Positions 1-32,000 of a stretch of DNA of 32,000 nucleotides are shown here, piece by piece. The notes under the pieces were generated by a model, which saw only the letters and a program-made list of their open reading frames with translations, had not been told where the DNA came from and did not search any database. The position numbers were made by a program, and so were the translations under genes. Positions within the stretch are counted from its first letter, which is position 1. Every line of letters starts with the position of its first letter. The DNA comes from Xylanibacter ruminicola 23 (GTDB lineage: Bacteria; Bacteroidota; Bacteroidia; Bacteroidales; Bacteroidaceae), in the NCBI RefSeq assembly GCF_000025925.1, contig NC_014033.1:1080001-1112000 (forward strand). The letters are read 5' to 3'.

Positions 1-66
1 GATATTTATAATTTTGTGGCAAAGATACATCTTTTTGTTGGAATGTCCAAGGATTATGTGAAATAA

Positions 67-273
67 TTACAATTCGTCGAATCTTAGGAGATCATCTGTT
101 TTTACGTCAAGAAGAACAGATATCTTCATGAGGGTTTCAATTGATGGCTGGGCATCGTTTGTGCACCACTTGCTTACTGTGGATGGTGTAACGCCTAGCT
201 GTTCGGCTAGCCATTTGTTGGTTCTATGTTTTTCAACTAGAACCACTTTAATTCGGTTTATATTCTTCTTCAT
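67..273 (-). CDS. XRE/Cro-CI family helix-turn-helix transcriptional regulator
   Basis: HTH core WLAEQLGVTPSTVSKWCTNDAQPSIETL. Start moved to MKKNINR (273) because a -7 box TACCTTTG (rc of 301-308) overlaps the upstream ATG at 303. Confidence 0.8.
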   Translation of the reverse strand: MKKNINRIKVVLVEKHRTNKWLAEQLGVTPSTVSKWCTNDAQPSIETLMKISVLLDVKTDDLLRFDEL

Positions 274-466
274 ATTTGCACTATTTGAATTTTTTGTGTG
301 CAAAGGTACGAAAAAAGAAATGAAACGTGAAAGCGAATGCTTTAAACAAGAAAAATATTGTTAATAATTAGCTGTGTTTTTTGTTTTGCAAATATTATCT
401 TTGTAAATTTGCAATAATAAACATCATCAAAACAAAACTTTTAATAAAAGAATACAATTAATAAAA

Positions 467-610
467 ATGGGATTTATTGCTTTGGTATGCTGGCTTATCG
501 TTAGTGTCATAATCATTATAATAGCTATCTCTATAGGAGGATGGGGATATGCTTTATTTCTTTTTATTTTCGCCATTTTTTATTTGTATGTTAAAAGAAA
601 CGATTATTAA
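467..610 (+). CDS. Small hydrophobic membrane protein (47 aa)
   Basis: Hand-translated ORF MGFIALVCWLIVSVIIIIIAISIGGWGYALFLFIFAIFYLYVKRNDY, below the ORF-track cutoff. Two hydrophobic spans. TATCTTTG -7 box at 396-403, divergent from the XRE gene. Confidence 0.45.
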   Translation: MGFIALVCWLIVSVIIIIIAISIGGWGYALFLFIFAIFYLYVKRNDY

Positions 611-836
611 CAACTTTTATTATGATCTTTGGCGGAATACATCCCCTCTCCCCAAGGCTATAGGGTAAGTCATTGACATGTTTTATGTGCTAATACAAGT
701 ATTCTATTGACTATACTTAGTATTGTCATACCTTAGGTTAGCATCATCAGCATAATAATTGATTTGTTATTGATGTACCAGTATGTTGATGGACTGGAAA
801 AAGGATTGTAAAAGACCATTTTTAAAATCTATCTTG

Positions 837-867
837 TCCCCGCTCACTATTATTAGTGTAGCGGGGA
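837..867. terminator. Hairpin terminator downstream of the 883-1731 gene
   Basis: 8-bp stem TCCCCGCT/AGCGGGGA with a 15-nt loop and AT/T-rich flanks on both strands. Confidence 0.5.
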
Positions 868-882
868 TTATAATATTTGTAT

Positions 883-1731
883 TTATAACCAGTAACCACC
901 AGATGACTTTTGGTTCACGAAGACTTTGGGGGTGTAGAGGGCGGCGACTGCGGAGGTGTGCCAGGCGGGGAATATTTCTTCGTGTTCGCGAATGATAGTG
1001 ATTAGATCGTAATAACATTGGGGGTGAACTTGGATGTTGTTTAGAAGCTCCAACTCGTAGGACTGCAGGGATTTAATCACCTGCTCTTCGAGGGGTGATG
1101 CGCTGCGGTGCTGGGTGAATACGTGGGAGCGGAAGACTTGCATCTGCTCGTGAGAGAAGTATGTGTCGGCAAGAACGGACTCTATCTTTATGAGACGTTC
1201 GTGCAGCTGCTGGTAGGAGTCCCAGATATGTTCGCGGATGGCGAGACGGCGGCAGAGGCTCAGGAACGGGAACATTGTGGCGGCGAAGTATTTACCTGGT
1301 TCGCTTTGCTGCCAGTCCGTTCTACTGGATAGACGAAGGATGAGAGCTTCGATAGCGGCGTCGCGCTGAGACTCGAGAGAGGCGATCAGAGCGGCGACGC
1401 GCTCACGAGAAGCGGGAACAACTGTCTGATTTGAGACGATACCGAAACCATTAGGGGTCAAGACTAAATCAAGCGAAGGGATGGCTGTCATATAGGCATG
1501 ACAGGCTACGAGCTTTTCCAAGGGGAAACGGAAACGCTCGTTAGGACCTGAGCTGTCAGCTTCAGCTATCTCGGCAAAATTGGCTTCAGGAACGAAAGTG
1601 TCCATTACCCATTGCTCGGCAGACTCGAGATATGGGTAAAGCTTTTCAATCAATGTAGGCTCACCCTCAACGGTGGCCAGTACGTTAGGTATGAGCAAGC
1701 GCAGCTGCTCGTCGGTGGTAATCAGTTTCAT
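883..1731 (-). CDS. Hypothetical phage protein, co-transcribed with the portal-like gene
   Basis: 282-aa ORF. Its ATG overlaps the stop of the upstream portal-like ORF. I recognise no motif. Confidence 0.6.
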   Translation of the reverse strand: MKLITTDEQLRLLIPNVLATVEGEPTLIEKLYPYLESAEQWVMDTFVPEANFAEIAEADSSGPNERFRFPLEKLVACHAYMTAIPSLDLVLTPNGFGIVSNQTVVPASRERVAALIASLESQRDAAIEALILRLSSRTDWQQSEPGKYFAATMFPFLSLCRRLAIREHIWDSYQQLHERLIKIESVLADTYFSHEQMQVFRSHVFTQHRSASPLEEQVIKSLQSYELELLNNIQVHPQCYYDLITIIREHEEIFPAWHTSAVAALYTPKVFVNQKSSGGYWL

Positions 1732-3065
1732 TATTCTTCTTCAGTCTTATTCGGTGTAACAAGCTTAGCGTCTCTATTTTCATCAAGCGTTGAAAGCATG
1801 ATGAATGGACAATCGGGATGAACGCCTTCCCAACCGTTGAACCTTATAATGATATGGTGAACGGTGAAAAGAAGGTCGTGATATGGCTTCTGCAGAGCCT
1901 GAGCGATGGTATAGAGCTCACGCTTGTCAGAACCGGAGTTGTTTGTCTGACTCTTTCCTGGTACTGAGCCGACGAGGTTAGAATGAACGCGCATCGTAAA
2001 ACACATCATGTTGACGGCTTCGATAATATCTGTCGACCAGTCGCCACCTTCCTTTTCCGTTTCTACCTTATTAATAACTACGTCATGTTGTTCGTGACCA
2101 TCTGGGGAGATGTAGAACGTAGAGAAAAGAACCTTACCAGAGTTCTCCATACCCGTCAGGAAGTTGATGATTTTTTCCTTCTCCTCCACTACCCTATCCA
2201 TCTGCTTCTTACGGTCGGTAATTCCTTCGGCTTTGAAGATTCCGTCCCAGAATCGATTGGCGATCTCGATGTGATACTTGATAGGTGCAGAATTCTTCAA
2301 TTTAGCTTCCTTTGCCATGCCGATGAGACGCTTGATATTATACCAGTTGCCCTTAAATAGAGAACCATAATAAGGGATGGGATAATAGGTGCTGTCAGGT
2401 GTTGGAACACGGCTGACGATGGCGAACTTGCGGGTGCTGGATTTGGGCTTATTACCTTTAGCGGGCTTGAGACGCTCCTGCAGATCTGCCCAAGGAGAAT
2501 GGAAATCCAGGAGCTCTATCTTCTCGACTTCGTCCTTACTGGAGATAGACTTTCGCCAGTTCGCATACAGGATATACGGTATGCGGCCAGACTTGTCTGC
2601 AGGAGCAAAACGGCAGTAGCAGGCCTCTTTGCGAAGAATACGTACAACTTTTGAACCATCAGAACTCAGAATGATGATAGACACACAAAAACCGAAATGT
2701 TTGAAATCCTGGCAGACACCGAGGAAATACGAGGCCAGAGAGTTATCCATCAGGAACTCCTGGACTTGTGACTTGGTGGCAGCACTGGCCTGGGATGTGT
2801 CATAGACCAGGCCGGAACCATAGCAGACTTCAGCGTTGAAGATCTGACAGGTGGATAGTGTCTCGTCGGACTCAATAAGCTCGAGAATGCGGTAAGGCAT
2901 CTCGTTGTCTGCGCCCCAGGGCATATACTGGTAACCTTCGACCAGTGTACGGGGGATGATATCATACTGCTCCTTGAAGACTTCGGAGCTGTTGACAGTG
3001 AATGCGGCGCTGGCTTTGAGGTCCGGGATGGATTCAACAGAGTTGAAGGAAACGAAATTATTCAT
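1731..3065 (-). CDS. Putative phage portal protein
   Basis: About 444 aa. Size, acidic C-terminus and overall pattern (GGDWSTDIIEAVNMM, SGSDKRELYTIAQ) resemble portal proteins. Start set to MNNFVSF (3065) because a -7 box TATCTTTG (rc of 3083-3090) lies inside the longer ORF. Confidence 0.5.
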   Translation of the reverse strand: MNNFVSFNSVESIPDLKASAAFTVNSSEVFKEQYDIIPRTLVEGYQYMPWGADNEMPYRILELIESDETLSTCQIFNAEVCYGSGLVYDTSQASAATKSQVQEFLMDNSLASYFLGVCQDFKHFGFCVSIIILSSDGSKVVRILRKEACYCRFAPADKSGRIPYILYANWRKSISSKDEVEKIELLDFHSPWADLQERLKPAKGNKPKSSTRKFAIVSRVPTPDSTYYPIPYYGSLFKGNWYNIKRLIGMAKEAKLKNSAPIKYHIEIANRFWDGIFKAEGITDRKKQMDRVVEEKEKIINFLTGMENSGKVLFSTFYISPDGHEQHDVVINKVETEKEGGDWSTDIIEAVNMMCFTMRVHSNLVGSVPGKSQTNNSGSDKRELYTIAQALQKPYHDLLFTVHHIIIRFNGWEGVHPDCPFIMLSTLDENRDAKLVTPNKTEEE

Positions 3066-3361
3066 ATCGGTGATTTTTCTGGCAAAGATATGAATATGAC
3101 TAGGGATGAAAAAAGACACAAAAAATGGCGAGCTTCACAGCCAGCCATAATCTATACAATTATATAATCTAACCCGAGGCAGGAATAAAACCTGTACTCA
3201 CTCATTCTTGCCCTTCACAGGGGTATGAATGAAAAAATTTAGGTATGGGCAAAATGCCCATGGTCAAAAACCAAACGCAAAGGTACAAAGAATAAATGAA
3301 ATACAAACATTTTGGCTAATAATTCTTGGAATTAGTGAGAAAATTGTAATTTTGCAGCAAA

Positions 3362-3823
3362 ATGAAGAAAATGAAAGAACCAGATATACAAAAAGCAGAT
3401 GTATCTACGGAGCTGGAGCTGCCGATGTACGATGCGATAGCAGCCGGTTTCCCTATTACCAGTGACTATCCTGCAGACAGGCTGGATTTCAATCGCGACT
3501 TTATCAAGCACCCCGAAAGTACTTTCTATGTGCGTGTGAAAGGCGATTCTATGAAAGAGGCCGGCATCTTCGATGGCGACTTGTGCCTGGTAGACAAAGC
3601 AGAAGAGATGGTACACGGCAATATCGTGGCTGCGTATGTTAACGGTGGGTTTACGGTGAAGTACCTGGATACGTCGACTAAGGATCAGGGCTTTATCCGA
3701 TTGGTGCCAGCCAATAAGGATTTCAAACCGTTTATCATCGATTCATCAGACGAGTTTACTGTCTGGGGAAAAGTAATTTTTACCATTAGAGACTGGAGGA
3801 ATAGCTATTGTTTGCCATTATAG
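3362..3823 (+). CDS. umuD: UmuD-like S24 peptidase (translesion polymerase accessory subunit)
   Basis: S24 LexA/UmuD signature GDSMKEAGIFDGDLCLVDK. No N-terminal HTH. TAATTTTG -7 box at 3347-3354. Overlaps the downstream umuC-like gene. Confidence 0.85.
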   Translation: MKKMKEPDIQKADVSTELELPMYDAIAAGFPITSDYPADRLDFNRDFIKHPESTFYVRVKGDSMKEAGIFDGDLCLVDKAEEMVHGNIVAAYVNGGFTVKYLDTSTKDQGFIRLVPANKDFKPFIIDSSDEFTVWGKVIFTIRDWRNSYCLPL

Positions 3824-5100
3824 ATTGTGATAATTGCTTCGTGAGCTGCGAGCGTGTATTCAGGCCCGATCTCAACGGAAAGCCCGTCGTTGTATTGTCG
3901 AACAACGATGGCTGTGTTGTTGCGCGCTCAAACGAAGCAAAAGCAATGGGCATCAAAGCTGGAACTCCCTACTTCCAACTAAAAGACCTCTTTCCTGGAC
4001 AGGAAATAGCGGTATTCTCGTCGAACTACGAACTGTATATCGATATGACCGACAGAGTGATGTCGCTCATCCGAAAGGAGGTGCCTGAATTCTATCGTTA
4101 CAGTATAGATGAAGGCTTCTGTATGCTGAAAGGTATGGAGCATCTCGACCTGAAAGCATGGGGCGAGGAGATGCATCAGCGCATCAAACAATGCACGGGT
4201 ATGCCGGTAAGCATCGGCATCGCCTCTACTAAGACCTTGGCAAAGATGGCCAGTCATTATGCCAAGAAATATCCCGGATTTCATCATTGTTGCTATATTG
4301 ACAATGTGACAAGACGCGATAAGGCCTTAGAACTGTATCCCATTAGCGAAGTGTGGGGCATTGGCCGACAGTATGCTAAGCGCCTTGAAGCTATAGGCAT
4401 CAAGACAGCCTATGATTTTGCAACGCTCAGCAGAAGCTGGGTTCGGTCGACCTTTAACGTTGTGGTAGAGCGCACCTGGCGTGAACTCAACGGTGAGGAT
4501 TGCATTCTTCTGGAAGACATGACTAAGAAGAAAAGCATCTGTACCAGCAGAAGCTTCCCCGGAATGGTGCCTGACTTTGAGACGCTGCGTACCAGCATCA
4601 GCAACTTTGCTGCCCATTGTGCAGAAAAGCTTCGCAAGCAACAGTCAGCAGCAGCGATTGTGAGTGTGTTCATCGATACAAACCATTTCCGAGAGGACTT
4701 GCCACAGTACTGGAACTATGCCGAGGAACGACTGTTGACACCCAGCAGTAGCACCCAGGATATCGTGCAATGTGCTCTGCGCTGCACCCAGAGGATATAC
4801 CGACAAGGGTATCAGTACAAGCGTGCTGGTGTAATCGTGATGGGCATCTGCCCTACTTCGGCTGTACAGACCAATTTCATCGACTATGATTCGGAGAAAT
4901 ATGAGAAAAAGCGAAAACTGGATGAAGCCATCGACCGTATCAATCGCATAAATGGTAGTGAGACTGTCGTGCTTGGCTCGCAACAATACACGGCTAAAGA
5001 CGGCATTGGCAAAGCGAGTGTTTTCCGAGACAGCATCAAGCACGACTTCCGTAGTCCAAGCTACACTACAAAGTGGAGCGACATTCCTGAAGCAGAATAA
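3808..5100 (+). CDS. umuC: Y-family DNA polymerase, UmuC-like
   Basis: N-terminus MFAIIDCDNCFVSCERVFRPDLNGKPVVVLSNNDGCVVARSNEAK is the classic UmuC/ImpB start. 430 aa. TTG start overlapping the umuD end. Confidence 0.9.
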   Translation: MFAIIDCDNCFVSCERVFRPDLNGKPVVVLSNNDGCVVARSNEAKAMGIKAGTPYFQLKDLFPGQEIAVFSSNYELYIDMTDRVMSLIRKEVPEFYRYSIDEGFCMLKGMEHLDLKAWGEEMHQRIKQCTGMPVSIGIASTKTLAKMASHYAKKYPGFHHCCYIDNVTRRDKALELYPISEVWGIGRQYAKRLEAIGIKTAYDFATLSRSWVRSTFNVVVERTWRELNGEDCILLEDMTKKKSICTSRSFPGMVPDFETLRTSISNFAAHCAEKLRKQQSAAAIVSVFIDTNHFREDLPQYWNYAEERLLTPSSSTQDIVQCALRCTQRIYRQGYQYKRAGVIVMGICPTSAVQTNFIDYDSEKYEKKRKLDEAIDRINRINGSETVVLGSQQYTAKDGIGKASVFRDSIKHDFRSPSYTTKWSDIPEAE

Positions 5101-5104
5101 AAAA

Positions 5105-5133
5105 GTGGCTGGCTTTCACAAGCTGGCCACTTT
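5105..5133 (+). terminator. Rho-independent terminator after umuC
   Basis: 9-bp stem GTGGCTGGC/GCTGGCCAC (two G-U pairs), 8-nt loop, then TTT. Confidence 0.65.
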
Positions 5134-5590
5134 ACTCATTAAAATTTACTTATAGCTTAGTCAATTTCTAAAAGAAAAAGACTGTGGATCATACATGCCT
5201 TCACAGGTGGTATGGTCCCAAATACAAAATATCTTTTTGCTGATGCTTCTGGCTAGTTTGATTTGTACAAAAAGAACGTGGGCTTGCGTATCCCACGTCT
5301 TCACACTCAGGCTCTGGATTGCCGTAAAGAAAAGAACATGAGACGACAAGCCCACGAATATATACGTGAACCGTCGTACCCCGTCTTGTTCTTTGTTTGA
5401 ATTTTCCAGATTCGAGTGTGCAAGACAGAAGCGCGTCAGCTTCGTTTACCAATAAGATGCTGCAGAAGCACAGATGCATGAGCAGCAGGAACAGCGACGA
5501 CCTTTTTAGCCCGCTTGTTCTGGGTGCAAAGATACGAAATATTTCCGAATAAGCGATAATTCTTCGGAAAAAGTTCGGCATAAAGGCATG

Positions 5591-5821
5591 CTACAGGTAG
5601 ACTTCCATGCCGTTGAGCATGAAGATACAGCACTCGCGAGTCTGACGGATCTGATTAGAATCGAGGAGTTTGAACTTGCGTGTGCCTTTGTAGTGGTCGT
5701 ACTTGATACAGATACAGCGGTGCCACTCCTGGATCTCGCCTTTAGATGTCCATAGACGGATATCGACAGGCTCAGGACGGTTGAGAATCAGCCGGGCTGT
5801 GGTAATGTGGATACTATTCAT
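5591..5821 (-). CDS. Hypothetical protein (76 aa)
   Basis: ORF overlaps the stop of the upstream 5818-6837 gene by 4 nt (operon-like). No recognised motif. Confidence 0.5.
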   Translation of the reverse strand: MNSIHITTARLILNRPEPVDIRLWTSKGEIQEWHRCICIKYDHYKGTRKFKLLDSNQIRQTRECCIFMLNGMEVYL

Positions 5822-6837
5822 GGGAGAAACTCGTTTTGTTCCGCATAAGTCCAGGTGAACTTCAAGCGGATGGGGTTAGAATTATTATCTGATACTTCTG
5901 ATGAGGTATCTGAAATTATGACTGGAGCGAAGACTCCGTCAGCAACTTCTCGAGTGATTTCCTGGGAAGAGAGAAGCTGAGTAAGGAACTGTGCTTCGGA
6001 TAGTGTAAGTGGTGCTGTTTCCACTTCGTGTTTGACTTTGACGGAAGTGTCGTAATAAGCAACCTTATTACCGCATATCGCTTCAGAACGGTCGATCTCC
6101 GTTTTTGAAGTAGTAGCGCCGAAAAGGCAAACCGTTTCCCAAAGATTAAAATTACCTTTGAACTGGAATGTATCAGATGGAGCGGTGGGTGAGAAATATA
6201 TATTGAACTCGCGCTCCCCTATTCTATAAAAGACCCGATGTATGGTGGCGTTGTAAATGCCACTAAGCGCCAACAGATTCTGGAACCGCGCATAACTGGC
6301 CTCAGATGCGATGATTTTGGGTGTGTCGGACTGTTTATTGCCGAACGTGACTGTTGATTTGAGCATCGACTGTACTGATGGCATGTTGTAATAGATATCG
6401 CAATAGTTTGAACTCTGCTGATATGGCTGGGCATAGTTGTATAGCGTAAAGGGGCATGTTTGTGATAGCAATGCACTTTTGCGTGTAGTGAGGAAAGCGC
6501 CCAAAAGTGCTTGTTCTGCGCCTTTAAGTGATTTCAAATGACTGTATACTACCTTGATGACACCCGATGTGTAGGTAAAGTTCTCGTAGTCCTTGACATT
6601 AAGGACGAACGAGGCGATGGCCAGCTTCTTTTGCAACATAGCTGACTCGACGATAGACTGGATGTCACGTACATATGCCTTCAAGCCGTAGATATAGTAC
6701 GCTGAGGAAAAGACTTCCACCTCGTCGATGCTTATAGTGACAGTGACTAGCGGTGTGAGCGATTCTATCTCCACCTCTTCAGGCAAGTCAGCTGTGAGGC
6801 ATATGGAGGAAAACTTTGTATTGATAACGGTGGCCAT
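5818..6837 (-). CDS. Hypothetical protein (about 339 aa)
   Basis: Long ORF. Start set to MATVINTK (6837) because a -7 box TATCTTTG (rc of about 6851-6858) overlaps the upstream ATG. Confidence 0.6.
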   Translation of the reverse strand: MATVINTKFSSICLTADLPEEVEIESLTPLVTVTISIDEVEVFSSAYYIYGLKAYVRDIQSIVESAMLQKKLAIASFVLNVKDYENFTYTSGVIKVVYSHLKSLKGAEQALLGAFLTTRKSALLSQTCPFTLYNYAQPYQQSSNYCDIYYNMPSVQSMLKSTVTFGNKQSDTPKIIASEASYARFQNLLALSGIYNATIHRVFYRIGEREFNIYFSPTAPSDTFQFKGNFNLWETVCLFGATTSKTEIDRSEAICGNKVAYYDTSVKVKHEVETAPLTLSEAQFLTQLLSSQEITREVADGVFAPVIISDTSSEVSDNNSNPIRLKFTWTYAEQNEFLP

Positions 6838-7054
6838 ATCTTTTTTCTGCAAAGATACAATTGGGCGGTGGGCGGGGAAAAGACACGAAAAGATGTTTAA
6901 ATTCGGCGTAACATTGTTTAATCTGCGCTAAATAATGTAGAATGAACAAAAAATGACGAAAAATAAACATCAATTCCGAAAGAAATGTATATCTTTGCAG
7001 TGGTTAAGGTTTATGGTTGATTAATTTAGTTTTTTAAGTAAATTTTTTCAGGAA

Positions 7055-7080
7055 AGGTTCGCTGGGAAGCGAGCCTTTTT
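7055..7080. terminator. Strong hairpin terminator, probably bidirectional
   Basis: 8-bp stem GGTTCGCT/AGCGAGCC with a GGGA loop, followed by TTTTTT on the plus strand and preceded by an A-run. Lies downstream of the minus-strand gene 7128-7508. Confidence 0.7.
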
Positions 7081-7127
7081 TGATAATATATAGCAACTTT
7101 TTCTAGTACAGAAAAAGATAGCACTCC

Positions 7128-7508
7128 TTAAAGGAATGCTATCAATTCTTGCTGTGGCTCTGGAGCCATCTGAACCACTTTGGGCTCCTTCTTTGCGCGG
7201 GGCTTGCGCTGCTTCTTAGGCTTCTCTTCAGCCTCTGGCTGCTGAGCTTCCTGCTCTGCAGGCTTCTCTGGCTCGGCAGCAGCTGCTTCAGCTTTCTGCT
7301 TTGCAATTTCCTCTGAGAGGGCCTTGAGGGATGCATCCTCGATGCTATATCCTGTCTGCTTCTTCAGGAGAAAAGCGAAACGCATGGCTTTGTAGGGGCT
7401 CTTGCAGTATGCCTTACCTTGTTCTTCACCTGTGATGGCCACCATCCAAACATTGTTCTCACTCTTGTTAGACTTCACTACTGAAATGATAATAACTTTT
7501 GCTTCCAT
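7128..7508 (-). CDS. Hypothetical protein with a Glu/Lys/Pro/Ala-rich low-complexity C-terminal half
   Basis: 126-aa ORF. Globular N-terminal roughly 70 aa, then AKQKAEAAAAEPEKPAEQEAQQPEAEEKPKKQRKPRAKKEPK. Confidence 0.6.
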   Translation of the reverse strand: MEAKVIIISVVKSNKSENNVWMVAITGEEQGKAYCKSPYKAMRFAFLLKKQTGYSIEDASLKALSEEIAKQKAEAAAAEPEKPAEQEAQQPEAEEKPKKQRKPRAKKEPKVVQMAPEPQQELIAFL

Positions 7509-7557
7509 AACTTTAATATTTTTAAATTGTTAGACTTATCTTTGAAATACTTTATTC

Positions 7558-7779
7558 TTAAACTTTATATACTTCGACATATGTGATATCTGCCATCAGA
7601 TCATTGGCCATGCTCTCAGCTATCTCTGTAGCCTTAGCAAATGTATCGGCTTCAACCTCGTACTCGTAATACTCACCACCTTCGCAATTAACAACTACAT
7701 TGTAGATATTGCCCAGATAATAACGCTTGTTATACAATCTGCTGTGGGTGAAAACTGATGTTTGTACATTCTGTGTCAT
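7558..7779 (-). CDS. Hypothetical protein (73 aa)
   Basis: Compact ORF upstream of 7128-7508 on the same strand. No motif recognised. Confidence 0.5.
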   Translation of the reverse strand: MTQNVQTSVFTHSRLYNKRYYLGNIYNVVVNCEGGEYYEYEVEADTFAKATEIAESMANDLMADITYVEVYKV

Positions 7780-8719
7780 AATTCTTATTTTTTAAATGTT
7801 TGACTTCTTGTTAATGATAAGCTCCGAGGAGCTTTTGTAATTTTTACGTGCATATAAGAGCAGCAAGCGGCAAGTGCTTTAATGCAAGGAATTACTAGCA
7901 AAAATAACGGAATACCCCATTTTCTTTAGGTCCTGACGTGAAGAAGAAAATGCGGAAGGCTGCTGTGATTTTTGAGCAGGAATCGGGAGCCTGTGACCAG
8001 TACTTGCAGAGCACGGGATTGCGCTAAATTTGCAAAGGAAAAATAAGTAAAGGGCCTCATAGGTAGCTATCATGAGAAGTCCAACATGTATAGAGTATGT
8101 CAATGACACAGATTCAGCAAACATCCAACCCACGGCAGGTACTAACAAGTGCTATTGCTACCCCATCCTATTTTGGGCTATATCTGCATTGTCTATCCTT
8201 TGTGTATAAGGTGTGGTGAGTGTTGTACGAGGTATGTGTGCTGATTTTCCTATTTACCTTGTGGTACAGGGGATAGCTGAGAGTGGCCACTACCCTACTT
8301 TACTGGCAGATTACATCGAAGTACAGATAAGTTTTAGAGATCTGACGATAAAGTATCAAAGTAAGGAAAACAAAAATGTTGAAGTGGAAAGCAAGTGATA
8401 TCTTTAGTAGATATGAAGGTAAGTGAGAGGGTTATGAACGATGGATGGTAGCGATTACAGGTGTGTAGAAGAACAGGACTTGCTAGGCTATGCCCCATTT
8501 GCAGCCATGCATACTTTTTTGAATCTGACGCAGAAGGGATATAAAGAGACAGCGGGCCTCACGGCTCACTGTCTCAGATTTTTGGGTAATAATAAAGCGT
8601 TTGCTATTATTCTGCGTCCAAGAAGCCTCGCAGGAAATTCAAGACAGAGTCCAATGAATATGTCAGCGATGCCTACGCATTTGCAAAAAGTAGAGTCTCA
8701 CGACTCATATGAGAATGTC

Positions 8720-10234
8720 TTATTGTACTGCAGATAAGAGTTTCTCCCAAATTTTGACCATTGCAAATGTATCTAGGCCGCAATATGCTAGTAATGCTTT
8801 CCTTGTTTTTGCCTGTTCCTCAGGATCCATAAACTGAATCTTTGGGAATATGGTCATTGCCTCGCTACCATTATGAACACAACCTTCTAGATTATGGTAA
8901 TCCAATGATGGATCGTTAGGGAATAAGGTAGGCAGTACTACCTTAATGGAGAACGAGCCTCCCATCGCTGGCAGGTAATACTGACCAGCAGCAAACGGGT
9001 CAAGTAAATCCTTGATGTTGTCTTTGATGTTCAGCAGATGCTCAGCCAGGTCAGGATACCACCCTGCCAGTTCTTTGATGCGCGTGCACTCAAAGGATTT
9101 ATTAAAGGCAAGGGTACATACATTCATAGGAATATCCTTGCATAGCTGCTCTGCCAAAGCTCTTCTTGGGTCGGAGCCAGAAATTCCCAGATGTTCTTTG
9201 TGTATTAGTTCACCACCTTCATTTTCAATGATATGCAGTGAATACTGGAACGTAATCTGCTGGTAAACCTTTGTTCCTTCAAACTCTGGAACAACCTGTT
9301 GTATAGTTTCAAAGTCCAGAAAATACAATGGATAGGTCAAAGTGTTCAAGAACTCTTTAATTTTGTCTGGCTCAATGTGTGGTTTATTGGCTAATGCGCT
9401 TTCTATCTGTATTCGCCTCACAGGAGTCAGCTTCTCATTCTTAACATCATTGTATGATATTATACCCTGACGATAATACTTCAGCTTGTCTGAGAAGCGC
9501 ATACGATAAAGGTCGAATACTGATGGGGATGGAATGTGTCGAGAGCAGTATTTGAAGAAACCGCAGTCGTATGGAGCCTTACATCCTTCCCAGATATCCT
9601 GCTCGGGCTCTTCGCAGCTTTGCAGGAGTTTTAAAGCAGCAGTTTGTCTTGCTTCCACCTGAGCATATTCGTCGGCTATCATTTCAGAAACATCGTTGAT
9701 AACGAACAGACGCTTCAAATCAAGTTCGCCCTCTCTTACATAGTCTGAATTAAGGCAAACCAGATATGTGCCAGTAACGTTGATTCCGCATTTTTCGAGT
9801 ACCCATTTCTGATAGGCGATATCTGGCAGGAATTTGCCCAGTTTAGCTGGTTTACCATCAAATTCAGGATAGCTAACACTCTTTACTTCATAGATGGCAT
9901 ATCCATGCTCTGTGCGGTGAAGTATATCCACAGCACAGTAGTTGCCTTCGAAAGAGAATGCAGCTTCACATATATTGTCTTGGCCTTCAGCTATCAAATT
10001 CTTGGTGTTTTGAATCATAGCAGACAAATCAAGACTTCCATCAGCTCGCTTTACTGTAACATCCACATAGGGACCAAGGACACCTTTGGCAAGATTTCCG
10101 ACTTCCGTACCTTTTTCAAAGCGCCCTTCAGCAGATGGGTCGATCACTTCTTCCTCTGGCTTATACACGCTCATCCATAAGCACTTGGGGCACTGACAAT
10201 ACTTAGCGTACTTCGACTTTGATAGCTGTTTCAT
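8720..10234 (-). CDS. DUF2779-family protein: N-terminal Cas4-like PD-(D/E)XK nuclease plus C-terminal DnaQ/RNase-H-like exonuclease
   Basis: N-terminus LSKSKYAKYCQCPKCLW. Nuclease core AVDILHRTEHGYAIYEVKS. C-terminal YFLDFETIQQVVPEF...ITFQYSLH (DxE exonuclease motif). Its start lies 2 nt after the WYL gene stop. Confidence 0.8.
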   Translation of the reverse strand: MKQLSKSKYAKYCQCPKCLWMSVYKPEEEVIDPSAEGRFEKGTEVGNLAKGVLGPYVDVTVKRADGSLDLSAMIQNTKNLIAEGQDNICEAAFSFEGNYCAVDILHRTEHGYAIYEVKSVSYPEFDGKPAKLGKFLPDIAYQKWVLEKCGINVTGTYLVCLNSDYVREGELDLKRLFVINDVSEMIADEYAQVEARQTAALKLLQSCEEPEQDIWEGCKAPYDCGFFKYCSRHIPSPSVFDLYRMRFSDKLKYYRQGIISYNDVKNEKLTPVRRIQIESALANKPHIEPDKIKEFLNTLTYPLYFLDFETIQQVVPEFEGTKVYQQITFQYSLHIIENEGGELIHKEHLGISGSDPRRALAEQLCKDIPMNVCTLAFNKSFECTRIKELAGWYPDLAEHLLNIKDNIKDLLDPFAAGQYYLPAMGGSFSIKVVLPTLFPNDPSLDYHNLEGCVHNGSEAMTIFPKIQFMDPEEQAKTRKALLAYCGLDTFAMVKIWEKLLSAVQ

Positions 10235-10236
10235 CG

Positions 10237-11730
10237 TTATTTCTCGTTTAAATAGTTTTCGATTATTTCTGATTTAAGCGCTCTGCGCACTACGTCTCGG
10301 GTAAATGGGCAACCATCTACATATTCTTTTGGGTATGCGTTAGCCATTTCCAGTAGTCCATTGTATAGTTCACGCACCACATCCTTGCATCGTGCAAATC
10401 CTTTGAAAGGCAGGCTTTCCTTACTTACTCGGCTATTAAGAGTAACTGTGATATCCATCATATCGCCAACCTTCTTCAGCTCTATCTTAGTAGGCTCCTC
10501 TTCTTCGCCCAGTTCGATTACAGTCCTGGGATGATTTACTATTCTCTCCAGGCAAGTACTAATGTAACTCCACTCTATGCCCAGGTTTTCGATAGAATCT
10601 GTCATAATCATCGTTCCCAAGCTTATGCGATAGACGATGCATTTCCAATCATTGCTATCATTATGCAGATAGTTGAATGCGAATAACTGCGGCTCTAAGT
10701 CTTCTATATTCAGGCTATCACCTTCTACATTTTTATATGATTGTTTACACCACTCAAGACGCTCCAGCATCTCGTCGCGAAACCATTCAGGTGATTTAAC
10801 CACGAGACGGTCGCCATAGAACATCAGTTCCTGTATTATTTCGTAGTTTAACATCACATCTAGCGATACCTTGATGTTTCTTTCGCCCTCTATCTCAAGC
10901 TTTTGTGTTTCGCTGATGGGATACGAATATAGATAAGGATACAATGAGATATCTGCCCATAGCTCGATGTGCTCCACCGTTTTTTCAGGTGGCACCGTAA
11001 CACCTACCAGATGTTTGAAATATTGCTTAAACGATGTTTTGGTGGCTCGGTATTTTACCTCATTGTTCTCCTTTACAGCACTCATGCAAATCAGCGGATA
11101 AGCCTCAATCTTATCGCAGCCTTCCTGCTGTGCCATCAGATACCAGCGACGCCAGTACTGTTTCAGATAATATGGATGTAAAGTAATCGTTTCTGCATCG
11201 CGAAAATCCTTTCTATATTCCACATCTACCACCTGTCGATTGCGTATAGCTTTGAATAGTGGCATAAGGAATTCTGCATCCCATGGCGTTCCACCTTCAA
11301 AGCGTGCTATCTCTTTCTGCTTACTCATGATGTTCTGGTCAAGACGAGTAAGCATCTGGTCGATCCAGCCAAACTCCGACATACCCTTGAATCCCTGCAA
11401 CAGACTACGTACCTCTTGCAGCTTCTCAATCTCATTCTCCGTCAACTCACGGTTATATATCGAGTCGAATCCGTCGCGATAGCGGTAATAGCGTTTCTTG
11501 TGTCTGTCTTCCCATACGATTCCCTCCTGTCCAAACACCTTAAAGAACTTGGCATTCATCTCGGTAATATCCTGACTAAAGGTAGTTCTCGACTGGATAG
11601 GCAGCATTCCTCTATCCTCCAGCTTCCTGTTTACGATAGCCATCAACTGTTCGCGTGTATATTCACGTCCAGTACCAAAGCACTGATCGTAAATCATTTC
11701 TCGCATTGCATAGTCCTTCGTATTTGCCAT
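10237..11730 (-). CDS. WYL-domain transcriptional regulator (wHTH-WYL-WCX) with an extra C-terminal domain of about 150 aa
   Basis: N-terminal wHTH (MANTKDYAMREMIYDQ...). WYL core VDVEYRKDFRDAETITLHPYYLKQYWRRWYLMA. Start set to MANTK (11730), downstream of the -7 box at 11759-11766. Confidence 0.8.
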   Translation of the reverse strand: MANTKDYAMREMIYDQCFGTGREYTREQLMAIVNRKLEDRGMLPIQSRTTFSQDITEMNAKFFKVFGQEGIVWEDRHKKRYYRYRDGFDSIYNRELTENEIEKLQEVRSLLQGFKGMSEFGWIDQMLTRLDQNIMSKQKEIARFEGGTPWDAEFLMPLFKAIRNRQVVDVEYRKDFRDAETITLHPYYLKQYWRRWYLMAQQEGCDKIEAYPLICMSAVKENNEVKYRATKTSFKQYFKHLVGVTVPPEKTVEHIELWADISLYPYLYSYPISETQKLEIEGERNIKVSLDVMLNYEIIQELMFYGDRLVVKSPEWFRDEMLERLEWCKQSYKNVEGDSLNIEDLEPQLFAFNYLHNDSNDWKCIVYRISLGTMIMTDSIENLGIEWSYISTCLERIVNHPRTVIELGEEEEPTKIELKKVGDMMDITVTLNSRVSKESLPFKGFARCKDVVRELYNGLLEMANAYPKEYVDGCPFTRDVVRRALKSEIIENYLNEK

Positions 11731-11758
11731 ATCGCGTAGTATTTTATAGTTTATAGTG

Positions 11759-11796
11759 CAAAGATACAAAAAATCTGTTCACCTAAAGCGAACAGA
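11759..11796 (-). promoter_or_regulatory. Promoter-operator cassette A (drives WYL and DUF2779 genes)
   Basis: Plus strand caaagata-N7-tctgttc-acctaaagc-gaacaga. On the minus strand this is TCTGTTC-N9-GAACAGA-N7-TATCTTTG. Confidence 0.75.
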
Positions 11797-11815
11797 TAAT
11801 ATTTTTTTTAAAATA

Positions 11816-11858
11816 GAGCTGGCCGCCATACTCAAAAACGTCAAGTGGGTGCCAGCTC
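11816..11858 (-). ncRNA. Hairpin element H1 (terminal element of RNA array 1, terminator-like)
   Basis: 8-bp closing stem GAGCTGGC/GCCAGCTC with inner helices. Followed on the minus strand by TATTTTAAAAAAAA. Paralog of H2; both share ggccgccatactc...caagtggg. Confidence 0.55.
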
Positions 11859-11860
11859 CA

Positions 11861-11909
11861 ACAGAACTCGTTCCCTCAATAACGGGCATGCGATATTCTG
11901 TTTGTCTAA
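11861..11909 (-). repeat. E-family bulged hairpin, copy E1 (degenerate)
   Basis: ACAGAA/TTCTGT outer stem, inner CCC/GGG helix, conserved tail ttgtctaa (minus strand TTAGACAA precedes the hairpin). Confidence 0.5.
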
Positions 11910-11940
11910 CCATTTCAAAGAAATCTTTTCCTTATTAAAA

Positions 11941-11981
11941 GGCTGGCCGCCATACTCGATAATGCCAAGTGGGAGCCAGCC
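11941..11981 (-). ncRNA. Hairpin element H2
   Basis: 7-bp closing stem GGCTGGC/GCCAGCC plus inner CCA/TGG and CTTG/CGAG helices. Followed on the minus strand by TTTTAAT. Confidence 0.5.
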
Positions 11982-12022
11982 CCAATCTGCACTTAGCCGC
12001 ACCAATTGCGGCAGCCACAGAT

Positions 12023-12120
12023 GTAGATGGAAGTAAGCGACAGAATCGAACTGTTACTGAAAGCCTTGCGGCTTGCCCACCTTTACCATACATCGTGGTT
12101 CTACTTGATCTTCCATCTCC
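12023..12120 (-). ncRNA. tRNA-like element T2 (T-arm, D-arm, GNRA-capped central hairpin, encoded CCA, no anticodon loop)
   Basis: On the minus strand: 11-bp outer stem GGAGATGGAAG/CTTCCATCTAC with one mismatch. D-arm-like CCAC-[..TGGTA..]-GTGG. AAGCC-GCAA-GGCTT hairpin. T-arm ACAG-TTCGATT-CTGT. 3' region GCTTACT-T-CCA. Confidence 0.55.
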
Positions 12121-12172
12121 GACAGGACTCGCGCCCTTACATTGGGCATTGCGATATCTTGTTTGTCTAAGA
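12121..12172 (-). repeat. E-family bulged hairpin, copy E2
   Basis: gacaggactcgcgcccttacattgggcattgcgatatcttgtttgtc. Stacked helices CTCGC/GCGA and GCCC/GGGC with a 7-nt loop and a 3-nt bulge. TTAGAC tail. Confidence 0.55.
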
Positions 12173-12182
12173 CTATAAGAAA

Positions 12183-12263
12183 GGCGGATTGGCGAAGGAG
12201 TTGAACCTTGCAATATACTGCCATTACAGGAAGCCCCGCTACCGCTGCGACCATCAATCCGCC
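12183..12263 (-). ncRNA. tRNA-like element T1 (extended acceptor-like stem, D-arm, canonical T-arm, no anticodon arm)
   Basis: On the minus strand: GGCGGATTG...CAATCCGCC 9-bp terminal stem. D-arm TCGC-AGCGGTA-GCGG. T-arm AAGG-TTCAACT-CCTT. The central region forms only a 3-bp stub GCT-[TCCTGTAAT]-GGC. Confidence 0.55.
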
Positions 12264-12281
12264 TTTTTTACGATGATGTTG

Positions 12282-12319
12282 CAAAGGTAATGTTTATATG
12301 TTCAGCCATAGCGAACAGA
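12282..12319 (-). promoter_or_regulatory. Promoter-operator cassette B (drives RNA array 1, no ORF)
   Basis: caaaggta-N7-tatgttc-agccatagc-gaacaga, the same architecture as cassette A. The next 450 nt downstream on the minus strand are non-coding structured RNA. Confidence 0.7.
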
Positions 12320-12333
12320 CTGAAATTTTTTAT

Positions 12334-12825
12334 TTACATAGTATTTATTTCCGCCAATTCTTCAGGTGTATGATGCTGCATGTCATAGACAAGAGAATCG
12401 TCAGAATAGCCATTCACTATATCCTTAGCCTGTTCTTCAGTAAGAAATGGTTTTCCTTTATCTTTGATATTCAACAGAGCTTTTAAGAAATCCTGGCGAT
12501 AGTGTTCGAAAATCTCTGTAGTATAAGGAAGACTTCTGACGCTATAGTATAACTTCTTGAATTCCTCAACGGTATATATCTTACCATCTATGCACGACAT
12601 GGCACAGGCTTTAGGAAATGTGCACCAGCGTTTCAGTTCAAGATTAACAAGTAAAGATTTCTGTCCTTCTATCTGTTCAACACAGAGAAAACACTTATCC
12701 GTCAAATACTTGATAAACTCTTCCAGTTCTTTTTCGTCTTTACATCTAACTGCATAAGGAAGAATACAACGCCCTTTTCCCATGTAGTCTTCATTTAACT
12801 CTTTATAATATACTTCTTCAAACAT
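12334..12825 (-). CDS. Hypothetical protein (163 aa)
   Basis: ORF 12 nt downstream of the 12838-13179 gene, same strand. No motif recognised. Confidence 0.6.
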   Translation of the reverse strand: MFEEVYYKELNEDYMGKGRCILPYAVRCKDEKELEEFIKYLTDKCFLCVEQIEGQKSLLVNLELKRWCTFPKACAMSCIDGKIYTVEEFKKLYYSVRSLPYTTEIFEHYRQDFLKALLNIKDKGKPFLTEEQAKDIVNGYSDDSLVYDMQHHTPEELAEINTM

Positions 12826-12837
12826 AGTCCGATTCTT

Positions 12838-13179
12838 TTAAGATTGCATTTCTCCAAGTAAATAGTAAACGATTTGAGCTTTAATATACTCTTTACTGTT
12901 TTCCTCGTAGGTAATCAACTTACCAGATCTATTTGAAAACAGTTCTATCTCTGCTTTTTCGATAGCGAACCAATGAGAACTCTGCCCAGCATTGAGCTTC
13001 AAAGCATCATAGTGACGAGGCTGTAAGATACCATCGACATCAATAACGTATCCGTCTTCGTCCAAATCACAAAACAAAGAATTTGTTTCTGGGCGAATCT
13101 CACGAGTGAAAATATTAGTTTTTCCACTTATGATTTCATTCAACCTATGTTGATTTGTATCTAGCTGTATAACTTTCAT
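12838..13179 (-). CDS. Small ASCH/PUA-like domain protein (113 aa)
   Basis: Paralogous by eye to the C-terminal domain of the 13809-15008 protein (shared pattern I..GK....T.EI.P.N......L..DG.V....GI.Q.R.YDA). Start lies 19 nt downstream of the cassette C transcription start region. Confidence 0.55.
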   Translation of the reverse strand: MKVIQLDTNQHRLNEIISGKTNIFTREIRPETNSLFCDLDEDGYVIDVDGILQPRHYDALKLNAGQSSHWFAIEKAEIELFSNRSGKLITYEENSKEYIKAQIVYYLLGEMQS

Positions 13180-13204
13180 GATTCTGATATTTAAAATTTC
13201 GGAA

Positions 13205-13242
13205 CAAAGGTAAGCTATATTTGTTCAGCCAAAGTGAACAGA
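13205..13242 (-). promoter_or_regulatory. Promoter-operator cassette C (drives 12838-13179 and 12334-12825)
   Basis: caaaggta-N7-tttgttc-agccaaagt-gaacaga. Confidence 0.7.
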
Positions 13243-13262
13243 TAAATAATTTTTCAAAAAGA

Positions 13263-13304
13263 GGCAGGACTCGCGCCCTCACATTGGGCATTGCGAGCCC
13301 TGCC
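13263..13304 (-). repeat. E-family bulged hairpin, copy E3 (terminator of RNA array 2)
   Basis: ggcaggactcgcgccctcacattgggcattgcgagccctgcc. About 16 bp of stacked helices. Followed on the minus strand by TCTTTTTG. Confidence 0.6.
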
Positions 13305-13343
13305 CTAACTCCACGACCTCTGTCATTGCCATTGTGGAGAGAA

Positions 13344-13414
13344 AGGATTGGCGAAGGAGTTGAACCTTGCAATATGCCATAGAAGACCTCGCTACCGATG
13401 CGACCATCAATCCT
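13344..13414 (-). ncRNA. tRNA-like element T1-prime (paralog of T1)
   Basis: The 5' 22 nt (one substitution) and 3' 31 nt match T1, including the D-arm TCGC-ATCGGTA-GCGA and T-arm AAGG-TTCAACT-CCTT. Central stub GTC-[TTCTAT]-GGC covaries with T1 (GCT...GGC). Confidence 0.55.
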
Positions 13415-13425
13415 TTTTTTCAAAA

Positions 13426-13468
13426 GGCAGAGCTCGCGCCCTCAATACGGGCATTGCGATGCCCTGCC
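13426..13468 (-). repeat. E-family bulged hairpin, copy E4 (leader hairpin of RNA array 2)
   Basis: ggcagagctcgcgccctcaatacgggcattgcgatgccctgcc. On the minus strand it starts about 15 nt after the predicted start site, is preceded by TTAGACA and is followed by TTTTGAAAAAA. Confidence 0.55.
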
Positions 13469-13488
13469 TGTCTAACCCTATTTTTCTG

Positions 13489-13526
13489 CAAAGGTACCAT
13501 ATATGTGTTCAGGCAAAGCGAATAGA
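13489..13526 (-). promoter_or_regulatory. Promoter-operator cassette D (drives RNA array 2, no ORF)
   Basis: caaaggta-N7-tgtgttc-aggcaaagc-gaataga (one half-site degenerate). Abuts the stop codon of 13527-13802. Confidence 0.65.
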
Positions 13527-13802
13527 TTACATTTTTTCTTTTAAATGGTTCTGATATGCATCCAAAATGGCCGACGAAGCCATGTCACCAATAAGGAACT
13601 CTGGTTCACCTAAATCTTTCAAAAGAGATTCTACATTCTCGCGCTCACCAGTATAGAGCCAATTATTTCGAATCCACAATCCTAGGCCAAAGTGAAAGAA
13701 AACCATATCTTCTGCTTCCACTATTTGCTTTTTCTCTTCCAGTGTTAGCCTCTTATCCAGACATTTCCAAGCCTCCGCTGTTGTTTTAGGACACCTTGCC
13801 AT
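13527..13802 (-). CDS. Hypothetical protein (91 aa)
   Basis: ORF 6 nt downstream of the ASCH gene. Motif FHFGLGLWIRNNW noted but not confidently assigned. Confidence 0.55.
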   Translation of the reverse strand: MARCPKTTAEAWKCLDKRLTLEEKKQIVEAEDMVFFHFGLGLWIRNNWLYTGERENVESLLKDLGEPEFLIGDMASSAILDAYQNHLKEKM

Positions 13803-13808
13803 ACGAAT

Positions 13809-15008
13809 TTATATTTTATCACCTAAAACATAGTTCATAATACAGTCCGTATAATCGAGCTTTTCATCCTCTTCCTGTTCAGAATAGAGCTTATAATCAC
13901 CATATTCAGAATCCATATACATCACATCTGTATTATTAATCTGACACGTGTACGAATCTTCTTTGTTAGTGAACTGAATAGCGTCGTATCTTCTCAACTG
14001 CGGAATTCCATTAATTTCCTTTACTGTCCCATCTGCGTTTAAGATGAAAAACATACTCAAATTCTTTGGGGTAATCTCTTTTGTGAATGATGCCATTTTG
14101 CCTGTTGCAATATCCTTAAAAACATCTTTGTTAACTTTGAGTTTTAGAATATTGTCATTGCTATCAGCCATTTTAGGAATTTCCAACACATCGATTGTTT
14201 TTCCTCCACAGAAACTTTCAAATTCACCTTCTTCAATTTTCTTACCAAACATGAACTGTGCAACCATCCATGCAATTTCGTTGCCAGTAAAATCCATAAT
14301 GAAATAAGGCTTTGTTTCATCTTGTGGATCTGGGAGATTGTATATGCCAGATTCTTCAGCTAACTCAAAAGCCACATAACTATTGCCACAGAAAACTGTC
14401 ACAGTTTTAAATGACTTCATTTTGAATGCGTCATCTACACATAGTAGATCAGTCAAATAAGGAGTCAAATACAATTCTATCCCCCCAAAATCGCCAGCCT
14501 TAATCTTTTCGAATGTTTCCTTTGTACAAGGTATTTGCACCTCAGTTTCGTCTTCAGTAACATCAACATTCTCCAACTGTACTTGATGAGCAGGAGGCAG
14601 ATTGTTCTCATCCAAATCATAGTCGAAGAGGTTTAACTTGCCTTTCACGTCGAGTATTGGCTCATCAAACAACCATGCATCTTCTAGTTTCCATTTTATT
14701 GCACCAGCGTCAGCCCAAACAGAATCTACATCACCTTCTTCAAAACCAGTCACTGTAACATATCCAATAATGGCGCTTGTTGGCAATGTTTCTAGTTCCG
14801 GAATATTTCCAAAGCTTATTTGATTCTCAATACATGACTCCAGAGTTTCTGGAATTCCTGCATAGAAGTTCTTAGTAATTTTTTTAGAACTTGCGTGAAT
14901 CAGAATCCTTCTAGGAACCTGAGCTGCTTTCCAAGTTCTGTTCTCTACATCTTTAATACCTGCGCATACCAATGATGCCCAAGGCTGCTGAATTGACAAG
15001 GTTTTCAT
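13809..15008 (-). CDS. Multi-domain ASCH (PUA-like) protein
   Basis: N-terminus MKTLSIQQPWASLVCAGIKDVENRTW...RILIHAS is the classic ASCH signature. The C-terminal roughly 110 aa repeat the fold pattern of the 113-aa protein at 12838-13179. Confidence 0.75.
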   Translation of the reverse strand: MKTLSIQQPWASLVCAGIKDVENRTWKAAQVPRRILIHASSKKITKNFYAGIPETLESCIENQISFGNIPELETLPTSAIIGYVTVTGFEEGDVDSVWADAGAIKWKLEDAWLFDEPILDVKGKLNLFDYDLDENNLPPAHQVQLENVDVTEDETEVQIPCTKETFEKIKAGDFGGIELYLTPYLTDLLCVDDAFKMKSFKTVTVFCGNSYVAFELAEESGIYNLPDPQDETKPYFIMDFTGNEIAWMVAQFMFGKKIEEGEFESFCGGKTIDVLEIPKMADSNDNILKLKVNKDVFKDIATGKMASFTKEITPKNLSMFFILNADGTVKEINGIPQLRRYDAIQFTNKEDSYTCQINNTDVMYMDSEYGDYKLYSEQEEDEKLDYTDCIMNYVLGDKI

Positions 15009-15028
15009 AATTCTAAAGTATTTTGTTG

Positions 15029-15364
15029 TTATTTATCTCCGTACTTTTCTTTATTAAAGTCATGCTTTGCATGCTGATAGACATAGTTTATTGCCTTCTT
15101 CAACACATCTGCATCATTGCTCATTAGGTCGCCAAAAATGTCATCTTCTGGAACATACTTAATAATGTTACCTTTATAACCTACCATAAAATACAACCCA
15201 CTAGGATCATAAACTGGATGGAAAATTCCCTGATAGCATGAGAACTCAAATGCTACTTCACCATTCTCGTTCTCAATGCGCTTACGAGAGAAAACCTGGC
15301 CTTTAGAGGTTGTGATTTCAAGACTAAAGACCTTTTCAAAATCGATTATACCATTCTTTTCCAT
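15029..15364 (-). CDS. Hypothetical protein (about 111 aa)
   Basis: Start set to MEKNGII (15364) because the longer ORF's ATG overlaps the cassette E -7 box. Confidence 0.55.
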   Translation of the reverse strand: MEKNGIIDFEKVFSLEITTSKGQVFSRKRIENENGEVAFEFSCYQGIFHPVYDPSGLYFMVGYKGNIIKYVPEDDIFGDLMSNDADVLKKAINYVYQHAKHDFNKEKYGDK

Positions 15365-15388
15365 AACTATATATTTTAATTTTTTCGG

Positions 15389-15426
15389 CAAAGTTAAAGA
15401 TTATTTGTTCAGTCAAAATGAACAGA
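15389..15426 (-). promoter_or_regulatory. Promoter-operator cassette E (drives 15029-15364, the ASCH gene and 13527-13802)
   Basis: caaagtta-N7-tttgttc-agtcaaaat-gaacaga. Confidence 0.7.
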
Positions 15427-15559
15427 TTTGAAAAAGTTCACTTTGCAAATAAAAATTAGATAATTTGATCTACACATTCTTTAGGAAAAATTTATCAATT
15501 ATACAATATAAAATGAAGTATCATTAAAGTATCTTTGACTATAACAAATACTGTTCAAG

Positions 15560-16618
15560 CTACCAACTGGGAGGCAATATGATATTCTTGACATCGTGAG
15601 CTTTTTTGAAGAGAGGTGAGATTTCTTCATCGGTGAAGCCGGCGATGCCGCAACCGATGCGGGTGACGAGGAACGTCAAGTTCTGGTGCTGCTTGGCGAA
15701 CTCGATGAAATCGTCGACGTAAGGACGGATGCTATCTACCCCACCTTGCATAGTGGGGATGGCATAGCTCTGACCCTGCAGACCGACACCTTGACCCATG
15801 ATGGCACCGAAGTGGCGATATGCAACATATGCTGCACCTCCGCCATGCATACCGCGAAGGTTTGAGCCGAAGACGAAAATCTCGTTTGGCTGGAGCGAAG
15901 TAATATGCTCCGGAGTAGTACGCTTTTCTTCCATAGTTCTTCTTTTCATGAAATCCATAGGTGCGGCACAAGGTGCTGCCTCTTCCAGTATAGGTTCGCC
16001 AACTATGCCGAACTCCGGCATAATTTCAGGCATGTCAAAGTCCATATCAAAGTATTGACGGAAATACGGTACGATGATGTCTTCCTTGATTTTCTTGTAT
16101 TTCTGTGATATGGCTGCAGGAGTCATTCCCATCTGGGCGGCAACATCCTTAGATTTGAAGCCCTGCAGGAGAATCATATCTATGATAAGTCGCTCCTGAC
16201 GGCTCATAGGAACATGGTCGCAGACATCTTCAACCATATGATTAAACTGCAGACGGAGATTACTCGAGACATCGAATGACTGGAGATAGTCCTCAAAGGT
16301 GATGCTGCCGTATTCCTTGCGGTACCATTTCAGAGCATCGAGGACTATGAAACGAAAGCCGTTGATAAGCCAGGTCTTTAGGGAAACGTTTGGGGAATGG
16401 TCCTCCAGTGGCTTCCAATCATGTTCCATCAGGAATATAGCATACTGATGGGCAAGTGAGAGGAAGTCCAGATTCTCTTTCTCATGAAGCTGATAACGCT
16501 GGTCGAAAATGTAATAGCCGACCTCACAATATCCGTAAAAATAGGTACGGATAATGTCGGCGTCGCCCTGGCGGAAGCCCCTTAGAATCTCCTTGTCTGA
16601 TAGTCGCCTATATGTCAT
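15560..16618 (-). CDS. Sigma-70/ECF-like factor fused to a C-terminal macro-like (A1S_2505-type) domain
   Basis: Region-2-like SLKTWLINGFRFIVLDALKWYRKEY. Region-4 HTH MSRQERLIIDMILLQGFKSKDVAAQMGMTPAAISQKYKKIK. C-terminal VFGSNLRGMHGGGAA...GLQGQSYAIPT...TRIGCGIAGF recalls the macro-domain glycine motifs and the family I remember as A1S_2505 phage non-structural protein. Confidence 0.6.
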   Translation of the reverse strand: MTYRRLSDKEILRGFRQGDADIIRTYFYGYCEVGYYIFDQRYQLHEKENLDFLSLAHQYAIFLMEHDWKPLEDHSPNVSLKTWLINGFRFIVLDALKWYRKEYGSITFEDYLQSFDVSSNLRLQFNHMVEDVCDHVPMSRQERLIIDMILLQGFKSKDVAAQMGMTPAAISQKYKKIKEDIIVPYFRQYFDMDFDMPEIMPEFGIVGEPILEEAAPCAAPMDFMKRRTMEEKRTTPEHITSLQPNEIFVFGSNLRGMHGGGAAYVAYRHFGAIMGQGVGLQGQSYAIPTMQGGVDSIRPYVDDFIEFAKQHQNLTFLVTRIGCGIAGFTDEEISPLFKKAHDVKNIILPPSW

Positions 16619-16743
16619 ATTATTGTTTTATGGGGCGAATATACGAAAAAAAATCGTGATACTACTTAATTTTTTTTCTAAAATCTTCTTTAAAGTGATA
16701 AAGACATGTCGAAAATAGTATTCACCCTTTAAAATTTACAACT

Positions 16744-17382
16744 ATGACAGATTTAATTCCAACAAGAGTTCACAACTTGATTATTGTAGACGAAAGCGGT
16801 TCAATGGAGTGTATCCGCAAACAGGCCTTCACAGGTATGAATGAAACCCTGCAGACTGTTCGCATGATGCAGAAGAAGTACCCCAACCAGATTCAGTACG
16901 TAACGCTGATTACCTTTGACAGCGACCACACTAAACTGCACTTTGACAATACGCTTGCTGACAAAACAACGGATCTGAAGTGGAAAGCTTACCATCCTTG
17001 TGCTGCCACACCTCTTTATGATGCTATCGGAAAGGGAATCTCAAAGGTTAATGCCCAAGTGGAAGATGGCGATCATGTCCTTGTGACCATCATAACAGAC
17101 GGTTACGAGAACTGTTCAGAGGAATGGACGCTGAAGATGGTACGTACCCTTATCGAGAAGCTGAAGAAACAGAACTGGACCTTCACGCTGATTGGTACCG
17201 ACAATCTTGATGTGGAGGAGATGGCCCAGTCGTTTGCCATCGAAGAACACATGGAGTTTACTCAGGATGAGAAAGGTACCAAGGAGATGTTCGCCCGTGA
17301 GCGCCGTAGCCGCGAACGCTACAACTGCTGCGTGGCTGAAGGGGCACCAATGAATAAAGGTGATTTCTTCAAAGAAAACTAA
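16744..17382 (+). CDS. von Willebrand factor type A (vWA) domain protein
   Basis: MIDAS motif LIIVDESGSM plus downstream TPLYDAIG and IITDGYEN. 212 aa. The only plus-strand gene in this block. Confidence 0.8.
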   Translation: MTDLIPTRVHNLIIVDESGSMECIRKQAFTGMNETLQTVRMMQKKYPNQIQYVTLITFDSDHTKLHFDNTLADKTTDLKWKAYHPCAATPLYDAIGKGISKVNAQVEDGDHVLVTIITDGYENCSEEWTLKMVRTLIEKLKKQNWTFTLIGTDNLDVEEMAQSFAIEEHMEFTQDEKGTKEMFARERRSRERYNCCVAEGAPMNKGDFFKEN

Positions 17383-17551
17383 TGAAGAAGAAGCGGCTAC
17401 TTTATGGTGGTCGCTTCTATCTTAATATCCGTATTTTTCCATTTCTTTCTTTGTAATTCTTTCAAGAATGTCAGATGTGCTTCCTTCAGTACTTACTCCT
17501 GCACGCTTAGCTTGTTTCACAACATCGGCATGAGTGATTCGCTCCAGTATC

Positions 17552-17989
17552 TTATTTCTCCAAAGCAACCAAAACCTCCTCTATTGAACAACAAATGTTA
17601 TCAAAGAGTTTATACATCAGTTCTGGCTCCTGGCGTTCAGGAATATACACAAGAGTCTGGCATCCCGTTCCTGCTAACCAACCAGCTTCAGTATGTGCAC
17701 TACGTCCACAAGGCAACACTATTACACAGGCATCACATTTTCCCATAGCCTCAAGGTCATTTGCAAATTGCCGTTCTGCTTTAGGATGATTTAGATTCTC
17801 GCGATACTCTTGAGGACTCCAATTCATATAATCCTCGCTAACGCAACTCCACTTAAACCCAGGATCACCCGACGGAGGATTTCGAAAATCATAAACTTCA
17901 TGCCCTGCTTTCCTTAACCGCTCTACAACCTCTGAGTAATATTTGTTACGCCAGCTACTAGCAACATATATATTCCGTGCTCTTTTCAT
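17552..17989 (-). CDS. Nucleoside 2-deoxyribosyltransferase-like (Rcl/NDT fold) protein
   Basis: N-terminal IYVASSW, then CDACVIVLPCGRSAHTEAGWLAGTG, matching the NDT-family pattern (conserved E after a buried strand). Confidence 0.55.
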   Translation of the reverse strand: MKRARNIYVASSWRNKYYSEVVERLRKAGHEVYDFRNPPSGDPGFKWSCVSEDYMNWSPQEYRENLNHPKAERQFANDLEAMGKCDACVIVLPCGRSAHTEAGWLAGTGCQTLVYIPERQEPELMYKLFDNICCSIEEVLVALEK

Positions 17990-18211
17990 TCAATATTCAT
18001 CCTCATTAAATAAAAAATCTTCTTTTGTTGGATAATCTGGCCAAATATCTTCTATACTATCGTATATTTCACCTTCATCTTCTATTTCCTGAAGGTTTTC
18101 TAATACTTCTAGTGGCGCTCCAGAGCGGATGGCATAATCTATAAGTTCATCCTTGGTTGCAGGCCAAGGCGCATCTTCAAGTTTTGAAGCTAATTCAAGT
18201 GTCCAATACAT
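17990..18211 (-). CDS. Very acidic DUF2795-like small protein
   Basis: 73 aa. PWPATKDELIDYAIRSGAPLEVLENLQEI resembles the DUF2795 pattern. The C-terminal half is dominated by D/E. -7 box TATTTTTG (rc of 18262-18269). Confidence 0.55.
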   Translation of the reverse strand: MYWTLELASKLEDAPWPATKDELIDYAIRSGAPLEVLENLQEIEDEGEIYDSIEDIWPDYPTKEDFLFNEDEY

Positions 18212-18484
18212 AATAAATATACTTTAGTTCTTTATATTATTCTAATTCGTGCGCAAAAATAATCATTTATTTTTTATAAACCAACATTTAAAACAACTAT
18301 TTTATTTTTTTCTGATTCAAAATAATAATAAAATGATAGATATATATTAAAAATAGATTAACTATAAAAATTTGCGTGATTAGATATACAATTGTATCTT
18401 TGCACCGGATAAATCAAAAACATAACCGTATAAGTATTGTATTTATGGATATGTTTGTTAAACTAGTTTATAAACTAGAAGAAA

Positions 18485-18516
18485 AGAGAGACCAGCAGTG
18501 ACATGCTCGTCTCTCT
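18485..18516 (-). terminator. Terminator of the R-M operon
   Basis: 8-bp stem AGAGAGAC/GTCTCTCT. On the minus strand it is followed by TTTTCTTC. Sits 6 nt after the endonuclease stop. Confidence 0.7.
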
Positions 18517-18521
18517 ATCTT

Positions 18522-19469
18522 TTATGCCCACATACAATTAATTGTTATTATGGATGTTGGCATTCCTATTATTTGAATATCAAACTTCAAACTAGGTTCT
18601 ATTAATGTCGAAGCATTATGTATTCTAAAACTAAATTGCCAGCCATTATCCATGTATAATTCTGCAGTATTATTACTTTTAGGCTTTAATCCAAAAGAAA
18701 TAATTCTTGTTGGCAGTAACGATATTGGTATTTTTCTACTTGGCACCTTTGTCTTAGAAGCATGATTTAATGTACCTCGAAGATTAAATGCCATAAGTTG
18801 AGTCATTTTTGATGAATCTATACCAATAAGTTTATAAAAATCATATTTACCTAGTAAGTATTCAACCATACGAGAAGGAACCGTTTTATCTTTTTCATAA
18901 TCCTTGTTAATTTCTTTAATAAAAGCCTTTAACAAAGGAACATATACGGTTGATTCTTTATTAGGGAGAGCACTCCAAGCAATTTTACCCCTGTTTTTTA
19001 TCAGAGGGGCAAAAATTGGGGCAATTTCATCCCAATATGTTTTTGAGCATGGCATACCTAACCAACTATTGCCAAAGTCCAACACATTAGACAATCTACT
19101 ATGTTTAACAGCCAGATGGTTATGCTTTACACTTATACCTATTACCCATTTTACACTATCTCGAATAATTAGAATATCTCTAACATCACCAATAATTCCT
19201 TCTTTGTCAGATTGTAATCTTATTGTGAGTATATCCCCAGAATTATCTTCTATCATAGGTTCAAGCTCACGTAAAGTTGGAATAGCAGCCAATGCTTCCT
19301 TTTTCATAATCGTCTTAGTATTCTCGTCAAGACAATTCCAATTATTCATATCCTGTATAAGGTTGTTGTTGTTTGCTACAACAACAGACCTTATTTTAGA
19401 TATTTCTTCTTCGAGACATTTAACACATATGTATTCAAATGCTCTTCCGAGTTCGTCACTTTTTGGCAT
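18522..19469 (-). CDS. Type II restriction endonuclease, HaeIII-family-like (GGCC predicted)
   Basis: 315 aa. N-terminal GRAFEYICVKCLEE, which I recall as characteristic of the HaeIII REase family. 3-nt gap from the M.HaeIII-like gene. Confidence 0.6.
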   Translation of the reverse strand: MPKSDELGRAFEYICVKCLEEEISKIRSVVVANNNNLIQDMNNWNCLDENTKTIMKKEALAAIPTLRELEPMIEDNSGDILTIRLQSDKEGIIGDVRDILIIRDSVKWVIGISVKHNHLAVKHSRLSNVLDFGNSWLGMPCSKTYWDEIAPIFAPLIKNRGKIAWSALPNKESTVYVPLLKAFIKEINKDYEKDKTVPSRMVEYLLGKYDFYKLIGIDSSKMTQLMAFNLRGTLNHASKTKVPSRKIPISLLPTRIISFGLKPKSNNTAELYMDNGWQFSFRIHNASTLIEPSLKFDIQIIGMPTSIITINCMWA

Positions 19470-19472
19470 AAG

Positions 19473-20465
19473 CTAGAATTCTATAGCATCTTTAATCGCT
19501 AGGGCAATTTCATATGCAAGATTAACTGGAACAGCATTTCCAATCATCTTGTATGCATTGTCTACCTTGTCATAAATAAATTTAAAAGAGTCGGGGAAAC
19601 CTTGTACTCGTGCAACCTCTCGAACAGTCATTCTTCTATACAAATGCTCTTTCCCTTCAACAAATCTACAATCATTTGTGTCAAATTTAATCATCTTTGG
19701 AGCTTGTGGATGTAATTGGCATTGTCTTCCAGATGCCTGAACAGTAAAACCTTGTTCATCCCAAGCCTTAACTCTATTTCTACTCATATAAATTGTAGAA
19801 TAAGCGCCAATAAAATACTCATTGTTATTAATAGCCTCTGGATTATGATGGTTCTTTTCAAGTGCAGGTACTGCACTATCTTTTAAATCCCAAATAATAT
19901 CACGTAGTGTAATTTTTTTCTTATCATCACGTGTACTACCTTCTGGAAATTTAAAATCTATATTTAAATCATTTCTAAAACCAATATAAAATACTCTTTT
20001 TCTTTCTTGAGCTACTCCATAATCTTTTGCATTAACTAAAGTAAGAGAAACATTGTAGCCACTTTCCTTGAACATATTTAATATATTCTGAACGGCACCA
20101 GAATGTCTATCCGCAAGCATACCGCTTACGTTTTCTGCTAAAAAGAATTTAGGTTTTACTTCCTGTAATATTCTTATATAGTCAAAGAAAAGCTGACCTC
20201 TAGCATCTTCAATACCACGTAAAGAACCAGCTTCACTCCAAGATTGACATGGAGGTCCACCTATTATACCATCAACATCTTTAGGGAAGTCACTTTCCTT
20301 GATATTTCTAATATCACCCCTGATTAGCTTTGTTTTGGGGTGATTTGCTTCAAAAGTTTCCCAAATAGAGGGATCAAACTCGTTTGCAACAGGTACTTCA
20401 AATCCAGCTCTTTCAAAGCCAAGATCTAGACCTCCACAACCGCTAAATAAACTTATTACTTTCAT
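19473..20465 (-). CDS. DNA (cytosine-5)-methyltransferase, M.HaeIII-like (GGCC predicted)
   Basis: All C5-MTase motifs: [11 protein letters not shown] (I), [12 protein letters not shown] (IV), ENV (VI), [10 protein letters not shown] (VIII), [13 protein letters not shown] (X). The target-recognition region [19 protein letters not shown] and [14 protein letters not shown] closely tracks the M.HaeIII sequence as I remember it. Confidence 0.9.
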
Positions 20466-20474
20466 TTTTAAATT

Positions 20475-21335
20475 TTATATTTTATATTTTACTAGTTTTA
20501 CTTCTATTAAATCAGCTGTATTATTGGGGTTTTGAACAAAAGTATCTTCTATTGTAAGATTATCAATCCTTTGAGAAAGCTCTGACAATTCATCTATGTT
20601 CTCAAAAGAATTATACTTATCACTTGGTATAATAGCCATTAACTCAAAATTACTTTCATCATATCTGTATATATCGGCAAAACTACCTACTTTAAATGGA
20701 TGAGATATACCCCACATTCCCCTAGCTCTAAAAAAAGTTATTCTCAACGGGTCAACAGCATTTATATGCGCAAGTTCTTTGGTTTCTTCTAAATCTAATT
20801 CAGATGATTCTTCAATGCTTTGTTTCACACTATTAAAAACATTTTCATAACATTCTTTACTTGCACAATATACTGAACCATATACCAGGGCTAATGACTT
20901 TAAATTATTTTTCTTTTTTTCAACACAGCCAATGGCATATATTATATCTTTTACATCCCAATCTCCATTTTCTATTTCACGACAAGCCTTTGATATTTTA
21001 CTATCATTTTTAAACAAATGAGATTTGGGATAGCTACTATTTAAATTAATGTTTCCGATTGACTCAACTTTTTTCACTTCAATTGCAGCTCCTCTTTTAA
21101 GAACTGCATCTGGGGGATTATTCTTTCCACCGCCATATGACAAAGCCTCTGCACGCTTCCTTGTTTTGTCAACACCACTTAAACCAAGAGAATTGGAAAA
21201 AGCATCTTTAATATACTCCTCTAAAGGCTCTCCTAACGAATGTAAACGATTATTAGAATTAGGGGAATTTCCAATAACTCTTCTATTATCTTTAATTATA
21301 TTAATAATTGCAGTAATAATATTGTAATTGCTCAT
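20475..21335 (-). CDS. Second restriction-endonuclease candidate (PD-(D/E)XK; possibly NgoPII-family)
   Basis: 286 aa. PPDAVLKRGAAIEVKK fits a PD...(E)xK catalytic core. Size and N-terminal NIITAIINI...EPLEEYIKDAF resemble what I recall of the NgoPII family. 9-nt gap to the methyltransferase gene. Confidence 0.45.
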   Translation of the reverse strand: MSNYNIITAIINIIKDNRRVIGNSPNSNNRLHSLGEPLEEYIKDAFSNSLGLSGVDKTRKRAEALSYGGGKNNPPDAVLKRGAAIEVKKVESIGNINLNSSYPKSHLFKNDSKISKACREIENGDWDVKDIIYAIGCVEKKKNNLKSLALVYGSVYCASKECYENVFNSVKQSIEESSELDLEETKELAHINAVDPLRITFFRARGMWGISHPFKVGSFADIYRYDESNFELMAIIPSDKYNSFENIDELSELSQRIDNLTIEDTFVQNPNNTADLIEVKLVKYKI

Positions 21336-21344
21336 AAAATGACA

Positions 21345-21785
21345 CTAATTAAATGGTATAAAATATGGTGTTATATCTAAATATTTTTGGTGTACTTGTG
21401 AACAATTTACAAATCTATAACCATTCTCTTTTTTATAAATATCAAATCTATATCGTTTTTCTCCTATCCTTAGTCCCTGTTTCCAATAGCAACCTTTTTT
21501 ATAATTTTGTATTTGATCCATAGGTACGACTACTATACCACAAAGACCTATTGTAAAAATCATATATTTTACTCCTAAATCAAAATATCTATCTGCATAT
21601 ACATAATACCATGACAAAGCACCTTTATCATATAATCTTGAATTAGAAATGCTAATTAAATTTCCGTTTGCAGCACGATATACACCTCTTGAATGCCTTT
21701 CGGCATCCAACTTAAAATCATTAGGCAAGATTTTGTTTATATCATCAAAATCTAAAAAGGTTTTACCAGTATCACTTCTTTTCAT
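21345..21785 (-). CDS. Hypothetical protein, first gene of the R-M operon (146 aa)
   Basis: 9-nt gap to the next gene and the same AT-rich composition. It has no HTH, so it is not a C-protein, and no Vsr motifs. Confidence 0.55.
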   Translation of the reverse strand: MKRSDTGKTFLDFDDINKILPNDFKLDAERHSRGVYRAANGNLISISNSRLYDKGALSWYYVYADRYFDLGVKYMIFTIGLCGIVVVPMDQIQNYKKGCYWKQGLRIGEKRYRFDIYKKENGYRFVNCSQVHQKYLDITPYFIPFN

Positions 21786-21840
21786 TATATTATAAACTCA
21801 ATTTGTTTTGAAAAAGAAAAATTTTCGTTCATCTTTAAAG

Positions 21841-21918
21841 AAGGGCGTGGAATGGTGTAGTGATACCAAGGTTTAGGACGACCTACATCAGGCAACAACC
21901 ATTTAAGTCCACGCCCTT
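21841..21918. other. 78-nt structured element closed by an 11-bp stem
   Basis: AAGGGCGTGGA (21841-21851) pairs with TCCACGCCCTT (21908-21918). Inner ATGGT/ACCAT and GTAG/CTAC helices. A GC-rich patch inside AT-rich DNA. Confidence 0.4.
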
Positions 21919-22060
21919 ATAGAGAGCGCGAACATCCGTTGCCTCGTCTGACTGATGTGTTTGCAGAGGTCCTAATTCTGGTATCTCAGTCTTCTCAAGG
22001 ATGTTCTATTGACTCAGTTTCTCTTTTGCTATTTCATTTTACTTTTCACTTTTATTAATA

Positions 22061-22285
22061 TTAATTACTTGACTGCCATTTTTGGATGGCATCGTCCATT
22101 GTTTGGAAGTCAGCATCTGCAAGCAGTGCTATCTCCCCATTTTTGTACTCAATTCGAACAATGTCTTCGGTATCGTTGAACACGCGCTTAACTTTGTCTG
22201 TGTTTACGTTGATACATCCGTTGTTCTCATCGACTAACTTAATCAGCATATATAATGCTGCATTTCTCTTGGTTCTTGCATCCAT
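22061..22285 (-). CDS. Hypothetical protein (74 aa)
   Basis: Start set to MDARTKR (22285). -7 box TAATTTTG (rc of 22301-22308) overlaps the upstream ATG. Confidence 0.5.
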   Translation of the reverse strand: MDARTKRNAALYMLIKLVDENNGCINVNTDKVKRVFNDTEDIVRIEYKNGEIALLADADFQTMDDAIQKWQSSN

Positions 22286-22661
22286 AACGTTTAATCTCTG
22301 CAAAATTAATGGTTTTATTTGGAATATGCAAGCATTTAGTTTTTTTTAAATGAATATAGGTGTAAATTCAAAAATGCTATCTTTAGACGGTTGTGAGAAT
22401 GAAACTTTATACTTAACTTTGCAGCCGAAAACCTGACTCATTCGGAACAAGGGATTCTGCACGAACTTCGTCGGCCAAATGTGCGCACAGAACTGGCTGT
22501 CCTTACGAAAAGCTAATTCCTCCGTCTGTTTAATTGGCAAGTGCTGCGAGCTGCACGATTCTTGGCAATAATGACTGTTGTAAATCCGCGAGGTCTTCAG
22601 TGAGTGCCCCTGTACGATCACTCTCGCCGCCTTGCCAAAGGTATATTTAATAATTATAATT

Positions 22662-22853
22662 ATGGATATAGCTTTATCAATTACCAAACTCAGAACAAGT
22701 AGGCTTTATACCAGGAAAGGTTTTGCCTATAAAACAGGTATTGAGCTTAGGCATCTTATTGCAGTAGAGGAAAGACGGGTAGCTGCCACTCAAAATGACA
22801 TTGAAGCAATCTGTAGAGCAATGAAGTTGAAATATGATGATTGGATTAGGTAA
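22662..22853 (+). CDS. Small XRE-like HTH protein (63 aa)
   Basis: MDIALSITKLRTSRLYTRKGFAYKTGIELRHLIAVEERRVAATQNDIEAI has an HTH_XRE-like layout. Preceded by a leader of about 230 nt from a TAACTTTG box at 22414-22421. Confidence 0.55.
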   Translation: MDIALSITKLRTSRLYTRKGFAYKTGIELRHLIAVEERRVAATQNDIEAICRAMKLKYDDWIR

Positions 22854-23115
22854 TAAGGAACGTTATTGTATATATACTCGACTCGTTGATGATCCCAATG
22901 TACGACTGTATTACAAAGGACTGGATAAGTCGGAAAATGCATCGAGTGTACTAAGTGTAGTAGTTGGATTTTCAAAAGAAGACTCCATTGTGATGAACAA
23001 AGATACTGCAAAAGAAATATGTAGCCAACTTAATGAAAACTTAGACACTCTTCTTGCGCATGGATTCGATAAATTCAAAATTTCCCAGCTGACAGTAGTG
23101 AAAGCTGGGAAATAG
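22834..23115 (+). CDS. Hypothetical protein (93 aa) overlapping the 3' end of the HTH gene
   Basis: ORF overlaps the upstream HTH gene by 20 nt (two-gene cassette). No motif recognised. Confidence 0.45.
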   Translation: MMIGLGNKERYCIYTRLVDDPNVRLYYKGLDKSENASSVLSVVVGFSKEDSIVMNKDTAKEICSQLNENLDTLLAHGFDKFKISQLTVVKAGK

Positions 23116-23132
23116 TATGATTGTCGTAAAGA

Positions 23133-23963
23133 TTATTCTTTAGACGAACCTTCTTTCTGGAATTCTTCAATTATAAAGTCGAATACAGAATATAATTCAG
23201 AAACGGATCTTTCTAATTCTTCATTATAGATCTCTGGTGCTAAAGTACGAAGTTTTGCAAAATTGAGTTTCATATCATAAAACTTAGCTTTAACCTCATT
23301 TTTTTTCTCAGACAAATCAAACTTTTCCCTGATGCCCCAATCCTTCTTCATTTGCTTTATATCATAATTTCGAATAGATTCACCATTGTCGAAATGTTCG
23401 ATTTGGTCATTAAAAAGCATTTCCTTACTAACATAAGTGCGAATCAAATGAACAGTTCGGAATCTATATGATTCACCAAACCCTAGCCCTTCTTCCAATG
23501 CTACCACAATACCTTCGTTGCCATTCTCTAAAGAGTGGAACTTAACTGTCATTGGACCGACTCTATTCATCAATTTGTGAATTACTGCCTCACTGCATTC
23601 TTCAATGCCCATACGCTCTTTATAGCGACTAAAAAAATGAGGTTTGTAGACTATTGTTTGTACATTGTCCCGGTCGTCTTGACTAAGTTCATAGACAAAT
23701 TTTCCATTAGATGATTCGTGAATGCAGTATATACTTGTAAGCGGTTGATTAATATTTTTCTTTGACAGAGCCAACATTGTTATAAACCAGCGATTCTTTC
23801 TAACTGTTCGCTGTTCATATCTCATTGTGACAGGAAATTGTTTTGCCTTAAGAACTTTTCTACGGAACTCTATTTTTTTATAATCTCTTTTGGCAAGGAT
23901 ATTTTCTAGATCGGCCTTTGATTCGTGGTCGATTTCTTCAGGAGTCATATTTGCTGTGTACAT
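23133..23963 (-). CDS. Hypothetical protein (276 aa)
   Basis: Long ORF in the AT-rich block, 10 nt downstream of the lipoprotein gene. Confidence 0.6.
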   Translation of the reverse strand: MYTANMTPEEIDHESKADLENILAKRDYKKIEFRRKVLKAKQFPVTMRYEQRTVRKNRWFITMLALSKKNINQPLTSIYCIHESSNGKFVYELSQDDRDNVQTIVYKPHFFSRYKERMGIEECSEAVIHKLMNRVGPMTVKFHSLENGNEGIVVALEEGLGFGESYRFRTVHLIRTYVSKEMLFNDQIEHFDNGESIRNYDIKQMKKDWGIREKFDLSEKKNEVKAKFYDMKLNFAKLRTLAPEIYNEELERSVSELYSVFDFIIEEFQKEGSSKE

Positions 23964-23973
23964 ATACTTATTT

Positions 23974-24381
23974 CTAAAAATATATTATGGTGTCACCTTC
24001 CCAGCGGTAGTCGATAGTGACACAGACGTTGATACTAAATGATATTAAATCCACTCCGAATTCTCGGTATGCACTACGTATGTTTGTAACTGTGGGATTA
24101 TACAGTTCATCCGATGTGGATTCTGGGCTTTTCTTCAAATAGCCCTGGAATTTCTCACGGAAACGATGGATACTATCAACATTGGTAGTAATCAGGCCCT
24201 GGCTCTCCTGAAAGTACTGGGGCATGAGGTTGAGCTGTTCATCTTTGTTGCAGCTAACAAAACTGAACAGTAAAGCTCCAAAGATTAATGCAACCAATGG
24301 GCGACCACATGTTGCGTTAATCTTAAGCCAAAAGCTTAAAAAGCTATTAGGAAAATCTTTCCCGTAAAACCTATTTCCCAT
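23974..24381 (-). CDS. Putative lipoprotein (135 aa)
   Basis: Signal peptide with lipobox LLFSFVSC. Start set to MGNRFYG (24381). -7 box TATTTTTG (rc of 24414-24421). The upstream part of the longer ORF is occupied by a terminator hairpin. Confidence 0.6.
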   Translation of the reverse strand: MGNRFYGKDFPNSFLSFWLKINATCGRPLVALIFGALLFSFVSCNKDEQLNLMPQYFQESQGLITTNVDSIHRFREKFQGYLKKSPESTSDELYNPTVTNIRSAYREFGVDLISFSINVCVTIDYRWEGDTIIYF

Positions 24382-24505
24382 ATCTACCTGTTTATGATCT
24401 TTGTTTTCGGCAACAAAAATAAAGCAAATATTTGAAAGCACCAAAGGAATTTTGTTTTTTCCGGAAATAAAATGAAAAACCACTATGTCTATAAAGAAAA
24501 TAAAT

Positions 24506-24542
24506 CCTGCTATCAATAAGTGTAAACGTTAATGATAGCAGG
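24506..24542 (-). terminator. Terminator after the second WYL-like gene
   Basis: 10-bp stem CCTGCTATCA/TGATAGCAGG with a 17-nt loop. A T-rich tract follows on the minus strand. Confidence 0.6.
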
Positions 24543-24560
24543 ACAGGATACTAGATTTTT

Positions 24561-25292
24561 TTAACCAATGCGTAAGTGTTTAGTGTAGAAATCCTGCAGG
24601 GGGAAGTCTTTGTTAGGAATGAATTCTATGTCGTATGAAGTGGTGATGTGTATTATTCTGTCAATTGGAATCTTGGCTGCGCGCTTGTTCGTAGAGTCGT
24701 GACAAAGGAGATAATATTTCGGGCAGTCGAACATGATATAGTACGGATGTACAACAATAACTTCTTCAGCTTTTTTGTTTGATTTACAAGTAATGAGAGC
24801 TGGCGATTTTGAACGGATATGCTGGTAAATAGACTTGAATATTTTACAAGCAGATTTAGAAGGAGTTTTCTTATAAAGCACAATAGGTTCACTTTCGACA
24901 TCAACTTCAAGCATGTCAGAAAGCCTACGAGAAAGTGATTCGTAAACTAATGTACCTTGTATAGGGTCACAAAAAAGGATAGACATCAGAGCCGAATGAA
25001 GATGTTCTATCTCATCAAAAGTGAACGTATTTTTGAATATTGAATTACCGATTTGCTCATAACGATAATAGTTCTCATGACTGTGACGTTCTACGCGGAT
25101 TTTCCTTCGATACACATACCGGATTGTATCGATATCGTTTCTAATGGTGTTTGTAGAAACCGGCGGAAATCCGTTAGCTTCAAGTCCGTCATTTACTGCT
25201 TCCAACATCTCTTTTACTGAGCTTCCATGTTGTCTGTTTAATAGGCGGTCGATGATAATTTCTCGAGCCGCAGCATGTTTTGTATTTGCCAT
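24561..25292 (-). CDS. Short WYL-domain transcriptional regulator (243 aa), paralog of 10237-11730
   Basis: Same MANTK... wHTH N-terminus. WYL-like core EEVIVVHPYYIMFDCPKYYLLCHDSTNKRAAKIPIDRI. -7 box TAATTTTG (rc of 25332-25339). Confidence 0.7.
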   Translation of the reverse strand: MANTKHAAAREIIIDRLLNRQHGSSVKEMLEAVNDGLEANGFPPVSTNTIRNDIDTIRYVYRRKIRVERHSHENYYRYEQIGNSIFKNTFTFDEIEHLHSALMSILFCDPIQGTLVYESLSRRLSDMLEVDVESEPIVLYKKTPSKSACKIFKSIYQHIRSKSPALITCKSNKKAEEVIVVHPYYIMFDCPKYYLLCHDSTNKRAAKIPIDRIIHITTSYDIEFIPNKDFPLQDFYTKHLRIG

Positions 25293-25449
25293 TTTTGCTA
25301 TAATTAAATCTAATGTTCCGTAAACGAGATGCAAAATTATAAAATAAATATTCAATAATAACAGATACCATCTGAAAACAGAATGACATCGTGCACTTTT
25401 TCCGAAATATGAACTAAACTGTTACAAATTGACTGGAAAAGATGGCAAT

Positions 25450-27198
25450 TTACATAATACCACCCAATGAAATAGGATATGTTTCATGCTGGGGAAACTT
25501 CTCACAACCGATGTAGAGGGTATCAAAAGCATCGGTGCCGTCGGTTCGATGCTCGAGCAGGTCCTCTTCAGACTCGGGCTGCTTCTCCATAGACTTGTTC
25601 TTGCGGAAGCCCAACCTGCCCCGCTCTACCCCAGCCGACTGGATTGCCAGTATGAGATCGTCGTTGTTCTGACGATTGAAGAACGGCATGAGGCGCTGCT
25701 TACCAGCGAAGCCCTGATTGATGAGCAGGTACTTCTCATCGTGGCGCATAGGGTTGCCCAGGTACACATCCTGTACCTGCCACCCGTGGCGCTCAAATTC
25801 ATGGACGACGACGTAGCGGAAGTCCTGGTCATTCACGGCATAGTTCGAGCCGAGGGCCGTGGCGTCGTAGTAGAAGATAACCGTCTTGTTCTGATGATAA
25901 GCGTAGTACGCGCAGAAATCATCGACCAAGGCGGGAATCTTACGCTCGAACTTGACGTAGAAGGATTTGAGAATATTCAGGCGGGAGCCAGATGGCTGGC
26001 CGGCTACAATCCAGTTGATATTGGCATTGTAGTCCATGCCGATGCAAATCGGGGCCAGGGGATTCACATCCTCGTCGGTGCGGCTGTCAAGCTGAGAGCC
26101 GAGGGTGCTGAACTGCGAAGCTGCTTTGATGTCGTAGTTCTGAAGGCTCGTCTCCTTCAGAATCTTGTCGTAACCGAGCTCGTCGAGGTACGCAAAGTTC
26201 GAGGCATCATACTTGTGGTGCTCCTGCATCGAGGAGTAAAAACCGTCGTGTGTGATGCCGATACGCTGGCAAAGGATACTGGTCTGAAACGTCTTGGGTG
26301 TCAAGTCACGTTTCATCTGACGCAGATACTCTTCGCCCAGGAGCTGCAGATTCTCAATGGTGCTGTACTCTTTGTAGTACACCGCCACTGAGCGGAACTT
26401 GTTGAGCGACTGGTCCAACCATTTCAAGTAGCCTTTCAGGTACTGAGGAATGGGCTGGTGCTGCTCTTTCAGACGGGCGATACGTTCCTTTGTCTCCCAA
26501 ATCTTATAGATGGTGCCCTGAATGGTGGCAATCAGTTCTGGGTCCATCTTCTCTCGATAATGCAAGAACCAGGAGCCTTTCTGGGTCTGGGGCATATCGG
26601 ATAGAACCATCATTGAGTGATTGAACGAATGATGGCCGAAATATGAGCGAATACCGCCGTTAGCGGGAAGTGTCTCATCTTTCAGTTTGTTGTAATCAAT
26701 GAACTTGGCTTCGTCTATTAGCAGCCAAGAGAGTGTCAGAGAGTTAGAAGATCCAGGACGGTCCTGAGAGATGATAACTGCTATGGATCCGTTGTAGAAC
26801 GTGATGACGTGTTCATAGTCAGCAGGTTCGGTAATTGGCTTGGCAAATGACCTCGGAGGCTTGCGACCAACGACGTAGTGGATACCGTTGAGATAGCCCC
26901 AGCGCTTCCATGCTGCAAGCAGACCAGGAATGGTGTTTGTCAGGCCGTGTTTGAATGTTGGAACCACAATTCCCCCAGTGGAACCGGGCATTCTCTGCAT
27001 ATTCCTTAAGACGAATGGCGAGGCTATGGAGTCTGTTTTACCGGTACGGCGACCAGCGACAATGACGGTTGTCTTGGCACCGATGTACTGTGCCATTAGC
27101 TGGGGCTTGTTGAAGTACACGCGCTTTTCGTGCTTACGGGCTTCATTGTCCCATTGCTTCAGGAGTTCAGGGTTTGTATGAGGGGATTGTGTGGACAT
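25450..27198 (-). CDS. terL: Terminase large subunit
   Basis: Walker A VIVAGRRTGKTDS. Walker B WLLIDEAKF. C-terminal nuclease-type acidic motifs (IGMDYNANINW). 582 aa. Confidence 0.85.
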   Translation of the reverse strand: MSTQSPHTNPELLKQWDNEARKHEKRVYFNKPQLMAQYIGAKTTVIVAGRRTGKTDSIASPFVLRNMQRMPGSTGGIVVPTFKHGLTNTIPGLLAAWKRWGYLNGIHYVVGRKPPRSFAKPITEPADYEHVITFYNGSIAVIISQDRPGSSNSLTLSWLLIDEAKFIDYNKLKDETLPANGGIRSYFGHHSFNHSMMVLSDMPQTQKGSWFLHYREKMDPELIATIQGTIYKIWETKERIARLKEQHQPIPQYLKGYLKWLDQSLNKFRSVAVYYKEYSTIENLQLLGEEYLRQMKRDLTPKTFQTSILCQRIGITHDGFYSSMQEHHKYDASNFAYLDELGYDKILKETSLQNYDIKAASQFSTLGSQLDSRTDEDVNPLAPICIGMDYNANINWIVAGQPSGSRLNILKSFYVKFERKIPALVDDFCAYYAYHQNKTVIFYYDATALGSNYAVNDQDFRYVVVHEFERHGWQVQDVYLGNPMRHDEKYLLINQGFAGKQRLMPFFNRQNNDDLILAIQSAGVERGRLGFRKNKSMEKQPESEEDLLEHRTDGTDAFDTLYIGCEKFPQHETYPISLGGIM

Positions 27199-27233
27199 AA
27201 TAATACCTTTGCTTTTAGGGCAAAGGTATTATT
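27199..27233. promoter_or_regulatory. Perfect 14-bp-arm palindrome carrying the terL -7 box
   Basis: aataatacctttgc-ttttagg-gcaaaggtattatt. It contains TACCTTTG on both strands and sits immediately upstream of the terL ATG. It may double as the terminator of the upstream gene. Confidence 0.6.
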
Positions 27234-27329
27234 TACTGACAAGACGAAGAAAGACATGGAATATTGTTCAAATCGATACTTAGTAACAACCGCCAATTAT
27301 CAACATCGTCACTCTTTTATTATGCCTTG

Positions 27330-27770
27330 TTAAATCTTTATTTTGTTAGGAGGATATGCTACGTTGTTCTTGAATAGGAGCTCCTGTAGCACATTGATAT
27401 AATCATTCTGCTTTTCAACAATACTCTTGAATTTAGATAGTTTATCCTCTGAAAGCAGTGAAGAAACCATACGTGATTCAAGAATCGTTGATTGGCTCTT
27501 GGACTGTTTACAATGCTTGAGTTCCTGCTCTAACTGAGTGATTCTTACTCGTGCCTCTTTCAGCTTTCTTTTGGCTTCTGATGCATTTTCTTGAACTTTC
27601 TTGGCTTCAATGTAAAACCTCGCCCATTTATCTTGGTCTTTTCTATAAGCCTTGAGAATGTACTTCATCCTTACCTCGAAAGGAATCTCGTCATCATCCA
27701 GTATATATTTGCGACCGATAAACTCGTAGTCGCTCTCTTCTTCGTCTATTCGAGAATTTAATTCTTTCAT
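27330..27770 (-). CDS. Coiled-coil hypothetical protein (146 aa), inserted cargo gene
   Basis: Heptad-rich EAKKVQENASEAKRKLKEARVRITQLEQELKH. Own -7 box TACCTTTG (rc of 27815-27822). Bracketed by the terL 5' duplication. Confidence 0.65.
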   Translation of the reverse strand: MKELNSRIDEEESDYEFIGRKYILDDDEIPFEVRMKYILKAYRKDQDKWARFYIEAKKVQENASEAKRKLKEARVRITQLEQELKHCKQSKSQSTILESRMVSSLLSEDKLSKFKSIVEKQNDYINVLQELLFKNNVAYPPNKIKI

Positions 27771-27880
27771 TGATAAATAACTTGTTAGAACCTTGGTTTA
27801 TATTAAACGAGTGCAAAGGTATATAAATCCATTTAATTATCCAAAGGTTTATATGGAAAATGCAGGAAAAAGGGGAAGAG

Positions 27881-28001
27881 CGCCGATGTATTGAGCAATC
27901 AGCTTGGGAGTGTTGAAGTGCACGCGCTTTTCGTGCTGGTGTGCTTCGGAGTCCCATTGCTTCAGGAGATCTGGGCTTGTATTAGGGGATTGTGTGGACA
28001 T
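27881..28001 (-). pseudogene. Diverged duplicate of the terL 5' end (first about 41 codons)
   Basis: Hand translation MSTQSPNTSPDLLKQWDSEAHQHEKRVHFNTPKLIAQYIGA against intact MSTQSPHTNPELLKQWDNEARKHEKRVYFNKPQLMAQYIGA gives 31 of 41 identical. Homology continues upstream through the hairpin and promoter to about 28035, then the frame runs into unrelated sequence and stops. Confidence 0.8.
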
Positions 28002-28064
28002 AATAATACCTCGCTTTTGAGGCAAAGGTAAGTATTACTTATCGGTAGTAGAAAGACACTTACG

Positions 28065-28220
28065 CTATATTATTGGTGGCGGAAGTGGTCCGCGCCAATT
28101 GTGATTCTGAAACCACCAGTTCTTTTTCTTGCGCTTTCGTGGCTTCTTTTCCTCAGGCTCGGCTCTAATTATTGCAAGCACTATACCTATAAAGAATACT
28201 ATTCCAAATATGTATATCAT
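28065..28220 (-). CDS. Small membrane protein (51 aa) with a basic tail
   Basis: Hand-translated MIYIFGIVFFIGIVLAIIRAEPEEKKPRKRKKKNWWFQNHNWRGPLPPPII. -7 box TATATTTG (rc of 28244-28251) 24 nt upstream. Confidence 0.5.
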   Translation of the reverse strand: MIYIFGIVFFIGIVLAIIRAEPEEKKPRKRKKKNWWFQNHNWRGPLPPPII

Positions 28221-28293
28221 ATTTTATATTTTTCTTTTTTTGGCAAATATAGGGAATTATTTTGAGAAATGCAAGTGGGAAAGGAAATTTTTG

Positions 28294-28905
28294 TTATTCT
28301 TGGGGCTTTTCGTCGAAAATCTCCTCGAAATTCATGTCGGCTTCCTCGTACTCGATATTGAGCGTATCAGGATTAGAAGCGCCCAGTTCCTTGGTAAGCT
28401 TCTTGATACGCTCGTCGATATTTGGTACGGGATTAATACCAACGACACGCGGATCGGTGGTAGGAAAGAAGGGCTGCACTACTATCATATGATAAGGTAC
28501 TGCAGACTCGTCTTCGACATCGATGCGGTTGTACTTAGCATACGAGGTGGCCGCTTTTTCCATCGTTTTCGTATCCTTGCGCTTCTTGGCCATCTGGTAT
28601 GTCTCGAGAATCATCTCGTTATAGCGCCAACGGTGGAAGTCGCGGGTGGCCTCACTTAAGTTAGGCAGCAGCGACTTCACGATTTTCAAGTCAGCGTAGG
28701 CAGTGACTTTGCTCAGGCCGTAACGTTGCATAATCTCATCAACGAACTGGCGATCCTTGGCATCAGGGTTAGCGATGCACCAAGTGACCATATCGCGTAG
28801 GCGAAGGATATGGTCGACTTGGGGGATGGCGTACTTTTCCTCTAACTCAGATTTCTGAGTGTAGAGGTCCGTACGGGCGATATCGACGATACTTGGTAAT
28901 GGCAT
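28294..28905 (-). CDS. Putative terminase small subunit
   Basis: 203 aa. Assigned from its position upstream of terL and its acidic C-terminus. No diagnostic motif, so the call rests on position. Confidence 0.4.
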   Translation of the reverse strand: MPLPSIVDIARTDLYTQKSELEEKYAIPQVDHILRLRDMVTWCIANPDAKDRQFVDEIMQRYGLSKVTAYADLKIVKSLLPNLSEATRDFHRWRYNEMILETYQMAKKRKDTKTMEKAATSYAKYNRIDVEDESAVPYHMIVVQPFFPTTDPRVVGINPVPNIDERIKKLTKELGASNPDTLNIEYEEADMNFEEIFDEKPQE

Positions 28906-28931
28906 AAAGAAGATACGGATTACAATGTTAT

Positions 28932-29216
28932 TTACTCGTCATCCTCCATATCCATGAGGTTTTTCTGAGCGTTTTCCAACGCGAGGGGGCTGCCGACATA
29001 GGCTAACTGCATTTCTTGGTGCAATAGTTTTACCTTTGATGCAGCCTTTCCTTTATGGTAGCGTTTGCTTACTTCAGTAGAACGATCGGCAATATCCTCG
29101 CGGAGCTGCTCGGCGGGGATATCGAATAGTACGGCTATATCTGAGATTTTCAGATAGATAGAGGCGTACTGCTCTACTTGATTGAGCTGTTCGGGGGTGT
29201 ATTCTATTGTAGTCAT
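28932..29216 (-). CDS. Small hypothetical protein (94 aa), possibly HTH-like
   Basis: ORF in the packaging operon. ISDIAVLFDIPAEQLREDI resembles a short HTH. Confidence 0.5.
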   Translation of the reverse strand: MTTIEYTPEQLNQVEQYASIYLKISDIAVLFDIPAEQLREDIADRSTEVSKRYHKGKAASKVKLLHQEMQLAYVGSPLALENAQKNLMDMEDDE

Positions 29217-29221
29217 CGTGA

Positions 29222-29743
29222 TTATTCTGCTTGGATACGCTGAGAGAAAAGGTCAGTTAGCGGAACGCTGTGATTATTGATTAAATCAGTAACCTCTGCG
29301 TGGAGCGTGGCGAAAATGGCTTTGTCCGTAGAGATAAAAGCTGACTCGTGGCGATTTCCACGTGTCAGATTCTGTGAGGTAATGACTGAGACTGTCTGAC
29401 CGGACTCAGCCTGTACCAACAGGATCTTCGAGTGATTGTCAGTAAGATAAGTACGCTGGATGACCTGTGTCATGAATGACCAGAGCTTCAGTGTCTTATT
29501 CGTGGCCTTGTGGTCGAGAACCAGATTAAACTCGGTGACTCTCCCACTCTTTTCTATGAAAAACAGGCGGCGTAGGAATTCCTCGGAGATGGAGAATGAA
29601 GTTTGCCACACCTTGGCATTTCCTACCTGCTCCAGTATCCATTCAAGGAGGTCAGCCACCTGAACGGCATTGGAGAGGTAGGCTTGTGAAGGACACTCGG
29701 CGAGCGGCTTCACAACGTCAGCCATAGATGCGGTACGCTTCAT
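29222..29743 (-). CDS. Hypothetical protein (173 aa)
   Basis: ORF overlaps the upstream gene by 4 nt. Confidence 0.55.
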   Translation of the reverse strand: MKRTASMADVVKPLAECPSQAYLSNAVQVADLLEWILEQVGNAKVWQTSFSISEEFLRRLFFIEKSGRVTEFNLVLDHKATNKTLKLWSFMTQVIQRTYLTDNHSKILLVQAESGQTVSVITSQNLTRGNRHESAFISTDKAIFATLHAEVTDLINNHSVPLTDLFSQRIQAE

Positions 29744-30468
29744 TCTTTCTTAGCGGTCTTCTTTGTGGTACGCTTTGCTGTGGTCTTTGCCTTTTTAGGC
29801 TTGGATTTTTCGGCTTCATCAGTAGGATTAACCACATCTGGCTCGGGATTAACCGAAGTAGATGAAGAAGAGCCGATGATGTAATGATCGTAGATATCCC
29901 AGTTCGAGACACGTTTCTTATCGAGAGTAATGATTTCCTTCAGGAAAGGATATCGCTCGCTATCTGGACAGGTAGTGTTATCTAGGCTCAGTGTGCGCAA
30001 CTTCAAATGCAGCTCACGCATACGATGAACGATATCCAGATTCTCTACATAGAGTGCCTGAACTTCCTCAGGAAGTGAGTCATGATCAGCGCGCTTACCC
30101 GCTTTGAAGTCTGCGTATTCCGCTGATTTGTTGGGTGATACAGAATTATTATCTACTAATTCTGAAGCAACTACTGATGGAATAGCCAAATCTGGCTTAA
30201 TTACAGATTTAGCGATTTCATCGACCTTTGCCTGCATGGCTTCCACCTCGTCATGGGTGAGCTTCTGCAGGCGGAAATTGAGGTATTTCTGCAGCTGACC
30301 CTTGATGAATTCGGCTTTTCCCTTGGGATTAACCGAAATGTTATGGTACATGATACGGTTGCCCGAAAGCTGAAGCAGCATGAGGGCTCCGGCATCCCAA
30401 TTCTTTTCACTGTCAGGTGTGTTCATCCAGGCCTGCAGGGTGTTCGTAAAAGTATTATCTTGTTTCAT
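29740..30468 (-). CDS. Hypothetical protein with a Lys-rich C-terminal tail (242 aa)
   Basis: C-terminus KSKPKKAKTTAKRTTKKTAKKE suggests nucleic-acid binding. Confidence 0.55.
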   Translation of the reverse strand: MKQDNTFTNTLQAWMNTPDSEKNWDAGALMLLQLSGNRIMYHNISVNPKGKAEFIKGQLQKYLNFRLQKLTHDEVEAMQAKVDEIAKSVIKPDLAIPSVVASELVDNNSVSPNKSAEYADFKAGKRADHDSLPEEVQALYVENLDIVHRMRELHLKLRTLSLDNTTCPDSERYPFLKEIITLDKKRVSNWDIYDHYIIGSSSSTSVNPEPDVVNPTDEAEKSKPKKAKTTAKRTTKKTAKKE

Positions 30469-30521
30469 ACATTTAATATGTTTTGTACGGATTAATGTGA
30501 ACTAAAATTCTATAATATACT

Positions 30522-31163
30522 TTAGAGTTTGTTGTTTATCCCGCTGAAAAACAGCAAGTTCTTGTTGTACGGCTCTAACGCTCGAAGCATTGCTTGAAGT
30601 GTCTGACCTGTGGTAACAAAGTCATCAAAGCAGATAATATTCTGTTCATCTGGAACTTGTTGAACATTGAAGATGGCCCCTACTCGCTGTTTTGTCCTAC
30701 AGGTACAAACATCCTCGTAAAACGGGATGTTCAAGAGGTGGGCAATCTGCTCGGAGATGCGAGTGGCAAAGTTCTTCACCAGGTGACGACGCTTCGGCGT
30801 GGTAATGATGCACCAGGAGCCGCGTGAGAGGTCCGGACCGATGATATCAGAAATAAATGATTTCATCGTGCCGGCAAAGAACGGAACCATCGAATCATCG
30901 GCTTTGATTTCGGTGAGAGTACGGCCATAGACGGACTTCTGCCAATACGAGAGGAAAAAGAGCCCGGAACGGCGTGTCAGGCGTGGGCGCGGTGTGAAGT
31001 CGCAACGCGCTTCCACCGTCTTATCCCATCCTTTGCGCTTCTGCTCTGCAAATATATCTTGCTCGCGCTTTGCCTGAATATCTTTTAGAGCAAGCTGCGC
31101 ACTCCCGATATCAGGGACTTCTATCTCTGATAGCAGTTCGCCCATATCTATTGGAGTGCGCAT
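30522..31163 (-). CDS. ComF-like / type I phosphoribosyltransferase-domain protein
   Basis: PRPP-binding loop IICFDDFVTTGQTLQAM (hydrophobic-DD-hydrophobic-TTG). Confidence 0.65.
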   Translation of the reverse strand: MRTPIDMGELLSEIEVPDIGSAQLALKDIQAKREQDIFAEQKRKGWDKTVEARCDFTPRPRLTRRSGLFFLSYWQKSVYGRTLTEIKADDSMVPFFAGTMKSFISDIIGPDLSRGSWCIITTPKRRHLVKNFATRISEQIAHLLNIPFYEDVCTCRTKQRVGAIFNVQQVPDEQNIICFDDFVTTGQTLQAMLRALEPYNKNLLFFSGINNKL

Positions 31164-31185
31164 CTTCTAGTGAAGTTTTAAAGGA

Positions 31186-32000
31186 TTAGTCGCCAATTGG
31201 CTCGCCGGCTTTAAGTATAGAGATTGTGAACCACAGCTCAATCGAATTTCCTGAAGCAGAGTCGCCTCTATAGACATCAATCGTATTTGGATAAGAGATA
31301 CTGCCGCTCCACAAAGCCTCTGAGCCTCCGTTAGATACTGGAATCTGGGCTTCTGACTCTTTGTTGTTATAAACGATAGACAAACCATTCATGTTTTTGC
31401 CGGTAATCTTGATTGATTTTATCGGGCCATAAGCGCTTTGATTGCCATGTTTACTTACGGTATATGGATAATTGTTTATATATACTGTGTTATCATACGA
31501 AGGCGTACCACCTGTGCTGGTATTGCCGCTAGACGAGCTACCAGTATTCTGATTCGGGTTGCCCTCAGGATTGATGGTACCCTCATCGGCTTCGATAGAG
31601 CCAGCATAGAAAGGCGCTGGGCACTCATCCGTAGCTTCCACATTAATAGTGGTGGAAGTACTGCCTGTAGCCCCCTGGCCAAGGTCCTGAGTGACAGTAG
31701 TCTTGGTAGGCCACTTGTCAGAGCCTACGACACGGAAGGCACCACGCATATCCTCGACAAGGAACACGTTGTCATTGTTATTGAGGTATGCTGCAGCTGC
31801 TGTAGCTTCGGCTTCGACACCAGGGTGAACGGCTACCAGCTTGTTCAACTGTGTCTGCGATGGGTACTCGCCCTGAGCCTCAGATGTCAGCTGTGACTTG
31901 TCGGAGATGATATCGATGAACTTCCACTTCACATCAGAGCGCAGAATGAAGTCGCCTGAGTAGGAAGCAGATGTCAGACGGCCGTTGGCATCATGCTGGA
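31186..32000 (-). CDS. Hypothetical (possibly structural) protein, 5' end outside the window
   Basis: The frame stays open from 31932 to the window edge (QHDANGRLTSASYSGDFILRSDVKWKF...). Contains a Ser/Gly/Thr/Asn-rich linker. Confidence 0.6.
   Translation of the reverse strand, partial: QHDANGRLTSASYSGDFILRSDVKWKFIDIISDKSQLTSEAQGEYPSQTQLNKLVAVHPGVEAEATAAAAYLNNNDNVFLVEDMRGAFRVVGSDKWPTKTTVTQDLGQGATGSTSTTINVEATDECPAPFYAGSIEADEGTINPEGNPNQNTGSSSSGNTSTGGTPSYDNTVYINNYPYTVSKHGNQSAYGPIKSIKITGKNMNGLSIVYNNKESEAQIPVSNGGSEALWSGSISYPNTIDVYRGDSASGNSIELWFTISILKAGEPIGD

Follow-up and report, generated by a model that had tools for sequence, protein, structure and literature searches.

A conserved cassette of a WYL regulator, a Cas4-like nuclease, ASCH-type proteins and tRNA-shaped RNAs in Prevotellaceae

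The block described here, located in a 32,000-nucleotide stretch of the Xylanibacter ruminicola 23 genome (hereafter, the window), is a conserved cassette of genes and RNAs found in Prevotellaceae of the rumen and gut, and it is predicted to be regulated by its own WYL protein. The combination of its components (WYL regulator, Cas4-like nuclease, ASCH-type proteins and tRNA-shaped RNAs) matches no described system in PADLOC, Rfam or the literature searched, in agreement with the preliminary description, whose author knew of no system of such composition. The gene content listed there, namely, a WYL-WCX regulator, an abutting DUF2779 gene, ASCH domains and small open reading frames, was confirmed (Table 1).

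Table 1. Features of the cassette in window coordinates; RNA elements are listed 5' to 3' within each array.
Feature	Position	Strand	Annotation
DUF2779 protein, 504 aa	8720-10234	-	Pfam PF11074 2.4e-44 (residues 304-429)
WYL-WCX regulator, 497 aa	10237-11730	-	Pfam WYL 2e-10, WCX 1.3e-6; PADLOC WYL 1.4e-20
Operator 1 and -7 box	11759-11794	-	Palindrome 11776-11794; -7 box TATCTTTG (11759-11766); promoter of WYL-DUF2779
RNA array 1	11817-12265	-	Own operator 2
tRNA-like B1	12181-12265	-	Array 1, first; model R1 99 bits
Hairpin A	12121-12171	-	Array 1, second
tRNA-like D	12023-12120	-	Array 1, third; second tRNA-shaped type
Hairpin E	11986-12023	-	Array 1, fourth
Hairpin C	11941-11984	-	Array 1, fifth
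Hairpin A	11859-11911	-	Array 1, sixth
Hairpin C plus U-run	11817-11858	-	Array 1, last
Operator 2	12299-12317	-	Promoter of RNA array 1
163-aa protein	12334-12825	-	Kept directly upstream of WYL in closest relatives
113-aa ASCH/PUA-like protein (g113 domain)	12838-13179	-	AF2 pLDDT 95
Operator 3	13222-13240	-	Promoter of 113-aa and 163-aa genes
RNA array 2	13259-13476	-	Own operator 4
Hairpin A	13426-13476	-	Array 2, first
tRNA-like B2	13340-13418	-	Array 2, second; model R1 88.5 bits
Small hairpin	about 13305-13337	-	Array 2, third
Hairpin A plus U-run	13259-13304	-	Array 2, last
Operator 4	13506-13524	-	One mismatch; promoter of RNA array 2
91-aa DUF6794 protein	13527-13802	-	Pfam PF20594 1.5e-15
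399-aa multidomain protein	13809-15008	-	N-terminal ASCH; middle region without assignment; C-terminal g113-like (residues 287-397)
111-aa protein	15029-15364	-	First gene of operon; homologs under same operator
Operator 5	15406-15424	-	Promoter of 111-aa, ASCH, DUF6794 operon

Beyond the WCX domain, the regulator carries the extra C-terminal domain that had been noted previously (about 165 residues, approximately 333-497), which matches no family. The AF2 model of this domain (pLDDT 86) consists of two beta-sheet-plus-helix repeats, with weak Foldseek matches to PUR-alpha, Whirly and MRP1/2. Among solved structures, the best profile matches of the regulator, themselves weak, were to PafBC and DriD, which, like SiwR, bind single-stranded DNA (PMC10693628). 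Only 2 nt separate the regulator gene from that of the DUF2779 protein, which, on sequence grounds, is a predicted Cas4-like PD-(D/E)XK nuclease with a C-terminal RNase H-like (DEDD-type) 3'-5' exonuclease domain. Its N-terminal region (residues 3-231) matches the PADLOC Cas4 model (2.7e-5), the protein matches the NCBIfam UU173 family (1.1e-13), and Cys clusters are found at positions 13/15/18 and 218/224/230; the DUF2779 family has been discussed in the literature (PMC13621843, PMC3985635). The WYL-paired DUF2779 proteins form one subclade only, 67-79% identical to the window protein and 99% identical in one near-identical metagenomic copy; homologs with 59-64% identity were found without WYL.

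The 399-aa protein combines an N-terminal ASCH domain (Pfam, 1e-5; PDB ASC-1 ASCH, 5e-4) with a C-terminal region of 110 residues homologous to the 113-aa protein, and matches phrog_3193 (4.8e-29). The best PDB fold matches of the g113 model were to ASCH and then YTH domains, with probabilities of at most 0.93, TM scores of 0.39-0.49 and all E-values above 0.1. Because this model best matches ASCH/PUA-like structures, although weakly, we count three ASCH/PUA-like domains in two proteins; the earlier count of at least three draws support from the Pfam ASCH match, the internal homology and these weak structural matches. For both g113 and the C-terminal domain of the regulator, the Foldseek scores behind the fold assignment are weak. 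The g113 family is rare (309 clusters), and its members are found fused to the C-terminus of WYL-WCX proteins (P0281, P0340, P0406 and the distant lineage L132), to a DUF2779 protein (P0399) that shares 52% identity with the one in the window, and to AAA+ ATPases, ASCH proteins and a T5orf172 nuclease-like protein. These fusions tie the small ASCH-like domain to both WYL and DUF2779. The remaining proteins are small. The 163-aa and 111-aa proteins match no family in Pfam, NCBIfam, PHROGs or PADLOC; the former has homologs with 74-86% identity in L013-L015, L099, L110, L114, L125 and L126, and the latter has homologs with the same operator in L014, L015 and L135. The DUF6794 protein recurs beside the module in L017, L098, L099, L108, L111, L114 and L124.

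The operator claimed for all five transcription units was confirmed: the 19-bp palindrome TGTTC-N9-GAACA occurs in the window in five copies with 0-1 mismatch, all inside the block, a match count reached in none of 100 shuffles. When aligned, the copies are all followed at constant spacing by a TAnnTTTG box (Bacteroidetes-type -7); the -7 boxes are good, and most of the five promoters carry a -33 TTTG. Across the family, a palindrome is found upstream of the WYL genes, arranged as at operator 1, with half-sites that differ according to the regulator: loci of Prevotellaceae, Flectobacillus and Flavobacterium have TGTTCAG, and those of Mucilaginibacter, Dyadobacter and Chitinophaga, among others, have TGTGCAG. 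In L132, where the WYL protein is only 26% identical and the cassette has the same architecture, the shared palindrome is a different one, TCTCA-N7-TGAGA, present at 7 sites versus 0 of 200 shuffles. An operator that is shared and co-varies with the regulator argues for the single co-regulated unit that had been proposed.

The two arrays comprise two tRNA-shaped cloverleaves (B, in two copies, and D), one long hairpin (A, in four copies) and further hairpins. Array 1 was delineated from sequence, repeats, folds with z-scores and the covariation that B, D and A show across relatives; in array 2, B2 folds into a cloverleaf at minimum energy. For B, 87.7% of the cells were paired, compared with 33-48% when slid, and both partners had changed in 12 pairs (0 of 500 shuffles); the corresponding values are 89% versus 37-58% with 13 such pairs for D, and 89% versus 36-52% with 11 for A. 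The cloverleaves retain the acceptor-like stem, D arm and T arm, and a variable hairpin, capped by GAAA, UUCG or other loops of 4-6 nt, replaces the anticodon arm. Thus, of the earlier proposal of two arrays with tRNA mimics, structured, covarying arrays stand, and tRNA genes do not: the RNAs have no anticodon loop, ARAGORN made 0 tRNA calls on the window, and Rfam yielded 0 matches at the gathering score anywhere in the window. Two of the hairpin types, each with a U-run behind it, are probable transcription terminators.

Half of the RNA-bearing loci were gathered by a pattern derived from the B RNA itself, so that only the 11 loci found via the WYL protein alone give an unbiased view of co-occurrence. 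In this set, a tRNA-like RNA is present in 7 loci, some RNA module in 9 and an ASCH-like protein in 8; DUF2779 adjoins WYL in 7 and is missing from 4. The Prevotellaceae relatives retain the operator, the RNA arrays and the ASCH-like proteins, and usually DUF2779 as well; the RNA families persist even in the lineage where the proteins are only 26-28% identical. The components therefore recur together elsewhere, including in L132, the outcome that the co-occurrence check proposed earlier had sought, but the cargo is not fixed: it varies in part, module order differs between loci, and the B RNA also exists alone. The lone B RNA is a promoter-to-terminator gene in small islands beside tmRNA; because no WYL was detected there, the B RNA likely has a regulator-independent function.

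The surroundings of the relatives are varied, either defense-island-like or prophage-like. The earlier assignment of the block to phage cargo fits the window, which contains weak terminase and portal matches, but not the many copies in small chromosomal islands, which are flanked by housekeeping genes and lack phage structural genes. In the window, umuDC is 5 kb from the block and a HaeIII-type restriction-modification system 3 kb; L005 carries a type IIG restriction-modification system and L008 the PADLOC candidate pair PDC-M59A/B (5e-139 and 9.5e-55). The VWA protein at 16744-17382, the only one among the proteins scanned, is not conserved with the module.

From these observations, we infer the likely binding partners, direction of regulation, signal and biological role of the cassette. 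Our preferred reading, to which we assign a probability of about 0.55, is that of a WYL-gated, mobile, inducible conflict cassette with ASCH-like proteins and tRNA-like RNAs as its cargo. The WYL-WCX protein would bind the palindrome, which in all five Bacteroidetes-type promoters, that of the regulator gene among them, straddles the -33 element, and so would set the output of the whole regulon: the regulator and co-transcribed DUF2779, the ASCH/PUA-like and small partner proteins, and the two structured-RNA arrays. At rest, the regulator would hold the promoters shut; a single-stranded nucleic-acid signal from infection or DNA damage, possibly produced or processed by DUF2779, would bind the WYL and/or the extra C-terminal domain, and the promoters would open. 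The ASCH-like proteins and tRNA-like RNAs could then act jointly in a conflict role (defense, exclusion or addiction of the element), either by forming ribonucleoprotein effectors or by serving as enzyme and decoy. Counted against the conflict-cassette reading are the WYL loci lacking DUF2779, the DUF2779 homologs without WYL, the lone B RNA and the fact that PADLOC recognized no defense effector in the window block.

A DNA-damage (SOS-like) regulon, which we consider unlikely, would make the WYL protein an activator switched on by single-stranded DNA, like PafBC, DriD and SiwR, with DUF2779 as a repair or resection nuclease and the ASCH proteins handling damaged or modified bases. The closest solved relatives, PafBC and DriD, are activators, and the SiwR palindrome likewise lies within the promoter that SiwR activates, between the -10 and -35 regions (PMC10693628), both of which speak against the repressor direction; the proximity of umuDC and the action of Cas4-like and DEDD nucleases on DNA ends (PMC13621843, PMC3985635) also fit. 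However, the module resides in variable islands beside restriction-modification or candidate defense genes rather than in the core genome, umuDC in the window has no upstream palindrome, and repair leaves the tRNA-shaped arrays without a role. The promoter structure is a further objection, given that activator-dependent promoters usually lack the -33 TTTG (Bacteroides promoter consensus).

Counter-defense cargo of a mobile element is likewise improbable. Here, the tRNA-like RNAs would be decoys for host tRNA-directed defense enzymes that target the acceptor, the elbow or the CCA end, and the ASCH proteins would protect or repair RNA. The phage-like window and the free-standing B RNA are compatible with this possibility, as are the g113-like protein of Bacteroides phage BS-TP2 and the frequent occurrence of ASCH N-terminal domains in phages. 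However, searches of about 2.9 million viral contigs and of 50,697 phage records recovered neither the cassette nor the RNA, many copies lie in the chromosomal islands, and tight gating with autoregulation is more typical of host or element defense; without an anticodon loop, the RNAs can neither decoy anticodon nucleases nor replace cleaved tRNAs. An addiction module of the toxin-antitoxin type, with an ASCH-type ribonuclease or DUF2779 as the toxin and the RNAs as antitoxins or decoys (type III-like), seems quite unlikely: the multicopy RNAs beside proteins and the mobility of the element are in its favor, but there are no tandem identical ToxI-type repeats, the RNAs and proteins share one operator with no fixed toxin-to-antitoxin ratio design, the B RNA occurs alone, and the g113 fold match is weak. 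That the intergenic structures are mere cis elements (terminators, attenuators or repeated palindromic units) of WYL-regulated accessory genes, as the U-run hairpins and variable module order might suggest, is very improbable considering that both arrays are served by an operator and promoter of their own, that the cloverleaves carry canonical T-loop and D-loop sequences with strong covariation, that the B RNA stands alone as a gene at other loci and that the RNA families outlast protein divergence.

The conflict-cassette reading can be compared with several known systems. The cassette shares with PafBC, DriD and SiwR, whose ligand is single-stranded nucleic acid (PMC10693628), the best profile matches (PafBC, DriD) and the intra-promoter palindrome, but its regulator resembles solved WYL proteins only weakly in sequence, and, unlike these activators of core-genome repair genes, it would control a mobile regulon rich in RNA genes. 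The YafY(WYL)-EVE gene pairs, proposed to function in ligand-activated antibiotic resistance (Bell et al. 2020, PMC7641849), similarly join a WYL gene to a PUA/ASCH-superfamily gene; their EVE domains are associated with small-molecule-binding partners, and they lack DUF2779, RNA arrays and a shared multi-promoter operator. The solo Cas4/DUF2779 proteins (MMSYN1_0389, UU173 family) have the same two-nuclease architecture, and pairing with WYL is what sets the cassette subclade apart. With tRNA genes and phage tRNA arrays, the cassette RNAs share a cloverleaf closed by a long stem, with GGTTCRAnTCC in the T-loop and a GG in the D-loop; in contrast to tRNAs, they lack the 7-nt anticodon loop, the equivalent arm is variable in both length and loop, the closing stem reaches past the tRNA ends, and ARAGORN and Rfam tRNA models reject them. 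Rsr (Ro60) with the Y-RNA-like YrlA RNAs, and the RtcR-controlled RNA repair operon, offer a stress-gated set of tRNA-mimicking noncoding RNAs and RNA-binding proteins with a regulator that senses nucleic-acid fragments. The resemblance of the cassette to them is a lead, but no TROVE/Ro, RtcB or RtcA was found among the window proteins scanned, and the arrays match no Rfam family, including Y-RNA-like ones, within 11650-13650 even at E-values up to 10. As with BrxR and CapW, repressors of BREX, CBASS and other defense operons, the cassette has a WYL-WCX protein at the edge of a mobile island, a palindrome in its own and the cargo promoters, and variable cargo. BrxR and CapW regulate phage defense, with ligands that are unidentified (PMC10693628); the cassette differs from them in that its cargo corresponds to neither BREX nor CBASS nor any other PADLOC system, its regulator carries the additional C-terminal domain, and its regulon includes RNA genes.

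Every gene in the block is on the minus strand, and a copy of the palindrome TGTTC-N9-GAACA heads each of its five units. A pattern scan of the window found five copies of this palindrome at 0-1 mismatch, every one of them within the block, a count reached by no shuffle. One copy, upstream of the WYL gene in that gene's own promoter, is a putative WYL-binding site. The five sites can be aligned over about 45 nt and the palindrome is followed by TAnnTTTG, so that the single operator previously proposed for all five transcription units is borne out. We read TAnnTTTG as the -7 box of Bacteroides promoters and TTTG as their -33 element; on this assumption, the TTTG within the palindrome spacer lies at the expected -33 position. 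Intergenic gaps within the protein operons are 2-20 nt.

Features of the cassette, by operator-headed unit, and of the surrounding window
Unit	Feature	Position	Strand	Remarks
5	Operator 5	15406	minus
5	111-aa protein	15029-15364	minus
5	399-aa ASCH protein	13809-15008	minus
5	91-aa protein	13527-13802	minus	DUF6794
4	Operator 4	13506	minus
4	RNA array 2	13259-13476	minus
3	Operator 3	13222	minus
3	113-aa protein	12838-13179	minus
3	163-aa protein	12334-12825	minus
2	Operator 2	12299	minus
2	RNA array 1	11817-12265	minus
1	Operator 1	11776-11794	minus
1	WYL regulator	10237-11730	minus
1	DUF2779 protein	8720-10234	minus
	Portal	1731-3119		weak match, 6e-4
	umuD-like and umuC-like genes	3362-5100	plus	S24 peptidase and ImpB family; block palindrome not upstream
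	352-aa protein	15560-16618		just upstream of block, no operator ahead; sigma-70/ECF-like N-terminus and 'A1S_2505 family phage non-structural protein' domain (4.6e-44)
	Restriction-modification cluster	18522-21335		GC 29-34%; HaeIII-family and NgoPII-family endonuclease genes either side of one C5 cytosine methyltransferase gene
	Terminase large subunit	25450-27198		weak match, 7.5e-7

The WYL protein appears to bind the palindrome, an assignment made mainly because the half-sites co-vary across WYL loci. Half-site matches of at least 9/10 were detected upstream of WYL in 15 of 80 loci across Bacteroidota vs 9 of 455 control windows, and in many other loci across Bacteroidota, the half-site in this position is altered to TGTGCAG. 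A LexA/SOS box was ruled out because umuDC has no copy of the palindrome upstream and none occurs elsewhere in the window outside the block.

The regulator (497 aa) contains a WYL domain at residues 154-220 (Pfam PF13280, 2e-10; PADLOC WYL, 1.4e-20) and a WCX extension at residues 253-326 (Pfam PF25583, 1.3e-6). The N-terminus has no Pfam HTH match; the first 100 residues are conserved, and the PADLOC WYL profile aligns from residue 47. By profile, the protein weakly resembles PafBC and DriD, and its closest relatives come from Xylanibacter ruminicola and uncultured rumen Prevotellaceae. For the last 165 residues, Pfam and PDB sequence searches returned no relatives outside the regulator's own clade. 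The AF2 model of this C-terminal domain (pLDDT 86) consists of two sheet-plus-helix repeats, with weak fold matches to the single-strand binders PUR-alpha, Whirly, and MRP1/2, a predicted likeness that we treat as a lead rather than a result. Profile comparison revealed no relationship between this domain and g113, the ASCH/PUA-like domain of the 113-aa protein.

The DUF2779 protein (504 aa) belongs to a family in which a Cas4-like nuclease is fused to an RNase H-like 3'-5' exonuclease and for which the role is unknown (PMC13621843, PMC3985635). Its exonuclease domain covers model positions 1-126 of 126 of Pfam PF11074 (2.4e-44), whereas the N-terminus matches PADLOC Cas4 (2.7e-5) over residues 3-231, as a Cas4/DUF83-like PD-(D/E)XK domain. 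Cysteines are present at positions 13/15/18 and 218/224/230, and a homologue (P0399) has a Pfam Cas_Cas4 match. A copy identical at every residue is encoded in assembly GCA_019973335.1. An ASCH domain (Pfam PF04266, 1e-5, above the cut-off; PDB ASC-1 ASCH domains, 5e-4) that includes the motif GIKDVENR forms the N-terminus of the 399-aa protein, and the C-terminal domain of this protein is homologous to the 113-aa protein; neither of these two homologues has a sequence match in Pfam or PDB. The AF2 model of the 113-aa protein (pLDDT 95) has ASCH, PUA-like, and YTH structures as its top, weak fold matches (E 0.16-0.6; TM 0.35-0.49), and one phage homologue of g113 carries an ASCH annotation. 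The 163-aa and 111-aa proteins match no family in Pfam, NCBIfam, PHROGs, or PADLOC.

The cargo includes at least three conserved structured RNA families not catalogued before, two of which are tRNA mimics without anticodons, and the array modules recur in relatives. The B RNA (two window copies) folds into a cloverleaf. Its closing stem is long, its D arm has 4 bp in the stem and a GG loop, and its T arm reads GGTTCAACTCC; the position of the anticodon arm is taken by a variable-length hairpin capped by GAAA, UUCG, or other 4-6-nt loops. This cloverleaf was read from the sequences and then tested by pair counts: across 29 distinct sequences, 87.7% of the cells pair vs 33-48% with the partners slid, and 12 pairs are changed on both sides, matched by no shuffle; the 5' strand served to collect the sequences and so cannot vary in this alignment. 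The automatic RNAalifold consensus was dropped, since it left out the T arm and matched the T-loop to the 5' strand. The D RNA (one window copy) folds as another cloverleaf; its D loop is 14 nt long and its arm is capped by GCAA (89% pairing, 13 doubly changed pairs). Hairpin A (four window copies; 89% pairing, 11 doubly changed pairs) is long and combines a freely co-varying outer stem with an invariant apex, CAAUGCCC-loop-GGGCG, that consists of the bulge AAU, a GCCC/GGGC stem, and a 7-nt loop. Folded singly, the window copies give the expected structures. Two hairpin types with U-run ends probably terminate the arrays.

The mimics share with tRNAs the cloverleaf and the T-loop and D-loop consensus and lack a 5-bp anticodon stem with a 7-nt anticodon loop. 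ARAGORN detected none of the array RNAs, and no Rfam family matched them at the gathering score, with tRNA-Sec reaching 18-20 bits against a cut-off of 47. Matches at permissive E-values to tRNA-Sec, DUF2815 RNA, and a pseudoknot model were below threshold, and we took them for chance or partial similarity; the pseudoknot model aligns only to the operator palindrome. In one relative locus (L094, 1584-1690), a B copy carries an insert of about 33 nt in the middle of the T-loop, GGTTC-tttgcaagcaaagcgaccaaaggtcgagcgc-AACTCC, and a similar hairpin, GCGACC-AWA-GGTCGAGCGC, is found in the WYL leader of another (L013, about 700-760); this could be an intron-like insertion or a small hairpin that is mobile. 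In some relatives, the WYL leader spans 110-145 nt (L005, 9860-9990; L013, 640-760) and has the conserved sequence CTTGAATTnAnATTCAAnCGCGAGAAC..., which also starts the RNA array in L005.

We collected, without reference to the RNAs, 11 non-redundant loci with WYL proteins at least 62% identical to that of the window. An RNA module lies directly upstream of WYL in nine of these loci; B or D RNA is present in seven, an ASCH-like protein in eight, and DUF2779 adjoins WYL in seven. Two of the exceptions are on contigs that stop no more than 800 nt from WYL. The components grouped into one module in the preliminary description thus co-occur elsewhere. Operator-bearing promoters precede genes for WYL, g113/ASCH-like, 111-aa, 525-aa, and HTH proteins, among others, as well as RNA arrays. 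The module is present in the named strain Xylanibacter ruminicola D31d, so experiments should be feasible. A WYL clade with 54-55% identity is solitary and retains only its own operator, and the B RNA model had no match in WYL loci of other Bacteroidota at roughly 30% identity. DUF2779 was ruled out as an obligate WYL partner, with homologues 59-64% identical occurring in other island contexts.

From the RNA side, a 22-base pattern derived from B matched 51 metagenome loci. About a third of these contain the WYL module, and several where WYL went undetected encode a g113-like domain. In about half, B stands alone as a gene that has a TAnnTTTG box and a terminator of its own, so B has a role independent of the WYL regulator. 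In ten of the lone-B loci, B is located about 640-820 nt beyond the tmRNA gene (L093, L104-L107, L109, L117-L119, and L122; e.g., L107, 6735-8060). The lone gene is divergent from an unannotated 137-aa ORF, its terminator is a hairpin, and L107 has a weak phage-integrase match just past it. The arrangement resembles a small element occupying the tmRNA site in metagenomes from rumen and human gut.

The g113-like family is small, with 309 clusters among 1.84 billion representatives, and its free members are about 115-135 aa long. The domain is also fused to the C-terminus of WYL-WCX regulators equal in length to that in the window, to a DUF2779 protein 52% identical to that in the window, to AAA+ ATPases, and to ASCH proteins; in islands of relatives, it forms the C-terminus of a T5orf172 protein. 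These fusions link the WYL, DUF2779, and ASCH-like components independently of gene order. An isolated phage, Bacteroides phage BS-TP2 (L147, record 30300-30689), encodes a distant g113-like protein that carries an ASCH annotation, upstream of PAPS reductase, ParB-like nuclease, and terminase genes; a scan of 12 kb around this gene gave no B RNA. A distant version of the cassette (L132, 1339-6677) encodes a DUF2779-like protein (26-28% identity) adjoined by a WYL protein (26% identity) with a C-terminal g113-like domain, and its upstream region contains two B-type RNAs, two D RNAs, and hairpins of type E. This locus contains seven copies of another palindrome, TCTCA-N7-TGAGA, limited to its promoter region (0 of 200 shuffles). 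Because L132 keeps the architecture under another palindrome, the architecture is older than either operator sequence.

The preliminary description treated the block as phage cargo, and here the observations diverge. Outside the block, the window has umuDC, a HaeIII-type restriction-modification system of low GC, and weak matches to a terminase and a portal protein; the last two agree with a phage origin. By contrast, other copies of the cassette are in short islands flanked by housekeeping genes, megablast and blastn searches with the cassette and arrays found no match in phage and plasmid collections, and viral contigs contained neither the exact RNA pattern nor the WYL protein. The terminase and portal matches are 22 kb apart and enclose the entire accessory region, which, should both be real, would separate two normally adjacent genes. 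Islands of relatives also hold a type IIG restriction-modification system. In L008 (6537-8009), two promoters of the WYL regulon, each with an operator, flank genes for an ORF6N-domain protein and for Fic, whose products match PDC-M59A/B (5e-139 and 9.5e-55), a candidate defence pair in PADLOC.

Judged from sequence, the block is a conserved, autoregulated cassette of genes and RNAs with parts tied together by operator, neighborhood, and gene fusion. We infer that the block serves as an inducible conflict module, in which the WYL protein would repress until a single-stranded nucleic-acid signal releases it and the ASCH-like proteins would work together with the tRNA-like RNAs. The WYL protein could possibly be an activator rather than a repressor, and for the cassette as a whole, a DNA-damage role, counter-defence, and an addiction module are possible alternatives to a conflict module of the kind just outlined. 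A more specific and tentative version of the conflict module, to which we assign about one chance in four, is an RNA-centred conflict system of a new kind. Here, the anticodon-less tRNA mimics and hairpin RNAs would be loaded on g113 domains, either free or fused to the regulator, DUF2779, AAA+ ATPases, or GIY-YIG-like nucleases, and the resulting ribonucleoproteins would serve as sensor and/or effector. For example, an invader's tRNA-directed enzyme might cleave or modify a mimic, or DUF2779 might trim it, producing a fragment that switches the WYL regulator. The RNA families are linked to a rare ASCH-like domain and the uncharacterised DUF2779 by co-occurrence, operator, and gene fusions. 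If the RNAs are working parts, the cassette would represent a new use of tRNA mimicry in conflicts by mobile elements or hosts, a functional foothold for DUF2779, and a compact, naturally occurring switch for regulating several promoters in Bacteroidota.

Among the signature effectors of described defence systems in PADLOC-DB v2, none was detected in the block, which matched the generic Cas4 and WYL models and, negligibly, one candidate family. PADLOC thus identified no described defence system there, and the earlier impression that no described system has this composition held in PADLOC, Rfam, and literature searches. A relationship to Ro/Y-RNA (Rsr), prompted by a nearby VWA protein, was discarded because conservation of the module does not extend to the VWA gene; in comparison with the Rsr/Y-RNA ribonucleoprotein, the proteins scanned gave no TROVE match and Rfam no match to a Y-RNA family. 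Type III toxin-antitoxin systems (ToxIN-like) have tandem near-identical repeats and an endoribonuclease toxin, whereas the block is without a tandem array, and its RNA repeats fall into several types, are scattered, and resemble one another at 60-100%. RtcR senses tRNA fragments, and the RNA-centred system would be a WYL-based counterpart of this mechanism. WYL regulators are known gatekeepers of defence operons. The nearest precedents for the cassette are such WYL-gated defence operons and YafY-EVE pairs (PMC7641849).

Follow-up and report, generated by a model that had tools for sequence, protein, structure and literature searches.

Five promoter cassettes in a 32-kb stretch of bacterial chromosome (GCA_019973335.1; the window hereafter) carry a palindrome through which a dimer of a locally encoded WYL protein probably co-regulates an island-confined regulon. 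Judged from sequence, each cassette would be a Bacteroidota housekeeping-type promoter (−7 box TAnCTTTGCA) joined at fixed spacing to a 23-bp site TCTGTTC-N9-GAACAnA, which the wHTH-WYL-WCX dimer would read via its N-terminal winged helix. The putatively regulated units are the operon of the WYL gene and a DUF2779 nuclease gene, two operons encoding small proteins, uncharacterised or of ASCH type, and two structured-RNA arrays. Since the same cassette precedes all units, one protein could co-regulate this compact regulon, and as each unit possesses its own control element, units could be added, lost and reordered together with it.

Cassettes in the window and in related genomes

All five cassettes (Table 1) lie on the minus strand with the consensus TCTGTTC-N9-GAACAnA-N7-TAnnTTTG, at the positions where the preliminary description of this DNA had located five sites of shared architecture. 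A position weight matrix (PWM) built from the five and then scanned over the 32-kb window scores them at 51–58 bits and the runner-up at 3.3 bits. With up to two mismatches, the palindrome pattern yields 11 strand-matches in the window (the five cassettes and one weak site) compared to 1.0 ± 1.08 in shuffled windows, and 11 are reached in 0 of 100 shuffles. The weaker half-sites reported near position 25359 do exist, in the form of two direct TCTGTT repeats, but make up no cassette (PWM −4.7), while the second WYL gene (24561–25355) is indeed a diverged WYL paralog (22% identity, E 5e-14) missed by Pfam. The phage setting assumed earlier does not hold for this chromosomal locus, and a search of 2.9 million viral contigs with the cassette pattern gave no match.

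Table 1. Cassettes, genes and RNA modules of the island (window coordinates)
Feature	Position	Strand	Description
Cassette A	11759–11796	-	TCTGTTC-GCTTTAGGT-GAACAGA-TTTTTTG-TATCTTTG; PWM 51.0 bits; 28 nt upstream of the WYL start codon (11730)
Cassette B	12282–12319	-	PWM 56.3 bits; followed by RNA array 1, X module beginning 20 nt downstream
Cassette C	13205–13242	-	PWM 58.1 bits; followed by p113-p163 operon, ORF beginning 26 nt downstream
Cassette D	13489–13526	-	Left arm TCTATTC; PWM 55.2 bits; followed by RNA array 2, Y module beginning 14 nt downstream
Cassette E	15389–15426	-	PWM 52.2 bits; followed by p111(p120)-ASCH399-DUF6794 operon, ORF beginning 25 nt downstream
DUF2779 / Cas4-like PD-(D/E)XK nuclease-family protein	8720–10234	-	Pfam DUF2779 2.4e-44; PADLOC Cas4 2.7e-5
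WYL regulator	10237–11730	-	497 aa; Pfam WYL and WCX; AF2 model; Foldseek
p113-p163 unit	12334–13179	-	
p163	12334–12825	-	Family restricted to the cassette system
p113	12838–13179	-	Homologous to the C-terminal part of ASCH399-family proteins
p111/p120-ASCH399-DUF6794 unit	13527–15364	-	
DUF6794	13527–13802	-	Last gene of the cassette E unit
ASCH-domain protein (ASCH399)	13809–15008	-	399 aa
p111/p120	15029–15364	-	First gene behind cassette E
X1	12183–12263	-	tRNA-shaped; 9-bp acceptor-like stem, D-like arm, T-arm loop UUCAACU
Y1	12118–12170	-	Conserved hairpin UCGC-AAU bulge-GCCC-7-nt loop-GGGC-GCGA
T2	12024–12119	-	Second cloverleaf; GNRA tetraloop (GCAA) at the anticodon-arm position; T-arm ACAG-UUCGAUU-CUGU
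Z1	11937–11983	-	Long hairpin, then U-run, within array 1; probably intrinsic terminator or attenuator
Y2	11857–11909	-	Y hairpin, second copy in array 1
Z2	11811–11859	-	Long hairpin, then U/A-rich run; probably terminator of array 1
Y3	13423–13475	-	Y hairpin, 5′ end of array 2
X2	13342–13416	-	Short form of the X RNA
H hairpin	13307–13340	-	Array 2
Y4 hairpin	13260–13308	-	Followed by U-run; end of array 2

Homologous cassettes number about 150, spread over 76 Prevotellaceae or rumen loci, and in rumen and gut Prevotellaceae the family is limited to one island per genome. Motif-first loci were fetched with a pattern that itself fixes the geometry, so that only secondary sites and protein-first loci are unbiased; TGTTC-N9-GAACA occurs 139 times versus 0–3 times for other spacer lengths, and 134 of these 139 have TAnnTTTG behind them, always at the same offset. 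The sequence of the 7 nt between palindrome and −7 box is not conserved across sites, and no indel was found there among about 110 unique cassettes with diverged linkers. Directly upstream of the palindrome the homologous sites carry an A-tract. The spacer, already described as semi-conserved, is 76–98% conserved at positions 8–13 (GCTTTG) among 126 unique homologous sites, counted at positions left free by the search pattern. A symmetric dimer does not account for the strong conservation of this asymmetric element.

The WYL regulator

The regulator consists of a wHTH, a three-helix linker, the WYL and WCX domains and an extra C-terminal alpha/beta domain (residues ~350–497). In the AF2 model residues 1–85 form three helices and a wing. 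About 345 residues align with DriD (5e-13), PafBC, BrxR and CapW in Foldseek, and by family profile PafBC (4e-7) and DriD (~5e-4) are closer than BrxR (2e-3) and CapW (0.29). The DUF2779 gene begins 2 nt past the WYL stop codon and is thus part of the same operon.

Promoter architecture and direction of regulation

ORF starts are mostly located 20–40 nt and RNA modules 9–20 nt past the cassette, distances which bear out the idea of a promoter with an embedded palindromic site. The −7 box fits the published TAnnTTTG consensus (PMC7366714). By this definition of the −7 box the palindrome extends roughly from −41 to −19 relative to the expected start, not from −30 to −8 as first proposed, but it still covers −33. 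Its central TTTG is positioned 17 nt from the −7 box, 2–3 bp too near for a canonical −33 element. Among 194 ordinary promoters of these genomes a −33 TTTG is found at 19–20 nt in 26 and at 17 nt in 1, and it is absent from 168.

As a best guess, ligand-dependent activation of the DriD type is slightly favoured over repression of the BrxR/CapW type, because of the rigid offset between palindrome and −7 box, the non-canonical −33 (TTTG at 17 nt), the A-tract and the closeness of the protein to DriD and PafBC. The dimer would occupy the −33 region, its phase relative to the −7 box being fixed, and an alpha-CTD would dock on the upstream A-tract. In the case of DriD, the sites overlap −35, their distance from −10 is identical, and the protein makes contact with an alpha-CTD (PMC13004042). 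By analogy with DriD, PafBC and CapW, the WYL domain would respond to single-stranded nucleic acid as its signal.

Repression is the less probable reading but a quite possible one. The same WYL protein would then act like BrxR or CapW, sitting at −33 in five promoters that are otherwise constitutive, its own included, and be released by a ligand made during phage attack or DNA damage. The −7 boxes are of perfect consensus and, as most ordinary promoters lack the −33 TTTG, the core promoter is probably self-sufficient; a dimer over about −41 to −19 would in that case occlude the polymerase. That the regulator gene itself carries an identical cassette is in keeping with negative autoregulation, as is usual among WYL proteins of defence islands; the context is a defence island whose restriction-modification and McrBC neighbours resemble BrxR/CapW settings; and the full-length Foldseek matches include both repressors. 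Furthermore, the half-site centres are 16 bp apart, as in BrxR operators (11-5-11 and 10-5-10; PMC9122601). However, steric occlusion does not need a palindrome-to-−7 spacing free of indels, the A-tract lies directly upstream of the palindrome, the linker has three helices as in DriD, and in both sequence and structure the protein is nearer to PafBC and DriD, which are activators. The earlier suggestion that a bound dimer gates RNA polymerase in the manner of BrxR/CapW does not follow from the position of the site.

Evidence for the WYL protein as the probable binder

Co-occurrence, protein-first retrieval and covariation between helix and operator argue that the wHTH-WYL-WCX protein, previously named as the obvious candidate, is most likely the binder of the palindrome. 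The WYL gene is the commonest ORF directly behind cassettes (31 of 90) and is present in 16 of the 20 cassette loci of at least 8 kb. Protein-first loci, retrieved with WYL homologs of 63–66% identity or with p163, contain 3–4 cassettes each, one of them before the WYL gene. A 55%-identical WYL ortholog in an unrelated neighbourhood without cargo retains TTCGTTC-N9-GAACGAA ahead of its true start.

In the predicted recognition helix, SRTT (or SKAT) goes with GTTC/GAAC operators, 41 of 42 such loci being free of variant sites, and SRNT goes with an adjacent GTCC/GGAC operator in 6 of 6 loci, plus L129 and L130, the T-to-N change tracking a symmetric operator change. A short-form SRTT protein (P0114, locus L128) has the canonical operator; hence the residue and not the length class tracks the site. 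As the SRNT proteins form one short-form clade, the substitution may have occurred once, and the covariation represents few independent events, possibly one, although the SRTT short-form control strengthens it.

It is unlikely that another protein reads the palindrome, be it the sigma-like 352-aa protein encoded upstream, an XRE/HTH_3 protein, a LexA-like S24 repressor or a factor from elsewhere, with the WYL protein being mere cargo. In favour of such a reading, the pairing of WYL protein and palindrome is drawn from comparison, some loci have cassette units that begin with an HTH_3 protein (fam5), S24-family genes are located behind variant cassettes, and a UmuDC operon is nearby in the window. 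On the other hand, among the 20 loci of at least 8 kb the sigma-like gene accompanies cassettes in the window only, which speaks against this earlier alternative; fam5 accounts for only 5 of the 90 ORFs directly behind cassettes; and the LexA motifs published for Bacteroidetes read GGA-N5-TCC and CTAA-N5-TTAG (PMC8565304). Moreover, the palindrome persists beside a WYL ortholog with none of these genes nearby, and the operator variant tracks a residue of the WYL recognition helix.

Cargo units and structured RNAs

The composition of the five transcription units agrees with the one listed initially, and the genes behind the cassettes do not make up any system known to PADLOC. Across the family, the units behind the cassettes form a shuffled set of the WYL gene, ASCH-related and other uncharacterised proteins and structured-RNA arrays. 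Unit order varies between species and every unit has its own cassette. This would also suit a signal for recombination or mobility, either like an integron attC site or as a "mobile promoter", which shuffles units with no dedicated regulator, and in its 7-9-7 layout the inverted repeat is similar to tyrosine-recombinase core sites. Such a role is nevertheless very unlikely: neither the window nor the protein-first loci annotated with Pfam yielded a recombinase, the cassettes are oriented and spaced relative to the gene or RNA behind them as promoters are, and the site co-varies with a DNA-binding helix. Homologous 38-bp repeats could still promote recombination passively.

Two of the cassette-driven units encode previously undescribed tRNA-shaped RNAs without an anticodon loop. 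The arrays comprise covariation-supported cloverleafs, with tetraloops replacing the anticodon loops, and a conserved hairpin; none is in Rfam. In X1 a capped hairpin replaces the anticodon arm, and 95% of cells are paired, which is matched by 0 of 500 shuffles. For T2, compensatory double changes are seen in 9 of 20 counted pairs (21 predicted), and the acceptor stems of X2 and X1 differ by three compensatory pairs (AAAGG/CCUUU versus GGCGG/CCGCC).

Compared to tRNAs and their mimics (tRNA-Sec, the tRNA-like domain of tmRNA, YrlA Y-RNAs), X and T2 share the acceptor-like, D-like and T arms, T-loops (UUCAACU, UUCGAGU, UUCGAUU) and stem covariation; the weak best Rfam match is tRNA-Sec owing to the 9-bp acceptor stem. 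In contrast to tRNAs, the hairpin at the anticodon-arm position is capped by GAAA, GCAA/GUAA, UUCG or variable 6-nt loops, which makes decoding impossible, no CCA is encoded, and the RNAs occur in arrays with Y hairpins under a putatively regulated promoter. Neither ARAGORN nor Rfam at gathering thresholds calls any array RNA. In YrlA the arrangement is different, as X and T2 end at the acceptor stem and their closed end is the anticodon arm.

A terminator scan flags cassette A (hairpin, then TTTTTTG), which would suit an inverted repeat that is itself a transcribed hairpin (terminator or attenuator of the upstream unit) and not a DNA operator. This reading is hardly credible: the terminator look requires a T-rich linker missing in cassettes B to E, the outer arms are often non-complementary (59 of 110 cassettes at positions 2/22), a short, AT-rich stem encloses a 9-nt loop, and the RNA units already end in dedicated terminator hairpins (Z; Y4 with U-run).

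Comparison with known systems

Like canonical Bacteroidota sigma-ABfr promoters (−33 TTTG / −7 TAnnTTTG), the cassette has a perfect −7 box with CA after it, A/T-rich DNA upstream and a short leader, while its only TTTG is found mid-palindrome, 17 nt from the −7 box.

BrxR and CapW, WYL repressors of defence islands, belong to the same domain family as the regulator described here. Common features are an inverted-repeat operator whose half-site centres are 15–16 bp apart (PMC9122601), one site at the promoter of the regulator gene with a second one inside the island, and restriction and other defence genes in the neighbourhood. Both repressors are however only about 290 aa long and, by profile, the more distant relatives of the 497-aa protein, the BrxR operator is located downstream of the −10 box whereas the cassette palindrome lies over the −35 region, and one or two boxes stand against five or more cassettes of rigid geometry.

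Also close are the WYL-domain activators DriD (Caulobacter), DdaA (Moraxellaceae) and PafBC (Actinobacteria) with their multi-promoter regulons. The present system differs from them in phylum and promoter type (sigma-ABfr −7 box), in its motif (TGTTC-N9-GAACA versus CGAC-N7-GTCG and CGWCA-N5-TGWCG, with wider half-site spacing), in a regulon that occupies one island instead of the genome and has no recognisable DNA-repair genes, in a long-form WYL protein with an extra 150-aa C-terminal domain, and in structured-RNA arrays among the cargo; activation is here only a lean. The wHTH-helical linker-WYL-WCX architecture is the same, as is the reuse of a palindromic motif in several promoters, the regulator's own among them. 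In this group and in the cassette alike, the site overlaps the −35 equivalent, with constant spacing to the −10-equivalent box (PMC13004042, PMC10853764), and the DdaA regulon takes in anti-phage genes (PMC12392091).

Architecture and distribution of the cassette

All five copies of the 38-bp cassette TCTGTTC-N9-GAACAnA-N7-TAnnTTTG, a 7-9-7 palindrome followed by a -7 box, are present at the coordinates of the preliminary description and on the minus strand, the left arm of copy D reading TCTATTC. When up to two mismatches are allowed, the palindrome pattern gives 11 strand-matches in the window (the five sites on both strands and one weak match) versus 1.0 ± 1.08 in dinucleotide-preserving shuffles. 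With a weight matrix derived from them, the five sites reach 51–58 bits and the next best position of the 32-kb window 3.3 bits.

In a scan of one genome per species, the exact cassette pattern was found in 18 places, eight of them in Prevotellaceae including the cultured strain Xylanibacter ruminicola D31d (locus L019), and there was never more than one cassette stretch per genome. For the matches outside the Prevotellaceae, no homology beyond the pattern itself was found. A generalised pattern retrieved 82 metagenome loci, mostly from rumen samples, and a weight-matrix scan then revealed about 150 sites of at least 30 bits in 76 loci, with a maximum of five per locus. The Prevotellaceae sites adjoin homologs of the WYL, DUF2779, p163, ASCH and p120 genes of the window as well as of its RNA arrays, in varying order. 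Directly behind the cassette the homologous loci carry an RNA module (33 cases), a WYL gene (31), an ASCH-related protein (20), p120 (14), a 523-aa protein (fam3, 8), a 258-aa protein (fam4, 7), an HTH_3 protein (fam5, 5) or an M48-peptidase/TerB protein (fam6, 3).

Coordinates of the features discussed; positions refer to the window unless a homologous locus (L number) is named
Feature	Position	Strand	Description
Cassette A	11759-11796	minus	precedes WYL gene
Cassette B	12282-12319	minus	precedes RNA array 1
Cassette C	13205-13242	minus	precedes p113-p163
Cassette D	13489-13526	minus	precedes RNA array 2
Cassette E	15389-15426	minus	precedes p120-ASCH399-DUF6794
WYL gene	10237-11730	minus	497-aa regulator
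RNA array 1	11797-12281		repeated modules
RNA array 2	13243-13488		repeated modules
X	12183-12263 and 13342-13416	minus	9-bp acceptor-like stem, 4-bp D-like arm, T-arm loop UUCAACU or UUCGAGU
T2	12024-12119	minus	four-arm cloverleaf; GCAA/GUAA tetraloop or covarying alternative stem at the anticodon-arm position
Y		minus	four copies; covarying basal stems, nearly invariant apical UCGC-AAU-GCCC-loop-GGGC-GCGA
Z1, Z2	array 1	minus	long hairpins followed by U-runs
Additional hairpin	11985-12025	minus	GCCGCA-AUUGG-UGCGGC, between T2 and Z1
Sigma-like protein	15560-16618	minus	352 aa
Restriction-modification genes	18522-21335	minus	HaeIII-type endonuclease, C5 cytosine methylase, NgoPII-type endonuclease
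Second WYL-type gene	24561-25292	minus	about 243 aa, start MANTK
Direct repeats	25332-25383		two TCTGTT repeats upstream of a TAATTTTG box
Non-coding stretch	L127 9744-10000		about 250 nt behind a cassette
X with insertion	L028 1578-1689		GGTTC-TTTGCAAGCAAAGCGACCAAAGGTCGAGCG-CAACTCC
X in phage-like contig	L122 4300-4375	minus	IMGVR_UViG_3300037455_000283
Terminase-like ORF	L122 5704-6993
TnpB-like ORF	L122 9632-10777
Variant cassette	L009 3702-3739
Variant cassette	L111 11071-11108

Promoter geometry

As in sigma-ABfr promoters, a -7 box TAnnTTTG is suitably spaced from the start of the gene or RNA: cassette-to-ORF-start distances cluster at 20–40 nt, and RNA modules begin 9–20 nt behind the cassette. 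The box TAnCTTTG is followed by CA, which is conserved to 95% and 84% and is not fixed by the search pattern, and agrees with the published Bacteroidetes -7 consensus (PMC7366714). By definition of this box the palindrome extends from about -41 to -19 and not, as initially placed, from -30 to -8, while the assignment that it covers the -33 region holds.

Palindrome and box are rigidly spaced. The exact sequence TGTTC-Nx-GAACA occurs 139 times at x = 9 and 0–3 times at each other x from 5 to 13, and in 134 of the 139 cases the distance to the following TAnnTTTG is identical; of the five exceptions, three adjoin a contig gap or have a degenerate box at that very distance. The 7-nt linker in between shows little sequence conservation, not exceeding 0.55 bits at positions 26–30, and is 8 nt long in the more diverged locus L108. 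An A-tract is located 6–12 nt upstream of the palindrome.

Within the spacer, positions 8–13 (GCTTTG) are 76–98% conserved, asymmetric and not fixed by the search. For comparison, 194 TAnnTTTG boxes upstream of ORFs and outside cassettes were taken from the same 0.69 Mb of DNA; in these ordinary promoters TTTG peaks sharply 19–20 nt upstream of the -7 box (12 + 14 cases), with a single case at 17 nt. Since the central TTTG of the cassette is 17 nt away from its -7 box, the cassettes lack a -33 TTTG at canonical spacing and the conserved spacer (minus strand GCTTTGGCT) was rejected as a -33 element. Likewise, the palindrome was dismissed as a transcribed hairpin, symmetric covariation being weak at positions 2/22 and absent at 3/21.

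The WYL protein and its relatives

Pfam assigns a WYL (2e-10) and a WCX domain (1.3e-6) to the window's protein, both above curated cut-offs, and gives no match for an HTH domain. In the AlphaFold (AF2) model (pLDDT 77), residues 1–85 comprise helices 4–18, 26–39 and 48–66 and a β-hairpin wing (71–84), followed by three linker helices, the WYL and WCX domains and an extra α/β domain (350–497). About 345 residues including the N-terminus are aligned by Foldseek with DriD (5e-13), PafBC, BrxR (about 1e-6) and CapW, and ranking by family profile gives PafBC (4e-7), DriD (about 5e-4), BrxR (2e-3) and CapW (0.29). The extra domain of the long form, confidently modelled, is absent from BrxR, CapW and DriD; its weak Foldseek matches (E 0.03–0.09) are Whirly-like folds binding ssDNA or guide RNA (MRP1/MRP2, PBF-2) and a CdiI immunity protein.

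A second, diverged WYL-type regulator in the window, missed by Pfam, shares 22% identity with the first (E 5e-14) and differs in its recognition helix (VSTNTIRNDIDTI). Of the related half-sites noted preliminarily near position 25359, two direct TCTGTT repeats are indeed present, which do not form a cassette (weight-matrix score -4.7). Lying upstream of a TAATTTTG box, these repeats may represent the second WYL gene's own operator.

Candidate ligand of the palindrome

A WYL gene is found in 16 of the 20 loci of at least 8 kb, and most of the remaining loci have a cassette at the contig edge. The loci fetched via 63–66%-identical WYL homologs harbor three or four cassettes each, one of them before the WYL gene, as does the locus fetched via a p163 homolog. 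Furthermore, a 55%-identical ortholog located between epimerase and TonB-receptor genes and devoid of cargo has retained TTCGTTC-N9-GAACGAA ahead of its true start.

A second operator class, GTCC-N9-GGAC, in which the change is symmetric in both arms, is situated just downstream of short-form (345-aa) WYL genes. The variant site is present in six of six loci in which SRTT of the predicted recognition helix is replaced by SRNT, versus one of 42 others, and two more SRNT loci (L129, L130) agree with it. A short-form protein that retains SRTT (P0114, L128) is accompanied by a canonical TCTGTTC-N9-GAACAGA cassette; hence, the operator variant follows the helix residue and not the length class. This helix-operator covariation, behind which only one or two evolutionary events may stand, provides the strongest computational evidence for the WYL protein as putative ligand of the palindrome.

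Other binders fare less well. The sigma-like 352-aa protein encoded directly upstream of cassette E was rejected as binder or dedicated sigma factor, as it co-occurs with the cassette only in the window; moreover, the 10 nt between GAAC and TA fall short of the spacing in an ECF-type -35/-10 pair. In this protein an ECF-sigma-like region (TIGR02937, 8e-8, which is below cut-off) is joined to a domain of the 'A1S_2505 family phage non-structural protein' type at the C-terminus (NF049995, 4.6e-44; phrog_2072). A LexA/SOS box is dismissed because TGTTC-N9-GAACA fits neither published non-canonical LexA motif of Bacteroidetes, GGA-N5-TCC or CTAA-N5-TTAG (PMC8565304). The WYL protein is predicted to bind the palindrome in a sequence-specific manner, with co-occurrence, conserved autoregulatory position and helix-operator covariation as comparative support.

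The variant cassettes TCTGTCC-N9-GGACrnA-N7-TATCTTTG (L009, L111, L129, L130) sit 30–70 nt behind the stop codon of the short-form WYL gene and head either a 275–292-aa Peptidase_S24-family gene or small ORFs. A canonical GTTC/GAAC cassette precedes the short-form WYL gene of L009, L031 and L035, suggesting that WYL paralogs form a two-tier cascade.

Direction of regulation

With regard to the direction of regulation, activation is given slightly better than an even chance, because the palindrome-to-box offset is invariant despite the diverged linker, the TTTG is mis-spaced, an A-tract lies upstream of the palindrome and the protein is more similar to PafBC and DriD. Repression of the cassette promoters by the WYL protein, to which we assign somewhat less than an even chance, is favored by -7 boxes at consensus, by the identical cassette on the regulator's own gene and by the neighborhood of restriction and McrBC genes. 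In addition, 168 of the 194 ordinary promoters are also without a -33 TTTG, so that the core promoter may be active alone.

Structured RNAs behind two cassettes

In the two RNA arrays, which are composed of repeated modules, ARAGORN calls no tRNA gene and Rfam gives no match at gathering score; sub-threshold Rfam matches are to tRNA-Sec (20 bits versus a cut-off of 47) and DUF2815-RNA. Module X carries at the anticodon-arm position a hairpin whose loop is GAAA, UUCG or a variable 6-nt sequence and which is absent from the short form of X. As this variable hairpin was misaligned by MAFFT, the arm was judged by inspection of 27 unique sequences and excluded from the pair counts. Among 26 X sequences 95% of cells pair, slid registers reach 28–51%, none of 500 shuffles attains the observed values, and the outer acceptor pairs are variously GC, AU or GU. 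For T2, 95.3% of cells pair, with double compensatory changes at nine of 20 counted pairs (21 predicted), and again none of 500 shuffles reaches these values. Both RNAs thus show a cloverleaf with acceptor, D and T arms, but tetraloops or variable loops occupy the place of the seven-nucleotide anticodon loop of a tRNA. Two of the five cassette units are accordingly predicted to yield tRNA-derived RNAs unable to decode. In Y, 96% of cells pair and double changes are seen at six pairs, while Z1 and Z2 are probably terminators. All three structured-RNA families of the regulon are absent from Rfam, and no description of the X, T2 and Y RNAs was found in the literature searched.

The additional hairpin of array 1 falls outside the X, T2, Y and Z models, and the only match in the non-coding stretch of L127 is a hairpin of type H; further RNA module types probably exist. 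One X copy (L028) has an insertion of about 30 nt inside the T-loop, which hints that this loop tolerates, or is a platform for, an extra hairpin.

Of ten viral matches to the core patterns of X and T2, nine lie in coding sequence and are due to chance. A genuine X-type RNA (nhmmer 4e-10), not called as tRNA by ARAGORN, is found in a phage-like contig (L122) with terminase-like and TnpB-like ORFs. It has an ordinary TATATTTG box upstream and no TGTTC-N9-GAACA palindrome there. This single case might represent a host regulatory or antidote RNA copied into a phage.

Cargo proteins and genomic setting

The 399-aa protein possesses an N-terminal ASCH domain, and the C-terminal portion of the ASCH399 family has a homolog in p113; DUF2779 is a Cas4-like nuclease-family protein. 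The p163 family is narrow and restricted to the cassette system, without matches in PHROG, Pfam, PADLOC or NCBIfam, and Foldseek found no match with E below 2 for its AF2 model (pLDDT 70.7). PADLOC recognised no known defence system in the cargo. By-eye assignments of an EVE-like domain plus HNH-like zinc motif to fam4 and of a PUA-like domain plus nuclease to fam3 were abandoned, Pfam giving no match for the former and only sub-threshold HSDR_N_2 for the latter.

The region had initially been regarded as phage DNA. However, a 3.58-Mb chromosome contig (assembly GCA_019973335.1) encodes a protein identical to the WYL protein in every residue, and neither a search of 2.9 million viral contigs for the cassette pattern nor blastn of the region against phage records gave a match. 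The cassette region is a variable chromosomal island and not a phage. Integron-like gene cassettes were rejected, as no recombinase domain was found in the window or in Pfam-annotated protein-first loci. Also encoded nearby in the window are restriction enzymes of HaeIII and NgoPII type, a C5 methylase and UmuDC, and many further neighbors lack annotation. The single methylase gene is flanked by both endonuclease genes, so the two GGCC-type endonucleases would share it; no cassette is located upstream of these restriction-modification genes.

A comprehensive reading, speculative and on balance rather improbable, would be that the cassettes mark a Prevotellaceae-specific, inducible, WYL-controlled island whose top conserved non-protein cargo is a new RNA class (arrays in which the tRNA-derived cloverleaves X and T2, deprived of the anticodon loop, alternate with the sequence-conserved Y hairpin). 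These RNAs would be partners of co-regulated effectors (ASCH, uncharacterised and nuclease-family proteins), either as antidote or decoy or as scaffold processed at tRNA-like ends, and the phage homolog with its unregulated promoter would be a counter-measure by mimicry.

Comparison with known WYL systems

WYL-domain regulators are increasingly recognised as main switches of bacterial DNA-damage and anti-phage responses, and none characterised in Bacteroidota was found in the literature. Bacteroidota have unusual promoters and few mapped operators. The locus offers a 23-bp operator and five natural reporter promoters within one 7-kb stretch, together with a candidate specificity residue in the recognition helix (T49/N49) matched to a one-base-pair operator change. 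With site and -7 box rigidly fused, the cassette could reveal how sigma-ABfr polymerase cooperates with an activator or responds to a repressor, and in the engineering of Prevotella and Bacteroides its 38 bp may be of use as a portable regulated promoter. The two anticodon-less tRNA-shaped families raise the question of what cells do with inducible non-decoding tRNA bodies.

The operators of BrxR are 11-5-11 and 10-5-10 inverted repeats that mediate repression, and half-site centers in BrxR/CapW operators are about 15–16 bp apart, similar to the 16 bp of the 7-9-7 palindrome (PMC9122601). Unlike BrxR and CapW, which regulate an adjacent anti-phage system such as BREX or CBASS, the cassettes drive no such system known to PADLOC. 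The position over the -35-equivalent, at identical distance to the -10-equivalent and without canonical -35, is a published property of DriD sites (PMC13004042), and the palindromes of the cassettes are placed in the same way. For PafBC the site of action is -26, and the DdaA regulon comprises up to 20 genes of DNA damage and phage defence (PMC12392091). Reuse of one palindrome in several promoters including the regulator's own is of an established kind, known from DriD, DdaA, PafBC and BrxR. Novel features are the occurrence in Bacteroidota, the motif, a site joined rigidly to a -7 box so that both make up a portable 38-bp unit, the confinement to one island with shuffling of units, the paired change in recognition helix and operator, and the structured-RNA arrays as cargo. 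Among these features, the RNAs are the likeliest to be new in kind.

What the first reader, a model, noticed from the sequence alone, without database searches (positions are those of the whole stretch)
11816..12263. Promoter-driven array of tRNA-mimic RNAs and conserved hairpins with no ORF (array 1)
Cassette B fires into about 450 nt that I read as modular structured RNA rather than coding sequence. The order on the minus strand is T1, E2, T2, a hairpin (ATCTG...GCCGC-AATTGGT-GCGGC...CAGAT), H2, E1, H1, then a T-run.

- T1 and T2 each have a canonical T-arm with the G53:C61-type closing pair and a TTCRANY loop (AAGG-TTCAACT-CCTT and ACAG-TTCGATT-CTGT).
- Each also has a D-arm with a GG-containing loop and a long terminal (acceptor-like) helix.
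- Neither can form a 5-bp anticodon stem with a 7-nt U33 loop. T1 has a 3-bp stub. T2 has a 5-bp stem capped by a GCAA (GNRA) tetraloop.
- The T2 3' region reads GCTTACT-T-CCA, like an encoded discriminator plus CCA.

These therefore look like tRNA mimics without decoding capacity rather than ordinary phage tRNAs. The possible roles below are speculation:
- decoys or sponges for tRNA-targeting enzymes such as anticodon nucleases, CCA-adding enzyme or modification enzymes;
- RNase P/Z punctuation signals that release the interleaved hairpins;
- ligands for the neighbouring ASCH/PUA-like proteins.
Basis: partly seen in the sequence, partly recalled or inferred. Interest (0 to 1): 0.85.

Follow-up and report, generated by a model that had tools for sequence, protein, structure and literature searches.

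The report
tRNA-shaped RNA arrays in Bacteroidales prophages
A prophage-like island of a Prevotella-type bacterium carries promoter-driven arrays of small folded RNAs, two kinds of which are shaped like tRNAs but have no anticodon loop; one of them belongs to an apparently undescribed RNA gene family found in well over a hundred gut and rumen phage contigs.

Summary
The array is real. On the minus strand of 11805-12342, a Bacteroidetes-type promoter cassette is followed by T1, E2, T2, a hairpin, H2, E1 and H1, then the next cassette.

- **Not tRNAs by the tools used.** ARAGORN finds no tRNA, and no Rfam 15 family reaches threshold. The best match is tRNA-Sec at 16-22 bits against a cutoff of 47.
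- **T1 is a real structured RNA.** There are 56 distinct sequences, 94% of cells are paired, 14 of 22 pairs show compensatory changes, and no shuffle matches this.
  - It has an acceptor-like helix, a canonical T arm, a D-like arm and a short mismatched stem in place of the anticodon arm.
- **T1 also exists as a stand-alone gene.** It has its own promoter and terminator in about 120 metagenomic and IMG/VR contigs. It usually starts 54-57 nt from a terminase small-subunit gene on the opposite strand.
- **T2 is a second, looser tRNA-like family.**
- **The "encoded CCA" is refuted.** It lies inside a helix and is absent from other copies.
- **Context.** Modules are shuffled between related loci. 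Arrays lie upstream of a DriD/BrxR-type WYL regulator gene in 11 of 11 loci with enough sequence.

Function is not shown. My best guess is non-decoding tRNA mimics handled by tRNA-processing enzymes, acting as decoys or cofactors. I rate this a new variant of a known kind.

The parts
12280..12342 (-). P cassette. It holds the inverted repeat TCTGTTCGC-N5-GCTGAACA (12319-12299) and the Bacteroidetes -7 box TAccTTTG (12289-12282). It is the probable promoter and operator that drives array 1.
   Evidence: family D1, 5 copies; 5 sites on the minus strand against 0.05 expected. The -7 box consensus TAnnTTTG is from my own knowledge of Bacteroides promoters.
12183..12263 (-). T1, a tRNA-shaped RNA. 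It has a 9-bp acceptor-like helix, a D-like arm (UCGC-AGCGGUA-GCGG), a mismatched 5-bp stem with a 6-nt loop in place of the anticodon arm, a T arm (AAGG-UUCAACU-CCUU) and a 3-nt CGC linker.
   Evidence: Model R1 scores 99.4 bits. Covariation is. tRNA-Sec scores only 20 bits. ARAGORN finds none.
12113..12172 (-). E2, a long bulged hairpin with the conserved core UCGCAAUGCCC-N7-GGGCGCGA. Its 3' flank runs into the T2 terminal helix.
   Evidence: D3, D6; 18 copies, 90.6% of cells paired.
12026..12117 (-). T2, a second tRNA-like RNA. It has an extended terminal helix (GAUGGAAG/CUUCCAUC plus AAG/CUU), the junction GUAGAA, a D-like hairpin CCAC-GAUGUAUGGUAAAG-GUGG, the hairpin AAGCC-GCAA-GGCUU, a T arm ACAG-UUCGAUU-CUGU and a CGC.
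   Evidence: One search gives 95% paired, with A-U to G-C in the T stem and full replacement of the tetraloop hairpin in L062. Model R2 scores 116 bits.
11985..12022 (-). Module hp, the hairpin AUCUG...GCCGC-AAUUGGU-GCGGC...CAGAU.
   Evidence: z-score -2.4. The homologue in L152 has inner stem GUGGC/GCCAC, a compensatory change.
11937..11984 (-). H2, a hairpin GGGGCUGGC...GCCAGCCUU with the conserved interior CCCACUUGG-N5-UCGAGUAUGGCG, followed by a U-run. It looks like a terminator.
   Evidence: D7; z-score -2.7; 5 distinct copies with compensatory changes.
11859..11911 (-). E1, a variant E hairpin with core UCGCAUGCCC-N8-GGGAACGA, abutting H1.
   Evidence: (D3).
11811..11861 (-). H1, the second H hairpin, followed by UAUUUUAAAAAAAA. 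It marks the end of array 1.
   Evidence: D7; z-score -4.65.
11757..11819 (-). The next P cassette. The inverted repeat (11797-11773) is followed by a T-run and also scores as a terminator. The -7 box TAtcTTTG is at 11766-11759. It drives the WYL gene.
10237..11730 (-). A WYL-WCX regulator gene of 497 aa with an extra C-terminal domain. It lies downstream of the arrays in all related loci with enough sequence.
   Evidence: Pfam WYL and WCX. AF2 model and Foldseek match DriD, PafBC, BrxR and CapW at E 6e-12 to 1e-4.
8720..10234 (-). A DUF2779 / Cas4-like nuclease gene that follows the WYL gene.
   Evidence: It is present in at least 6 array loci. In L152 an RNase_T-like gene takes its place.
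13203..13549 (-). Array 2. It runs P cassette (13549-13487), E3 (13478-13415, with U-run), T1' (13416-13341), hairpin CCAC...GUGG (13337-13311), E4 (13310-13258, with U-run) and P cassette (13265-13203), which drives a 113-aa ORF.
   Evidence: Model R1 scores 89.5 bits on T1'.
12334..12825 (-). A 163-aa ORF between the two arrays. It belongs to a narrow family that travels with the arrays, and its fold is unassigned.
   Evidence: no fold match.

Best explanation
**What it is (shown)**
The 450 nt is a transcription unit made of independently folding, interchangeable RNA modules carried by a prophage-like element of a Prevotella/Xylanibacter-type bacterium.

Two module families, T1 and T2, are tRNA-shaped. 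Each has an acceptor-like terminal helix, a canonical T arm, a GG-containing D-like arm and a short capped stem where the anticodon arm would be. They cannot decode.

**How it most likely works (inferred)**
- The unit starts at a host-type promoter whose -33 region is covered by a conserved inverted repeat. That repeat is probably the operator of the WYL-family regulator encoded just downstream.
- The acceptor/T-arm/elbow part is what is under selection. It makes the RNAs substrates or ligands of proteins that recognise tRNA shape, such as RNase P, RNase Z, CCA-adding enzyme, modification enzymes or tRNA-targeting nucleases.
- Those enzymes would cut the transcript into stable small RNAs.
- The tRNA-shaped products would then act on their own as mimics, either as a decoy or sponge or as a protein cofactor, and not merely as punctuation.
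- E and H hairpins, several of which are followed by U-runs, would serve as terminators, insulators or protein-binding hairpins between modules.
For: **Shown**
- Modules and their order.
- No tRNA, tmRNA or Rfam family.
- T1 structure:
  - 93.6-93.8% of cells are paired, against 31-49% for slid controls.
  - 13-14 pairs show changes on both sides.
  - 0 of 500 shuffles reach the observed values.
- The folded strand is the sense strand. G.U exceeds A.C by 73 to 27 in T1, 23 to 9 in E and 7 to 2 in T2.
- In T1 the T loop and most junction nucleotides are invariant and the D-like loop nearly so, while the 'anticodon' loop varies freely (GAAA, CAAAA, UGUAAU, UUCUAU).
- T2 has a compensatory T-stem change, and the tetraloop hairpin is wholly replaced in L062.
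- Stand-alone T1 genes:
  - The TAnnTTTG box ends 4-6 nt before the start of the acceptor helix.
  - A terminator hairpin follows directly.
  - This holds in dozens of divergent loci.
  - 35 are IMG/VR viral contigs of up to 65 kb.
- T1 and T2-type RNAs co-occur in two unrelated settings.
- Arrays always begin and end at P cassettes.
- The WYL gene is downstream in 10 of 10 loci, plus L152, while WYL identity falls to 58-60% and module content is reshuffled.
- The WYL protein has the DriD/PafBC/BrxR/CapW fold.

**Inferred**
Transcription, processing by tRNA enzymes, regulation by the WYL protein and the decoy or cofactor role.
Against: - There are no expression data.
- The Rfam tRNA models score T1 far below threshold and do not score T2 at all, so recognition by tRNA enzymes is a conjecture.
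- T1 has a 4-nt 5' connector and a 3-nt NGC linker between the T stem and the acceptor strand. tRNAs have neither.
- The D arm of T1 has almost no covariation. A rival pairing is equally compatible (UGAUG/CAUCG hairpin plus GCGR/UUGC extension).
- The commonest human-gut subfamily has two U.U mismatches in the acceptor helix.
- T2 rests on only 7-10 distinct sequences.
- No 3' CCA is encoded.
- E elements with U-runs sit directly upstream of T1 with no room for a promoter. If they terminate efficiently, the downstream modules would not be made.
- The WYL synteny comes from one prophage lineage, so it is partly phylogenetic inertia.
- No known tRNA-targeting defence or toxin gene was recognised next to the arrays.
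Confidence: 0.5

Rival explanations
1. T1 is an antisense or immunity RNA, comparable to phage P1/P7 C4 and P4 CI. Those are tRNA-like and are matured by RNase P. On this reading T1 acts by base-pairing with the complementary leader of the late (terS) transcript. Array copies would act in trans on related phages as a form of superinfection interference.
For: - In about 50 stand-alone loci the terS start codon lies 54-57 nt from the T1 5' end on the opposite strand. This holds even where terS is only 58% identical.
- The terS-sense strand has no TAnnTTTG box within about 300 nt upstream of terS in 49 of 50 distinct loci. The late transcript therefore probably reads through T1 in antisense.
- The C4/CI precedent is from my own knowledge.
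Against: - The window's two T1 copies are not antisense to any gene. The window's own terL/terS region has no T1.
- The best-conserved parts are the T loop, D loop and junctions, not a target-pairing loop.
- Other T1 copies sit next to tRNA genes (L036) or a Cas9 locus (L085), with no terS nearby.
- No Rfam C4 match was found.
Confidence: 0.15
2. The array is a long cis-regulatory leader for the downstream WYL-nuclease operon. E and H act as conditional terminators, and the tRNA-like modules act as sensors or antiterminator platforms.
For: - Arrays are always upstream of the WYL gene and on the same strand.
- E3, E4, H1 and H2 are hairpins followed by U-runs.
Against: - A complete P cassette, with promoter box and a terminator-like inverted repeat, separates the array from the WYL gene.
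- Arrays also precede unrelated small ORFs, such as array 2 and L018.
- Stand-alone T1 genes end in a terminator and have no downstream gene in the same orientation.
- Module number and order vary freely.
Confidence: 0.12
3. These are decayed tRNA genes or leftovers of tRNA-gene attachment sites, with no function of their own.
For: - They have T-arm and acceptor-like features.
- Prophages often integrate into tRNA or tmRNA genes. In L024, T1 lies 800 nt from a tmRNA gene.
Against: - T1 is conserved across at least 56 distinct sequences, with compensatory changes and invariant loops.
- It has its own promoter and terminator at fixed distances.
- It lies inside phage genomes next to terS, not at prophage ends.
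- It retains no recognisable anticodon arm in any copy.
Confidence: 0.05
4. These are DNA-level repeats, such as attC-like recombination sites, MITE or REP elements or packaging signals. Their palindromes would only look like RNA structure.
For: - Modules are shuffled between loci like cassettes.
- Several E copies begin with GUUAGAC, which fits the integron core GTTRRRY.
- Stand-alone T1 sits where pac or cos sites often are, next to terS.
Against: - There is a strand-specific excess of G.U over A.C in all three families.
- The canonical T-loop sequence occurs on one strand only.
- Promoter and terminator are oriented with that strand.
- The GTTRRRY start is missing in many E copies.
- None of the 30 window ORFs scanned with Pfam matched an integrase. 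That scan was not exhaustive.
Confidence: 0.05
5. The region encodes small proteins, namely the 92-aa and 76-aa TTG-start ORFs on the minus strand.
For: The mechanical ORFs 11935-12213 and 12054-12284 exist.
Against: - Both start at TTG.
- The same modules occur in other orders and numbers in L018, L038, L080 and L152, so the frames are not preserved.
- Substitutions are paired across helices rather than showing codon periodicity.
Confidence: 0.02

Closest known systems
Bacterial Y RNAs of the YrlA type (Chen et al. 2014, PMC4201824)
   Same: - They are non-decoding RNAs of about 100 nt whose conserved part mimics the tRNA D arm, T arm and acceptor stem.
- They occur in bacteria and phages, sometimes several in a row.
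- That paper shows they are modified by tRNA enzymes, cut by RNase P and given CCA.
   Different: - YrlA is defined by its link to Ro60/Rsr and a Ro-binding stem. Its modules come in a different order, T, then acceptor-like stem, then D.
- T1 has the tRNA order, no long Ro-type stem and no TROVE gene among the 30 window ORFs scanned.
- No Rfam Y RNA match was found.
tRNA-like domain of tmRNA
   Same: It has an acceptor helix plus T arm, a reduced D region and no anticodon arm. The only Rfam tmRNA signal is a 17-nt T-arm match in a T2-type copy.
   Different: There is no tag reading frame, no pseudoknots and no G3:U70 pair, and the RNA is about 80 nt rather than about 360 nt. ARAGORN finds no tmRNA.
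Phage P1/P7 C4 and P4 CI immunity RNAs (own knowledge)
   Same: They are small phage RNAs with tRNA-like folds that RNase P matures. They are encoded next to the transcript they control.
   Different: They work through loops complementary to nearby targets. T1's conserved loops are tRNA-type, and the array copies have no local target. No Rfam C4 match was found.
Murid gammaherpesvirus 68 tRNA-miRNA units (own knowledge)
   Same: A non-aminoacylated viral tRNA-like RNA is followed by hairpins, and tRNase Z separates them. The layout, tRNA-like module then hairpins, is the same.
   Different: That system is eukaryotic, and the tRNA-like part supplies an internal pol III promoter. Here stand-alone T1 genes show that the tRNA-like RNA has a role by itself.
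Ordinary phage tRNA gene clusters
   Same: They are short RNA genes in phage accessory regions. One T1 copy (L036) lies directly after two real tRNA genes.
   Different: No T1 or T2 copy has an anticodon loop. Detector scores are far below threshold.
WYL-WCX regulators DriD, PafBC, BrxR and CapW (for the linked protein, not the RNA)
   Same: The downstream 497-aa protein has the same wHTH-WYL-WCX fold. Those regulators bind inverted repeats in promoters and sense nucleic-acid ligands.
   Different: There is an extra domain of about 160 aa at the C terminus. Neither its ligand nor its binding to the P-cassette repeat was tested.

Membership tests
canonical tRNA | Recognised by tRNA detectors (ARAGORN; Rfam tRNA clan at gathering score) | tested here: not met
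   ARAGORN finds 0 genes in the window. The best Rfam match is tRNA-Sec at 15.9-22.4 bits against a cutoff of 47 for T1. T2 gets nothing.
canonical tRNA | 5-bp anticodon stem with a 7-nt loop carrying U33 | tested here: not met
   T1 has 3 bp, a 1x1 mismatch and 2-3 bp, capped by GAAA, CAAAA or a hexaloop, or a 3-bp stem. T2 has a 5-bp stem with GNRA, or another short hairpin.
canonical tRNA | T arm with a G53-C61 closing pair and a UUCRANY loop | tested here: met
   GG-UUCAACU-CC is invariant in 42 T1 sequences. The variants are UUCGACU and UUCGAGU. T2 has UUCGAUU, UUCGAGU or UUCGAAU.
canonical tRNA | 7-bp acceptor stacked directly on a 5-bp T stem, with a 2-nt connector to the D stem | tested here: not met
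   T1 has a 7-9-bp helix, a 4-nt connector AUGG, a 4-bp T stem and a 3-nt NGC linker.
canonical tRNA | D arm with G18 G19 | tested here: inconclusive
   UCGC-AUCGGUA-GCGR pairs in 96.4-97.7% of cells but shows one compensatory case only (L036). A rival pairing fits equally well.
canonical tRNA | Single-stranded 3' discriminator plus CCA, either encoded or added | tested here: not met
   As an encoded feature it is not met. The T2 CCA lies in a helix and is absent from other copies, and T1 is followed by a terminator hairpin or a U-rich spacer. Post-transcriptional addition cannot be tested here.
tmRNA | tRNA-like domain plus tag reading frame and pseudoknots | tested here: not met
   ARAGORN finds no tmRNA. 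The Rfam tmRNA match covers only the 17-nt T arm.
YrlA / bacterial Y RNA | Encoded next to an Ro60/Rsr (TROVE) gene and carrying a Ro-binding stem | tested here: not met
   No TROVE domain occurs in the 30 window ORFs scanned with Pfam. Only a 212-aa VWA protein is present. The T1 termini form a short acceptor-like helix.
YrlA / bacterial Y RNA | tRNA-like D and T stem-loops that tRNA enzymes use as substrates | not testable with these tools
   The sequence features are present. Enzymatic recognition needs an experiment.
C4 / CI phage antisense RNAs | Rfam C4 model match, with loops complementary to a nearby target | tested here: not met
   No Rfam match was found, even at E up to 10. Stand-alone T1 is fully antisense to the region upstream of terS, but the array copies have no local target.
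type III toxin-antitoxin RNA arrays (ToxI-like) | Tandem near-identical short repeats upstream of an endoribonuclease toxin | tested here: not met
   Tandem Repeats Finder finds nothing in 11600-13700 apart from a 7-nt duplication. The modules are heterogeneous. There is no ToxN-like hit in PADLOC.
intrinsic terminators (for E and H only) | G+C-rich hairpin followed directly by a U-run | tested here: inconclusive
   E3, E4, H1 and H2 are followed by U-rich tracts. The simple scan scores E4 and the P-cassette repeat only. E1 and E2 have no U-run.

The most novel reading that the evidence does not exclude
Temperate phages of gut and rumen Bacteroidales carry an exchangeable arsenal of tRNA-shaped, non-decoding RNAs and companion hairpins. 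A WYL-type nucleic-acid-sensing regulator switches the arsenal on. The RNAs titrate or redirect proteins that recognise tRNA shape, such as host tRNA-cleaving immune nucleases, toxins or processing enzymes. This would be an RNA-only counter-defence or inter-phage competition system. The stand-alone T1 gene next to terS would be its minimal, widespread form.
Probability: 0.2. Interest if true: 0.85.

Novelty: new variant of a known kind. Interest (0 to 1): 0.7.

Why it matters
Non-decoding tRNA mimics are known from a few systems: Y RNAs, tmRNA, viral tRNA-like structures and herpesvirus vtRNAs.

This finding would add a family that is common in phages of the dominant gut and rumen phylum. It matches no Rfam 15 family, and my literature searches found no description of it. 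Its gene anatomy is unusually clear, with its own promoter and terminator and fixed synteny with terS.

The arrays also show RNA modules being reshuffled like gene cassettes under one promoter type, next to a nucleic-acid-sensing regulator. That gives a concrete, testable entry point into two questions:
- what phage-encoded structured RNAs do;
- whether tRNA shape is used as a decoy in phage-host conflicts.

A cultured strain, Xylanibacter ruminicola D31d, carries an array, so experiments are feasible.

Tried and rejected
**Searches that found nothing**
- Ordinary tRNA or tmRNA: ARAGORN finds none.
- Known RNA families: Rfam at gathering score on the window and on 10 related loci, and at E-value level on five array regions. 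Only sub-threshold tRNA-Sec hits and noise turned up.
- GenBank phages:
  - blastn with the array found nothing.
  - blastn with stand-alone T1 gave only two short non-homologous hits.
  - The one phage record with a related terS has no T1.
- First viral-contig scans with array-specific strings: nothing. A degenerate T1 pattern later found 35.
- Literature: five searches, including sequence strings, found no description.

**Searches of limited use**
It gave 2 real loci and 16 chance hits in G+C-rich genomes. T1 could therefore not be scanned across species representatives.

**Ideas considered and dropped**
- Tandem repeats or a ToxI-like array: none.
- Integron attC idea for E, which starts GUUAGAC: dropped because of strand-specific G.U pairs and inconsistent cores.
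- Defence-system models for the neighbours: only generic WYL and Cas4-like hits.

**Neighbouring proteins**
- The 163-aa neighbour has no Pfam, PHROG or PDB sequence match. Its AF2 model (pLDDT 70) has no fold match.
- WYL relatives of 345 aa and 511 aa, from other contexts, have no T1 or T2 upstream.

**Structure**
- A rival T1 fold from RNAalifold was tested and could not be excluded for the D region.
Full report
**1. What is in the window**

Read on the minus strand, the stretch 12342-11757 consists of the following, in order:
- A cassette with an inverted repeat and the Bacteroidetes -7 box TAccTTTG.
- T1 (12263-12183).
- E2 (12172-12113).
- T2 (12117-12026).
- A hairpin (12022-11985).
- H2 (11984-11937).
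- E1 (11911-11859).
- H1 (11861-11811), followed by a U-run.
- A second copy of the cassette, which precedes a 497-aa gene.

The repeat finder shows that these are families:
- The cassette occurs five times.
- E occurs four times.
- H occurs twice.
- T1 occurs twice. The second copy is in a shorter array at 13549-13203.

The cassette's inverted repeat has 5 sites on the minus strand, against 0.05 expected by chance.

Single-sequence folding gives clearly better-than-shuffled hairpins for E3, E4, H1, H2 and the hairpin module. T1 and T2 taken alone give unremarkable values. The case for T1 and T2 therefore has to come from comparison with other sequences.

**2. Not ordinary tRNAs and not a known family**

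- ARAGORN finds no tRNA or tmRNA in the 32 kb.
- Rfam 15 at gathering thresholds finds nothing.
- At permissive E-values the only relevant signal is tRNA-Sec for T1, at 15.9-22.4 bits against a gathering score of 47.
  - That model has a 9/4 acceptor/T-stem geometry.
- The only other relevant signal is a 17-nt tmRNA T-arm match in one T2-type copy.
- GenBank phage records hold no homologue of the array or of T1.
- Full-text searches, including searches for sequence strings, found no description.

**3. T1 is a real and widespread RNA family**

*How many and where*
- A degenerate T1 pattern found 89 metagenome contigs, of which 5 were chance hits, and 35 IMG/VR viral contigs of up to 65 kb.
- A covariance model built from 42 distinct sequences (R1) recovers 96 and 35 matches at 33-106 bits. 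These include divergent 'T1b' copies with a longer D loop and a UUCGAGU T loop.

*Evidence for the cloverleaf-like structure*
- 93.6-93.8% of cells form pairs, against 31-49% when partners are slid.
- 13-14 of 22 pairs have changes on both sides.
- None of 500 shuffles reaches the observed values.
- Covariation is strongest in the acceptor-like helix and in the stem that replaces the anticodon arm.
- G.U pairs outnumber A.C by 73 to 27, so the sense strand is the one that folds.

*Conserved and variable parts*
- Invariant or nearly invariant: the T loop, the D-like loop AUCGGUA, and the junctions AUGG and AUAUUGC.
- Freely variable: the loop at the anticodon position (GAAA, CAAAA, UGUAAU, UUCUAU).

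*Departures from tRNA*
- A 4-nt 5' connector.
- A 4-bp T stem.
- A 3-nt NGC linker before the 3' acceptor strand.
- No anticodon loop.

*One caveat*
- The D arm has almost no covariation.
- RNAalifold prefers another pairing for that region, and the counts cannot exclude it.
- A G-C to C-G swap in L036 favours the D arm.

**4. Gene anatomy of stand-alone T1**

- In most of the loci retrieved, T1 is a gene on its own.
  - A TAnnTTTG box ends 4-6 nt before the start of the acceptor helix.
  - A G+C-rich hairpin with a U-run follows the last pair directly.
- In about 50 of the loci held, the start codon of a terminase small-subunit gene (PHROG 309) lies 54-57 nt away on the other strand.
  - This includes loci where that protein is only 58% identical.
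- L031 shows the setting: Rha anti-repressor, an ASCH-like protein, PAPS reductase, a ParB-like nuclease, then T1, then terS.
- The terS-sense strand has no promoter box within about 300 nt in 49 of 50 distinct loci.
  - The late transcript therefore probably crosses T1 in antisense. This is an inference.
- Other copies lie elsewhere:
  - after two real tRNA genes (L036);
  - 800 nt from a tmRNA gene (L024);
  - next to a Cas9 locus (L085).

**5. T2**

- Seven distinct copies share four elements:
  - a terminal helix of 5 bp extended by 4-9 further pairs;
  - the junction GUAGAG;
  - a 4-bp hairpin with the invariant 14-nt loop GAUGUAUGGUAAAG;
  - a 5-bp hairpin capped by GNRA and a T arm, RCAG-UUCGAUU-CUGY, followed by CGC.
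- The T stem changes A-U to G-C.
- The tetraloop hairpin is replaced by UGGUA-UCA-UACCA in L062.
- Model R2 finds more divergent members with 5-bp T stems and UUCGAGU or UUCGAAU loops.
  - It also gives weak matches directly after stand-alone T1 genes in L040 and L076.
- T1 and T2-type RNAs therefore travel together in two settings.
It is absent from the other copies.

**6. E, H and the other modules**

- E is a hairpin of about 16 bp with a bulge and a 7-8-nt loop.
  - Its core is conserved and its outer stem varies.
  - Across 18 copies, 90.6% of cells are paired and 4 pairs have double changes.
- H (5 distinct copies) and the hairpin module show compensatory changes by inspection.
- Several E and both H copies are followed by U-runs.
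- Related loci contain further modules, here called X, Y and Z.
- Module number and order differ between loci. Every array starts at one P cassette and ends at the next.

**7. Context and the link to a regulator**

- The window matches a 3.58-Mb contig of GCA_019973335.1.
- It looks like a prophage accessory region. Its contents are:
  - weak terL and portal matches;
  - a CI-type repressor gene just beyond the window end in L001;
  - UmuDC;
  - a GGCC restriction-modification block;
  - an ASCH protein;
  - a DUF6794 protein.
- The closest arrays in named genomes are in Xylanibacter ruminicola D31d and a Prevotella MAG.
- In 10 of 10 array loci with enough sequence, and again in L152, the 497-aa WYL gene lies downstream on the same strand.
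  - WYL identity falls to 58-60% across these loci.
  - A DUF2779/Cas4-like gene usually follows. In L152 an RNase_T-like gene follows instead.
- The WYL protein has the wHTH-WYL-WCX fold of DriD, PafBC, BrxR and CapW, plus an unassigned C-terminal domain.
- Those regulators bind inverted repeats and sense nucleic acids. From this I infer that the WYL protein controls the P cassettes.
- WYL relatives from other contexts have no T1 or T2.

**8. Interpretation**

- *Shown:* a modular array of structured RNAs. It includes one well-supported family (T1) and one moderately supported family (T2) of tRNA-shaped, non-decoding RNAs, in phage-derived DNA.
- *Inferred:* that they are transcribed from the cassette promoter, matured by tRNA enzymes, and act as mimics.
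- Stand-alone T1 genes argue against a purely punctuating role.
- An antisense role against the terS leader is a serious rival for the stand-alone copies. It does not explain the arrays.
- The closest known analogues are YrlA-type Y RNAs, the tmRNA tRNA-like domain, the C4/CI RNAs and the herpesvirus tRNA-miRNA units. Membership in each fails on a defining feature.
- I therefore class this as a new variant of the tRNA-mimic kind.

Noticed in passing
window 11757-11819, 12280-12342, 13203-13265, 13487-13549, 15387-15449: A promoter cassette occurs five times on the minus strand. It has the inverted repeat TCTRTTCR-N7-TGAACA placed over the -33 region of a TAnnTTTG promoter. It heads ORFs as well as RNA arrays, and it recurs in L017, L018, L038 and L152. 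It looks like a shared operator.
   Followed up: partly
window 27849-28036 and 27077-27233: A 157-nt duplication at 80% identity covers the 5' end of the terminase-large-subunit-like ORF together with its promoter and hairpin. The upstream copy leaves a 58-aa fragment ORF.
   Followed up: partly
window 18522-21335: Two unrelated restriction endonuclease families, RE_NgoPII and RE_HaeIII, flank a single C5 cytosine methylase.
   Followed up: no
L085 5239-5319 (also L078 and L096): A T1 copy with its own promoter and terminator lies about 260 nt upstream of a 1422-aa Cas9-like ORF (MKRILGLDLGTNSIGW...). What looks like a tracrRNA lies on the opposite strand between them. This is a single lineage and may be coincidence.
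   Followed up: partly
L040 595-707 and L076 929-1043 (minus strand): A divergent T2-like element (terminal helix, GUAGAG, a GUCGAUA loop, CGC) sits directly after the terminator of a stand-alone T1 gene. T1 and T2 types therefore co-occur outside the arrays.
   Followed up: partly
L038 1970-2070 and 2300-2420; L152 4700-4900 and 5560-5900: Further conserved non-coding modules, here called X, Y and Z, occur in related arrays. Y shows signs of a pseudoknot. None matches Rfam.
   Followed up: no
L024 4187-4843: A tandem array of repeats of roughly 66 nt follows directly after the stand-alone T1 gene. It lies in a small tmRNA-adjacent remnant shared by 13 or more human-gut contigs.
   Followed up: no
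L148 9205-9224 (minus strand): The invariant 20-nt D-like loop string of T2 occurs in an intergenic region of an unrelated IMG/VR contig. Model R2 does not match there, and about one chance hit is expected.
   Followed up: partly
L017 1600-1700: There are tandem copies of CAGAATTCGCCTTGAATTTACG downstream of a lone cassette-plus-E unit.
   Followed up: no
L031 1803-2300 (minus strand); also L036: A conserved 165-aa ORF with no Pfam or PHROG match ends convergently just after the T1 terminator in terS-linked loci.
   Followed up: no

What the first reader, a model, noticed from the sequence alone, without database searches (positions are those of the whole stretch)
13263..13478. Second, shorter paralogous RNA array with a leader hairpin directly after the start site (array 2)
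Cassette D drives this order on the minus strand: TTAGACA, E4 hairpin, TTTTGAAAAAA, T1-prime, a 35-nt spacer, TTAGGG, E3 hairpin, TCTTTTTG.

- T1-prime matches T1 through both ends (D-arm, T-arm, terminal helix), with one D-loop substitution. It differs in the central stub, where the 3-bp helix covaries (GCT/GGC against GTC/GGC) and the loop changes (TCCTGTAAT against TTCTAT). That pattern argues for selection on structure.
- The four E copies keep stacked helices (outer 5-7 bp, CTCGC/GCGAG, GCCC/GGGC) and a 3-nt AAT/ATT bulge. The 7-nt apical loop varies: TCAATAA, TTACATT, TCACATT, TCAATAC on the plus strand.
- E4 followed by a T-run only about 60 nt into the transcript looks like an attenuator or a separately released small RNA, not just a terminator.
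Basis: partly seen in the sequence, partly recalled or inferred. Interest (0 to 1): 0.75.

Follow-up and report, generated by a model that had tools for sequence, protein, structure and literature searches.

The report
tRNA-shaped RNA between two leader hairpins
This stretch is a small non-coding transcription unit in a Bacteroidales prophage-like element, made of a tRNA-shaped RNA flanked by two copies of a conserved bulged hairpin; both RNAs belong to uncatalogued families that repeatedly sit upstream of a WYL-type regulator gene, so they may be the RNA part of an undescribed regulatory or immunity module.

Summary
On the minus strand, 13496 to 13255 reads: Bacteroidetes-type promoter with an inverted-repeat operator, E4 hairpin (13468-13426) plus UUUU, tRNA-like T1' (13413-13345), S hairpin (13339-13309), then E3 hairpin (13304-13263) plus a U-run.

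- **T family.** None of the modules is in Rfam 15, and ARAGORN calls no tRNA. T occurs in 16 Bacteroidales species-representative contigs, 35 IMG/VR contigs and many metagenome contigs. Its cloverleaf with a stubbed anticodon arm is supported by covariation.
- **E family.** E is confined to array-type loci. Its lower stems covary completely in distant copies. The AAU bulge, the GCCC/GGGC helix and two loop classes stay conserved, which points to a specific recognition hairpin rather than a generic terminator.
- **Position of E.** In sister elements E is the first element of 5' leaders of protein genes. In distant ones it is internal and has no U-run.
- **Linkage.** Arrays containing T lie upstream of a 497-aa WYL/WCX regulator gene in 5 of 5 independently fetched contexts. 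A nuclease gene usually follows, and all share the operator cassette.

Function is inferred. The likely model is WYL-controlled expression of stable RNAs: T as a tRNA-elbow mimic, and E as a protein-binding hairpin that here doubles as a leaky terminator.

The parts
13489..13522 (-). Promoter cassette driving array 2. It has an inverted repeat (A)TTCGC-N-..TGAACA that overlaps a -33 TTTG, then the -7 box TACCTTTG (13496-13489).
   Evidence: The same cassette occurs 4 times in the window and lies in front of WYL genes in other loci. The promoter consensus is from established knowledge of Bacteroidetes promoters; no start site was mapped.
13469..13483 (-). Predicted single-stranded 5' leader AAAAAUAGGGUUAGACA, conserved in front of most E copies.
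   Evidence: TAGGGTTAGACA precedes E in most loci; unpaired in the fold.
13426..13468 (-). E4: bulged hairpin. 8-bp lower stem, bulged A, UCGC/GCGA, AAU bulge, GCCC/GGGC, loop GUAUUGA.
   Evidence: Model R1 gives 63.9 bits. Fold -29.7 kcal/mol, z = -4.05. Family covariation.
13414..13425 (-). Linker UUUUG-AAAAAAA: a weak U-tract after E4 followed by a complementary A-run.
   Evidence: Similar U-run/A-run linkers lie between modules in related loci. It does not meet the terminator scan's requirement of 5 T in 8.
13345..13413 (-). T1': tRNA-shaped RNA. 6-bp terminal helix GGAUUG/CAAUCC, junction AUGG, D-like arm UCGC-AUCGGUA-GCGA, 3-bp stub GUC/GGC, AUAUU, T-like arm GCAAGG-UUCAACU-CCUU(C)GC.
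   Evidence: Model R2 gives 87.5 bits. Cloverleaf MFE. Family covariation. Not called by ARAGORN. Not in Rfam.
13309..13339 (-). S hairpin: CUCCAC/GUGGAG stem with conserved 19-nt loop AAUGGCAAUGACAGAGGUC.
   Evidence: six sequence variants with two different stems and the same loop.
13263..13304 (-). E3: second E hairpin, with no bulged A and loop AAUGUGA.
   Evidence: Model R1 gives 69.2 bits. Fold -33.1 kcal/mol, z = -6.0.
13255..13262 (-). U-run UCUUUUUG after E3; probable end of the transcription unit, just before the next promoter cassette (13240-13205).
   Evidence: Terminator-like site called here; next cassette.
11800..12290 (-). Array 1, the paralogous unit. T1 (12263-12183), E1 (12163-12121), T2 (a second tRNA-like module), G hairpins, E2 (11902-11860).
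8720..11769 (-). Linked protein genes: WYL/WCX regulator-like protein (10237-11769) and DUF2779 / Cas4-like nuclease (8720-10234). They are driven by the fourth cassette (11794-11759).
   Evidence: Pfam, PADLOC, PDB PafBC-like match, linkage across loci.

Best explanation
Array 2 is an independently promoted, non-coding transcription unit in the accessory region of a prophage-like element of a Bacteroidales bacterium. It strings together four conserved RNA modules: E4, T1', S and E3.

**Shown**
- T is a tRNA-shaped RNA. It has a terminal helix stacked on a T-like arm, a D-like arm with GG, a canonical UUCAACU loop, and a 5-nt variable-region analogue.
- The anticodon arm of T is reduced to a dispensable stub.
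- T is a widespread family carried mainly by Bacteroidales phages and mobile elements.
- E is a bulged hairpin. Its lower stems are free to covary, but its AAU bulge, GCCC/GGGC helix and 7-nt loop are conserved.
- Arrays of these modules, a shared operator-bearing promoter cassette, and a 497-aa WYL/WCX regulator gene (usually followed by a nuclease gene) travel together through different genomic contexts.

**Inferred**
- The WYL protein binds the inverted repeat and controls all four cassettes.
- When the promoter fires, E4 folds about 15 nt after the start. With its short U-tract it ends a fraction of transcripts as a roughly 60-nt RNA.
- The rest run on through T1' and S and stop at E3 plus its U-run, giving a roughly 225-nt RNA.
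- T1' then acts in trans as a stable mimic of the tRNA elbow and acceptor/T stack. It would serve as a decoy, sponge or scaffold for a factor that recognises tRNA shape rather than the anticodon.
- The apical motif of E is a binding site for a protein. In this lineage the hairpin doubles as a leaky terminator.
For: **Anatomy and significance**
- Sequence, pattern counts, model scores and folds.

**T structure**
- 89% of cells are paired.
- 12 of 20 pairs change on both sides, against 6.9 in shuffles (0/500). Slid controls give 4-7.
- The stub always folds but varies in length and is often capped by GAAA, UUCG or GCAA.
- A genuine tRNA-Pro scores 20 bits with the T model, and T1 scores 20 bits with Rfam tRNA-Sec. 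So T is tRNA-like but not a tRNA.

**T distribution**
- 17 loci (16 with T) from species-representative contigs, almost all labelled Bacteroidales: Prevotella, Hoylesella, Parabacteroides, Muribaculaceae, Bacteroidaceae.
- 35 IMG/VR viral contigs, where T is a stand-alone gene with its own TAnnTTTG promoter and terminator.

**E structure**
- With divergent copies included, 10 of 16 pairs change on both sides, against 3.0 in shuffles (0/500).
- L100 has UCCUACUG/CAGUAGGA and GUAC/GUAC in place of GGCAGGGC/GUCCUGCC and UCGC/GCGA, with the same bulge and the same loop as E3.
- G.U pairs outnumber A.C 26 to 6, and sense scores far exceed antisense. The fold is therefore on the transcribed minus strand.

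**Leader position**
- E is the first element after the promoter in nine leaders across eight loci. In L064 and L076 the leader runs straight into an ORF, and in L077 E is followed by T and then the ORF.

**Linkage to WYL**
- Ten of the 15 array loci tabulated end at a cassette followed by the WYL gene.
- In 5 of 5 blind look-ups of 497-aa-class WYL homologues (58-69% identity, different neighbours), T lies upstream on the same strand. E is also there in 3 of them.
- In L095-L097 (55% identity) there is no array, but the cassette still sits directly before the WYL gene.
- The WYL/WCX part matches the PafBC transcription regulator.

**Novelty**
- Nothing in Rfam 15, annotated phages or plasmids.
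Against: - No expression, 5'-end or 3'-end data exist for this locus. The start site is placed by promoter consensus only.
- E4 has only four U and fails the terminator scan's criterion.
- In distant arrays (L090, L100) E has no U-run. Termination is therefore not a conserved property of E.
- The E covariation rests partly on an alignment fitted to the model. On the close, pattern-selected set alone it is not significant.
- The terminal helix of T is closed and of variable length (6 to about 19 bp). T therefore cannot be charged, and it is not an obvious RNase P or CCA substrate.
- No tRNA-binding partner is identified.
- Stand-alone T genes in Prevotella phages have no WYL gene nearby, so the WYL link may be regulatory only.
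- That the WYL protein binds the operator is inferred from co-occurrence alone.
Confidence: 0.55

Rival explanations
1. Attenuator model. The main job of E4 is cis-regulation. E4 plus its U-tract terminates most transcripts about 60 nt in, and a phage or host factor, or an alternative fold, lets polymerase read through to T1' or, in sister elements, to the downstream gene.
For: - E is the first element after the promoter in nine leaders across eight loci, and lies in 5' UTRs of protein genes with no other promoter (L064, L076, L077).
- A U-rich tail follows 11 of 17 close copies.
- A complementary 5' segment UAGACAGG could pair with the 3' strand CCUGUCUA as an alternative (read directly from the sequence).
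- A TAR/boxB-like layout: a 3-nt bulge below a short GC helix.
Against: - E4 has only UUUU and is not called as a terminator.
- T also occurs directly after the promoter with no E (array 1, L014, L018, L093, L102). E is therefore not needed to control T.
- Distant E copies are internal and lack U-runs.
- No conserved anti-terminator pairing was demonstrated.
Confidence: 0.2
2. Processing-cassette model. T modules are recognised by tRNA-maturation enzymes (RNase P, RNase Z). These cut the array or leader RNA at the T borders, releasing E-hairpin RNAs and, in sister elements, a defined 5' end for the mRNA. This would resemble tRNA punctuation or MALAT1-mascRNA.
For: - In T1' the 6-bp terminal helix plus the 6-bp T-like arm give a 12-bp coaxial stack, as in tRNA. 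It is flanked by single-stranded A-rich and U-rich linkers.
- T sits between other modules or directly before ORFs.
- Bacterial tRNA-like domains can be RNase P substrates (YrlA of M. smegmatis, PMC4201824).
Against: - In most array copies the terminal helix is extended to 9 bp or more (GGCGGAUUG/CAAUCCGCC), with no conserved unpaired discriminator.
- Stand-alone T genes start transcription at the helix and have nothing to release. T therefore has a function of its own.
Confidence: 0.12
3. Base-pairing sRNA model. The promoter-proximal unit (conserved single-stranded AAAAAUAGGGUUAGACA, then the E hairpin and U-run) is a roughly 60-nt trans-acting antisense sRNA of the usual Bacteroides layout. 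The 5' stretch would be the seed.
For: - The 5' stretch is conserved in front of most E copies and is unpaired in the fold.
- The layout is the same as FopS/GibS: a single-stranded 5' seed plus a terminator hairpin of about 65-70 nt (PMC11697453).
Against: - No complementary target was found in the window beyond the element itself.
- A seed model does not explain conservation of the bulge and apical loop while the lower stem covaries.
- E3 lacks most of the 5' stretch.
- There is no Rfam FopS match.
Confidence: 0.08
4. Non-functional remnants. T1' is a decayed tRNA gene or an integration-site duplicate, and the E copies are ordinary terminators duplicated with it.
For: - T resembles tRNA.
- Phages often integrate into tRNA genes.
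- The elements are duplicated within 1.3 kb.
Against: - Both families keep their structures through compensatory changes across genera.
- Each array has its own regulated promoter.
- T is internal to phage genomes and to arrays, not at element ends.
- E is found only in homologous arrays, not behind unrelated genes.
Confidence: 0.04

Closest known systems
Bacterial Y RNA YrlA (tRNA-like domain bound to Ro60/Rsr; PMC4201824)
   Same: - A bacterial or phage non-coding RNA whose core mimics the tRNA elbow: T arm, D arm with GG, and a stacked helix.
- It lacks a functional anticodon arm.
- The D/T sequences are more conserved than tertiary structure alone would require.
   Different: - In T the RNA ends emerge from the acceptor-like helix, not from a long Ro-binding stem.
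- There is no GNCGAAN0-1G Ro-binding motif.
- No TROVE domain appeared among the 21 larger window ORFs scanned against Pfam.
- No Rfam Y RNA match.
- T is linked to a WYL regulator or stands alone in phages.
tRNA and other tRNA-like RNAs (tmRNA tRNA-like domain, mascRNA, phage T4 species 1/2 RNAs, viral TLS)
   Same: - Four-way junction.
- Canonical T loop UUCAACU.
- D loop with GG.
- 5-nt variable-region analogue.
- A 12-bp coaxial stack in T1'.
   Different: - No anticodon loop.
- Closed terminal helix of variable length, with no CCA end.
- A four-base junction AUGG instead of U8-N9.
- Not called by ARAGORN.
- Far below the Rfam tRNA threshold.
Promoter-proximal regulatory hairpins (lambda nut boxB/N, HK022 put, lambda tR'/Q, HIV TAR)
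   Same: - A conserved hairpin that folds right after the start site of several co-regulated promoters.
- A 3-nt bulge below a short GC helix.
- A conserved apical loop over a variable lower stem, as expected for a protein-recognition hairpin.
- Terminators lie downstream.
   Different: - No sequence relation to any of these.
- No cognate antiterminator identified.
- E itself carries the U-run in this lineage.
- E also occurs internally and at the 3' end of arrays.
Bacteroides sRNAs of the FopS/GibS type (PMC11697453)
   Same: - Multicopy, about 60-70 nt.
- Canonical Bacteroides promoter.
[quoted passage not shown]
   Different: - No Rfam match.
- The hairpin, not only the 5' stretch, is the conserved part.
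- Embedded in arrays with other structured modules.
WYL-domain regulators of mobile-element and defence operons (PafBC, and from general knowledge BrxR, CapW, DriD)
   Same: - WYL plus WCX domains.
- The gene is preceded by an inverted-repeat operator.
- Neighbours are a nuclease and restriction-modification genes.
   Different: - None of the known WYL regulons is described as controlling arrays of structured non-coding RNAs.
- This protein has about 170 extra C-terminal residues of unknown fold.
- Binding to the operator or to RNA was not tested.

Membership tests
tRNA (Rfam RF00005 / ARAGORN definition) | Recognised by tRNA gene finders or models at their thresholds. | tested here: not met
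   ARAGORN finds 0 genes in the window and none at any T copy in 17 loci. The best Rfam clan match is 20 bits for T1 against gathering scores of 29-47, and there is none for T1'.
tRNA (Rfam RF00005 / ARAGORN definition) | 5-bp anticodon stem with a 7-nt loop carrying U33 and an anticodon. | tested here: not met
   T1' has a 3-bp stub with a 6-nt loop. Across the family the stub varies in length and is often capped by GAAA, UUCG or GCAA tetraloops. Only the L012/L024b/L028/L036 variant has a 7-nt UUAACAG loop.
tRNA (Rfam RF00005 / ARAGORN definition) | Elbow elements: T loop UUCRANY and D loop with GG. | tested here: met
   UUCAACU and AUCGGUA are invariant or nearly so in 27 sequences.
YrlA / bacterial Y RNA | Ro60-binding stem with the GNCGAAN0-1G motif, and a neighbouring rsr (TROVE) gene. 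| tested here: not met
   No such motif in T or its flanks. No TROVE hit among the 21 larger window ORFs scanned against Pfam. No Rfam match.
Intrinsic (Rho-independent) terminator | GC-rich hairpin immediately followed by a U-tract. | tested here: inconclusive
   E3 is met: hairpin of -33.1 kcal/mol plus UCUUUUUG, with a site called. E4 has the hairpin but only UUUU and was not called. 11 of 17 close E copies have U-rich tails. Distant copies in L090 and L100 have none.
Transcription attenuator / riboregulator leader | Terminator in a 5' leader with a mutually exclusive anti-terminator or a factor-dependent read-through. | not testable with these tools
   The leader position is shown. No conserved alternative pairing was proven, and read-through needs 3'-end mapping.
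FopS / GibS sRNA family | Match to the family model deposited in Rfam; conserved R1 seed. | tested here: not met
   No Rfam match at gathering scores, or at E <= 10 in 11500-14000.
Rfam DUF2815 RNA (RF03084) | Score at or above the gathering threshold (41.2 bits). | tested here: not met
   17.4 bits, E = 8.3, over 13405-13478.
WYL-domain transcription regulators (for the linked protein) | WYL and WCX domains. | tested here: met
   Pfam WYL 2.1e-10 and WCX 1.3e-06. PADLOC WYL 1.4e-20. PafBC-like PDB match 3.6e-4.
WYL-domain transcription regulators (for the linked protein) | Binds an operator in its own promoter; ligand-controlled. | not testable with these tools
   Only co-occurrence of the inverted-repeat cassette with the gene.

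The most novel reading that the evidence does not exclude
The T/E/S RNA arrays, the WYL regulator and the adjacent nuclease (DUF2779/Cas4-like, or RNase T-like in L102) form a previously undescribed RNA-containing immune or counter-immune module of Bacteroidales mobile elements. In this reading the tRNA-shaped T RNAs are baits or decoys for tRNA-directed nucleases or other tRNA-shape readers. The WYL domain senses the RNAs or their fragments, as RtcR senses tRNA fragments, and switches the four operator-controlled promoters. The apical motif of E is the handle for a dedicated RNA-binding protein.
Probability: 0.15. Interest if true: 0.9.

Novelty: new variant of a known kind. Interest (0 to 1): 0.68.

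Why it matters
- **New tRNA mimic.** It adds a well-supported family of tRNA-shaped RNAs, carried by phages and mobile elements of a dominant gut and oral bacterial order. None of the standard catalogues (Rfam 15, ARAGORN, annotated phage and plasmid records) detects it.
- **Function independent of decoding.** The anticodon arm is dispensable while the elbow and junction are invariant. The RNA is therefore read by something that recognises tRNA shape. That makes the question of what phages gain from tRNA mimicry directly testable in Bacteroidales.
- **Link to a regulator.** The fixed association of modular structured-RNA arrays with a WYL regulator, a shared operator and a nuclease suggests an RNA component in a class of systems so far thought to be protein-only.
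- **Practical yield.** The E hairpin, S hairpin, T2 and the other modules give at least seven new motifs for RNA family databases. They also provide a defined promoter/operator cassette for Bacteroidales genetics.

Tried and rejected
- **Known RNA families.** Rfam at gathering scores on the window and on 14 related loci, and at E <= 10 on 11500-14000, gave only chance-level matches.
- **tRNA or tmRNA.** ARAGORN was negative everywhere.
- **FopS/GibS.** The papers were read; the layout is similar but the family is different.
- **YrlA.** The paper was read; the defining Ro-binding features are absent.
- **Annotated phages and plasmids.** No match to array 2, to the 1.9-kb region, or to a stand-alone T.
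- **First IMG/VR scans.** The E core gave one chance hit inside a zinc-ribbon ORF (L001). The exact T 3' half gave none.
- **WYL relatives in IMG/VR.** None were confirmed.
- **Integron attC-like DNA site.** GTTAGAC fits GTTRRRY, but the partner core site is missing and the G.U excess (26 against 6 A.C) points to an RNA fold. Rejected.
- **CRISPR-repeat mimic (RNA anti-CRISPR).** The GUGGAUUGA at the 5' end of some T copies resembles the end of type I-C repeats recalled from memory. That helix covaries freely, so this is coincidence.
- **Kissing between the two loop classes.** CAAUAC against GUAUUG is complementary. But L087 carries two loops of the same class and single-E leaders exist. Left as an untested idea.
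- **Seed target for the 5' stretch.** Nothing was found in the window.
- **Published catalogues of candidate structured RNAs.** No supplementary text is held for PMC10690425. There was no match in the 200 supplementary files searched for PMC8040213. Prior listing under an anonymous identifier cannot be excluded.
Full report
**1. What is in the sequence**

Read on the minus strand, the region contains the following, in order.

| Element | Coordinates | Content |
|---|---|---|
| Inverted repeat | 13522-13506 | ATTCGCTTTGCCTGAACA, overlapping a TTTG |
| -7 box | 13496-13489 | TACCTTTG |
| A-rich single strand | to 13469 | ends in UUAGACA |
| E4 hairpin | 13468-13426 | see section 4 |
| Linker | 13425-13414 | UUUUG then AAAAAAA |
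| T1' | 13413-13345 | tRNA-like RNA |
| Short U-rich stretch | 13344-13340 | UUUCU |
| S hairpin | 13339-13309 | conserved 19-nt loop |
| Junction | 13308-13305 | UUAG |
| E3 hairpin | 13304-13263 | see section 4 |
| U-run | 13262-13255 | UCUUUUUG |
| Next promoter cassette | 13240-13205 | drives a 113-aa ORF |

- TAnnTTTG with an upstream TTTG is the Bacteroidetes promoter consensus. This comes from established knowledge, and no start site was mapped here.
- The same cassette occurs four times in the window, all on the minus strand between 11.7 and 13.6 kb. Two cassettes drive RNA arrays and two drive protein genes.
- A paralogous array 1 lies at 12290-11800.
- The repeats are far beyond chance. 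The E core matches 3 times and the T 5' half twice, against 0.00 expected.

**2. Source and setting**

- The window is part of a 3.58-Mb chromosome contig (GCA_019973335.1). GC content is 41%.
- The element looks like a prophage. It has a terminase large subunit-like ORF at 25450-27198, a weak portal match, and a sigma-like / A1S_2505 phage non-structural protein.
- It also carries a GGCC restriction-modification set and UmuDC.
- Around the arrays lie an ASCH protein (399 aa), DUF6794 (91 aa) and two small ORFs. Downstream are a 510-aa ORF (497 aa from the ATG used in relatives) with WYL and WCX domains, then a DUF2779 / Cas4-like protein. The WYL/WCX part matches PafBC.

**3. T is a widespread, uncatalogued tRNA-shaped RNA**

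*Not a tRNA and not in Rfam*
- ARAGORN finds no tRNA.
- Rfam 15 gives nothing at gathering scores. The only match is a 20-bit tRNA-Sec hit for T1 at E = 1.

*Distribution*
- A pattern taken from the D and T loops retrieved 17 loci from one genome per species, 16 of them with T. Almost all are labelled Bacteroidales.
- The same pattern retrieved 35 IMG/VR viral contigs.
- In the viral contigs T is a stand-alone gene. A TAnnTTTG box sits 6-7 nt before the terminal helix, and a simple terminator follows directly.
- In Prevotella-type phages T lies antisense in the gap between a ParB / PAPS-reductase module and the terminase genes.

*Structure, from an alignment of 27 distinct sequences*
- A terminal helix.
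- An invariant AUGG junction.
- A D-like arm, UCGC-AUCGGUA-GCGR.
- A variable stub.
- An invariant AUAUU.
- A T-like arm, GCAAGG-UUCAACU-CCUU(C)GC.

*Support for the structure*
- 89% of cells are paired.
- 12 of 20 pairs show changes on both sides, against 6.9 in shuffles (0/500). Slid controls give 4-7.
- The stub always folds. It ranges from 3 bp (T1') to 9 bp and is often capped by GAAA, UUCG or GCAA. It is therefore structural filler, not an anticodon arm.
- The terminal helix is closed and ranges from 6 to about 19 bp. T cannot be aminoacylated.
- The T model gives T1 96.9 bits and T1' 87.5 bits. A real tRNA-Pro scores only 20 bits.

**4. E is a specific bulged hairpin, not a generic terminator**

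*Occurrence*
- In the window E occurs only in the two arrays.
- A scan of the JGI metagenome collection with the core pattern gave 12 real loci, all with GC 0.35-0.42 and all in homologous arrays. It also gave 14 chance hits in GC-rich DNA.
- E is absent from the stand-alone-T loci and from IMG/VR.

*Architecture*
- An 8-bp lower stem.
- An optional bulged A.
- UCGC/GCGA.
- An AAU bulge.
- GCCC/GGGC.
- A 7-nt loop.

*Covariation*
- In the close, pattern-selected set the structure is kept mainly through G.U changes, and covariation is not significant.
- There are 26 G.U pairs against 6 A.C. Sense scores are 60-70 bits against at most 24.5 antisense. Both place the fold on the transcribed strand.
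- Divergent copies were found near distant WYL genes. In L100 both lower helices are replaced, UCCUACUG/CAGUAGGA and GUAC/GUAC. The bulged A, the AAU bulge, GCCC/GGGC and the loop AAUGUGA (identical to E3) are kept.
- On the extended alignment 10 of 16 pairs change on both sides, against 3.0 in shuffles (0/500). The caveat is that this alignment was fitted to the model.

*Loops and subtype*
- The loops fall into an AAUGUGA-like class and a GU(U)AUUGA-like class.
- E2 and its relatives form a subtype without the 3-nt bulge.

**5. The arrays are modular leaders**

Annotating modules in 15 loci gave the following architectures.

| Locus | Order of modules |
|---|---|
| Window array 2 and L069 | P-E-T-S-E, then the next promoter and the 113-aa ORF |
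| L064 | P-E-ORF |
| L077 | P-E-T-ORF |
| L073 | P-G-M-E-T-ORF |
| L076 | P-E-S-E-ORF |
| L072 | P-E-T-S-E'-T2-E-ORF |
| L079 | P-T-E-T-S-E'-T2-E-T-ORF |
| L014 | P-T-S-E-H-G |
| L018 | P-T-H-G-M-T2-G |

- Where an ORF follows there is no intervening promoter. Transcription must therefore pass E and T, so E plus its U-run cannot be an absolute terminator.
- E is not required for T either, because T directly follows the promoter in array 1, L014, L018, L093 and L102.
- S has two different stems with the same 19-nt loop.
- None of the modules (E, T, S, T2, G, H, M) is in Rfam.

**6. Linkage to a WYL regulator**

- Ten of the 15 array loci end at a cassette followed by the WYL gene.
- To test this without bias, homologues of the WYL protein were collected (309 hits), and contigs for seven of them were fetched.

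| WYL homologue | Identity to the window protein | Neighbours | RNA modules upstream |
|---|---|---|---|
| P0040 (L090-092) | 66% | MmeI-type R-M and HTH upstream; DUF2779 downstream | T and E |
| P0058 (L093/094) | 63% | Fic; DUF2779 | T |
| P0051 (L100/101) | 64% | Fic; no nuclease | T and E |
| P0087 (L102/103) | 58% | RNase T-like exonuclease | T |
| P0023 (L104/105) | 69% | DUF2779 plus HNH | T and E |
| P0093 (L095-097) | 55% | chromosomal, beside TonB-dependent receptors | no array; cassette still directly before the gene |
| P0112 (345-aa class) | 51% | — | neither |

- All five 497-aa-class homologues therefore have T upstream on the same strand, and three also have E.
- This makes the inverted repeat the likely operator of the WYL protein.
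- It also makes arrays plus regulator, usually with a nuclease, a unit that moves between contexts.

**7. How array 2 most likely works**

*Shown*
- The modules are real structured RNAs on the minus strand.
- T is a tRNA-shape mimic.
- E has a conserved apical motif on a covarying stem.
- The unit has its own operator-bearing promoter and ends at E3 plus a U-run.

*Inferred*
- The start lies at about 13480-13483.
- E4 with UUUU stops part of the transcripts at about 60 nt.
- Read-through RNA of about 225 nt ends at E3.
- T1' acts in trans through its elbow and stacked helices.
- E binds a protein.

*Alternative fold*
- The 3' strand of E4 is perfectly complementary to the 5' strand of E3, and the reverse also holds.
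- The MFE of the whole array is therefore a domain-swapped fold of -94 kcal/mol.
- The four local folds sum to about -87 kcal/mol.
- Co-transcriptional folding favours the local hairpins, but a switch is possible.

**8. Comparison and novelty**

- T works like the tRNA-like domain of YrlA Y RNAs, but it fails that family's defining tests. It is not a tRNA by any tested criterion except the elbow motifs.
- E resembles boxB/TAR-type leader hairpins in position and shape only.
- Literature searches found no description.
- Large anonymous catalogues of candidate phage RNAs exist (PMC10690425, PMC8040213) and could not be fully checked.
- I rate it a new variant of a known kind (tRNA mimics and leader hairpins). 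The link to a WYL regulon is the unexpected part.

**9. Limits**

- There are no expression data.
- Homologue sets were gathered with exact patterns, which biases them towards conserved loops.
- The extended E alignment is fitted to the model.
- The host genome outside the window could not be scanned for E.

Noticed in passing
window 13522-13489, 13240-13205, 12317-12282, 11794-11759 (minus strand): Four tandem promoter cassettes share an inverted repeat TGTTC(G/A)C..G(C/G)TGAACA that overlaps the -33 TTTG. The same cassette precedes WYL genes even in loci without RNA arrays (L095-L097). It is probably the operator of the WYL regulator.
   Followed up: partly
window 11800-12290 (minus strand): Array 1 contains further conserved modules. 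T2 (about 12143-12045) is a second tRNA-like RNA with T loop GUUCGAUUC and a 10-11-bp terminal helix that covaries in L018, L072 and L104. There are also two G terminator hairpins (GCUGGC..GCCAGC) and the E' subtype (E2).
   Followed up: partly
L018, L073, L075, L090, L102 (upstream of WYL genes): Additional conserved RNA modules are absent from the window. M is CGCAUCGGUAGGCG..CAGACCCC..GGGUGGCAAG.. followed by a terminator. H is GUCUG.GGCU.CCGC.AU.GGUGCGG..CAGAC. There is also S' and a leader hairpin GCGCUUGAAU.GAGAUUCAAUCGC. None is in Rfam 15.
   Followed up: no
L005-L011 (ENA assemblies ERZ7615xx) against window 12806-13893: Several high-coverage contigs all break at window positions 13893 and 12806. 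They join this 1088-bp block (ASCH C-terminus, DUF6794, array 2, 113-aa gene) to different flanks. One flank is a flagellar hook gene, which is odd for Bacteroidales. This is either a mosaic recombination module or an assembly artefact.
   Followed up: no
L020, L024, L027 and 35 IMG/VR contigs (L029-L063): The stand-alone T gene of oral and gut Prevotella-type phages is encoded antisense in the gap between a 165-aa gene / ParB-like / PAPS-reductase module and the terminase small and large subunit genes. L024 has two different T variants in tandem.
   Followed up: partly
L012 and L028 (contigs binned as Ruminococcus lactaris and Senegalimassilia): A T variant with a 7-nt anticodon-like loop (UUAACAG) lies convergent to rpsP in a chromosomal-looking context. 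Its TAnnTTTG promoter suggests these contigs are mis-binned Bacteroidales DNA.
   Followed up: no
window 13414-13425, 13251-13262, 11915-11935; linkers in L072, L079: Module junctions are U-run/A-run mini-palindromes (UUUUGAAAA, UUUUUGAAAAA, UAUUUUAAAUA, UUUCUUUGAAA). Several also resemble weak TnnnTTTG -7 boxes. Their meaning is unknown.
   Followed up: no
L072 (ORF after the last E) and L087: The ORF that directly follows the E-containing leader contains, at or near its start, the sequence MVIWKRNRK(N/Y)IKKAAKAQ. This Arg/Lys-rich N-terminus is reminiscent of arginine-rich RNA-binding peptides. There is no homologue in the window.
   Followed up: no
window 18522-21335 and 3362-5100: Two GGCC-type restriction enzyme genes (RE_HaeIII, RE_NgoPII) flank one cytosine methylase gene. 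A UmuD/UmuC pair lies on the plus strand within the same element.
   Followed up: no
window 12838-13179; L023 206-703; L024 3628-4023: By eye, the 113-aa ORF just downstream of array 2 resembles small ASCH-like proteins next to T in other loci (shared YDAL.L..G motif). Pfam gives those two sub-threshold ASCH hits and gives the 113-aa ORF none. A possible RNA-binding partner, untested.
   Followed up: partly

Follow-up and report, generated by a model that had tools for sequence, protein, structure and literature searches.

A prophage-borne restriction-modification operon joining one M.HaeIII-like methyltransferase gene with genes of the NgoPII and HaeIII endonuclease families

[quoted passage not shown] Because these enzymes are unrelated and are normally found apart, a locus that stacks the two families is informative. 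Such a locus is present in the 32-kb stretch of Xylanibacter ruminicola 23 DNA analyzed here (the window), in which a single methyltransferase (MTase) gene is flanked by one restriction endonuclease (REase) gene of each family. Why should one operon carry two nuclease genes whose predicted target is the same? The answer that we consider rather probable is that this is a GGCC-specific Type IIP operon carried as swappable cargo, wherein one MTase protects against two independent, non-homologous REases and their redundancy is kept.

Composition of the operon

The four open reading frames run in one direction on the minus strand, from 21785 to 18522, at the coordinates given in an earlier note on this DNA. 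The gene spacings of 9, 9, and 3 nt and the terminator described there were all reproduced from the open reading frames and the hairpin (Table 1). Specifically, the terminator arms at 18516-18509 and 18492-18485 read AGAGAGAC...GTCTCTCT, and the hairpin has a predicted free energy of -24.3 kcal/mol.

Table 1. Coordinates and assignments of features in and around the operon
Feature	Coordinates	Strand	Assignment
Leader protein gene, 146 aa	21345-21785	-	Uncharacterized, mostly beta-strand domain
NgoPII-family Type II REase gene, 286 aa	20475-21335	-	PF09521; PD-(D/E)XK; predicted GGCC cutter
M.HaeIII-like C5-cytosine MTase gene, 330 aa	19473-20465	-	PF00145; predicted product GG(m5C)C
HaeIII-family Type II REase gene, 315 aa	18522-19469	-	PF09556; predicted GGCC cutter
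Intrinsic terminator	18485-18516	-	Hairpin, then TTTTCTT; closes the four-gene operon
DUF2795 protein gene	17990-18211	-	Pfam/PHROG match; accessory, travels with the cassette
Nucleoside 2-deoxyribosyltransferase (Ndt)-like gene	17552-17989	-	Pfam/PHROG match; accessory, travels with the cassette
Conserved non-coding element	21837-22010	-	Long hairpin at its end; identity to L169 and L183
74-aa protein gene	22061-22285	-	Precedes the non-coding element; -7 box in front

The protein encoded downstream of the MTase matches PF09556 (RE_HaeIII) over 298 of 298 profile positions (E=1.3e-155, 517 bits, cut-off 25), and its suspected membership in the HaeIII family is thereby established. All invariant columns are kept in alignments of 26 and 27 sequences, where invariance is defined with the window protein included and the catalytic residues of the family are not established. 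A conserved block in this protein reads D95-x-R-D98 ... S113-x-K115-H-N-H. Its AF2 model (pLDDT 85.5) has no significant fold match in the PDB.

The protein encoded upstream of the MTase, for which a resemblance to NgoPII had been proposed, aligns with positions 2-261 of the 262 in PF09521 (RE_NgoPII; E=3.9e-109, 364 bits, cut-off 25) and matches PADLOC REase_II (E=7e-94). The profile thus places it in the NgoPII REase family. All 42 of 42 invariant residues in a 27-sequence alignment are present, including P75, D76, E86, K88, and K89 of the PD ... E-x-K core; the family has been placed in the PD-(D/E)XK fold (PMC2441816, PMC3424549). A PDB sequence search with both nucleases returned nothing. 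The view that the two endonuclease candidates are unrelated holds at the profile level, where no homology between the families is detectable (hhalign probability 0.2%). As judged from sequence, both REases would cut GGCC, and the NgoPII-family enzyme would be blocked by GG(m5C)C, a prediction to which the neighboring M.HaeIII-type MTase lends indirect support. One of them could need a longer site that contains GGCC, or could respond differently to methylation; family membership is not proof of specificity.

The MTase matches PF00145 over its full length (E=2.4e-105) and aligns end to end with M.HaeIII (PDB 1DCT/3UBT; E=1e-138, residues 1-328). Its TRD core is the same as that of M.HaeIII, in which the compared stretch includes EYFIGSYSTIFMSRNRV, bearing out the proposal that it tracks M.HaeIII through target recognition. 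The predicted specificity is GG(m5C)C. Searches by tblastn with three kinds of m5C MTase found this gene to be the only one in the window; a GGCC MTase could lie elsewhere on the host chromosome, outside the window. We also considered whether the gene is a chimera of NgoPII-linked and HaeIII-linked MTase genes, and rejected this origin when sliding-window identity revealed no breakpoint.

The MTase and its downstream nuclease resemble the HaeIII system of Haemophilus aegyptius in the end-to-end MTase alignment, the TRD core, and the PF09556 nuclease. They also share its M-then-R gene order. The window differs in adding an unrelated nuclease gene upstream of the MTase, with a leader gene before that, and in being prophage cargo. 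Similarly, the upstream half of the operon resembles the NgoPII, MthTI, and FnuDI systems (GGCC; PF09521) in its PD...ExK core and its R-then-M order with a short gap, an order seen in most NgoPII loci examined, whereas here the shared MTase is followed by a HaeIII-family nuclease.

There is no gene for a C protein (a small HTH controller) in the operon, and neither the leader nor the 74-aa protein has an HTH domain. The NgoPII-family gene lies upstream of the MTase gene in one apparent operon, and no mechanism delaying nuclease expression was identified. A scan for sigma-70 consensus promoters was uninformative in this AT-rich DNA from a Bacteroidetes-type host, and TAnnTTTG boxes inside the cassette occur at chance frequency.

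Recurrence of the nuclease pairing

Single-nuclease loci are the rule. Among the best 80 NgoPII loci from species-representative genomes, none (0/80) has a linked HaeIII-family gene, and genome, metagenome, and viral scans together yielded 130 of 141 NgoPII-family loci without a detected HaeIII-family gene, 124 of which have a recognizable adjacent MTase. At more than 130 NgoPII loci the adjacent MTase is of the same type as that in the window (53-84% identity).

Against this background, three loci (L169-171) have the same four-gene order as the window with all genes intact, at amino acid identities of 81.5% (leader), 70.9% (NgoPII), 94.8% (MTase), and 77.5% (HaeIII). At least four other NgoPII and HaeIII combinations differ in gene order and REase sub-lineage. 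L189-191 have the order leader-M-HaeIII-NgoPII, with a HaeIII-family protein 74% identical to that of the window and an NgoPII-family protein only 45% identical. L102 and L103 are arranged as NgoPII(61-64%)-M-HaeIII(49-54%)-M2, L119 as M-NgoPII-HaeIII, and L145 has its HaeIII gene on the opposite strand. Because these combinations differ in order and sub-lineage, the pairing, though rare, has been assembled repeatedly, and the sequence comparisons point to at least four or five separate origins of the dual state. It is intact in the window and in L169-171, L190-191, L102, L103, L119, and L145; the MTase gene of L189 is called short, at 264 aa. The dual pairing has formed several times in gut and rumen bacteria, and a small uncharacterized protein often heads it.

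Relative to L169, all four genes are under purifying selection, with dS near 1 or saturated. Values of dN/dS are 0.12 for the leader gene, 0.15 for the NgoPII-family gene (0.12-0.18 against L169, L102, and L103), and 0.025 for the MTase gene; pN/pS for the HaeIII-family gene is 0.18, with dS saturated. Selection of this kind gives no more than indirect support to the prediction that both nucleases are active and are blocked by the one MTase. Loci L002-L006, which are 100% identical to the cassette, were dropped as a second context; L002, L004, and L006 begin on the left with Nextera adapter or mosaic-end sequence. Context comparisons thus rest on L169-171, L183/L185, and L189-191.

Could the locus simply be a snapshot of nuclease replacement? 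A GGCC MTase would let a new REase enter safely, and the dual state would then be transient, with one nuclease inactive or decaying. MTases of the same clade, 80-84% identical to that in the window, do pair with NgoPII alone or HaeIII alone, and each REase sub-lineage has relatives at loci with just one nuclease (M-HaeIII in L172, 72%; NgoPII-M in L022, 63%). Moreover, one nuclease is degraded by truncation in each of two dual loci, HaeIII in L112 and NgoPII in L153, from which it follows that either nuclease can be dispensable, and HaeIII genes are split in L017-21. We nevertheless regard replacement as rather unlikely, since both nuclease genes in the window are intact and under purifying selection relative to L169 at nearly saturated synonymous sites, every invariant residue is present in both proteins, and the independently formed dual state is intact in the window and the further loci listed above.

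We instead hypothesize that both nucleases are retained because redundancy pays. The M.HaeIII-type MTase would methylate GGCC in host and prophage DNA and thereby shield self DNA from both endonucleases, whereas the NgoPII- and HaeIII-family REases would independently cut the unmethylated GGCC sites of incoming DNA. Restriction would then survive mutation or inhibition of either REase, and so would post-segregational killing, which would stabilize the element. With different protein-DNA contacts at GGCC, the two REases would probably also tolerate base modifications and substrate forms to different degrees. HaeIII, NgoPII, and BsuRI are convergent isoschizomers, and GGCC isoschizomers contact their site differently (PMC4081073).

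An alternative is that the nucleases are complementary rather than redundant, both being blocked by GG(m5C)C but differing in their targets and so widening the spectrum of defense. The difference could reside in site length, in hemimethylated or single-stranded substrates, in RNA-DNA hybrids, or in other cytosine modifications. GGCC isoschizomers respond unequally to base analogues (PMC4081073), and HaeIII belongs to a set of just six Type IIP enzymes able to cleave RNA-DNA hybrids (PMC3001074). In addition, the pairing is recurrent and under selection, and L176-178 join two HaeIII-family paralogues with two MTases in related operons. We judge complementarity improbable, however, as sequence reveals no difference in specificity. 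The characterized members of both families are known as plain GGCC cutters.

A further question is whether the two nuclease proteins might be subunits of one heteromer, in the manner of Bpu10I/BbvCI or of LlaJI R1-R2. The tight linkage of both genes in one operon would suit such an enzyme, and heteromeric systems with two R genes are known (PMC11779793, PMC3424549). Bpu10I, BbvCI, LlaJI, and Clocel_4005/4006 likewise have two R genes per R-M operon, but there the R proteins assemble into a single enzyme and are accompanied by two MTases, whereas the window has a single MTase and each of its R proteins is a member of a family of stand-alone enzymes. Most loci examined have either family alone with an MTase, and gene order and partner sub-lineage vary among the dual loci, which would be unexpected if they had co-evolved as subunits. 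Each protein is also a full-length member of a family whose type enzyme acts alone. We therefore give this explanation almost no credence.

Two separately encoded, independently acting REases under one MTase have a nearer relative in Eco47I/II. The Eco47 enzymes have nested but unequal sites, GGWCC and GGNCC. The window likewise encodes two intact, separate nucleases and a single MTase, as found from the open reading frames and tblastn; its families, in contrast, are both predicted to cut GGCC and would be genuine isoschizomers with separate origins, and the pairing recurs across lineages. A 1995 report (Gene 157:49), cited for Eco47II in PMC3424549, describes one MTase covering both Eco47 nucleases. 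Eco47I/II is thus the precedent for two REases with one MTase, and the pairing in the window is not a one-off but is recurrent and under selection.

The leader protein

The leader has no match in Pfam, NCBIfam, PADLOC, or PHROG. Its family comprises 107 clusters (52-86% identity); a set of 1.84 billion proteins contained just 46 representatives of it, and IMG/VR viral contigs yielded no homologues. The AF2 model is confident (pLDDT 94), and a fold search with it produced nothing significant in the PDB or BFVD. The best Foldseek matches were Hjc (E=0.14) and ScoMcrA SBD-SRA (E=0.3), with TM of at most 0.39. A profile search against the PDB also returned nothing, and there was no match to solved McrA, SRA, or EVE domains. 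A remote relationship to the HaeIII-family nuclease was rejected (hhalign probability 0.3%).

The earlier note assigned this protein no function, and it is indeed uncharacterized, but its genomic associations now refine that description. Of the 13 locus groups examined that carry a leader gene, 12 also have a HaeIII-family REase, which the leader adjoins in L007-21, L167, L169-171, L175-182, and L189-190. Also informative are domain fusions among its distant relatives, which are joined to HNH in four proteins scanned and to GmrSD in one case. The HNH-fused proteins are McrA-sized (269-277 aa), with a leader-like N-terminal half and a C-terminal HNH, and their best PADLOC match is mREase_IV; in the GmrSD protein, the leader relative forms the C-terminal domain. 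The likeness to McrA-like and GmrSD Type IV enzymes is one of domain architecture in these distant relatives only, whereas the leader in the window is a lone domain, with no nuclease part, within a Type II operon.

On the basis of these domain fusions, the leader is probably a DNA-reader domain. As a stand-alone reader it would most likely bind DNA, possibly in a methylation-dependent manner, and it may tune how the system is expressed or becomes established, or widen what the system recognizes. It is not simply a substitute for an HTH regulator, since HTH genes lie beside the leader gene in L017-21 and L167, and the cassette has no GGCC site usable as its operator.

A cargo slot in the prophage

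The earlier note considered the R-M block recently acquired because it is more AT-rich than the phage core. Its GC content is indeed 0.29-0.34, versus 0.42-0.50 where the structural and replication genes of the phage lie, but the adjacent backbone (22-25 kb) is also AT-rich, at 0.34-0.38, so low GC is not specific to the cassette. Acquisition is confirmed instead by a sister phage, IMGVR_UViG_2558860122_000003, which is 93-97% identical on either side of the slot and holds different genes within it: those for an Mrr-like REase, two other m5C MTases, an ADP-ribosylglycohydrolase, and a NUDIX protein. Because the phages are otherwise so similar, cargo swapping is confirmed. The replaced segment (~17390-21836 in the window) includes the R-M genes, as proposed, but is larger than the four-gene unit first suggested, since the DUF2795 and Ndt-like genes lie inside. 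Ndt-like genes are found downstream of HaeIII-type R-M genes in L007, L103, L168, L169, L179, and L190, and a DUF2795 gene was confirmed there in L168 only. Vsr, NUDIX, DUF6994, and second MTase genes, which are seen with related cassettes elsewhere, do not occur in the window.

The upstream edge of the variable slot, at 21837/21836, coincides with the downstream end of the non-coding element. The element belongs to an 875-nt block with 95% identity to sister phage L183, and this homology ends exactly at 21837. The element is 85-87% identical to L169, compared with 70-78% for the flanking coding sequence, and its RNA fold has a z-score of -2.6; searches with Rfam (gathering threshold and relaxed E-value) and a tRNA scan found nothing for the element or elsewhere. 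The 74-aa protein has no Pfam or PADLOC match, and its gene, behind a Bacteroidetes-type -7 box (TAATTTTG, 22308-22301), is conserved in L169 along with the cassette and in L183/L185, where the cargo differs. A megablast comparison of the window with INPHARED phages gave no match. By these sequence comparisons, ~17390-21836 is exchangeable defense cargo of a Bacteroidales-type prophage.

A count of GGCC sites, one of the checks proposed earlier, found fewer than expected in the window, but only mildly so (52 versus 65 +/- 7), and we do not use avoidance as an argument. The absence of sites from 18166-22472 is uninformative, as only about 2.7 are expected.

Taken together, repeated independent stacking and selection on both genes suggest that nuclease-level redundancy is itself adaptive. 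A broader reading, which we offer as possible though on balance doubtful, is that isoschizomer pairing is a selected strategy, the MTase a docking platform, and the leader a member of a new family of methylation-sensing DNA readers. If so, stacked unrelated nucleases for the same site would defeat phage counter-measures directed at one nuclease or at one mode of reading the site. The leader domain would be common to McrA-like HNH and GmrSD Type IV enzymes, and by sensing methylation it would license the nucleases or protect methylated sites on arrival of the cassette in a new host.

The operon may thus offer a natural system for examining how phages evade a given nuclease protein rather than a given site. 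A conserved methylase would allow one nuclease gene to be exchanged for another, or a further one to be added, with no lethal stage in between, and the leader would represent a domain family, as yet without a name, that connects Type II operons to the architectures of Type IV nucleases. Finally, comparison with the sister phage delimits a clean slot for defense cargo in a Bacteroidales prophage family.

A four-gene operon with two nuclease genes and one methyltransferase

An earlier note on this DNA had described a four-gene operon on the minus strand, closed by a terminator, in which an M.HaeIII-like methyltransferase is flanked by two unrelated candidate endonucleases. The open reading frames, which run head to tail with gaps of 9, 9 and 3 nt (5´ to 3´), are exactly as it had given them, and a hairpin with a T-run is indeed found after the last gene.

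Features of the operon and its surroundings (window coordinates)
Feature	Coordinates	Strand	Remarks
Conserved non-coding block	21837-22010	minus	175 nt; just upstream of leader gene
Leader ORF	21785-21345	minus	146 aa
NgoPII-family ORF	21335-20475	minus	286 aa
Methyltransferase ORF	20465-19473	minus	330 aa
HaeIII-family ORF	19469-18522	minus	315 aa
Terminator hairpin and T-run	arms 18516-18509 / 18492-18485	minus	3´ of last gene; predicted -24.3 kcal/mol
DUF2795 gene	17990-18211		inside proposed acquired unit
Nucleoside-2-deoxyribosyltransferase-like (Ndt-like) gene	17552-17989		inside proposed acquired unit

The nuclease and methyltransferase genes all encode unremarkable members of known families. 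Specifically, the 286-aa and 315-aa proteins match Pfam RE_NgoPII (E=3.9e-109) and RE_HaeIII (E=1.3e-155), both over the entire profile, and the 330-aa protein matches DNA_methylase (E=2.4e-105). PADLOC agrees, calling the same genes REase_II, MTase_II and REase_II in that order. The NgoPII-like protein retains 42 of the 42 columns that are invariant among 27 homologues, including P75-D76 and E86-V-K88 of the PD-(D/E)XK core, the fold in which its family has been placed (PMC2441816; PMC3424549). Similarly, the HaeIII-like protein retains all invariant columns in each of two alignments. Residues 1-328 of the methyltransferase align with M.HaeIII (PDB 1DCT, E=1e-138), as the earlier note had proposed, and the two enzymes have the same core in the target-recognition region (TRD), which is also present in a Neisseria lactamica methyltransferase adjoining an NgoPII-family gene.

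Profile-profile comparison of the two nuclease families reveals no relationship (probability 0.2%), in keeping with their textbook description as isoschizomers that arose by convergence (PMC4081073). When three kinds of m5C methyltransferase were used as tblastn queries, no second m5C methyltransferase was found in the 32-kb window; only the gene at 19473-20465 was recovered. These family matches, conserved residues, non-homology and single methyltransferase support the earlier interpretation, two non-homologous isoschizomers protected by one methyltransferase, so far as sequence goes. Thus, the observation is confirmed and its interpretation supported, with the claims on specificity and activity standing as predictions.

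The recognition sites of Eco47I and Eco47II are nested and non-identical. These enzymes provide a precedent for one methyltransferase that covers two independent nucleases (Stankevicius 1995), and a single methyltransferase is likewise predicted to serve two independently encoded nucleases in the window. In contrast, the two R (nuclease) genes of the Bpu10I and LlaJI operons encode subunits of one enzyme. In a search of part of the literature, with REBASE outside its scope, no paper was found that describes an operon combining genes of the NgoPII and HaeIII families.

Recurrence of the dual-nuclease arrangement

NgoPII-family loci were drawn from species-representative genomes, metagenomes and viral contigs. 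Neither a HaeIII-family gene nor the leader occurs within 6 kb in any of the best 80 of 555 genome hits, where the commonest layout is R.NgoPII followed by the methyltransferase (M). Both nuclease families are present in 6 of the 56 metagenome loci inspected, and in none of the five viral contigs.

Diverged copies of the operon (homologous loci L169-171) were found through relatives of the window HaeIII-family protein. Their gene order is identical, leader(146 aa)-NgoPII(286)-M(329)-HaeIII(315), with amino acid identities to the window of 81.5, 70.9, 94.8 and 77.5%, respectively, and all four genes are intact. Between the window and L169, dN/dS is 0.12 for the leader, 0.15 for the NgoPII-family gene and 0.025 for M, and pN/pS is 0.18 for the HaeIII-family gene, with synonymous sites nearly saturated (dS ~1 or more). 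These low ratios and the intact genes indicate that both nucleases have been kept by purifying selection while the operon architecture persisted. Such selection makes a purely transitional dual state, caught while one nuclease replaces the other, less likely in general, though individual loci may still be in that state.

Other dual loci combine different sub-lineages in different orders. In L189-191 (leader-M-HaeIII-NgoPII), the HaeIII gene belongs to the window's clade (74% identity), whereas the NgoPII gene, 45% identical, comes from a different clade and lies at the opposite operon end. The reverse is seen in L102 and L103, which have the order NgoPII-M-HaeIII-M2 (M2 being a second, longer m5C methyltransferase), an NgoPII gene of the window's clade (61-64%) and a HaeIII gene of another clade (49-54%) closest to that of L007. 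L119 has the order M-NgoPII-HaeIII, and the HaeIII gene of L145 is in the opposite orientation. Relatives with a single nuclease also exist as M-HaeIII (L172, 72%) and NgoPII-M (L022, 63%). These incongruent orders and combinations mean that the pairing arose separately on at least four or five occasions. The varying partners, and the fact that each family normally acts alone, also make it unlikely that the two proteins form an obligate heteromer.

Decay is observed on both sides, with a broken HaeIII gene in L112 and a truncated NgoPII gene in L153, and such loss of either enzyme is expected if the two are redundant. Redundancy, as insurance against mutation or protein-specific inhibition, thus fits the dual arrangement. 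Complementary roles fit as well, given that GGCC isoschizomers make different contacts with their site (PMC4081073) and that HaeIII is described as having an unusual activity on RNA-DNA hybrids (PMC3001074).

Methyltransferases 80-84% identical to that of the window adjoin NgoPII-only and HaeIII-only nucleases, indicating that one conserved methyltransferase clade serves both families. A second nuclease would then be harmless to add. We also considered whether the window methyltransferase is a recombinant and rejected this, as its sequence carries no sign of recombination.

Another form of nuclease stacking is seen in L176-L178 (ERZ27280267 and others), arranged leader-R.HaeIII(322 aa)-M(339)-M2(453)-R.HaeIII-like(332 aa). 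Their two HaeIII-family paralogues are just 48% identical, accompany two methyltransferases and may differ in specificity. M2 (L012, L102, L103, L176, L179) is 453-457 aa long, ~52% identical to the window methyltransferase and often downstream of HaeIII-type systems; it has a C-terminal extension of ~130 aa and an altered TRD, in which TIQAQAKNEPLHPQAP replaces the corresponding stretch of the window enzyme. In a widespread contig family (L017-L021), the HaeIII-family gene is split into ORFs of 197 and 115 aa. Still present are the leader, two methyltransferases, an HTH gene and a divergently oriented Vsr plus HNH_2 gene, so that the nuclease appears to be decaying while its methyltransferases persist.

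An exchangeable cargo slot

The window is prophage-like, with a DNA polymerase (PHROG 1268, E=6e-138) and weak matches to a terminase and a portal protein, and it has relatives in IMG/VR. The closest, IMGVR_UViG_2558860122_000003 (L183/L185), is 94% identical to the window at 5601-8707, 97% at 15593-17352, 93.5-95% at 21837-24623 and 96% at 25484-25734. Between these segments, window 17352-21837 is exchanged for 6.2 kb (L185 ~10609-16769) encoding an Mrr-like nuclease (Mrr_N and Mrr_cat), two unrelated 352-aa m5C methyltransferases, a 487-aa unknown protein, an ADP-ribosylglycohydrolase and a NUDIX protein. Near-identity on either side of different genes indicates that the cassette is swapped cargo, with an acquired unit spanning about 17390-21836.

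Recent acquisition of the operon had been proposed from its AT-rich composition. The different cargo in the same slot of this sister phage confirms acquisition, but of a unit larger than the four genes. The composition itself is as described (GC 0.29-0.34 versus 0.42-0.50 in most of the window), although the adjoining backbone at 22-25 kb is likewise AT-rich. The GGCC count, which the earlier note had suggested comparing with expectation, reveals mild depletion over the window (52 sites versus 65 +/- 7 in dinucleotide-preserving shuffles); CCGG (28) and CGCG (45) are rare as well.

The Ndt-like gene is also found downstream of HaeIII-type operons in many other contigs (L007, L103, L168, L169, L179, L190), usually preceded by a small gene, which is DUF2795 in the window and elsewhere confirmed as such in L168 only. 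Vsr often follows it in other contigs, and sometimes a NUDIX_4 protein; Vsr and NUDIX are absent from the window. Speculatively, these genes could be an m5C "housekeeping" set that repairs T:G mismatches and perhaps clears methylated nucleotides.

The 3´ end of the conserved non-coding block is the exact boundary of the slot. The block is 85-87% identical to its L169 counterpart, which equals the methyltransferase gene and exceeds the flanking coding sequence, and lies inside a stretch that shares 95% identity with the sister phage (L183). Its predicted fold (z-score -2.6) comprises a 5´ multi-stem domain and a long hairpin (AAGGGCGTGGA...TCCACGCCCTT) followed by CTTT. There is one compensatory pair among the three sequences compared, and no Rfam match. 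Possible roles for the block are those of an sRNA, a 5´ leader or attenuator, a mere terminator, or a landmark for recombination.

L002-L006 were evaluated as a second genomic context and dropped because the left ends of L002, L004 and L006 (ERZ761549, ERZ761555, ERZ761547) are sequencing adapter. Their first ~35-50 nt are Nextera adapter and Tn5 mosaic end (AGATGTGTATAAGAGACAG), followed by 10-14 unrelated nt and then 100% identity to the window from 21435. Public assemblies contaminated with adapter in this way can mimic a recombination breakpoint.

The same prophage family has a second variable slot (window 8707-15561, 6.9 kb), whose flanks, but not the segment itself, are conserved in L184-L188. 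In the window it encodes proteins of 504 aa (DUF2779), 510 aa (WYL/WCX) and 399 aa (ASCH-like), besides several small ORFs, and the slot may be another defence island.

The leader protein and the proposed function of the operon

Pfam, NCBIfam, PADLOC and PHROGs contain no match to the leader, which belongs to a small, tightly conserved family (107 clusters, 52-86% identity) with only 46 representatives among 1.84 billion proteins. Of the 13 leader-carrying locus groups examined, 12 have the leader next to a HaeIII-family nuclease; it is absent from the NgoPII-only loci inspected and from IMG/VR.

Gene orders of loci carrying the leader
Order	Loci	Remarks
leader-M-R	L007-11	
leader-R-M-M2	L012-16, L175	
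HTH-leader-R(split)-M-M	L017-21	
leader-M-R-M2	L179-181	L182: uncharacterised 367-aa gene in M2 position
leader-R-M-M2-R'	L176-178	
leader within dual loci	window, L169-171, L189-191	
HTH-R.HaeIII-leader-like	L167	distant leader homologue, E=1e-21

The AlphaFold model is confident (pLDDT 94) and mainly beta-strand. Searches of PDB and BFVD gave no significant match, the best weak ones being Hjc, PvuII and ScoMcrA SBD-SRA (E of 0.14 or more). In more remote relatives (E=5e-13 to 8e-7), which are 269-277 aa long, the domain occupies the N-terminal half and an HNH domain follows it at the C-terminus; the best PADLOC model for these proteins is "Type IV methyl-directed restriction enzyme", and a leader-like domain is found at the C-terminus of one 859-aa GmrSD protein (P0268). 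One HNH fusion, P0246 (277 aa, L163-L166), resembles McrA in size and layout, and no methyltransferase adjoins it. These fusions parallel McrA-like enzymes, and by that analogy the leader most likely serves to target or read DNA; P0246 and P0268 may carry a new Type IV specificity domain. A role as helix-turn-helix controller was rejected; separate HTH genes accompany the leader in some loci. No GGCC site, a possible leader operator, is present in the cassette.

Family knowledge suggests how the operon may work. The methyltransferase would methylate the inner cytosine of GGCC in host and prophage DNA, and both predicted nucleases would cleave incoming DNA at unmethylated GGCC. A cell that lost the cassette would have its chromosome exposed to two nucleases, which would stabilise the prophage. 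The upstream nuclease would have to be held in check until the methyltransferase has acted; candidates for this restraint are the 175-nt element, with its terminator-like hairpin upstream of the leader, and promoters inside coding regions.

The loci compared here show the dual-nuclease arrangement to be recurrent, selected and mobile. Besides the known enzyme families, two further points add interest, the family of leader domains and the well-delimited slot for cargo. Repeated stacking of convergent isoschizomers, their activities as yet predicted, on one methylase is noteworthy and experimentally tractable.
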